NCBI GenBank assembly: GCA_002269645.1 | Contig: NIVC01001689.1 | Span: 62,001-126,000, forward strand | Direction: 5' to 3' | DNA from: Macrostomum lignano | Taxonomy: Eukaryota | DNA: 64,000 nt | In this document: piece by piece, positions 1 through 64,000 of the stretch | Layout of the letters: each line of letters opens with the position of its first letter | Position numbering within the stretch: the first letter of the stretch is position 1 | Made by a program: the position numbers and the translations under genes | The notes under the pieces: generated by a model | Databases searched by the model: none | What the model was told of the DNA's origin: nothing | Seen by the model: the letters and a program-made list of their open reading frames with translations, nothing else

Positions 1-299
1 CATCAAATTTTGCACTTATATAATTCAACACTTTAAAATCCTAGCAGTTACGACATAATCAATATCCAGTCAGTCAGTATCAGTTAACAATATGGTTACG
101 CAATCTAAATCAAGTCTAGTGCTACGCTTCCACACTGCATTTTCAATTCAAGTCGGAGTTACAATTCAGTTATGACACAATCTATTTCGGAATCAGAATT
201 CAACCAGTCAGTTTTTTTCTCTAGCATTCTTACAATGCATTTCAAGTCGAAAAGTTTGCTTGACCTTTGCAAAAAAGCATGTTTTTCGAATATTTAATG

Positions 300-455
300 C
301 CTTTAGCATCAAGCAATTTCTTAGCCACAATGCATGTACCGTCACGGGAAAATTTCTGATCGAACAGTGCAAGTCTCATGAAAATCGGTTAAGCCATTTT
401 TTCTCTAATCGATTACAAGCAAGCAAGCAAGATTTTCATTTTTAGTATATTAGAT
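300..455 (+). mobile_element. 3' end of a DINE-1/Lep1-like non-autonomous Helitron-related element
   Basis: caagtctcatgaaaatcggttaagc, then (CAAG)4, then tagtatattagat; same layout as the ends of the 55.8-64 kb units. Confidence 0.4.
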
Positions 456-1369
456 ATGCTGGCTCTATGGTGCAATTTCCTGTGTATTGTTCCATATGCT
501 AGATACTTTATGCCAACCATTTTTGGTCTATTAAATACTAGAATTTTCTGGCATAAATATAAGATTTAAGAGTGGGAGGTAGAGGTTAGATAGGATCCCA
601 ATTCTACAACATTGGGATCCCAATCCTAAAAAATAGGAACCAAGAATAGGTTTTTTGGTTTAAAATCTATGGAATTGATGATTGTTTTAATGCATTTTTT
701 ACTTGTACTCATTATATTGTTATAATTCTTTGGTTACAAAACTTTGCATTATTCTATTCTATTTTATTCTTTTGATCTTAATATTGTTCAACCTTGTTAA
801 CACATATTGATTATAATATTTTAAAGACCTAATTCCAATTCCTAAATCCCAACCCTAAAAAATTTTTTTCCCAATCCTGATCCAACCCAATGACTTCAAT
901 CCTGTCCAACTTCTAGTAGGAGATAAGCCCTAGGGCCCTATAGTCTAGATCCTATATTTTAGTATATGCTAAGTCTAGTATAGAAAAAAATATACTATAA
1001 GACCTTGGTTAAATGCTTGGACTAAAATGCATCATTGACAAAATGTTTTAATAGTAAGTCAATTTGCCAAAAGTTGATTTGCCAAAAAATCAATTTACCA
1101 AAAGCAGGTTGTTTTGCCAAAAGTTATTTTGTCAAATAAATAAACAACAAACAAATTTCAATGAGCAAATGAAATATATATAAACAATTAATAATGTTTA
1201 TTTATCTTGTGCATATTTGTTTGTTTGTTTAAAATTGCTGTTTAATAATCTGGATACCTTGTTTATGGCTAGCCTAATGAATCAATAATAAGCCTAATGC
1301 AGCTAGCCTAGTCAGTCACAGGCTCATAGCGGCAACTGGGGGCAGGGGGTGCTAGGCCTCTGTGACATA

Positions 1370-1660
1370 CATGCGCAACAGTCGGCTGAGTCGGCCGATC
1401 CGGCCAACTGATTTGGCGGCCAACCAAGTAAGTCGCAAAAAGGCCCACTTGAAAAACACAAAGTAGTAGTACTAAGTAGCTGATGAGGCATTTTAGCTTT
1501 ATAAGACAATCATAGTTACTCCTGCCATTTACCCAAAGTTGCATTTATTTGCTTTCCGGTTTTTTTACATGTAAGTTGCATTTTTTGGCCAAAAACTACG
1601 TCACATTTTTGTTAAAACTAAGTTGCACGGCCGACCGAATTTTGGAGGTTACGCATGTAT
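1370..1660 (+). repeat. Dispersed repeat, copy A (copy B at 11120-11360)
   Basis: Shared blocks in the same order: catgcgcaac, gtaagtcgcaaaaa, atagttactcctgcc.ttta.ccaaa, aagttgcacggccg. Confidence 0.75.
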
Positions 1661-1925
1661 GCTCTGTAATGGGGAGGGGGCCTGAAAATTTGGCCTAGAT
1701 CAGCTGGCCGGGGGGTGGGGAGTCATGACTCCCCCTTGGCTACGCCCTTGCCTAGGCTTAAATTAAGCCTCGAGGCAATTTAATGGCTAATGGCTAACTC
1801 TTAAGAAGTTTACTGTGAGTCTGTGTAGGCCTACTTATAATTTAAATTTAATGAAATGAAATGGTAAATGTTAAGAGCTAGTTTTTTTATAGGCTTAAGC
1901 TTTTGTTTTATAAGCAAAGCTAGGC

Positions 1926-2037
1926 GGCTATCCTGTAGTTTCGCACGTTAAATTATTTTACGGAATTATTTCGCCCTCTATTCAAGGGTGGTGGGGGGTG
2001 GGGGTAATAATTTAACGTGCGAAACTACAGGATAGCC
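1926..2037. mobile_element. 112-bp MITE with perfect 32-bp TIRs and 8-bp TSD (Merlin- or hAT-like)
   Basis: TIR ggctatcctgtagtttcgcacgttaaattatt (1926-1957 and 2006-2037); AGCTAGGC on both flanks. Confidence 0.85.
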
Positions 2038-3190
2038 AGCTAGGCCTATGGTAGGCCTAATGGCATAACAGTTGTTAGATAAACCTGCCTACTAATTTAA
2101 AATAAATTTACACACATTTCAATTAAGGATTAATAGCTGCCCTAACTGAGACAACTTCCAATGGAAGGCTTTCAAGACGTTTCACCGGTTTCGTTGATAA
2201 CCTTTTCGCCAGACCATACGGGCCACGGCTAGCTACTGGCGCGGCCAGCAACTTGTTCCACCAAGATTTGTTGAAGCTGACGTGTGATTTAAGAAGGTAG
2301 TAAAGTGTAAATAAACGAATTGCCAAACACAAATCAGATAACTTTACCAAAAACGGTGGTAAATTAAAGTTCAATTACTTAATTCATGCTTTTTTAAAAA
2401 AGTAAAAAATATAAATTTTACCATAATTGGTATATTTTAATTCGGTTTTATTTTAACTGACTAATTGAAACCAACAAATTTAAACTTTTGCGAGCAGAGT
2501 TTGACGATGACGAAGAAGAACGAAGAAGAAGCTGTTGTATTGGGTGCTGACCAATTTCAATTTGTATTATTGTATTATTATTGTATACCGTAATAGTATC
2601 ACACACGGTCACGGACGTCGGACACGCCTATGTATAAAAATTCTAGAAGTTTGTTATCCTAATGAGTTAAATATTCTGCGTCCAGCATCGGGCCTAGGCT
2701 TAGTAGAAAAATCTGAGTAAAATCACACCTAAATCGAAGTAGTTTTGTTTTTATGAAATACATTTTACTTCTTAGTTTTTAGACTTTACTTTTTTTTATG
2801 AACCAACCAACCAGTCAAAAAAATTATCAATCATAATTTCATGACTTTGGCCTACTTGTTCATGTCAATAGCTAAAAAATGTGTGTACAGATACATTGAG
2901 TTTAATGAACGATTTTGCAGGATAGCTGCCTACGTGATGTGATGAATTAAAACACTTGTTGTCTTTTGCTTATATTGGGGGTAGGCCTACAGGGTTAGGG
3001 CCTAGTAAAGTATAGTATAGGCCTATTCTATTCTTACTTAGGAAGTTAGGACTTAGGACTTTTGGTGATCCTTTTGTTTGTGATCACCTATTTTGCTAGT
3101 TTCAGGTTATGATCACCTAATATTTTGCTCATTGCAGCACAAAAATGGCATGTTCAAAATTGGCTAATGAAAAAATATGCAAAATTGAAA

Positions 3191-3507
3191 GGTAATGGCT
3201 AGAGTTCGAGCATTGGAACTTGTTTTCTAACAGCTAGGGATCTGGCAGTGCCATATAGAAGCATATAAAGACTACTAAGAATATATCTTAAGAAGTCTAA
3301 ATATTATAAGCATATCGTCGCAAATCTTATCATATCGTTTTAAATTTTAATCTAGAACAAAATCTCAATATCAGCCACTTATAAAATAAAAAAAAGAAAG
3401 AAAAATATAATGTACCATCTATATTAGGGCCTATAATGGCACTGCCGGATCTATACTACCATAGCCATTAGAAAATAGGTTCCGGTGCCAGAATTCTAGC
3501 CATTGCC
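3191..3507. mobile_element. 317-bp MITE with about 70-bp imperfect TIRs and 9-bp near-TSD
   Basis: ggtaatggctagagttc...gatctggcagtgccatatag vs its reverse complement at 3431-3507; flanks AAATTGAAA and AAGTTGAAA. Confidence 0.7.
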
Positions 3508-3804
3508 AAGTTGAAAGTGCAGCTTGTTAGATGATGCTCAAGTCATGTTTATATATCAGTGCTGGGCACAATACTCTAAAAAGTATTGGTAAAAACCAAT
3601 ACTTCAATACCCTTTCTGAAAAAAATTTTGCCAATACCTGAAAGTCCAATACCCAAATTTGAGTATTGGCGATACCCTAATTCCGATACTCTATTCTGTC
3701 AGAATTTCTGATACTTGGTTTTTGCAAAAAGAATGCTTAACAAATATAGATGCATATAATTAAAGCCTCTCAGACCTTTTCCTAGATTTTAAGGCAAATA
3801 AAAC

Positions 3805-3960
3805 AAGCTGGCACCCAATTTACAGCTGGGTGAACTGAAGCCATATGGAGTTATGTATCTTGCTCAAGGACACTTTTAAATTGTTCTAGTGGGATTGGTA
3901 ATCAAACCCCACCTGTCAAGTTGTGAGTCTTACACTGTAACCACTAGGCTACAACCCCTC
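3805..3960 (+). mobile_element. CORE-SINE (MIR-core)-like fragment
   Basis: cccaatttacagctgggtgaactg...gttatgtatcttgctcaaggacac resembles the MIR core; ends ctaggctacaacccc like the copy at 54540-54660. Confidence 0.5.
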
Positions 3961-4438
3961 TAGGGCAACAACCCTAAAATTCATAATAGCTTTCCTATAG
4001 TTTCCAAGAACCTAATGGTAATTGTAGCATTTTCCTCTGGCTAAAACTGGACTATATATCATAGTCTATCCAATTGTTTGAAACTCACATTTATCTACAG
4101 AAAGGCTAATAATTGTACTAGCAAGCTTTGAATGGGGATGCTAATCAACTAAAGCAATAAATCTTTGCTTTTTGTATATTATATTTAAAGTAAAAGCAAG
4201 AAATTTCTCACATATAAATCTAAATATACTAAATCTCTAAGTTTTGTATGCTTGATTGCTTGTCCATAATTAATACTAATAATAGTAGCGCTATCGAATT
4301 GTTTTCACGACTCTACTTTTAGTAGTAATGCAGAGAAATTACTCAAAATAATCATTTTAACATTATTTGCTCTACTAAATGTGAAAATCTTGTTTTTTCT
4401 AATTATTCACTAAGCAATGCTGCTGCCCGTCACTTCAG

Positions 4439-5025
4439 CTGCAGTCCATCGCCATCTCGGACCCAACTGTCGCGCGCCTCGAGCGATGGCGCGTGAAGCC
4501 GGGTCAATATGTGAACCCCACCGACTCGCTCGGCCTGTTGCGCACCTCGGCCGGCAAGGAGCTGCGCCTGTACCCGCCCAACGGCGGCCGCATTGTCCGC
4601 CTTCTGGTGTCGGACGGTTCAGCGGTGAAGCTTGGCGACGCCGTCTGCGAGCTGGAGCCGTGCGAGCACTCCATCGTGATGAAGGACCTCTGCGCCGAGT
4701 GCGGCCAGAACCTGCGAACTGAAAATGGCGCGCCAGGCGAACGGCGCCAATCGGCCTTAGCAACCGTTGCTATGGTTCACTGCATCCCAGAGCTGCACGT
4801 CAGCCAGGGCCGGGCGGAATGTCTCGCTGCCGAGGACGAAGACCTGCTGCTCAAACAGAGGAAGCTGGTGCTGCTGGTCGACCTGGACCAGACGGTGATT
4901 CACACCACCACTCAGAATGTGCCGCCCAAGCTGGCTAAAGTGCACCACTTCCAGCTGAAGCCGCCGGTGTGGTACCACACTCGGGTGCGACCAGGTGTTG
5001 AAGAGTTTCTCGCTCGAATTTCTAG
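4439..5025 (+). CDS. CTDP1: FCP1 coding exon 1 (5' boundary uncertain)
   Basis: Frame open from 4403 (TAA at 4400-4402); donor AG|GTTCGT at 5026. Confidence 0.85.
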
Positions 5026-8000
5026 GTTCGTCTGAATGTTGCTTAACCCAAAGCTAAGCTGAAATATCCCAGACTAGTAAAGTCGCTGTGACAGAATCGC
5101 CCTGACAAATCGCCGAATCTAGAGTCGCCCAGTCCACAATTGCCTAATCCAGAATCGCCCTGACAGAATCGCCCAGTCCAGAATCGCCCAATCCAGAATC
5201 GCCCAGTCCAGAATCGCCCAATCCAGAATCGCCCAATCCAGAATCGCCCTAAACCCCCACAGCCTGTATGAGTTGCACATCATCAGCTTCGGCAACCGGC
5301 CCTACGCCCACAAGATCGCCAGCCTGATTGACCCGGAGAAGCGCTATTTCTCGCACCGAATTCTCAGCCGAGACGAATGCTACAATCCGCTAACAAAGAC
5401 CGCCAATTTAAAGTCTTTATTCCCGCGCGGCGATCATATGATTGTCATCATTGACGACCGGGACGAGGTCTGGGACTCGATGCCCAGTCTGATCCACGTC
5501 AAACCCTACCAGTTCTTCGAGGGCACTGAGGATATCAATTGCCCGCCGGGCTCCGCTGTCCCAGCCTCCAAAGCCGACCCAATGGACCTGGTTGAGAAGG
5601 CCATGGAGCACCAGCACCCGCAGCCGGAGAAACAGCAGGAGCAGCAGCCGCAGGATCCCAATCAGCCTATTGAGTGGCCGGACAATGACAGGTAAGTGAA
5701 ACTGTGTGGACCTATCTGCCTGCAGGCATTCAGTTCTGTGTCCGATCCGGAGTACCACTGCCTGGTAGGAATTCCCTGTCCAGAATACCGTCTGGTAGGA
5801 ATTCCCCTGTTTGGTAGGAATTCCACTGTCTGGTAGGAATTCCCCTGTCTGGTAGGAATTCCACTGTCTGGTAGGAATTCCCCTCTCTGGTAGGAATTCC
5901 ACTGTCTGGTAGGAATTCCCCTGTCTGGTAGGAATTCCACTGTCTGGTAGGAATCCCCCTGTCTAGTAAGAATTCCCCTGTCTGGTAGTAATTCCCGTCT
6001 ATCTAATTCCACTGTCTGGTAGGAATTCCACTGTCTGGTAGGAATTCCACTGTCTGGTAGGAATTCCCCTCTCTGGTAGGAATTCCACTGTCTGGTAGGA
6101 ATTCCCCTCTCTGATAGGAATTCCCCTCTATCGAATTCCACTGTCTGGTAGGAATTCCCCTGTTTGGAATACCTCTGACCGATCCATTTTATTGAGAATT
6201 CCCCCGTCCAATCGCCCTGCGTTCGCATTTCTTATTGGGTATTTCCGAATTCCCTCTGTTTACGAGAGGGAATTCTCGTATAATTATTTTTCCTGTTGTC
6301 TGATATCAATCGTGCGAGCCCCGCGCCGCGCCCACAGGTACCTGTACCGGCTGGCCGACATCCTGACGGACATCCACTCTGAATATTATCGCCGACTGGA
6401 CGCGTCCACTGGCGCCGACGGTGGCGGCGGCGGCGATTCAGCGACGGCGGCGACAGCGTCAACAAAGGCGAAGCCGCCAGAGTCGCGGCAGGTGTGCACC
6501 GAGCTGCGCGGCCAGGTGCTCCGCGGCTGCCGCCTGGTGTTCAGCGGCCTGTTCCCTACCAGCCTGCCGCCGGAGAAGAGCAAAGCCTACCAGATTGCCA
6601 CCGGCCTGGGCGCCGAGGTGCAGGCAGACGTGCAGCTGGGCAGCAAAGTGGCTCAGGTATTGTGCTGTCAGTTTGTGCTGCCAGTTTGTGCTGTCAGTTT
6701 GTGTTGTCAGTTTGTGTTGTCAGTTTGTGCTGCCAGTTTGTGCTGCCAGTTTGTGCTGTCAGTTTGTGCTGCCAGTTTGTGCTGTCAGTTTGTGCTGCCA
6801 GTTTGTGCTGTCAGTTTGTGCTGCCAGTTTGTGCTGTCAGTTTGTGTTGTCAGTTTGTGCTGCCAGTTTGTGCTGCCAGTTTGTGCTGCCAGTTTGTGCT
6901 GCCAGTTTGTGCTGCCAGTTTGTGCTGTCAGTTTGTGCTGTCAGTTTGTGCTGCCAGTTTGTGCTGTCAGTTTGTGCTGTCAGTTTGTGCTGTCAGTTTG
7001 TGCTGCCAGTTTGTGCTGTCAGTTTGTGCTGTCAGTTTGTGTTGTCAGTTTGTGCTGTCAGTTTGTGCTGCCAGTTTGTGCTGTCAGTTTGTGCTGCCAG
7101 TTTGTGCTATCAGCTGTACTATCAGCTGTGCCATCATTCAAAATGTCAGTCCTTCCTGTCAGTCAGTATTAGAAGTCAAGCGGGCCACCCGTCTCCCACC
7201 CGCAGGACAGCCGCACCACTCACCTGGTGGCTGCCAAGAGCGGTACATCGAAATTCCACCGGGCCCGCAAGGCCCAGTCGGAATCGCCTGACGGCTGCAG
7301 CATCGTGAACCCCGAGTGGCTGTGGACCTGCTACTACGAATGGCGCCGCTGCCCGGAGGCCGACTTCCCTGTCGTCGCCGACGTCGACTATCTGGGCTTG
7401 CGGCGCGACTCCCGGCAGCGCCGGGACAGCGAGGTCAAGCGGTACAAGTCGGACAGGAAGCGCCGCCGCCAGGAGTCCCTGGTGGTGACGCCGGAGGAGG
7501 CGACAGCAAAAGAGGACGGCGACGAAGAGACTGAGAATTCTGGAGCTGCGACGGCGGCGACGACAGCACTCTCGGTGTCCAAGGAGGCGCCTCCAGCGGC
7601 TCCGCCGGCGGCTTCAAGCAGCGGCGGCGGCAGTAGCCAGCAGCGACGTTTTGAACTGGCCGACAATCCGCTGCTCAGCATGTCCCCAAGCGACCTGAGG
7701 AGCCTGCAGGACGAGGTCGACGCCGAGCTGGAGGGAATTTCTTCCTCATCGTCTTCGTCCTCCTCCAGCTCGGAGTCGGAGGCCCGGCTGCGTCGCAAAG
7801 TTCTCCGGTTCAGCTCCGGCGAGGCCTCCGGTAAGTCGGTCGCTTCTGGCGGTAGCGGCGGCACTTCAAAGCGGAAGCTGGCCAAGAAGATGAAGGAGCT
7901 GAAGAGACGAGGTGGCGACGGCAAGCGGGCTGCGGCGGCTGCGGCAGATTCCACCGATGACGAAGAGGACGAAGAGGAGTCTGGCGGATCGATGGAGAAC

Positions 8001-8231
8001 GGCGCCGGAGCGGCGGCAGCGCCCGGCGAGGACCGCGACTGGGGCGAGGGCTGCAAGGAGGGCTACGATTACGCTGATGCCGAGGCCAATTTCCACGTGC
8101 TTGGCGGCGACGTCGACTCGAGCACGGACGAGGGCGAGGATCAGGATGATGAAGACGACGACGAAGATGATGAAGCTGACTCTATTGAGGCTGGGGAGCG
8201 GCGCCGGCGAAAACGGGAATGGCGCCGCTAG
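4439..8231 (+). CDS. CTDP1: RNA polymerase II CTD phosphatase FCP1; exons 4439(or 4415/4445)-5025, 5263-5691, 6338-6656, 7206-8231; about 787 aa; start codon unresolved
   Basis: N-terminal lipoyl-like region (LERWRVKPG...CEHSIVMKDLCAECG), catalytic DLDQT in LVLLVDLDQTVIHTT, LYELHIISFGNRPYA, HRILSRDEC, IVIIDDRDEVW, BRCT domain (VLRGCRLVFSGLFP...THLVAAKSGT...VNPEWLWTC) and acidic C-terminus. GT-AG introns with phases 2,2,0 join in frame. Confidence 0.93.
5085..5250. repeat. 15-bp minisatellite, FCP1 intron 1
   Basis: (ccagaatcgcccaat/agt)n. Confidence 0.9.
5263..5691 (+). CDS. CTDP1: FCP1 exon 2 (FCPH domain)
   Basis: Acceptor ccccacag|C, donor AG|GTAAGT. Confidence 0.92.
5760..6165. repeat. 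19-20-bp minisatellite, FCP1 intron 2
   Basis: (gtctggtaggaattccact)n with palindromic GGAATTCC. Confidence 0.95.
6338..6656 (+). CDS. CTDP1: FCP1 exon 3 (helical region, BRCT N-half)
   Basis: Acceptor gcccacag|G, YLYRLADILTDIHSEYY, donor CAG|GTATTG. Confidence 0.88.
6660..7110. repeat. 13-bp minisatellite, FCP1 intron 3
   Basis: (cagtttgtgctgy)n starting right after the donor. Confidence 0.95.
7206..8231 (+). CDS. CTDP1: FCP1 exon 4 (BRCT C-half, acidic/Ser-rich tail, stop)
   Basis: Acceptor cacccgcag|GAC, TAG at 8229-8231. Confidence 0.9.
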   Translation, partial: DSRTTHLVAAKSGTSKFHRARKAQSESPDGCSIVNPEWLWTCYYEWRRCPEADFPVVADVDYLGLRRDSRQRRDSEVKRYKSDRKRRRQESLVVTPEEATAKEDGDEETENSGAATAATTALSVSKEAPPAAPPAASSSGGGSSQQRRFELADNPLLSMSPSDLRSLQDEVDAELEGISSSSSSSSSSSESEARLRRKVLRFSSGEASGKSVASGGSGGTSKRKLAKKMKELKRRGGDGKRAAAAAADSTDDEEDEEESGGSMENGAGAAAAPGEDRDWGEGCKEGYDYADAEANFHVLGGDVDSSTDEGEDQDDEDDDEDDEADSIEAGERRRRKREWRR

Positions 8232-8344
8232 AGACTTTGAACCCAGGCACCTGTTGTGAATTGCCGTCGGCTAAGGAAGTCTAAATTTTACTATTTAAAA
8301 CTTTTCAATTCGGCCTATGTAATTTCGTAAAATCGCTATCCAAC

Positions 8345-8835
8345 CCAGTAGAATCACTCCTGCAACCAGGTAGAATCGCCTCCTGCAACCCGGTAGAATC
8401 GCCTCCTACAACCCGGTAGAATCGTCTCCTACAACCCGGTAGAATCGCCTCCTACAACACGGTAGAATCACCCCCTACAACCCGGTAGAATCGCCTCCTA
8501 CAACCCGGTAGAATCGCCTCCTACAACCCGGTAGAATCGCCTCCTACAACCCGGTAGAATCGCCTCCTACAACCCGGTAGAATCGACCCCTGCAACCCGG
8601 TAGAATCGACCCCTTTACAACACGGTAGAATCGCCTCCTACAATCCGGTAGAATCGCCCCCTGCAACCCGGTAGAATCGCCCCCTGCAACCCGGTAGAAT
8701 CGTCCCCTGCAACCCGGTAGAATCGACCCCTACAATCCGGTAGAATCGCCCCCTACAACCCGGTAGAATCGCCCCCTGCAACCCGGTAGAATCGACCCCT
8801 ACAACCCGGTAGAATCGCCCCCTACAACCCGGCAG
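8345..8835. repeat. 23-bp minisatellite 3' of FCP1
   Basis: (acaacccggtagaatcgcctcct)n. Confidence 0.95.
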
Positions 8836-9429
8836 AATTGCTCTAGAAATTTCACATCGTCCAGTGAGTTTCCAGCATCCCTGAGCCTCATCAGTTCACC
8901 CGATGGGCATTAGCATTGTTTTTGCTATTTTCTCGTTATCAATGAAGGACACGACGGCACTCTCTGCTTCACACAATTCATTTATATGCTTTTCCTTCGT
9001 AATTTGCCGCATTTTTGATCCCTTATTCTTTGCTTCTACTTTTAGTAGTAAAAAATAGGTTAAATTAGATTAGCAGCGTCATCTAACATTTGAATTTCTA
9101 CTGTGTTGTTCAGCATAGGCTAATGATGTTATTATGTAATCAATAATTTCTACTGGTACGTTTCAAGCGCATTAAGTGACTGAATTTATACTCGTAAGTT
9201 ACTTGTTGAAGCGTGTCGATAAAAAGTAATTAATTTAATATATAAATATATAACTTTATTATTTATTTATTTAGTACACCAGTTTATAGTACGAGATAAA
9301 AACTGATTAAACAGAAATTCTGCCCTGCCCTCCTAATTTTTATTCCTAACGTGCGGCCTTTGCGTCGAAATACAAGCTGGGTCTTGACACAGGAACACAG
9401 GCTGTGCTTAAATTGGTTTGGGCCCAAAT

Positions 9430-9755
9430 ATGACTCAGGCACGCTAGAAATGACTCAGGCACACTAGAAATGACTCAGGCACACAAGAAATGACTCAGGC
9501 ACACTAGAAATGACTCAGGCACACTAGAAATGACTCATGCACACTAGAAATGACTCAGGCACACAAGAAATGACTCAGGCACACTAGAAATGACTCAGGC
9601 ACACTAGAAATTACTCAGGCACACTAGAAATGACTCAGGCACACTAGAAATGACTCATGCACACTAGAAATGACTCATGCACACTAGAAATGACTCAGGC
9701 ACACTAGAAATGACTCAGGCACACTAGAAATTACTCAGGCACGCTAGAAATGACT
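9430..9755. repeat. 20-bp minisatellite containing TGACTCA
   Basis: (atgactcaggcacactagaa)16. Confidence 0.95.
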
Positions 9756-10004
9756 GGTTTTGAATACGTGCCAAACTGTGCAGTAGATAGGCAGTTAGCC
9801 AATTAAGTAAGTGTCGCTATATTTTTAGCATTCAACGAAAACTGGCGAGTAAATAAATGAATGATTACTCATTTTGCAGATTTTTTTCATGCAGTAAGTG
9901 CTTCTGTCAATCAAATTCATTTTATAGCAAACGCTTAATACATTTGTAGAAAGTTGGGTAAAATAATTGAGCACATTCTCATTGCCTGCGGGGTTGCGGC
10001 ACAA

Positions 10005-10595
10005 GTTTCAAACCGGACTCTCCCCAGCTGTCAAACCGGACTCTCCCAGCCCCAGCTGTCAAACCGGACTCTCCCAGCCCCAGCTGTCAAACCGGACTCT
10101 CCCCAGCTGTCAAACCGGACTCTCCCAGCCCCAGCTGTCAAACCGGACTCTCCCAGCCCCAGCTGTCAAACCGGACTCTCCCCAGCTGTCAAACCGGACT
10201 CTCCCAGCCCCAGCTGTCAAACCGGACTCTCCCAGCCCCAGCTGTCAAACCGGACTCTCCCCAGCTGTCAAACCGGACTCTCCCCAGCTGTCAAACCGGA
10301 CTCTCCCCAGCTGTCAAACCGGACTCTCCCAGCCCCAGCTGTCAAACCGGACTCTCCCAGCCCCAGCTGTCAAACCGGACTCTCCCAGCCCCAGCTGCCA
10401 AACCGGACTCTCCCCAGCTGTCAAACCGGACTCTCCCCAGCTGTCAAACCGGACTCTCCCCAGCTGTCAAACCGGACTATCCCAGCCCCAGCTGTCAAAC
10501 TGGACTATCCCAGCCCCAGCTGTCAAGCCGGACTCTCCCAGCCCCAGCTGTCAAACCGGACTATCCCAGCCCCAGCTGTCAAACTGGACTCTCCG
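10005..10595. repeat. 23/28-bp minisatellite immediately after the calmodulin-like stop
   Basis: (cagctgtcaaaccggactctccc[agccc])n. Confidence 0.95.
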
Positions 10596-10599
10596 CTGC

Positions 10600-11081
10600 C
10601 TAAGCGGACTCCAGGAAGTCGGCAGCCTTAGAAAACTCCTCAACCGCGATCTGCCCATCCTTGTCCGTGTCCAGCGCCTCAAACATTTCATCCAGCTCGC
10701 GCTTCCCAACGCTCGCCTCAACGAACATCAGCGCCTCCCGGGCCTCCGCCCGCGTGATCTGGCCGTTGCCGTTGCGGTCCAGCGAGTGGAAAATCTGCGA
10801 CATTTCAACGTCGCACGGCACCGGCTTGCTGGACTTCATCATCGCGCAGAAGTTCTCAAAGTTCACCCCGCCTATGTCGTTGGGATCGTGCGCCCGGATC
10901 ATGGCGCAGACCTCCTTGCGGGTGGCGAACATGTTCAGCTGTTTGAGCAGCCGGTTCAGGTCCGCGAAGTCAATGAGGCCGTCTTTGTTCAGGTCCACCA
11001 GCTTGAACATCTCCGCCAGGCGGGCCGTCTCCGGGTCATCGAAGTATCTCTGGGTGGCTCGGTGAGCCCGATCGGACAAGA
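10600..11081 (-). CDS. Calmodulin-like main exon (all EF hands)
   Basis: ORF 10600-11133; acceptor gatctcag|TC; TAG at 10602-10600. Confidence 0.9.
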
Positions 11082-11772
11082 CTGAGATCCTGGAGGGTGG
11101 CGGGCGGGAGATGCGGACACGCATGCGCAACACCCGATCGGGCCGGCTGGCAGGGGCCCAGCCAAGGTAAGTCGCAAAAATGTCCAGCCCACCCGAAAAA
11201 GACGTAGTTGTTTTAATTACAGTAGATGACGAAGCATTTAGCCTTAATAATACAGTTATAGTTACTCCTGCCGTTTATCCAAAACTAGCAAAATTTTAGA
11301 ATTGGTCAAAAAGTAAGTTGCACGGCCGGTGTAAATCATGGGGGGGTTGCGCATTTATGGATGCGGATCTGGGATGGGGTTGAGAGATTGATATTTGAGA
11401 ATTTGAGAATGGTGTACTTGGAGATTGGCGATCCATGGCCATGGGATGAGGCTTTGGAGATGTGATCTGGGATTTTATTGGAAATCTGCGATGAGGAACT
11501 GGGGATGGGGATCGGAATCTTCAGTAAGGTGAGGTGGATCTTCAGTCTCTCTCACCTTGTGGAATATTTCGGCTGCTGGCTGACCTGAGGCATCGAGGAG
11601 CCGGACAGCCTGGGCAGTTAAGAAAGGCATTGAGGTGCGCCGGTGAAAAATTGCTTTAGATTGCTAAGATTTGTATCCACAGTCAGAAAAGCAGCAGAGA
11701 GTTGGCTCACCTGGCGGATGGCAGCCGCTTAGACTGCCTGTTCATGGGAAACATTTTCACAGAGTTCCTCAT
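10600..11772 (-). CDS. Calmodulin-like four-EF-hand protein, about 190 aa; exons 11772-11711, 11584-11556, 11081-10600
   Basis: Four EF loops: DLNKDGLIDFAD, DPNDIGGVNFEN, DRNGNGQITRAE, DTDKDGQIAVEE. Two short upstream exons with donors AG|GTGAGC and AG|GTGAGA join in frame (phases 2,1), giving the N-terminus MRNSVKMFPMNRQSKRLPSARSASSRNIPQVLSDR. Confidence 0.82.
11120..11360 (+). repeat. Dispersed repeat, copy B, in calmodulin-like intron 2
   Basis: Co-linear with 1370-1660. Confidence 0.75.
11556..11584 (-). CDS. Calmodulin-like 29-nt microexon (predicted)
   Basis: gatgcctcag|G...CAAG|GTGAGA; phase 2 in and phase 1 out match the neighbouring exons. Confidence 0.65.
11711..11772 (-). CDS. 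Calmodulin-like first coding exon (predicted)
   Basis: ATG at 11772, donor AG|GTGAGC, acceptor-like ctgcag 22 nt upstream. Confidence 0.65.
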
Positions 11773-12859
11773 GCTCGCTCGGAATCCCAGCGGCCTGCAG
11801 TTATAAGATGTGAATTATACTGGTAGCTTGGCTCTTGGCGGAACCGCAGCTTATAATTAGTGATAATAAACTCAGCTTCATAAATGCTTGCCCCGCCCAG
11901 GCATATAAATGATGTCTATGTCCTGTTGATTCGTCCTTGCAGAGCCAAATGCGCCATAAAAGTTTAAAAATACTACTTTTATTACTTGTAATACTACTCA
12001 CAAGTAGCGAACCACGAATATAAAGTAGAAATGCTATTCACTTGTCAACCAATCCGAATGTGACCGCTGGAAAACCAATTTTGACACCTGTCAATCAACA
12101 ATCAGTTCGATTCATGTCAGCTGGTATCCCTGCCGGTGTAAAAAAGGTTCTTTCAGGTTCAAAAGAATATCAATTGTTCCACAAATCTACTGTATACTAA
12201 AGGAGGGAATTCTATGTATTTTGCCCAGCACAGATGTCATTATTTTCACACCAATTATTTCACGCTAATGCAGAGATAATGCGGGTGTATAGATGATAAA
12301 GATGAGAAAGTATAGTCATAGTCACGTATTGAATTTTTTACAATATGGCCATAAATGTACATTGGGAAGCAACTGTGCCCAGCTATATCTCTTGGCTCCT
12401 CAGTTGGTTAAGTAGACTGAAATTAACCTTACAGTTATTAATTAGCCCCTGTGCCCTCACTAAATTGCATTAGAAAATGAAGAATGACTGCAGAGTTTAC
12501 GCGGAATTTCCACGGGATTCCCGGGGAATTTCCGCGGCTTTTGAAGCAGACGACTGGATCTAAAGGTGCACCTGGCTGAAATGGTACGAAGCAAAACGCA
12601 ATAATTGACCAATTTAGTTAAAAGGAAAGTTAAATTCAAATTTAAATCTTATGCTGTTGGCAAGTATAGCTCCATTTGTTTTCCTTACAGAAGCAGACTT
12701 TTCCGTTGGCATTTCTCACTGTTTTTATTAAACGTGTTTTAAAATTATGCTATATATAAGGGTATTATATAAATTCAAAGTTCTTAAAGAATTCAATGGT
12801 TGGTTGCAAACGCTTAAAATACTTATACCCAAGATTTAAGTCAAGAAGAGTGCCACTTT

Positions 12860-13045
12860 TGGGTGTCACTTTGGGCGTCAGGGTGCCACTTTGAGTGTCG
12901 AGGTGCCACTTTGAGTGTCAGGGTGTCACTTTGGGTGTCAGGGTGTCACTTTGGGTGTCAGGGTGTCACTCTGGGTGTCAGGATGTAACTTTAGGTATCA
13001 GGGTGTCATATTGGGTGTCAGGGTGCCACTTTGGGTGCCAAGTGC
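12860..13045. repeat. 20-bp minisatellite 3' of the M13 gene
   Basis: (gggtgtcactttgggtgtca)n. Confidence 0.85.
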
Positions 13046-13185
13046 ACGTGTTAAGTTTGCAATAAGATTCCCTCAGTAACAATGTCAATACAGCCCCGCC
13101 CATTTGCATGCTACATTTGAATTAAATATTGATTAACCGGCAGCTTCAGGCATCAGGAATCCAAAACTGAATCATTTCGCTATCG

Positions 13186-13491
13186 TCACCAGAAGATGCA
13201 CTTTTTCGCCGGATTCATCGGCTTGCCGCGGCGGCACTTGAAGGCCTCGGCGAATTCCGGGCTGTTCTCGGCGACGCCGCGGACGCGCAGGTGGTGCGGG
13301 CTGTGACTCGGCCAGCCCTGGTAGATTCGGTCCAGAATGTGAGACTCGGACTTGAAACACCACGACTGCGCAGCCTGGATGAACAGCTGCTGCTCCGGGC
13401 TGAGGCTGGCCGGCAGGTTGGGCAGCCGCGGCAACAGGCGGCCGCGGCCCTGGCGCCGGGACTTCAGCAGCTTCAGCGCTCCGACTGCGGC
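13186..13491 (-). CDS. M13 peptidase exon 3
   Basis: ttcattcag|GCC; TGA at 13188-13186. Confidence 0.9.
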   Translation of the reverse strand, partial: AAVGALKLLKSRRQGRGRLLPRLPNLPASLSPEQQLFIQAAQSWCFKSESHILDRIYQGWPSHSPHHLRVRGVAENSPEFAEAFKCRRGKPMNPAKKCIFW

Positions 13492-16400
13492 CTGAATGAA
13501 ATAGTGGCATCAGTGTGCACTTAGGCATCCTGAGGTGCGGCTGTGCTGACCTGTTTGCGCTGACAATTTAAAAGCCTAATCTAAATGCGAGGAATGGGAA
13601 CGCGAAAGTTAAGTTCCGCCCGAGCTCGCAGACTAGAAATTCAATTTAAATTCGCGCCAAAAATGACGACACCCATTTATAAAAACGATTGTTTAGATAT
13701 TCACGCAAATCGTGCCTGCGCACCCTCCCTCCCGTCCTACCCCTCCTCCTTCCCCCAGCAGTGTACATACGCATGTACAATGTGTAAATAAAAAATATCG
13801 ATCAATATTTAAGCCCCACCGCCTCTCTTTGCCGCCTACCCAGCCTTATCTGCCCCGCTGCCGCCAACCCCCCCCCCGCTAGCGAGGCCTGCCTCTCATT
13901 TAATTACTCCCAGAATTGGGGGTGTTCAAAATGTTTAACAACTCCCTCGTTTTACAATGCCCCAAATTTACATAGGATTTAGTTTAACGCGGAAGTTTAG
14001 CGTTCTAATTTAAGTTTTGGTTTTATTTTAGTTTAACGAGTTTAACGTAGTTCTAGTTTAACGAGGAACTCAGCTTCTTCCATTTTTTACTTTGCTTCCA
14101 GAGTTCATCACTAAACAACCGCGCCCGGCCGCAGGCCTACTGGTTTTCTCAAATTTAAATTTAGAATTAAATAACTATTCGCAATATTACATATTAGTTG
14201 TGTATCCACCTGAATCCCGATGATGTCGGCAATGTCGTTGCCCAGGGTGCTGTTTGACAGGTGCACCGGGCCGCCAGGATACAGCCTGTAGTCACCATAG
14301 CGACTCCTTACGCACTCCATCCTGTCCAGGTAGTTCGCTTCAGTCTCATTGTCCCAGAAGTGTCCGATTGCGCCCGGCTGGTCGATCTGGTGGCCGGTGT
14401 TGTCGAAGGAGTGGCCGATTTCGTGCCCAATGACGTAACCAATGCTGCCCAGGTTGATGTGGGGCGGGTAGCTGGGATGATAATATGGCGGCGCCAGGAT
14501 TGCCATCGGAAAAATTATCTGGTTGCGCTCGATCCAGTTGAAAGCGTTCACCACGAGCGGGCTGATCTCCATGAACAGCGTGACGGGGCTCAAGCTGGAC
14601 ATCACGTCGAAGTTCTTGTGGGCGTAGGCGCACAGGGCCAGGGAGAACAGGGTGCCAAATTTCCTGTCCAGATTAGAAGGACGCAAGTCCACGGCGCGGA
14701 ACTCCTCCAAGGTGGGCGCGTAGAAAGCCTTGAACTCGGCTGCCGAGATCTTGTCCAGCCCGATGGTCTCCTTTGCCGCCCGAATCTTCTTCTCGATGGC
14801 CACCTTGGCGCTGGGGGTGATCCACGACTGTCCCCTGACCCCGGCGATGGCGGCTTCCTTGATGAGCTTCACCAGTTCGTTGACATCGCTAAAGTCCTGC
14901 TGATGGTAGGCGGTCTGGTACATCCGCTCCAGAATCGGCTGCAGCAGCGTCTTCGTCCAGAGCATGCAGCTGGCCACGCCGTCGCCTTCGATGTCTCTGG
15001 CCACCTGCGTTCTGCCGCTCTTTAAATTCTGCAGGTCGGGTGGGAAGAAACTTCGGAAGCTCAGCAGCCAGTCGAACACCAGAAAGGCGGCGTCGTCAGA
15101 CAACAGACTGGCGCTGCTGTCGTTGCTTTTGGCGAAGACAGGGCGAGACTTGATGTCGTTGACAAAGTTGATGACTTCCTTGATGTTGGGCAGCTGCACC
15201 AGGGCGGATCTGTCCACTGGCGACTGCAGCAGCTCGTCGAAGAAGCGGCTCCAAGAGAACGGGACACCTCCCTTTGCCGCGGCCACGCAGGCGGAGAGCT
15301 CGTCGAGCTCAGACACGTTGTACTTGGCGCCGGAGTCGAGCCCGAAGCTGTACCTCTCGGGAACGGTGCAGCCACCAGGCCCGTACAGGCTGTTGTCGTT
15401 GAGCGACTTCTCGATTCGCTTGATGATCCTCTGGAAACGCGGCCGAGAGGCGTTGCCAACAAGGCTGCCGAAGTCCAGCAGCGGAGCTCCCAGCTTCCGC
15501 TCAGTCAGGAAGTCCAGCCATTCGCGGAAGAAGGCGTTCCTCTCCAGCTCGGCGCTGCCCCGCAGAAACAGACTCAATCTATCGATGCTGACCACCGCTC
15601 TGGCCGTCTGCGTCAGGTTGAAGTCGTCATTCTCAATGACGTTTGTGGCGAATTGCCTCGGCAAGGTCACCCCGAGCATGCCGCTGCCGCCGGTCTTCAC
15701 CAGGGTGGCCAATACAGTTTCCATGGCAACCTCCTCGTTGCACAGAGTCCACAGTGTTTCATTCAGGTGGTCCAGCACTCCGGCGAAGAAGCTGGCGCTG
15801 TTTGCCGCATTCAAGCTTGCGCTTGGCTGGCCGAATCCACCACCGCTGCGCGTGTGCACCCACTGCCTGCAGCTCCGGTAGAACAGGCGGGTGAAGTTGA
15901 ACAGGTCCGAGATGTCCTGGTCTGGACTGCTGGCCACCTGGAGTCGTGTTGGTCATGCATTTTTATAAGCTAGACTTGACTGAGTCAATATTGCATTGAC
16001 ATATTTATCCTATCAATCTATCCCATTGTTCATATGTTTGCCCAATATTTTCCCCAATTGCACAATATTTTATTCAGGGGCGTCACCACCCCGGGGGAAC
16101 AGGTGGACATACCAATGCTTTCCCCCTCCACCTTGTGACCCGTTATGGTAATCAATAATCTTGCTTGGGGCGCCAAAATGAGTGCCTGTCTGTGGCGCCA
16201 AAATGAGTGCCTGTCTGTGGCGCCGAAATGAGTGCCTGTCTGTGGCGCCAAAATGAGTGCCTGTCTGTGGCGCCGAAATGAGTGCCTGTCTGTGGCGCCA
16301 AAATGAGTGCCTGTCTGTGGCGCCGAAATGAGTGCCTGTCTGTGGCGCCAAAATGAGTGCCTGTCTGTGGCGCCGAAATGAGTGCCTGTCTGTGGCGCCA

Positions 16401-17428
16401 AAATGAGTGCCTGTCTGTGGCGCCGAAATGAGTGCCTGTCTGTGGCGCCAAAATGAGTGCCTGTCTGTGGCGCCGAAATGAGTGCCTGTCTGTGGCGCCA
16501 AAATGAGTGCCTGTCTGTGGCGCCGAAATGAGTGCCTGTCTGTGGCGCCAAAATGAGTGCCTGTCTGTGGCGCCGAAATGAGTGCCTGTCTGTGGCGCCA
16601 AAATGAGTGCCTGTCTGTGGCGCCAAAATGAGTGCCTGTCTGTGGCGCCAAAATGAGTGCTAACAATTATACAAATTCTTTAATAATGTAGCAATTTCGT
16701 CATGCCAGAATTCTTGGATTATCCTCCCGACCATACAATCCATTTATGACGCCCCTGATTTCCTTTCTCGTACGTTGTGATTGGCTTTGGTCGGAGTGAC
16801 TTTCGCCAATGGCGGATCCATGGGGGTCAAAGGGGGTCAGCTGACCCCTTCGGGAAAAATCCTTAGATCCGGCCCTGACGTTCTCTCACAATTATTTTCT
16901 CCCTGAGTTGCGTGGAGAAGTGATTCGAGGCGGAAAACTCATTGGAAGCCACAACATTTTTCAACACCGCCAACGGATAGCCATGTTGAAGTGCACAGCC
17001 ATTCCACCCGAGGAGCCCCAATCTCAGAAACCGCGCACCCGATCCAGCACTAGCAGCTCGTAGATGTTCCTCTCCAGCCCGTCGGACATCAGGCTCATCC
17101 GGTCCTCGAACAGCAGGTCGCCGTCTTTAAACGACATTCCAGCCGAGGCGCGCACCGGGTCGTACCTGACCATGCTGGGAAAATTGCCGCAAGCGTAATT
17201 GTAGAAATCCTCGCAGGGATCGGCCGAGGTGTTCATGTAGCTGGCCATCTGGGCGGCCAGCGACACGCACTCGACACTCTGGCAGGTGACGGGAATGGCG
17301 GACTGGCCCGGGCCGGGTTCGCTGGCATTGCGGCGGATTTCAAACCGGATTGAATTGGCTAGCGGGGAGAGGAGGGCGACCGTCACGACAGTCAGGAGAC
17401 TTCTGGCTTGCAAAGCCGCAACAGACAT
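13186..17428 (-). CDS. M13 family (neprilysin/ECE-like) metallopeptidase homolog, about 807 aa, likely secreted; exons 17428-17039, 15937-14210, 13491-13186
   Basis: Hydrophobic N-terminus, DPCEDFYNYACG, VNAFN, GYVIGHEIGHSFD (HExxH), TLGNDIAD, C-terminal SPEQQLF..AQSWC..HSP..RV..AFKC..MNPAKKC.FW; both introns phase 0 GT-AG. Confidence 0.9.
14210..15937 (-). CDS. M13 peptidase exon 2
   Basis: ctccag|GTG; 576 codons; donor CAG|GTGGAT. Confidence 0.9.
16170..16660. repeat. 25-bp minisatellite with 50-bp dimer structure, M13 intron 1
   Basis: (cgccRaaatgagtgcctgtctgtgg)20, with A and G alternating. Confidence 0.95.
17039..17428 (-). CDS. M13 peptidase exon 1 (signal peptide, Cys cluster)
   Basis: ATG at 17428; donor CGG|GTGCGC. 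Confidence 0.85.
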
Positions 17429-17529
17429 GATTGTCGATCAGTCAGATGTCGATTTTTGCCTAATAAAGATGAAAATGGCAGGTCTTTGAAGTTGGTTTGC
17501 CAAATTTTGTCCGCGCAAGTTTGGTCCAA

Positions 17530-18690
17530 ACATCCTAGAGACAACACATCCTATACAGACAACACATCCGATACAGACAACACATCCTACAGACAGCACA
17601 TCCTACAGACAGCACATCCTACAGACAGCACATCCTACAGACAACACATCCTACAGACAACACATCCTACAGACATCCTATACAGACAACAAACAGATCC
17701 TACAGATAACACATCCTACAGACATCCCATACAGACAACAGATCCTACAGACAACACATCCTACAGACAACGCATCCTACAGACAGCACATCCTACAGAC
17801 AGCAAATCCTACAGACAACACATCCTACAGACAACACATCATACATACAACACATTCTAGAGACAACACATCCTACAGACAACACATCCTACAGACAACA
17901 CATCCTACAGACAACACATCATACATACAACACATTCTAGAGACAACACATCCTACAGCCAACACATCCTACAGACAACACATCCTACAGACAACACATC
18001 CTACAGACAACACATCATACAGACAACACATCCTACAGACAACACATCCTACAGACAGCACATCCTACAGACAACACATCCTACAGACAACACATCCTAC
18101 AGACAACACATCATACAGACAACACATCCTACAGACAACACATCCTACAGACAGCACATCCTACAGACAACACATCATACAGACAACACATCATACATAA
18201 AACAAATCCTACAGACAACACATCCTACAGGCAACACATCCTACAGACAGCACATCCTACAGACAACACATCATACATAAAACACATCATACATAAAACA
18301 CATCCTACAGACAACAGATCCTACAGACAACAGATCCTACAGACAACACATCCTACAGACAACACATCCTACAGACATCCTATACAGACAACACATCCTA
18401 CAGACAACACATCCTACAGACAACACATTCTGTACAGACAGCACATCATACAGACAACACATACTACAGACAACACATTCTGTACAGACAGCACATCATA
18501 CAGACAACACATCCTACAGACAACACATTCTGTACAGACAGCACATCATACAGACAACACATCCTACAGACAACACATCCTACAGACAACACATTCTGTA
18601 CAGACAGCACATCATACAGACAACACATCCTACAGACAACAAACACATCCTACAAACATCTACAGTCAATAAATCCTACAGACAACAGAC
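17530..18690. repeat. 16-bp minisatellite upstream of the M13 ATG
   Basis: (acagacaacacatcct)n. Confidence 0.95.
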
Positions 18691-19340
18691 AGCGTACATC
18701 ATATGCGAGTAGACATTATACAGACAGCGAGCAGACATCCTCAAAGCAAACTTCGGCAAGCAAGCGACGCACTCCCAAGATGGTCCATAGGGCCATGATG
18801 CAGTAACAATTCGATCCTACCTGTTTTCTGAGCTAAGCAAGGCCTATGCTATGCAGGTGGATCTCGGCTATCTCTGTCAGAAACGATGGAGTCACACAGA
18901 TGCAAATCACACGCATCTGCGTTTATACGAGTCAAGCCGAGAGGCTTTGTTTACCAAAGCATTTCGGCAACTTCAAAGAGCAAAACCAAAACTTTGGACG
19001 GTATCTGGTGGCAACACTCATAAACCACCGACTGCGCACTTTGATCTGAGGCCGCTGTAACTGTTGGCCTCAATATAGCCTTTGAATTCTGCTGGACAAT
19101 CATAAAATCAATTATGAAATTATCATATCTGATGGGCCACAACTGAAACAATCGCACTGTCGCATGGCGAAAGTGTTTCTTTCTAGAGAATGTTATGTGT
19201 TTACGGTTTTATTTACATGTACCACTGCAACAGGTCAAGGGTTTGCGCTTGATATAAACAGGTGAATAGCGTATGCTGACCGCTAGCGGCAGCAGCCCAG
19301 CTACTGTAAATCTGTGAGCAGCAGTTTTCATTGGGGCATC

Positions 19341-22300
19341 TTTGAAAGGAAACTGCCATTTTATTTGACAGAGGGCCATTTGATTTGAGGCAGTGCCATT
19401 GGATTTGAGGCAGTGCCATTGGATTTGAGGGAGTGCCATTGAATTTGAGGCAGTGCCATTGGATTTGAGGCAGTGCCATTTGATTTGAGGGAGTGCCATT
19501 TTATTCGAGGCGGTGCCATTTGATTTGAGGCAGTGCCATTTGGTTTAAGGCAGTGTCATTGGATTTGAGGCAGTGCCATTGGATTTGAGGCAGTGCCATT
19601 GGATTTGAGGCAGTGCCATTGGATTTAAGGCAGTGCCATTGGATTTGAGGCAGTGCCATTGGATTTGAGGCAGTGCCATTGGATTTGAGGCGGTGCCATT
19701 TGATTTGAGGCAGTGCCATTTGATTTGAAAGGAAACTGCCATTTTATTTGACAGAGGGCCATTTGATTTGAGGCAGTGCCATTTGATTTGAGGCAGTGCC
19801 ATTTGATTTGAGGCAGTGCCATTTGATTTGAGGCAGGATTTGAGGTAGTGCCATTGGATTTGAGGGAGTGCAATTATATTTGATGGAGTGCCATTTGATT
19901 TGAGGCAGTGCCATTTGATTTGAGGCAGTGCCATTGGATTTGAGGGAGTGCCATTGAATTTGAGGCAGTGCCATTTGATTTGAGGCAGTGCCATTGGATT
20001 TGAGGGAGTGCCATTGAATTTGAGGCAGTGCCATTGGATTTGAGGCAGTGCCATTGGATTTGAGGGAGTGCCATTATATTTGAAGGAGTGCAATTTTATT
20101 TCACAGAGGGCCATTTGATTTGAGGCAGTGCCATTTGATTTGAGGCAGTGCCATTTGATTTGAGGCAGTGCCATTTGATTTGAGGCAGTGCCATTTGATT
20201 TGAGGGAGTGCCATTATATTTGACGGAATGCCATTTTATTCGACAGAGGGCCATTTGATTTGAGGCAGTGCCATTTGATTTAAGGCAGTGCCATTGAATT
20301 TGAGGGAGTGCCATTGAATTTGAGGCAGTGCCATTGGATTTGAGGCAGTGCCATTTGATTTGAGGGAGTGCCATTTTATTCGACAGAGGGCCATTTGATT
20401 TGAGGCAGTTCCATTAGATTTGAGGGAGTGCCATTAGATTTGAGGCAGTGCCATTGGATTTGAGGCAGTGCCATTTGATTTGAGGGAGTGCCATTTTATT
20501 CGAGGCGGTGCCATTTGATTTGAGGCAGTGCCATTTGGTTTAAGGCAGTGTCATTGGATTTGAGGCAGTGCCATTGGATTTGAGGGAGTGCCATTGGATT
20601 TGAGGCAGTGCCATTGGATTTGAGGCGGTGCCATTTGATTTGAGGCAGTGCCATTTGATTTGAAAGGAAACTGCCATTTTATTTGACAGAGGGCCATTTG
20701 ATTTGAGGCAGTGCCATTGGATTTGAGGCGGTGCCATTTGATTTGAGGCAGTGCCATTTGATTTGAAAGGAAACTGCCATTTTATTTGACAGAGGGCCAT
20801 TTGATTTGAGGCAGTGCCATTGGATTTGAGGGAGTGCCATTGAATTTGAGGCAGTGCCATTGGATTTGAGGGAGTGCCATTGAATTTGAGGGAGTGCCAT
20901 TGAATTTGAGGCAGTGCCATTGGATTTGAGGGAGTGCCATTGGATTTGAGGGAGTGCCATTATATTTGACGGAGTGCCATTTTATTTCACAGAGGGCCAT
21001 TTGATTTGAGGCAGTGCCATTTGATTTGAGGCAGTGCCATTTGATTTGAGGGAGTGCCATTATATTTGACGGAATGCCATTTTATTCGACAGAGGGCCAT
21101 TTGATTTGAGGCAGTGCCATTTGATTTAAGGCAGTGCCATTGGATTTGAGGGAGTGCCATTGAATTTGAGGCAGTGCCATTGGATTTGAGGCAGTGCCAT
21201 TGGATTTGAGGGAGTGCCATTGGATTTGAGGCAGTGCCATTGGATTTGAGGGAGTGCCATTGGATTTGAGGGAGTGCCATTGGATTTGAGGCAGTGCCAT
21301 TTGATTTGAGGGAGTGCCATTATATTTGACGGAGTGCCATTTTATTTCACAGAGGGCCATTTGATTTGAGGCAGTGCCATTTGATTTGAGGCAGTGCCAT
21401 TGGATTTGAGGGAGTGCCATTAGATTTGAGGGAGTGCCATTGGATTTGAGGGAGTGCCATTAGATTTGAGGGAGTGCCATTGAATTTGAGGCAGTGCCAT
21501 TGGATTTGAAGGAGTGCCATTGAATTTGAGGGAGTGCCATTGAATTTGAGGCAGTGCCATTGGATTTGAGGGAGTGCCATTGGATTTGAGGGAGTGCCAT
21601 TGGATTTGAGGCAGTGCCATTTGATTTGACGGAGTGCCATTTTATTTGACAGAGGGCCATTTGATTTGAGGCAGTGCCATTTGATTTGAGGCAGTGCCAT
21701 TGGATTTGAGGGAGTGCCATTAGATTTGAGGCAGTGCCATTGGATTTGAGGGAGTGCCATTGGATTAGAGGGAGTGCCATTGGATTTGAGGGAGTGCCAT
21801 TGGATTTGAGGGAGTGCCATTGGATTTGAGGGAGTGCCATTGGATTAGAGGGAGTGCCATTGGATTTGAGGGAGTGCCATTAGATTTGAGGCAGTGCCAT
21901 TGGATTTGAGGGAGTGCCATTGGATTTGAGGGAGTGCCATTGGATTTGAGGGAGTGCCATTGGATTTGAGGGAGTGCCATTGGATTTGAGGGAGTGCCAT
22001 TGGATTTGAGGGAGTGCCATTGGATTTGAGGGAGTGCCATTGGATTTGAGGGAGTGCCATTAGATTTGAGGCAGTGCCATTGGATTTGAGGCAGTGCCAT
22101 TGGATTTGAGGGAGTGCCATTGGATTTGAGGGAGTGCCATTGGATTTGAGGGAGTGCCATTGGATTTGAGGGAGTGCCATTGGATTTGAGGGAGTGCCAT
22201 TGGATTTGAGGGAGTGCCATTGGATTTGAGGCAGTGCCATTGGATTTGAGGGAGTGCCATTGGATTTGAGGCAGTGCCATTGGATTTGAGGGAGTGCCAT

Positions 22301-25300
22301 TAGATTTGAGGCAGTGCCATTGGATTTGAGGGAGTGCCATTGGATTTGAGGGAGTGCCATTGGATTTGAGGGAGTGCCATTGGATTTGAGGGAGTGTCAT
22401 TGGATTTGAGGCAGTGCCATTTGATTTGAGGGAGTGCCATTATATTTGACGGAGTGCCATTTTATTTCACAGAGGGCCATTAGATTTGAGGCAGTGCCAT
22501 TTGATTTGAGGCAGTGCCATTGGATTTGAGGGAGTGCCATTAGATTTGAGGGAGTGCCATTGAATTTGAGGCAGTGCCATTGGATTTGAAGGAGTGCCAT
22601 TGAATTTGAGGGAGTGCCATTGAATTTGAGGCAGTGCCATTGGATTTGAGGGAGTGCCATTGGATTTGAGGGAGTGCCATTGGATTTGAGGCAGTGCCAT
22701 TTGATTTGACGGAGTGCCATTTTATTTGACAGAGGGCCATTTGATTTGAGGCAGTGCCATTTGATTTGAGGCAGTGCCATTGGATTTGAGGGAGTGCCAT
22801 TGGATTTGAGGTAGTGCCATTGGATTTGAGGGAGTGCAATTATATTTGATGGAGTGCCATTTGATTTGAGGCAGTGCCATTTGATTTGAGGCAGTGCCAT
22901 TGGATTTGAGGCAGTGCCATTGGATTTGAGGGAGTGCCATTATATTTGAAGGAGTGCCATTTTATTTCACAGAGGGCCATTTGATTTGAGGCAGTGCCAT
23001 TTGATTTGAGGCAGTGCCATTTGATTTGAGGGAGTGCCATTATATTTGACGGAATGCCATTTTATTCGACAGAGGGCCATTTGATTTGAGGCAGTGCCAT
23101 TTGATTTAAGGCAGTGCCATTGGATTTGAGGGAGTGCCATTGAATTTGAGGCAGTGCCATTGGATTTGAGGCAGTGCCATTTGATTTGAGGGAGTGCCAT
23201 TTTATTCGAGGCGGTGCCATTTGATTTGAGGCAGTGCCATTTGGTTTAAGGCAGTGTCATTGGATTTGAGGCAGTGCCATTGGATTTGAGGGAGTGCCAT
23301 TGGATTTGAGGCAGTGCCATTGGATTTGAGGCGGTGCCATTTGATTTGAGGCAGTGCCATTTGATTTGAAAGGAAACTGCCATTTTATTTGACAGAGGGC
23401 CATTTGATTTGAGGCAGTGCCATTGGATTTGAGGCGGTGCCATTTGATTTGAGGCAGTGCCATTTGATTTGAAAGGAAACTGCCATTTTATTTGACAGAG
23501 GGCCATTTGATTTGAGGCAGTGCCATTGGATTTGAGGGAGTGCCATTGAATTTGAGGCAGTGCCATTGGATTTGAGGGAGTGCCATTGAATTTGAGGGAG
23601 TGCCATTGAATTTGAGGCAGTGCCATTGGATTTGAGGGAGTGCCATTGGATTTGAGGGAGTGCCATTATATTTGACGGAGTGCCATTTTATTTCACAGAG
23701 GGCCATTTGATTTGAGGGAGTGCCATTTGATTTGAGGCAGTGCCATTTGATTTGAGGGAGTGCCATTATATTTGACGGAATGCCATTTTATTCGACAGAT
23801 GGCCATTTGATTTGAGGCAGTGCCATTTGATTTAAGGCAGTGCCATTGGATTTGAGGGAGTGCCATTGAATTTGAGGCAGTGCCATTGGATTTGAGGCAG
23901 TGCCATTGGATTTGAGGGAGTGCCATTGGATTTGAGGCAGTGCCATTGGATTTGAGGGAGTGCCATTGGATTTGAGGGAGTGCCATTGGATTTGAGGCAG
24001 TGCCATTTGATTTGAGGGAGTGCCATTATATTTGACGGAGTGCCATTTTATTTCACAGAGGGCCATTTGATTTGAGGCAGTGCCATTTGATTTGAGGCAG
24101 TGCCATTGGATTTGAGGGAGTGCCATTAGATTTGAGGGAGTGCCATTGGATTTGAGGGAGTGCCATTAGATTTGAGGGAGTGCCATTGAATTTGAGGCAG
24201 TGCCATTGGATTTGAAGGAGTGCCATTGAATTTGAGGGAGTGCCATTGAATTTGAGGCAGTGCCATTGGATTTGAGGGAGTGCCATTGGATTTGAGGGAG
24301 TGCCATTGGATTTGAGGCAGTGCCATTTGATTTGACGGAGTGCCATTTTATTTGACAGAGGGCCATTTGATTTGAGGCAGTGCCATTTGATTTGAGGCAG
24401 TGCCATTGGATTTGAGGGAGTGCCATTAGATTTGAGGCAGTGCCATTGGATTTGAGGGAGTGCCATTGGATTAGAGGGAGTGCCATTGGATTTGAGGGAG
24501 TGCCATTAGATTTGAGGCAGTGCCATTGGATTTGAGGGAGTGCCATTGGATTTGAGGGAGTGCCATTGGATTTGAGGGAGTGCCATTGGATTTGAGGGAG
24601 TGCCATTGGATTTGAGGGAGTGCCATTGGATTTGAGGGAGTGCCATTGGATTTGAGGGAGTGCCATTGGATTTGAGGGAGTGCCATTAGATTTGAGGCAG
24701 TGCCATTGGATTTGAGGCAGTGCCATTGGATTTGAGGGAGTGCCATTGGATTTGAGGGAGTGCCATTGGATTTGAGGGAGTGCCATTGGATTTGAGGGAG
24801 TGCCATTGGATTTGAGGGAGTGCCATTGGATTTGAGGGAGTGCCATTGGATTTGAGGCAGTGCCATTGGATTTGAGGGAGTGCCATTGGATTTGAGGCAG
24901 TGCCATTGGATTTGAGGGAGTGCCATTAGATTTGAGGCAGTGCCATTAAATTTGAGGGAGTGCCATTGGATTTGAGGGAGTGCCATTGGATTTGAGGGAG
25001 TGCCATTGGATTTGAGGGAGTGTCATTGGATTTGAGGCAGTGCCATTTGATTTGAGGGAGTGCCATTATATTTGACGGAGTGCCATTTTATTTCACAGAG
25101 GGCCATTAGATTTGAGGCAGTGCCATTTGATTTGAGGCAGTGCCATTGGATTTGAGGGAGTGCCATTAGATTTGAGGGAGTGCCATTGAATTTGAGGCAG
25201 TGCCATTGGATTTGAAGGAGTGCCATTGAATTTGAGGGAGTGCCATTGAATTTGAGGCAGTGCCATTGGATTTGAGGGAGTGCCATTGGATTTGAGGGAG

Positions 25301-26852
25301 TGCCATTGGATTTGAGACAGTGCCATTTGATTTGACGGAGTGCCATTTTATTTGACAGAGGGCCATTTGATTTGAGGCAGTGCCATTTGATTTGAGGCAG
25401 TGCCATTGGATTTGAGGGAGTGCCATTGGATTTGAGGTAGTGCCATTGGATTTGAGGGAGTGCAATTATATTTGATGGAGTGCCATTTGATTTGAGGCAG
25501 TGCCATTTGATTTGAGGCAGTGCCATTGGATTTGAGGCAGTGCCATTGGATTTGAGGGAGTGCCATTATATTTGAAGGAGTGCCATTTTATTTCACAGAG
25601 GGCCATTTGATTTGAGGCAGTGCCATTTGATTTGAGGCAGTGCCATTTGATTTGAGGGAGTGCCATTATATTTGACGGAATGCCATTTTATTCGACAGAG
25701 GGCCATTTGATTTGAGGCAGTGCCATTTGATTTAAGGCAGTGCCATTGGATTTGAGGGAGTGCCATTGAATTTGAGGCAGTGCCATTGGATTTGAGGCAG
25801 TGCCATTTGATTTGAGGGAGTGCCATTTTATTTGACAGAGGGCCATTTGATTTGAGGCAGTTCCATTAGATTTGAGGGAGTGCCATTGGATTTGAGGCAG
25901 TGCCATTTGATTTGAGGCAGTGCCATTTGATTTGAGGGAGTGCCATTTTATTCGACAGAGGGCCATTTGATTTGAGGCAGTGCCATTAGATTTGAGGCAG
26001 TGCCATTGGATTTGAGGCAGTGCCATTGGGTTTGAGGGAGTGCCATTGGATTTGAGGGAGTGCCATTGGATTTGAGGGAGTGCCATTGGATTTGAGGGAG
26101 TGCCATTAGATTTGAGGCAGTGCCATTGGATTTGAGGGAGTGCCATTGGATTTGAGGGAGTGCCATTGGATTTGAGGGAGTGCCATTAGATTTGAGGCAG
26201 TGCCATTGGATTTGAGGGAGTGCCATTGGATTTGAGGCAGTGCCATTGGATTTGAGGGAGTGCCATTGGATTTGAGGGAGTGCCATTGGATTTGAGGGAG
26301 TGCCATTAGATTTGAGGGAGTGCCATTAGATTTGAGGCAGTGCCATTGGATTTGAGGCAGTGCCATTGGATTTGAGGGAGTGCCATTGGATTTGAGGGAG
26401 TGCCATTGGATTTGAGGGAGTGCCATTGGATTTGAGGGAGTGCCATTGGATTTGAGGGAGTGCCATTGGATTTGAGGCAGGGCCATTGGATTTGAGGGAG
26501 TGCCATTGGATTTGAGGCAGTGCTATTGGATTTGAGGGAGTGCCATTAGATTTGAGGCAGTGCCATTGGATTTGAGGGAGTGCCATTGGATTTGAGGGAG
26601 TGCCATTGGATTTGAGGGAGTGCCATTAGATTTGAGGCAGTGCCATTGGATTTGAGGCAGTGCCATTTGATTTGAGGCAGTGCCATTGGATTTGAGGGAG
26701 TGCCATTGGATTTGAGGGAGTGCCATTGGATTTGAGGCAGTGCCATTGGATTTGAGGGAGTGCCATTGGATTTGAGGGAGTGCCATTAGATTTGAGGCAG
26801 TGCCATTGGATTTGAGGCAGTGCCATTGGATTTGAGGCAGTGCCATTGGATT
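19341..26852. repeat. 7.5-kb 20-bp satellite with 2.6-2.7-kb higher-order period
   Basis: (tgccattggatttgagg[g/c]ag)n; diagnostic variants recur at offsets 2706 and 2626. Confidence 0.98.
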
Positions 26853-27603
26853 TTTTTGATGTCGAGTACAATAGAAAACTCTAAGAAGGTGAAAGAGAAT
26901 TCTACTTTTTATCAAAATAAGCTAGCGAAGCTCGCCGAGCGCAAAAAGTTGGAAAAAAAGATCACACGTCAAGCGGTTTTGCATTCGTCATTTGTATTTC
27001 AATGGAACCGAAGATTATAAAAATGATTGCCCAGCGCACACACAAAAAGCCTTTAAGCGCAATGACCGAAACCGAGAGCATCATAGACGGGGTGGGGGTA
27101 CCAACAGCAATTATTTTGGTCGTATTGAAGTCGATGGGCAAAAATGCATCATTATTAGTAATAATAAATAATAAATAAGCCAGGGACACATGCTGGGGAG
27201 ACGCCGCGTCAAAAAATTCAAGCTAAAGCAAACAATTTTCATTTCCCATTGACTCAATTTGGCCAGGTCCGGAATAACAGGTGAGACTCGAATTTCAAAA
27301 ATGCTAATTCCGAATCGCTAAACACTTGATACCATAGTTACTGGAATAATAAGATCTGTCACTCGCAAAAATGCGTTTTAGCTTTAAGATAGAAATTTAA
27401 AAACATTTGCTTATCAAGATGTTTGAAGCTTTTAAAGTTGGAACAATCGCTTCTTCTGGCTTTCTAAAAGCAGACCCATTAAATTAGCATCTTCACTCTG
27501 TTTGAAGCTGCACCCAAATCCAGTGCGTGTGCATTAGTGAGCAAGAGAGAAAAGGGTGGTGCCGCAGGCCCCAGCCAGATAAACAGTTGGCTTTCCGCTT
27601 GCC

Positions 27604-27835
27604 CTCTCCTTACTGCTCTCTCATTGGCTGAGCCAGATTGGGAGGCCTGTCCCCCCCCCCCTACCCAGGCAGCGTTTCGTCCGTCTAACTTTGACCTCTC
27701 TCCTTACTGCTCTCTCATTGGTTGAGCCAGATGGGCCTGTCCCCCCCCCTACCCAGGCAGCGTTTCGTCCGTCTAACTTTGACCTCTCTCCTTACTACTC
27801 TCTCATTGGCTGAGCCAGATTGGGCCTGCCCCTAG
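27604..27835. repeat. About 90-bp tandem repeat, 2.6 copies
   Basis: ctctccttactgctctctcattggctgagccagat... at 27604, 27698, 27786. Confidence 0.85.
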
Positions 27836-28420
27836 GCTGAATTTCATCCTCTTGCATTCACTTGTGTACATCGTCGAGTTAAAAGCTTGCTGTTTATTCT
27901 TAACCCCATATGCTCCTGAGGCTGCAAACCCCAAGGAAAAAAGGAAATTTTAGCTGCCACATTAATTTTAAGTGACACTGCGCAAACAAACTACTGAGAA
28001 AATGAGTAGACGCTCTGCTAATCAAAACTTTAATTGCGAGTGATGTACCTAGTTACTGCAGCATATGCCTGATACAAATGAAAACTTAGCCGCATGAAAA
28101 ATGCTTAGTAAAACAAAAAATTGTTGCTCAAATTTAAACGCTAAACATTATAAAGTTTAAACAAAGAATTCAATTTATTGAATTATAAAAAACGCGAAAT
28201 ACGAGCTATTATTAATAATAAAACAATGAATATATTAAACATTAAAACACGCAAGAATTTTGCGCTACAGTTTAACTCCTGTCATTATTTTTGTATTGAC
28301 CAATTTTAAAACAATAAAAGCAACAAAAACGCACAAACCAATGCTACGCTGAAACCGTCAAGTTGATTTTGTAACAAAATTTTCATCAGTAAGCAATACG
28401 CTTCGGCACTGGAGGCCTCC

Positions 28421-51211
<22,791 letters not shown>

Positions 51212-51299
51212 GCATAGCAGACAGGAGCAGCTGTGGGTGGGCTGGGGCAGCTCGGAACTTCATGAAGTCCTGTTACTAATCTGCGAGCGTATTTATCTG

Positions 51300-51730
51300 A
51301 GTGGCTGCTCAGTCTGAGGGTCTGGGAGGCTGGCTGCTCAGTCTGAGGATCTGGGAGGCTGGCTGCTCAGTCTGAGGATCTGGGAGACTGGCTTCTCAGT
51401 CTGAGAATCTGGGAAGCTGGCTGTTCAGTCTGGGGATCTGGGAGACTGGCTTCTCAGTCTGAGGATCTGGGAGGCTGGCTGCTCAGTCTGAGTGTCTGGG
51501 AGGCTGGCTGCTCAGTCTGAGTGTCTGGGAGGCTGGCTGCTCAGTCTGAGTGTCTGGGTGGCTGGATGCTCAGTCTGAGGATCTGGGAGGCTGACTGCTC
51601 AGTCTGTGTCTGGGAGGCTGGTTGCTCAGTCTGAGGATCTGGGAGGCTGGCTGCTCGATCTGAGTGTCTGGGAGGCTGGCTGCTCAGTCTGAGTGTCTGG
51701 GAGGCTGGCTGCTCAATGTGAGGATCAGGA
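51300..51730. repeat. 29-bp minisatellite in the MSL1-like to CAD spacer
   Basis: (ctgggaggctggctgctcagtctgaggat)n. Confidence 0.95.
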
Positions 51731-52835
51731 GGGTTAGGGCTTATTAGCGCATTAATAATCCCCCAAAGAAATAAACCCCAGAATGCACAAAAAGACGTAG
51801 GCAGAGATGAAATTACACAACTTTCACATTTAATTTACGTTTCCGCCTTTTTAACACAGGCAAGCCAGCTAATAATTAGATTAGTGAGAAATAGTCTAAC
51901 AGACATGACAGATAAAGAGATGAAAAGCATTCTTGAATTTGCAATTATGAGGATTACAGATGGGGGACAATCGGTGGTGGGACAGTTTCAAATAGAAGTG
52001 CGGGAGAGAAACCGATTTAGCAGCAGGGCTATTAATAATAAAAATATATGCGTGTGAAACACAAATAAATCAGTATGCAACCTAGCGAAAAACTGGAAAT
52101 TTATATATAATATATATATCTGTAATACGTATGTGTGGCAAACACACACGGACACAGAATAAGCCGCATGCACGCAGATGACAGCTAGAAGCGGGGGGAG
52201 GGCACTACTGACAGTTGAGGAACGGCAGGGTGCAGACATGCCGGAAAGCAAAAAAGTACGCGCGCGTGCGCAACAAGCCGCATAGCAACTGGCAGCAGAC
52301 GAAGACTCCGACGGAGCAGAGCTGACTGCCACCTGTTAGGCCGCTTAAAGCAGTTCGCGGTCTCGGCTTTATAACAAAAGCAAACAAATAAACAAAATAA
52401 AACAGAGGACAAAGGATGACACTGTGCACTAACTAACAGTAACAATAATTTGATAGGAAATAACAATTTCAGAGAGGCAGCTACGGGGCAGGCAGAGTAA
52501 ACTATACAACACCGGCTTGTAGCAATTATCGGGGAGGGTGTCTAAAGAATCCAGATTGAAATACAAATACTACTGCTAGTAGAGCAACAAATTGCAATTC
52601 TCTCTGATTAATTGATAACCAAATAGAAAGTAAAATTTGCCGCCTATAACTTACTGACAATCATCAGCAACTGGGAATATTAACAGGCAATTGTCATTTT
52701 ATACCGTGCTGTGAGGATACGCAGTCTGAAGCTCACTGTTCTCAAAACACACAGCTGGGTGCCTCGGCCCAGACCACAGCAGTCCGTAAACAACTGCGAG
52801 TCTTTGTTCGACTACTCGGTTCAAATGAGCCGGCA

Positions 52836-53067
52836 TTAACGCCTAACGGCGCTCTGAAGCTGACGACGTCCGCGACCTCGACCTCGGCCGCGGCGGCCTG
52901 CCGCGATTGATGAAGTGAGGGACGAGACTGAGGATGAGGACGGGGGCGACTCCGAGACAGCGGCGGCGCCGTCCGTCAGCTTGGCCAGCCTGAGGGCGGA
53001 GGCGATATGGAAAAAGTACATTGCTGAGCTCCAAGGAAATGGGAAGGTCACTGCTCGATCTGAGTGC
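52836..53067 (-). CDS. MSL1: MSL1-like exon 3
   Basis: cctcccag|G gives HSDRAVTFPFPW...RGRGRGR; TAA 52838-52836. Confidence 0.55.
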
Positions 53068-55452
53068 CTGGGAGGCTGGCTGCTCAATCTGAGTGTCTGG
53101 GAGGCTGGCTGCTCAATCTGAGTGTCTGGGAGGCTGGCTGCTCAATCTGAGTGTCTGGGAGGCTGGCTGCTCAATCTGAGTGTCTGGGAGGCTGGCTGCT
53201 CAATCTGAGTGTCTGGGAGGCTGGCTGCTCAATCTGAGTGTCTGGGAGGCTGGCTGCTCAATCTGAGTGTCTGGGAGGCTGGCTGCTCAATCTGAGTGTC
53301 TGGGAGGCTGGCTGCTGAATCTGAGTGTCTGGGAGGCTGGCTGCTCAATCTGAGGATCTGGGAGGCTGGCTGCTCAATCTGAGGATCTGGGAGGCTGGCT
53401 GCTCAATCTGAGTGTCTGGGAGGCTGGCTGCTCAGTCTGAGTGTCTGGGAGGCTGGCTGCTCAGTCTGAGGATCTGGGAGGCTGGCTGCTCAGTCTGAGG
53501 ATCTGGGAATCTGGCTGCTCAGTCTGAGTGTCTGGGAATCTGGCTGCTCAGTCTGAGGATCTGGGATGCTGGCTGCTCAGTCTGTGTCTGGGAGGCTGGT
53601 TGCTCAGTCTGAGGATTTGAGAGGCTGGCTGCTCAGTCTGAGGGTCTGGAAGGCTGGCTGCTCAGTCTGAGAGTCTGGGATGCTGGCTGCTCAGTCTGAG
53701 AGTCTGGAAGGCTTAATCTGAAAATATTTGAGTAAAAAATAGGAAGCGGAAATTCAAAACTTCGCAAACGAACCTCTGGTCAAAGTCGGTCAGCGGCTTG
53801 CCAACCAGTCGCACTTTGGTGTTATCGAGCAGCTCCTTGGTCTCGGAGTCTGCGGCCGCGTCGGCGCCATCAGAGGCGGTCTCAGCCGACTTGCCAGACT
53901 GCTCGGCGGCAGCCACAGCGGCGGCGGCGTTGGCGGCCCGCTGGAGCGCCTTCTGCTTGAGTCTGTCGTAGTAAGCTCGCTCCCGCTGCGCCCGCAGGTC
54001 CCACAGCTTTCGCCGGCGCTCGTCGGCCTCCTGACGGGTGTGCAGGGATTCGTAGTGCTTGTCGGACAGGTCCTCGGTGCCCTCCAGCTTGTAGGTGGCT
54101 TTGGTTGGCGGGCAAATTCGCCAGGATGGAGTCTCGATTGACACCTGGACTGAGGCTGCTTGGGGGGGGATTGTTAGTTTACACAGAGATTTGATTTACC
54201 AAGAGCCTGGTTGCTAATTTTGAGTCTCTAGAAAAGATAAAATAAATAATTTTCTACACATTTAAGGCTCAATATGTAAATGCATCAGAATGCTCTGATT
54301 GGTTGGCAGGCGATATGGTTGATATGGATATGATTCGTCTGGATGTGACCACCAGTAATAGAAACTCCCTAGATGTGAAATTGGGCTATATAAGAATAAT
54401 AATTGATTACACCTGCCCCCATGGACAGATGTGCAACCGACAGCTCAGCCGCAGCTATTGCGCGGCGCATCTGAAGGCTGCGTACGGCTGTTCGGTTCAA
54501 GGACTTGGGGAAGGGGGGGAGTCGCCACACATACACTTTCAATTACCCCAGCTAATGCTCAATGCAGAGTTAAGTGCCTTGTTCAAGGACAAATTATTCC
54601 GAGTAGGATTGGGAATCGAACCTCCGACCTTTCAGCCTACTAGGCTACAACCCCCTTGCTATATATTTGAGCCCTACAGTAGTAGCTAACACACTAACTG
54701 GGTAATAAAACTGCTCCCCAGCTTCATTGCCACTCACTGCCGGCGCCGCGAGTCAGTTTAATCCGCTTCTGAGTCGGCTGCCCGCCAAGATTCTGAGCCT
54801 GTTGCTGACGCTGAGGCGTGCGCAGCTGCCGGCCGGGCTGCTGCTGCTCCGCCGGTGCCGACGCCGCCAGAAGCTGCTGCGGCTGCACAGCTGGAAGCAC
54901 AATGGGAAGAGCCGGATACCGCCTAGCCAGAGCAGATTTCTCGTCGTGAATAGACGGCGCAGTCAGGCTGGCCAGCTCGTTGTTGAGCTTCTTGGCTCGC
55001 CTGGTGGCGGCGGCTTTGGCCAGGCGCCTCTGCTTAGCCAGCAGCTTCTGGTGCTTGGACTGCTGCGGTCCCTGCCTGCCAGCCGGCTTGCTGCACAGGG
55101 CGGAGGCCAGCTGGGCCTGCAGCTGGGCGATCTGGGCATCCTTGGCTGCCATGGCCTGCTGCTGGCCCTCCATTATGTCAACGCAGCGGGTGACCAGATC
55201 GCGGAGGCTGCCGCGGGAGCTGTTGAAGTAGGCGGCGGTGGCCGACTGTTGGTGCTGCTGGTGCCGGCCGCCACTGTGCCGCAGGGGGTACAGCGACAGG
55301 GACGAGTCCAGATTCTCCGACAAGCCATTCAGCCGCTCCCAAAGCTGCTTGGCGTTCAAGTCCAGGCTAATCAAGGTGTCCTTGTTGTTGCCAATGGCGT
55401 CGCTGACAACGCGACTTCGCTCATCTTGGCTGGTTGATTCGGCTGAGCCCAT
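52836..55452 (-). CDS. MSL1: PEHE-domain protein, MSL1-like, about 442 aa; exons 55452-54738, 54155(or 54149)-53774, 53067-52836
   Basis: N-terminal predicted coiled coil (IMEGQQQAMAAKDAQIAQLQAQL); PEHE motif IETPSWR..EDLSDKHYESLHTRQEADERRRKLWDLRAQRER; VGKPL...FPFPW tail. KANSL1-type PEHE is not excluded, and the exon 2 and 3 acceptors are inferred from frame. Confidence 0.65.
53060..53715. repeat. 29-bp minisatellite, MSL1-like intron 2
   Basis: (ctgggaggctggctgctcaatctgagtgt)n. Confidence 0.96.
53774..54155 (-). CDS. MSL1: MSL1-like exon 2 (PEHE)
   Basis: PEHE motif; donor AG|GTTCGT. Confidence 0.75.
54540..54660 (+). mobile_element. CORE-SINE-like fragment in MSL1-like intron 1
   Basis: gagttaagtgccttgttcaaggaca...gggaatcgaacc...ctaggctacaacccc. 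Confidence 0.5.
54738..55452 (-). CDS. MSL1: MSL1-like exon 1
   Basis: cctcag|GCATG; donor A|GTGAGT. Confidence 0.7.
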
Positions 55453-55800
55453 GCCTGAGGCAGCTGACACGTGTGCGAAAGCTGGCATGCAGGTGAGTGC
55501 GAGAAATCCAAAATGTATATGAAAATGAAAATATTTGCCTATGGGCATAAACTTGTAGTGAAAAATATTAATATTTGGATATTTTGCTTATAGATAAATA
55601 CATTTCAGATATCTTTCAGCTACATTAGCAATTGGTTTTTGATAACTGTGTATTCTAAATATTAAAGTCTATCTTATCTTAATTATGTCTTTTAGAATAA
55701 TAAGTGTCAATTTTTATATATTTTTGATTGGACTAGGCTAGTTACCAAGAGTACTAGGCTAGTCCTATCAACAAAAAATTAATATCATTAATATTATAAT

Positions 55801-58336
55801 ACAAGCTGTTGAAACCCGCGGATTTTGAACCCGGGGAATTCTAATCCCCGGAACTACTTTTGCATGTATTCTGAAATCTAAGGCCATATACAAACAAATT
55901 AATGGTAGGATAGAGGTAGACATAAAATGGAGCACATTTGTGTAAAATTAGGGTTTGAGGCAAACGTTGATATTGTTTGCTGGGGTACTCCACAGAATGC
56001 CAGGCAATGTCTGTCTGACTCTAAAACATGTATTGGCAAACTCTGGCCTCTCCCTGACTCTCCCTATGTCCCTTGGATCCTTTAAAATTTATATCGTCTC
56101 TTTCCTTTCTTCTCTCTCATCCCTCGTCTCTCCTCTCTCCTCTCTCTTTCCTCTCTCCTCTCTTCTCTTGTATCTTCCCTCATCTCTCTTCTGTTTCATC
56201 TCTCTTCCCTATTCTTTTCTCTCTCCTCTCCTCTCTCCTTTCTACTTTTCGTTTTCTCTCTGCTCTCCTCTCTCCTCTCTACTTTTTCGTTTTCTCTCTC
56301 CTCTCCTCTCTCCTCTCTCCCCCTCTTCTCTCGTCTCTTCCTTCTCCTCTCTATTCTTTTCTCTCTTCTCTTAACTCTCTCCTCTACTCTCTCCTCTCTC
56401 TCTCCTCTCTCCCCTCTTCTCTCGTCTGTTCATCTGCTCTCTCATCTGTCATCTTTACTCTCTTATACGTTCTCTCACTTATCTCCTCAGTACTCTTCTC
56501 TTTCATCTCTTCTGACTCCTCTCTTTCCTTACTCCTCTCTTCTTTTCTCTTCCCTCTTCCATACTCTCTCTCTCCTCTATTATCTTCTCTCGTCTCTCTG
56601 CACTCTCCTCTCACCTTTTTCATCTCTCATCTCTTCTTTCATCTGTCTCATCTCTACAATCTCATCTTTTTCCTCTCTCCTCCTTTTCCCTTTACTCTCT
56701 CATCTCTCCTTTCTCCCATCTTCTTACACCCCTCTCTTATCTCTATCTCTTCTCTTCTCACCCCTTCTCTCCCCCTCTTATCTCCTCTCTTTTCTATCCT
56801 TTCTACTCTCTCCTCTCTAATCTCTCCTCTCCTCTTGACCCTCTGTCATCTTCTTTCTGCTCTCTCATCTCTACTCTCTTCTCACTCTTCTCTACTCTCC
56901 TCTCATCGATCCTCTGTCTCATCTCTCCCCTCTTCTCACCTTTACTCTTTCCTCTCCCTCCTTTCTCCCCTCCTCTCGCTTCTTCCTCCCTTCTTCTCTG
57001 CTCTCTCCTCACCACTTGTCTCTCCTCTTATATTCCATGTTTTCTCATATCCCCCTCTCGACTCTCCTCTCTTCTAATAGTCTATTCCTTCTCCTTTCCA
57101 CTCTCATCTGGCCCGCACATAAGCTGGATACTGGATTCTTTATCTGGCTTTTGAAAAGTCTGCCCATTCCTGCTTGGAAAGCCAGTTTGTAGGACGTAGT
57201 ACTCTCATGGCTGTTCTCATGCTTTGATCATGTCGTCATCTTTCTTGCCAATTTGCAGTCCTGAAAGGAATTTGTGTATTTTCAACTCCACTGCAGTCTG
57301 CATCAGTCTAACAACCAAGGAAATACGCATTTCTTAGGAGGACATTTCTTAAAGTATTCTTAAAGTACTTTTAAGAGAAACCTAAAATTTCCATGGTGTG
57401 ACTAATTTAGTAGGGTTGTATTGCATTGCATCGCCTTTTCATAATCTTTCGCTTTTACAAACCATGCTGGATTCCCTCGATTTGCCATCCACTGTTAAAC
57501 TGCTGCAGAGTTTGCCAATACAGAGGACAGTGGTTAGAATTTCTCACTAAACTGTCATGGCTAAACGTAGCCTCTCCACGCGCGGGGGTACAGAGAAGGC
57601 TATTAAAAAGTTATTCCAAAACACTGTACATTTGCTATGTACATTGAGCCCTATCGCTTGACCCTTCGTCTGGGCTGGGGGAATGAGTGAGTGAGTGGCA
57701 CAAACAACAGAAAAAGCAGACAAACTTCACATGCTTACAGTTTCTTTTTCGGTTGAGTTACAGAGTTGAAACTTTACATTTAGACAGAGAATGAGTCAAT
57801 AAAGAATTGTGTCAAGTTGGGAGTCAATCGCTTTATGTGGAGCAAACTTATGGCAGCTGAAAGTTAGTCAATTTTGAAACCCCTTTTACACATCTGGGCC
57901 CAGATCGGGAAAGAGAGGCGGGCGGAGGTTGGGGTGGTTGCTACGCTGAAAAAAACAGCCTAACTTTAAAAGTGCACAGCACCGCTCAGGATTAACTTTG
58001 AGACTCGAAATTTCACATAATTGTGCAAAAATAGTTAAAGATTATCTGTGTCAAATTTGAAGAGAATCGGTAAAAGTGGAGCGGCGCTATGGAGGATTTA
58101 GTAAAAAAATCGCGCATTTTAGCAGTTTTTTGTACTTTTAGGTAGGAAGAATTGAGTCTAGGAAATTAAAAGGTAGCCTAAGACATTCTCCGTAGTAAGT
58201 TTAGGGTGGGTGTAAAGTTTGGTGTCATTTGGTTGAGCGGTTTGGGAGTCCATAGCGATCAAAATTGTCCACAGACAGACAGACACACAGACAGACAGAC
58301 AGAGTTTTGATTTTTATACGAGCTAGCTATGTAGAG
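55801..58336 (+). mobile_element. DINE-1/Lep1-like non-autonomous Helitron-related element, tandem copy 1 (2536 bp)
   Basis: Starts acaagctgttgaaacccgcggattttgaacccggg; internal CT-rich tract; ends aaggtagcctaagac...(ACAG)n agagttttgatttttata...gtagag. The repeat structure is certain; the superfamily is inferred from terminal layout. Confidence 0.7.
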
Positions 58337-59110
58337 ACAAGCTGTTGAAACCCGCGGATTTTGAACCCGGGGAATTCCAATCCTCGGAACTACTTATGCA
58401 TGTATTCTGAAATCTAAGGCCATACACAAACAAAAACTTGTTAATAGTTAGTAGGATAGACGTAGACATAAAATGGAGCACATTCGTGTAAAATTAGGGT
58501 TTGAGGCAAACGTTGATATTGTTGGCTGGGGTACTCCACAGAATGTCAGGCAATGTCTGTCTGACTCTAAAACATGTATTGGCAAACTCTGGCCTCTCCC
58601 TGACTCTCCCTATGTCCCTTGGATCCTTTAAAATTTCTATCGTCTCTTCTGTTTCCTCTCTTCTCTCTCGTCCCTCGTCTCTCCTCTCTCTTCTCTCATA
58701 TCTTCCCTCATCTCTCTTCTCTTTCATCTCTCTTATCTCTTGTCTCTTGTCTCTTCTCTCCTCTCTCCTCTCTCCTGTCTCCTCTCTACTTTTCGTTTTC
58801 TCTCTCCTCTCCTCTCTCCTCTCTCCCCCTCTTCTCTCGTCTCTTCCTTCTCCTCTCTATTCTTTTTCTCTCTTCTCTTAACTCTCTCCTCTTTCCTCTC
58901 TCTCTCCTCTCTCCCCTCTTCTCTCGTCTCTTCTCTCACCTCTTTCCTCTCTCTCTTTCCTCTCATATCTTTTCTTGTTTTATCTCTTCTCTCTCCCCTC
59001 GTCACTCGTCTCTTCCCTCACCTCTCTTCTCTCTTGTCTGCGTTTTTATCTCTCCCCTCTCTTATTTTATCTTTTCTCTCTTATCTCTTCTCGTTTCTCT
59101 CTGCTCTGCG

Positions 59111-59155
<45 letters not shown>

Positions 59156-61186
59156 CCCATCTCTCTCTCTCTCTCCTCTCCCATCTCTCTTCTCCTCTAC
59201 TCTCTCCCCTCTTCATTCTCCTATTTCCTCTTCTCTCTCCCTGTCTCTCCTCTCTCCTCTAGTCACTGTAATCTCTTCTCTCTTATCTCTCCTCTGTTCT
59301 CTCTACTCTCCCATCTCTCGTCTTTTCACCCTCATCTCTGCTCTCTCATCTGTCATCTTTACTCTCTAATACGTTCTCTCACTTATCTCCTCTGTACTCT
59401 TCTCTTTCACCTCTTCTGACTCCTCTCTTTCCTTACTCCTCTCTTCTTTTCTCTTCCCTCTTCTATACTCTCTCTCCTCTATTATCTTCTCTCGTCTCTC
59501 TGCACTCTCCTCTCACCTTTTTCATCTCTCATCTTTACTCTCTCATCTCTCCTTTCATCTGTCTCATCTCTACAATCTCATCTCTTTCCTCTTTCCTCCT
59601 CTTCCCTTTACTCTCTCATCTCTCCTTTCTCCCCTCTTCTTACACCCCTATCTTATCTCTATCTCTTCTCTTCTCACCCCTTCTCTCCCTCTCTTATCTC
59701 CTCTCTTTTCTATCCTTTCTGCTCTCTCATCTCTACTCTCTTCTCACTCTTCTCTACTCTCCTCTCATCGATCCTCTGTCTCATATCTCCCCTCTTCTCA
59801 CCTTTACTCTTTCCTCTCCCTCCTTTCTCCCCTCCTCTCGCTTCTTCCTCCCTTCTTCTCTGCTCTCTCCTCACCACTTGTCTCTCCTCTTATCTTCCAT
59901 GTTTTCTCTTATCCCCGTCTCGCCTCTCCTCTCTTCTAATAGTCTATTCCTTCTCCTTTCCACTCTCATCTGGCCCGCACATAAGCTGGATTCTTTATCT
60001 GGCTTTTGAAGTAAAAGTCTGCCGATCCCTGCTTCGAAAGCCAGTTTGCGGGACGTACTACTCTCATCGTTATTCTCATGCTTTGATCACGTCATCTTTC
60101 TTGCCAATTTGCAGCCCTGAAAGGAATTTGTGTATCTTCAGCTCCACTGCAGTCTGCATCAGTCTAACAACCAAGGAAATACGCATTTCTTAGGCCATTT
60201 AAATTTCAAAGTACTTTAAGAGAAACTTAAAATTTCCATGGTGTGCCTAATTTAGTAGGGTTGTATTTCATTGCATCGCATCGCCTTTTCATAAATATTT
60301 CGCTTTTACAAACCATGCTGGATTGCCTCGATTTGCTAATTGCCATCCACTGTTAAACTGCTGCATAGTTTGCCTATACAGAGGGGAGGGCAGTGGTTAA
60401 AATTTCTCACTAAACTGTTATGGCTAAACGTAGCCTCTCCACTCTCAGGGTACAGAGAAGGCTATTAAAAAGTTATTCCAAAACACTGTACATTTGCTAT
60501 GTACATTCAGTCCTATCGCCTGACCCTTCGTCTGGCTCTGGGGGAATGAGTGAGTGAGTGGCACAAACAACAGAAAAAGCAGACAAACTTCACATGCTTA
60601 CAGTTTCTTTTTCGGTTGAGTTACAGAGTTGAAACTTTACATTTAGATAGAGAATGAGTCAATGAAGAATTGTGTCAAGTTGGGAGTCAATCGCTTTACG
60701 TGGAGCAAACTTATGGCAGCTGAAAGTTAGTCAATTTTGAAACCCTTTTACACATCTGGGCCCAGATCAGGATCGGGAAAGAGAGGCAGGCGGGCGGAGG
60801 TTGGGGTGGTTGCTACGCTGAAAAAAACAGCCTAATTTTAAAAGTGCACAGCGCCGTTCGGGATTAACTTTGAGACTCGAAATTTTACACGATTGTGTCA
60901 AAATAGTTGAAAATTGATTGTGTCAAATTTGAAGAGGATCGGTAGAAGTGGAGCCGCGCTATGGAGGATTTAGTGAAAAAATCGCGCGTTTTGAGCAGTT
61001 TTTTGCACTTTTAGGTAGGAAGACTCAAATTTAGGAAATTTAAAGGTAGCCTAAGACATTCTCCGTGGTGAGTTTAGGGTGGGTGCAAAATTTGGTGTAA
61101 TTTGGTTCAGCAGTTTGGGAGTCCATAGCGAAGTAATTTGTCCACAGACAGACAGACAGACAGAGTTTTGATTTTTATAGGTAGAG
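58337..61186 (+). mobile_element. Same element, tandem copy 2 (2850 bp)
   Basis: Head-to-tail with copy 1, same termini. Confidence 0.7.
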
Positions 61187-64000
61187 ACAAGCTGTTGAAA
61201 CCCGCGGATTTTGAACCCGGGGAATTTCAATCCCTGGAACTATTTTTGCATGTACTCGTATTCTAAAATCTGAGGTCAAACTCAAACAAAAGCTTGTTAA
61301 TAGTTAGGTTAGAATTAAACATAAAATAGAGTACATTCGTAAAAAATTAGGATTTAAGGCAAACATTTATATTGTTGGCTGGGGTGCTCCAAACAGGCAA
61401 ACTCTGGCCTCTGCCTCTCCTTATGTCCCTTGGATCCTTAGAAACTTTGACCTTCTCTTCTGTTTCCTCTCCTCTCTCTCGTCTCTGTCTCTTCTCTCTC
61501 TCTCCTCTATCCCCTATTCTCTCGTCTATTCTCTCTCCCTTCTATTCTTTTATCCCTCCTCTCCTCCCTCCTCTCTACTCTCTCCTCTCTCTCCTCTCAT
61601 CTCTTCTCTTCTTTCCTCTCTCCTCTCTCCTCTCTTCTATCGTCTCTTCCCTCACCTCTCTTCTCTCTAGTCTTTGCTCTCTTATCTATCTCTTCTTTCT
61701 CTTCTTTTATCTTTTCTCTCTTCTCTTTTCTCATTCTTTCTGCATGTTCTCTCCTCTCTCCCTCTCTCTCTCCTCTCTCTCCCTCTCTCTCCTCTCTCTC
61801 CCTCTCTCTCTCCTCTCTCTCCCTCTCTCTCTCCTCTTATCTCTCTGCTCTCTCCTGTCCCATATCTCTTTCTCCTCTAATCTCTCCCCTGTTTCATCTC
61901 CTCTCTCGTCCTTTCTCCTCTTTCCCCTGTCCTCTCGTTTCTCTCCCCTCCCCTCCTCTCTCCTCACTCACTTCTCTCTCCCTTTGTCTTACCTCTCATC
62001 TCTTATTTCTATCCTTTTTTCTCTCCACTCTCCCATCTCTCGTCTGTTCACTCTCGTCTCTGGTCTCTCATCTCCCCTCTCTCATCTGCCATCTTTACTC
62101 TCTTATACTCGTATGTTTTCTCACCTCTCTCATCTGTACTCTTCTCTTTCCCCTCTTTTGACTCCTCTCTTTCCTTTCTCCTTTTTCCCTTCTCTTCTAT
62201 TCCCTCTTCTATTCTCTCCCTCTCTTGTCTTCTCTCTTTTCTCTTCGCTCTCCTCTCTCCTCTCATATATCGCGTTCACTCTCATCTTTGCTCTCTACCC
62301 CCTCTCTCTTCTCTCTCCACTCTTTACCCTCCACTCTCCTGTGTACTCTTCTCTTTCCCCTTTACTGAATCCTCTCTTCTTACTCCTCTTCTCTTCCCTC
62401 TTCTATACTCTTCTCTTGTCTCTTTGCACTCTGCTCTCTCTTCCTTCATATCTCTATCTCTACTCTCTCGTCTCCACAATCTCATCTCTTTCCTCTCTCC
62501 TCTTCTTCCCTTTACTCTATCATCTCTCCTTTCTCCTCTCTTCTTTCTCAACTCTCTCTCTCTCATCTCTTATCTCCTCTCTTCTCACTCCTCTCTCCCT
62601 CTCTCTCCCCTCCTATCTCCTCTCTGTTCTCTATTCTCTATTCTCTTCTCACTCTTCTCTACTCTCCTCTCTCATCGATCCTCTGTCTCATCTCTCCCCT
62701 CTTCTCTCTTCCTCTTCTCACCTCTACTCTTTCCTCTCCCTCCTGTCTCCCCTCCTCTCGCTTCCTCCTCCCATATTCTCTGCTCTCTCCTCGTCCTCAC
62801 CCCACTCGTCTTTCCTGTTATCTTATATCTTTTCTCTTACCCCCTCTCGCCCTTCCTCTCTTTCTAATAGTCTATTCCTTTTCTTTTTCACACTCATCTG
62901 GCCCGCAGCCATGAGTTGGATTCTTTATCTGGCCTTTGAGTTAAAAATCTACCGATCCCTGCTTTGAAAGCCAGTTTGTGGGACGTAGTACTATCATGGT
63001 TATCATTTCTTATGCTTTAATCACGTCACCTTTCTGGCCAATTAGCAGCCCTGAGAGGAATTTGTGTATCTCCAGCTCCACCACCACAGTCTGCACTCTG
63101 CAGCAGTCTAACAACCAAGGAAATGCGCATTTCTTAGGAGTCATTTAAATTTTAAAGTTACTCTATGCGAAACTTAATGTTAAAAGCTTCATGGTGTAAC
63201 TAATTTAGTAGGATTTCATTGTAATAAGTTATTCATTAATTTTTCGCTATTTTTACAAACCATCCCGCATCGCCTTGATTTGCCTGTTTGCCATCCACTG
63301 TTAAACTGCTGCAGACTTGTCTATACAGAGGACAGTGGTTTGAATCTCTCGCTAAACTGTCTCTCCTCTCCACGCCTCTCTAATCGCAGTCGCGGGTACA
63401 GAGAAGGCTATTAAAAAGTTATTCCAAAACACTGTACACTCGCTATGTACATTGAGCCCTATCGCCTGACCCTTCTTCGTCTGGCTCTGGGGGAATAAGT
63501 GAGTGAGTGGCACAAACAACAGAAAAAGGAGACAAACTTCACATGCTTACAGTTTCTGTTCTGATTGAGTTAGAGAGTTGAAACTTTACATTTAGACAGA
63601 GAATGAATCAAAGAAGAATTGTGTTAAGTTAGAAGTCAATCGCTTCACGTGGAGCAAACTTATGGCAGCCGAAAGTTAGTCATTTTAAAACCCATTGACA
63701 CCCTTTGCCCAGATCGGGAAAGAGGCAGGCGGGCGGAGGTTGGGGTGGCTGTCTCGCTGAAAAAAACAGCCAAACTTTAAAAGTGCACAGCGCCGTTCAG
63801 GATTAACTTTGAGACTCGAAATTTTACACGATTGTGTCAAAATAGTTGAAAATTGATTGTGTCAAATTTGAAGAGGATCGGTAGAAGTGGAGCGGCGCTA
63901 AGGAGGCTTTAGTAAAAAAATCGCGCGTTTTGAGCAGTTTTTTGCACTTTTAGGTAGGAAGACTCAAATTTAGGAAATTTAAAGGTAGCCTAAGACATTC
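61187..64000 (+). mobile_element. Same element, tandem copy 3 (cut by the window end)
   Basis: Same 5' terminus; more diverged 5' half; ends at aaggtagcctaagacattc. Confidence 0.7.

What the first reader, a model, noticed from the sequence alone, without database searches (positions are those of the whole stretch)
4400..4681. FCP1 has no in-frame ATG; a spliced-leader AUG could supply the initiator
Seen in sequence: the frame encoding the conserved FCP1 N-terminus (LERWRVKPG...CEHSIVMKDLCAECG) is closed upstream by TAA at 4400-4402. Its first ATG is at 4679, inside the conserved domain, and the ATGs at 4417 and 4486 are out of frame. After a T-rich tract (tcttgttttttctaat), three AG sites (ending 4414, 4438, 4444) all leave the next base at a codon start. 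Established knowledge: flatworm spliced leaders end in AUG, which can act as the initiator Met. Inference: SL trans-splicing would yield M-LQSIAISDP... in frame. Caveat: two of the three AGs are in-frame CAG codons, so their phase agreement is partly automatic.
Basis: partly seen in the sequence, partly recalled or inferred. Interest (0 to 1): 0.72.

Follow-up and report, generated by a model that had tools for sequence, protein, structure and literature searches.

The report
Spliced leader supplies FCP1 start codon
In the flatworm Macrostomum lignano the gene for the RNA polymerase II phosphatase FCP1 has no usable start codon of its own, and its mRNA almost certainly gets one from the AUG at the end of the trans-spliced leader; this mechanism has been known in flatworms since 2006, so this is a clean but ordinary example.

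Summary
TAA at 4400-4402 closes the FCP1 frame. ATGs 4417 and 4486 are out of frame, and the first in-frame ATG (4679) lies about 80 codons inside a conserved N-terminal domain. The AGs ending at 4414, 4438 and 4444 all leave the next base in phase 0.

The window is Macrostomum lignano, assembly Mlig_3_7, contig NIVC01001689.1. The GenBank protein PAA65043.1 ("BOX15_Mlig004593g1, partial") is 100% identical to my four-exon model. It starts, without Met, at LQSIAISDP, which is window 4439, the base after cttCAG. The paralogue's 5'-partial CDS starts 2 nt after the same CAG. Together the two pin the annotated mRNA 5' end to 4439.

That annotation set 5' ends from reads carrying the spliced leader. 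The M. lignano leader (35 nt) ends in ...TTGCATG, and CTTCAG fits the published trans-acceptor motif [T/C]TNCAG. Joining the leader at 4439 gives a 787-aa ORF, M-LQSIAISDP..., whose N-terminus aligns with the initiator Met of FCP1 in other animals.

The mechanism is established (Cheng et al. 2006; noted for Macrostomum in 2023), so this is a new member of a known kind. Interest is low to moderate.

The parts
4400..4402 (+). TAA that closes the FCP1 reading frame upstream; the in-frame ATGs at 4328 and 4379 lie before it.
4389..4414 (+). T-rich tract (tcttgttttttctaattattcactAAG) with a branch-point-like CTAAT (A at 4402) and the first AG, in AAG context. It may be a minor or alternative acceptor: older UniProt models (A0A1I8GR40, A0A1I8GSQ0) start, without Met, at 4415 (QCCCPSLQ...).
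4417..4419 (+). Out-of-frame ATG (phase +2, 101-codon ORF with no family match). It reads ACG in the 99%-identical paralogue, so it is not conserved. It lies in the outron if 4438 is the acceptor.
4415..4438 (+). C/T-rich tract ending in CTTCAG, the inferred spliced-leader acceptor. It matches the M. lignano trans-acceptor motif [T/C]TNCAG, and its C-rich composition resembles this gene's three cis-acceptors.
4439..4444 (+). CTGCAG, a second motif match 6 nt downstream. It is a possible tandem acceptor and is also in phase (M-SIAISDP...).
4439..5025 (+). FCP1 exon 1 as annotated in GenBank (5'-partial CDS starting at 4439). It encodes the lipoyl-like N-terminal domain and the start of the FCPH/NIF phosphatase domain (DLDQT). 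The donor is AG|GTTCGT.
4679..4681 (+). First genomic in-frame ATG (Met of VMKDLCAECG), 80 codons into the conserved protein. In the trans-spliced mRNA it is preceded by two out-of-frame AUGs.
5263..5691 (+). FCP1 exon 2 (rest of the FCPH domain).
6338..6656 (+). FCP1 exon 3 (linker and start of BRCT).
7206..8231 (+). FCP1 exon 4 (BRCT, acidic C-terminus, TAG stop at 8229-8231).

Best explanation
The FCP1 (CTDP1) pre-mRNA of Macrostomum lignano is trans-spliced. The AT-rich outron, with its short upstream ORFs and the out-of-frame ATG 4417, is removed. The 35-nt spliced leader (...CAATTTATTGCAUG) is joined to the acceptor CTTCAG|CTG at 4438|4439. The leader's 3'-terminal AUG then becomes the first AUG of the mRNA (nt 33-35). 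It is in frame with CTG 4439 and initiates a 787-aa FCP1, M-LQSIAISDPTVARLERWRV... The gene encodes no initiator codon of its own for this protein.

Shown here: the sequence facts, the species, the annotated 5'-partial CDS start at 4439, the frame arithmetic and the homology of the N-terminus. Inferred: that 4439 is a leader junction, from the way the annotation was built and from the motif. Also inferred: that ribosomes start at the leader AUG, by analogy with Schistosoma mansoni.
For: (1) Species. The window is identical to NIVC01001689.1 of M. lignano Mlig_3_7.

(2) Leader. The M. lignano leader is CGGTCTCTTACTGCGAAGACTCAATTTATTGCATG, and the trans-acceptor motif is [T/C]TNCAG (PMC8629364).

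(3) Annotated start. PAA65043.1 ('partial', 786 aa) is 100% identical to my model and begins at LQSIAISDP; its CDS range is window 4439-8231. A 5'-partial ORF that starts here, and not at 4403 where the frame opens, means the transcript model begins at 4437-4439. The paralogue PAA93749.1 starts in phase +2 at the equivalent of 4441, which means 4439-4441. If both copies share one start, it is exactly 4439, the base after CAG.

(4) Source of the annotation. The pipeline (TBONE) set 5' ends of trans-spliced mRNAs from leader-containing reads after trimming the leader (PMC5730564).

(5) Frame. Leader plus 4439 gives one ORF of 787 aa from the leader AUG. If that AUG is skipped, the next AUGs are out of frame, one of them in a GCGAUGG context, before AUG 4679.

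(6) Coding signal. 4439-4678 has coding periodicity (GC3 0.86). It aligns with the N-terminal domain of FCP1 from molluscs, annelids, echinoderms and arthropods, whose Met lies 0-8 residues before the position of L4439.

(7) Independent copies. Four assembled copies (window, L002, and two models from the older ML2 assembly) share the same ATG-less frame-0 N-terminus. The two substitutions in exon 1 between window and paralogue are synonymous in frame 0.

(8) Precedent. The flatworm leader AUG is an established initiator (Cheng et al. 2006, as summarised in PMC9851317 and PMC12582326). The Macrostomum leader ATG is called a translation start codon in PMC10468722.
Against: I saw no leader-containing read, cDNA or browser track for this gene, and the gene ID was not found in any held supplement. 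The older UniProt models start at 4415, not 4439, so the exact acceptor or acceptors may differ or be multiple. The leader AUG has a weak context (U at -3, C at +4). Reads multi-map between the 99%-identical copies, so the two annotations are not independent evidence.
Confidence: 0.85

Rival explanations
1. Same mechanism, but the principal acceptor is the first AG (ctaAG|CAA at 4414|4415) or the third (CTGCAG|TCC at 4444|4445). The products would be M-QCCCPSLQLQSIAIS... (795 aa) or M-SIAISDP... (785 aa).
For: All three AGs are in phase. UniProt A0A1I8GR40 and A0A1I8GSQ0 start at QCCCPSLQ, which is 4415. The strongest T-rich tract precedes 4414, and G+C rises at 4415. CTGCAG also matches the motif. 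N-terminal lengths of homologues allow all three.
Against: The annotation based on leader reads, and its paralogue, fix 4439. 4414 is an AAG, does not match [T/C]TNCAG, and lies only 12 nt from the best branch-point-like CTAAT. With 4414 as acceptor, an out-of-frame AUG would sit 2 nt after the leader AUG. The older models are error-prone: they carry internal deletions and truncations.
Confidence: 0.07
2. Translation starts at the first genomic in-frame AUG (4679). The product is an N-terminally truncated FCP1 of 706 aa, and the upstream open frame is untranslated.
For: It is the only genomic in-frame ATG, and the catalytic FCPH and BRCT domains lie downstream of it.
Against: 4439-4678 has strong coding periodicity and is homologous to the N-terminal domain of FCP1 across animals. 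The Met is an internal conserved residue of VMKDLCAECG. Two out-of-frame AUGs precede it in the mRNA.
Confidence: 0.03
3. A cis-spliced upstream coding exon with its own ATG joins at one of the AGs.
For: Each AG could equally serve as a cis-acceptor. Parasitic flatworms share acceptors between cis- and trans-splicing (PMC12582326).
Against: The transcript-based CDS is 5'-partial and begins at 4439. No gene is annotated in the 10 kb upstream. The upstream 4.4 kb is 25-40% G+C with no coding-like block in phase. Orthologue N-termini end where exon 1 begins, so no further residues are expected.
Confidence: 0.02
4. Non-AUG initiation (for example CUG 4439 or GUG 4493) on a trans-spliced or unspliced mRNA.
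For: In-frame near-cognate codons exist.
Against: It is unnecessary once the leader AUG is present. On unspliced RNA the upstream AUGs (4328, 4379, 4417) would intercept scanning ribosomes.
Confidence: 0.02
5. An assembly indel hides the fact that ATG 4417 is the true start.
For: The assembly is PacBio-based, and the paralogous copy does carry a 1-nt indel elsewhere in exon 1.
Against: The window, the paralogue and two models from a different assembly all read QCCCPSLQLQSIAISDP in frame 0. ATG 4417 is ACG in the paralogue. The frame +2 peptide has no family match.
Confidence: 0.01

Closest known systems
[quoted passage not shown] 2023, PMC9851317)
   Same: A flatworm leader ending in AUG is joined in frame to an ORF that lacks its own initiator. 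The leader AUG is the first AUG of the mRNA, and the conserved N-terminus begins at the junction.
   Different: The species is a free-living macrostomorph rather than a trematode, and the leader sequence differs (35 nt). Here the junction is inferred from annotation and not seen in cDNA, and translation has not been tested.
SL trans-splicing in Macrostomum lignano (Wudarski et al. 2017, PMC5730564; Ustyantsev & Berezikov 2021, PMC8629364) and congeners (PMC10468722)
   Same: Same organism, same leader, same acceptor motif. FCP1 is a conserved gene, the class reported to be enriched among trans-spliced genes. The 2023 paper already calls the terminal ATG a translation start codon.
   Different: In the papers I could search, none describes genes that depend on the leader AUG, and none mentions FCP1. 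GenBank simply labels the protein 'partial'.
FCP1/CTDP1, RNA polymerase II CTD phosphatase of other animals
   Same: Lipoyl-like N-terminal domain, FCPH/NIF domain with DxDxT (DLDQT), BRCT domain and acidic C-terminus. It is about 50% identical to mollusc and annelid orthologues over the conserved core.
   Different: The orthologues shown carry a Met at the head of their gene models, whereas the M. lignano gene has none.

Membership tests
Flatworm mRNAs initiated at the spliced-leader AUG (Cheng et al. 2006 type) | The organism's spliced leader ends in AUG | tested here: met
   The window is identical to an M. lignano contig. The published leader is ...TTGCATG (PMC8629364).
Flatworm mRNAs initiated at the spliced-leader AUG (Cheng et al. 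2006 type) | The annotated mRNA 5' end coincides with a consensus trans-splice acceptor | tested here: met
   The 5'-partial CDS of PAA65043.1 starts at 4439, after CTTCAG ([T/C]TNCAG). The paralogue fixes the same end. The annotation used leader reads to set 5' ends.
Flatworm mRNAs initiated at the spliced-leader AUG (Cheng et al. 2006 type) | cDNA or reads with the leader physically joined at that site | not testable with these tools
   No M. lignano RNA-seq or transcript collection is reachable. The gene ID is absent from held supplements.
Flatworm mRNAs initiated at the spliced-leader AUG (Cheng et al. 2006 type) | The leader AUG is in frame with the conserved ORF, with no stop between | tested here: met
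   Leader plus 4439 gives a 787-aa ORF (795 aa from 4415, 785 aa from 4445).
Flatworm mRNAs initiated at the spliced-leader AUG (Cheng et al. 2006 type) | No genomic in-frame AUG between the upstream stop and the conserved N-terminus | tested here: met
   TAA is at 4400 and the next in-frame ATG is at 4679. Homology starts at about 4448.
Flatworm mRNAs initiated at the spliced-leader AUG (Cheng et al. 2006 type) | Translation actually initiates at the leader AUG | not testable with these tools
   This needs ribosome profiling, N-terminal proteomics or reporters.
FCP1/CTDP1 phosphatase | FCPH (NIF) domain with DxDxT catalytic motif | tested here: met
   Pfam NIF, E = 9.6e-23. LLVDLDQTVIHTT aligns with the orthologues.
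FCP1/CTDP1 phosphatase | BRCT domain C-terminal to FCPH | tested here: met
   Pfam BRCT, 25.5 bits against a cut-off of 21.3.
FCP1/CTDP1 phosphatase | N-terminal lipoyl-like domain ending in C-x-H-x3-MKDLCAECG | tested here: met
   Alignment with 17 orthologues. The Biotin_lipoyl_2 hit is weak and below the cut-off.

The most novel reading that the evidence does not exclude
FCP1, the phosphatase that recycles RNA polymerase II, can be made in M. lignano only from trans-spliced mRNA. Its synthesis would then be obligatorily gated by spliced-leader supply. Choice among three in-phase acceptors would give three different N-termini. This would create a regulatory feedback between co-transcriptional RNA processing and the CTD phosphorylation cycle.
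Probability: 0.08. Interest if true: 0.6.

Novelty: new member of a known kind. Interest (0 to 1): 0.25.

Why it matters
The main value is for annotation. The GenBank entries PAA65043.1 and PAA93749.1 and the UniProt entries A0A1I8GR40 and A0A1I8GSQ0 are labelled partial or lack a Met, yet the protein is complete once the leader AUG is added. The same is probably true of many other 'partial' M. lignano CDSs that begin at a trans-splice site.

It also matters for experiments in this transgenic model. Reporters or knock-ins for such genes must keep the acceptor and its phase, or supply an ATG. It adds a free-living, early-branching flatworm example to a mechanism that was documented mainly in parasitic flatworms.

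Tried and rejected
- Rfam scan of the window at gathering thresholds: no hits, so no SL RNA gene is present.
- Search for the leader's 3' half in the window: only a chance 3-mismatch hit.
- Two protein searches with short queries (195 and 242 aa) returned only short proteins at 62% identity or less and did not reveal the species. Only the full-length 794-aa model retrieved the M. lignano entries.
- Exact look-up of 10 mechanical ORFs: none is in the collection. The references included the stop codon, which may have spoiled the match.
- Searches for the gene ID Mlig004593 in full texts and in supplements of three M. lignano papers: nothing found.
- Cheng et al. 2006 is not held, so it is cited through later papers.
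- Upstream G+C-richer patches at about 1300-1400, 1700-1800 and 2160-2296 were read as possible upstream exons. I rejected them: they have stops in frame, look like repeats, and nothing is annotated there.
- The 'ORF' at 9967-11082 is a 28-bp minisatellite.

Full report
**Observation.**
- TAA at 4400-4402 closes the frame.
- The only in-frame ATGs nearby are 4328 and 4379, both before that stop, and 4679.
- ATG 4417 and ATG 4486 are in phase +2.
- The only AGs between 4380 and 4480 end at 4414, 4438 and 4444, and each leaves the next base in phase 0.
- G+C rises from about 26% to 59-69% at about 4400-4415.

The region 4439-4678 has the codon-position G+C of a coding exon in frame 0 (0.69/0.47/0.86, like the later exons). 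tblastn with homologues reaches back to 4448. The reading frame is therefore really open, coding and ATG-less for 80 codons.

**What the gene is.** I built a four-exon model: 4415 or 4439 to 5025, 5263-5691, 6338-6656, and 7206-8231. The donors are AG|GTTCGT, AG|GTAAGT and AG|GTATTG, and all acceptors are C-rich ...CAG. The product has a NIF/FCPH domain (E = 9.6e-23, DLDQT motif), a BRCT domain and a weak lipoyl-like N-terminal match. Its best named relatives are all 'RNA polymerase II subunit A C-terminal domain phosphatase'. It is FCP1/CTDP1.

**Which organism.** Two searches with short queries gave only short, unnamed or distant proteins. The full-length model hit PAA65043.1, 'hypothetical protein BOX15_Mlig004593g1, partial [Macrostomum lignano]', at 100% identity. 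The encoding contig NIVC01001689.1 (assembly GCA_002269645.1, Mlig_3_7) is identical to the window over the overlap, with window coordinate = L001 coordinate minus 1562.

**Where the public annotation starts the gene.** PAA65043.1 has 786 residues, no Met, and begins LQSIAISDP. Its CDS range is window 4439-8231.

The ranges in this collection are CDS-only. The neighbouring M13 peptidase range ends exactly at its stop codon.

A 5'-partial ORF that begins at 4439, rather than at 4403 where the frame opens, implies a transcript model starting at 4437-4439.

The 99%-identical second copy (PAA93749.1, NIVC01000022.1, locus L002) carries a 1-nt deletion further into exon 1. It was therefore translated in phase +2. 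Its partial CDS begins AVHRHLGP, 2 nt after the same CAG, which implies a start at 4439-4441. If both copies have the same 5' end, that end is exactly 4439, the first base after cttCAG.

The annotation was built by mapping reads that carried the leader, after trimming it, and cutting transcripts at those peaks (the TBONE pipeline, PMC5730564). That explains a clean 5' end at an AG and a 'partial' CDS.

**The leader and the acceptor.** M. lignano has one 35-nt leader, CGGTCTCTTACTGCGAAGACTCAATTTATTGCATG. The motif enriched at trans-acceptors is [T/C]TNCAG (PMC8629364).
- CTTCAG (4433-4438) and CTGCAG (4439-4444) both fit the motif. ACTAAG (4409-4414) does not.
- The 20 nt before the CAG at 4438 are C/T-rich, like the three cis-acceptors of this gene.
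- The best branch-point-like CTAAT (A at 4402) is 12 nt from AG 4414 and 36 nt from AG 4438. That would favour 4438, but this is inference.

**Consequences of joining the leader.** With the junction at 4439, the leader AUG (mRNA nt 33-35) is the first AUG and opens a 787-aa ORF, M-LQSIAISDPTVARLERWRV... If it were skipped, ribosomes would meet two out-of-frame AUGs, one of them in a GCGAUGG context, before the in-frame AUG 4679. On unspliced RNA, the ATGs at 4328, 4379 and 4417 would come first.

In an alignment with 17 FCP1 proteins from molluscs, annelids, brachiopods, echinoderms, hemichordates, arthropods and cnidarians, the M. lignano sequence begins where theirs do. Their Met lies 0-8 residues before the column of L4439, and the whole 80-residue domain up to C-x-H-x3-MKDLCAECG is aligned. 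No upstream coding exon is therefore expected, and starting at 4679 would delete a conserved domain.

**Rivals.**
- *Assembly frameshift making ATG 4417 the true start.* This is excluded in practice. The window, the paralogue and two UniProt models from the older ML2 assembly all read QCCCPSLQLQSIAISDP in frame 0. ATG 4417 is ACG in the paralogue. The two base substitutions in exon 1 are synonymous in frame 0, and one is non-synonymous in phase +2. The phase +2 peptide matches no family.
- *Upstream cis exon.* None is annotated within 10 kb, and the upstream sequence is AT-rich and repeat-like.
- *Non-AUG initiation.* It cannot be excluded but is unnecessary.
- *Which acceptor.* This is the one real open point. 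The older UniProt models start at 4415, so 4414 may be a minor or alternative acceptor, and the tandem CAG at 4444 is also possible. All three are in phase, so the mechanism does not depend on the choice.

**Comparison with what is known.** All reported flatworm leaders end in AUG. Cheng et al. (2006) showed in Schistosoma mansoni that this AUG is in frame in 28% of trans-spliced cDNAs and that more than 40 cDNAs need it as initiator. I take this from the summaries in PMC9851317 and PMC12582326 (see also PMC5832876).

I found no paper that lists leader-AUG-dependent genes in M. lignano or mentions FCP1. This is therefore a new, well-supported instance of a known mechanism, already implicit in the public annotation.

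**Verdict.**
- Confidence is about 0.85 for trans-splicing at 4438|4439 with initiation at the leader AUG.
- Not shown here: a read with the leader joined at the site, and the protein's N-terminus.
- Interest is low to moderate (0.25). The value is mainly in correcting 'partial' annotations and in construct design.
- The speculative reading, that FCP1 synthesis is gated by trans-splicing as a feedback on the Pol II cycle, is not excluded but has no support.

No step had to be referred.

Noticed in passing
L002:6250-6260 (equivalent to window 4691-4692): The second FCP1 copy (NIVC01000022.1) has a 1-nt deletion (TGCGCCGAG to TGCG-CGAG). GenBank PAA93749.1 is therefore a frame chimera whose first ~85 residues (AVHRHLGP...) come from the wrong frame. 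I did not resolve whether this is a real pseudogenising change or a PacBio indel.
   Followed up: partly
window 17246-17430 (- strand): The annotated CDS of the M13 peptidase gene (window 13186-17248) starts at an ATG placed directly after gccCAG. An in-frame ATG with a signal-anchor-like peptide (MSVAALQARSLLTVVTVALLS) lies 180 nt upstream at 17428. This suggests an internal leader acceptor and an alternative N-terminus without the anchor. The leader AUG would be in frame there too.
   Followed up: partly
window 4415 (UniProt A0A1I8GR40, A0A1I8GSQ0): Gene models from the older ML2 assembly begin, without Met, at QCCCPSLQ, directly after the first AG (4414). They also contain internal deletions and truncations. 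They hint at an alternative acceptor or at a gene-predictor artefact.
   Followed up: partly
window 19354-26853: A 7.5-kb array of about 375 copies of a 20-mer (TGCCATTGGATTTGAGGGAG) with strong GC skew. The mechanical 'ORFs' on the minus strand there are repeat artefacts.
   Followed up: no
window 5108-5249, 5790-6167, 6660-7113, 8341-8838, 10022-10594 and about 30 more: Almost every intron and intergenic stretch holds its own 13-45-bp minisatellite, typical of the repeat-rich M. lignano genome. The long 'ORF' at 9967-11082 is one of these arrays.
   Followed up: partly
window 42389-43015 (+): A single-exon 208-aa ORF with a C-type lectin domain (Pfam E = 6.4e-05) lies on the strand opposite to CAD, between CAD exons. 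It appears to be a gene nested in a CAD intron.
   Followed up: no
window 51209-51240 (- strand): CAD has its own ATG (51211), 19 nt after a cccaCAG. If that CAG is a leader acceptor, the leader AUG would be out of frame with CAD. This contrasts with FCP1.
   Followed up: no
window 56000-63000: Long CT-rich low-complexity tracts (periods 2, 7, 21-23) with strongly negative GC and AT skew.
   Followed up: no
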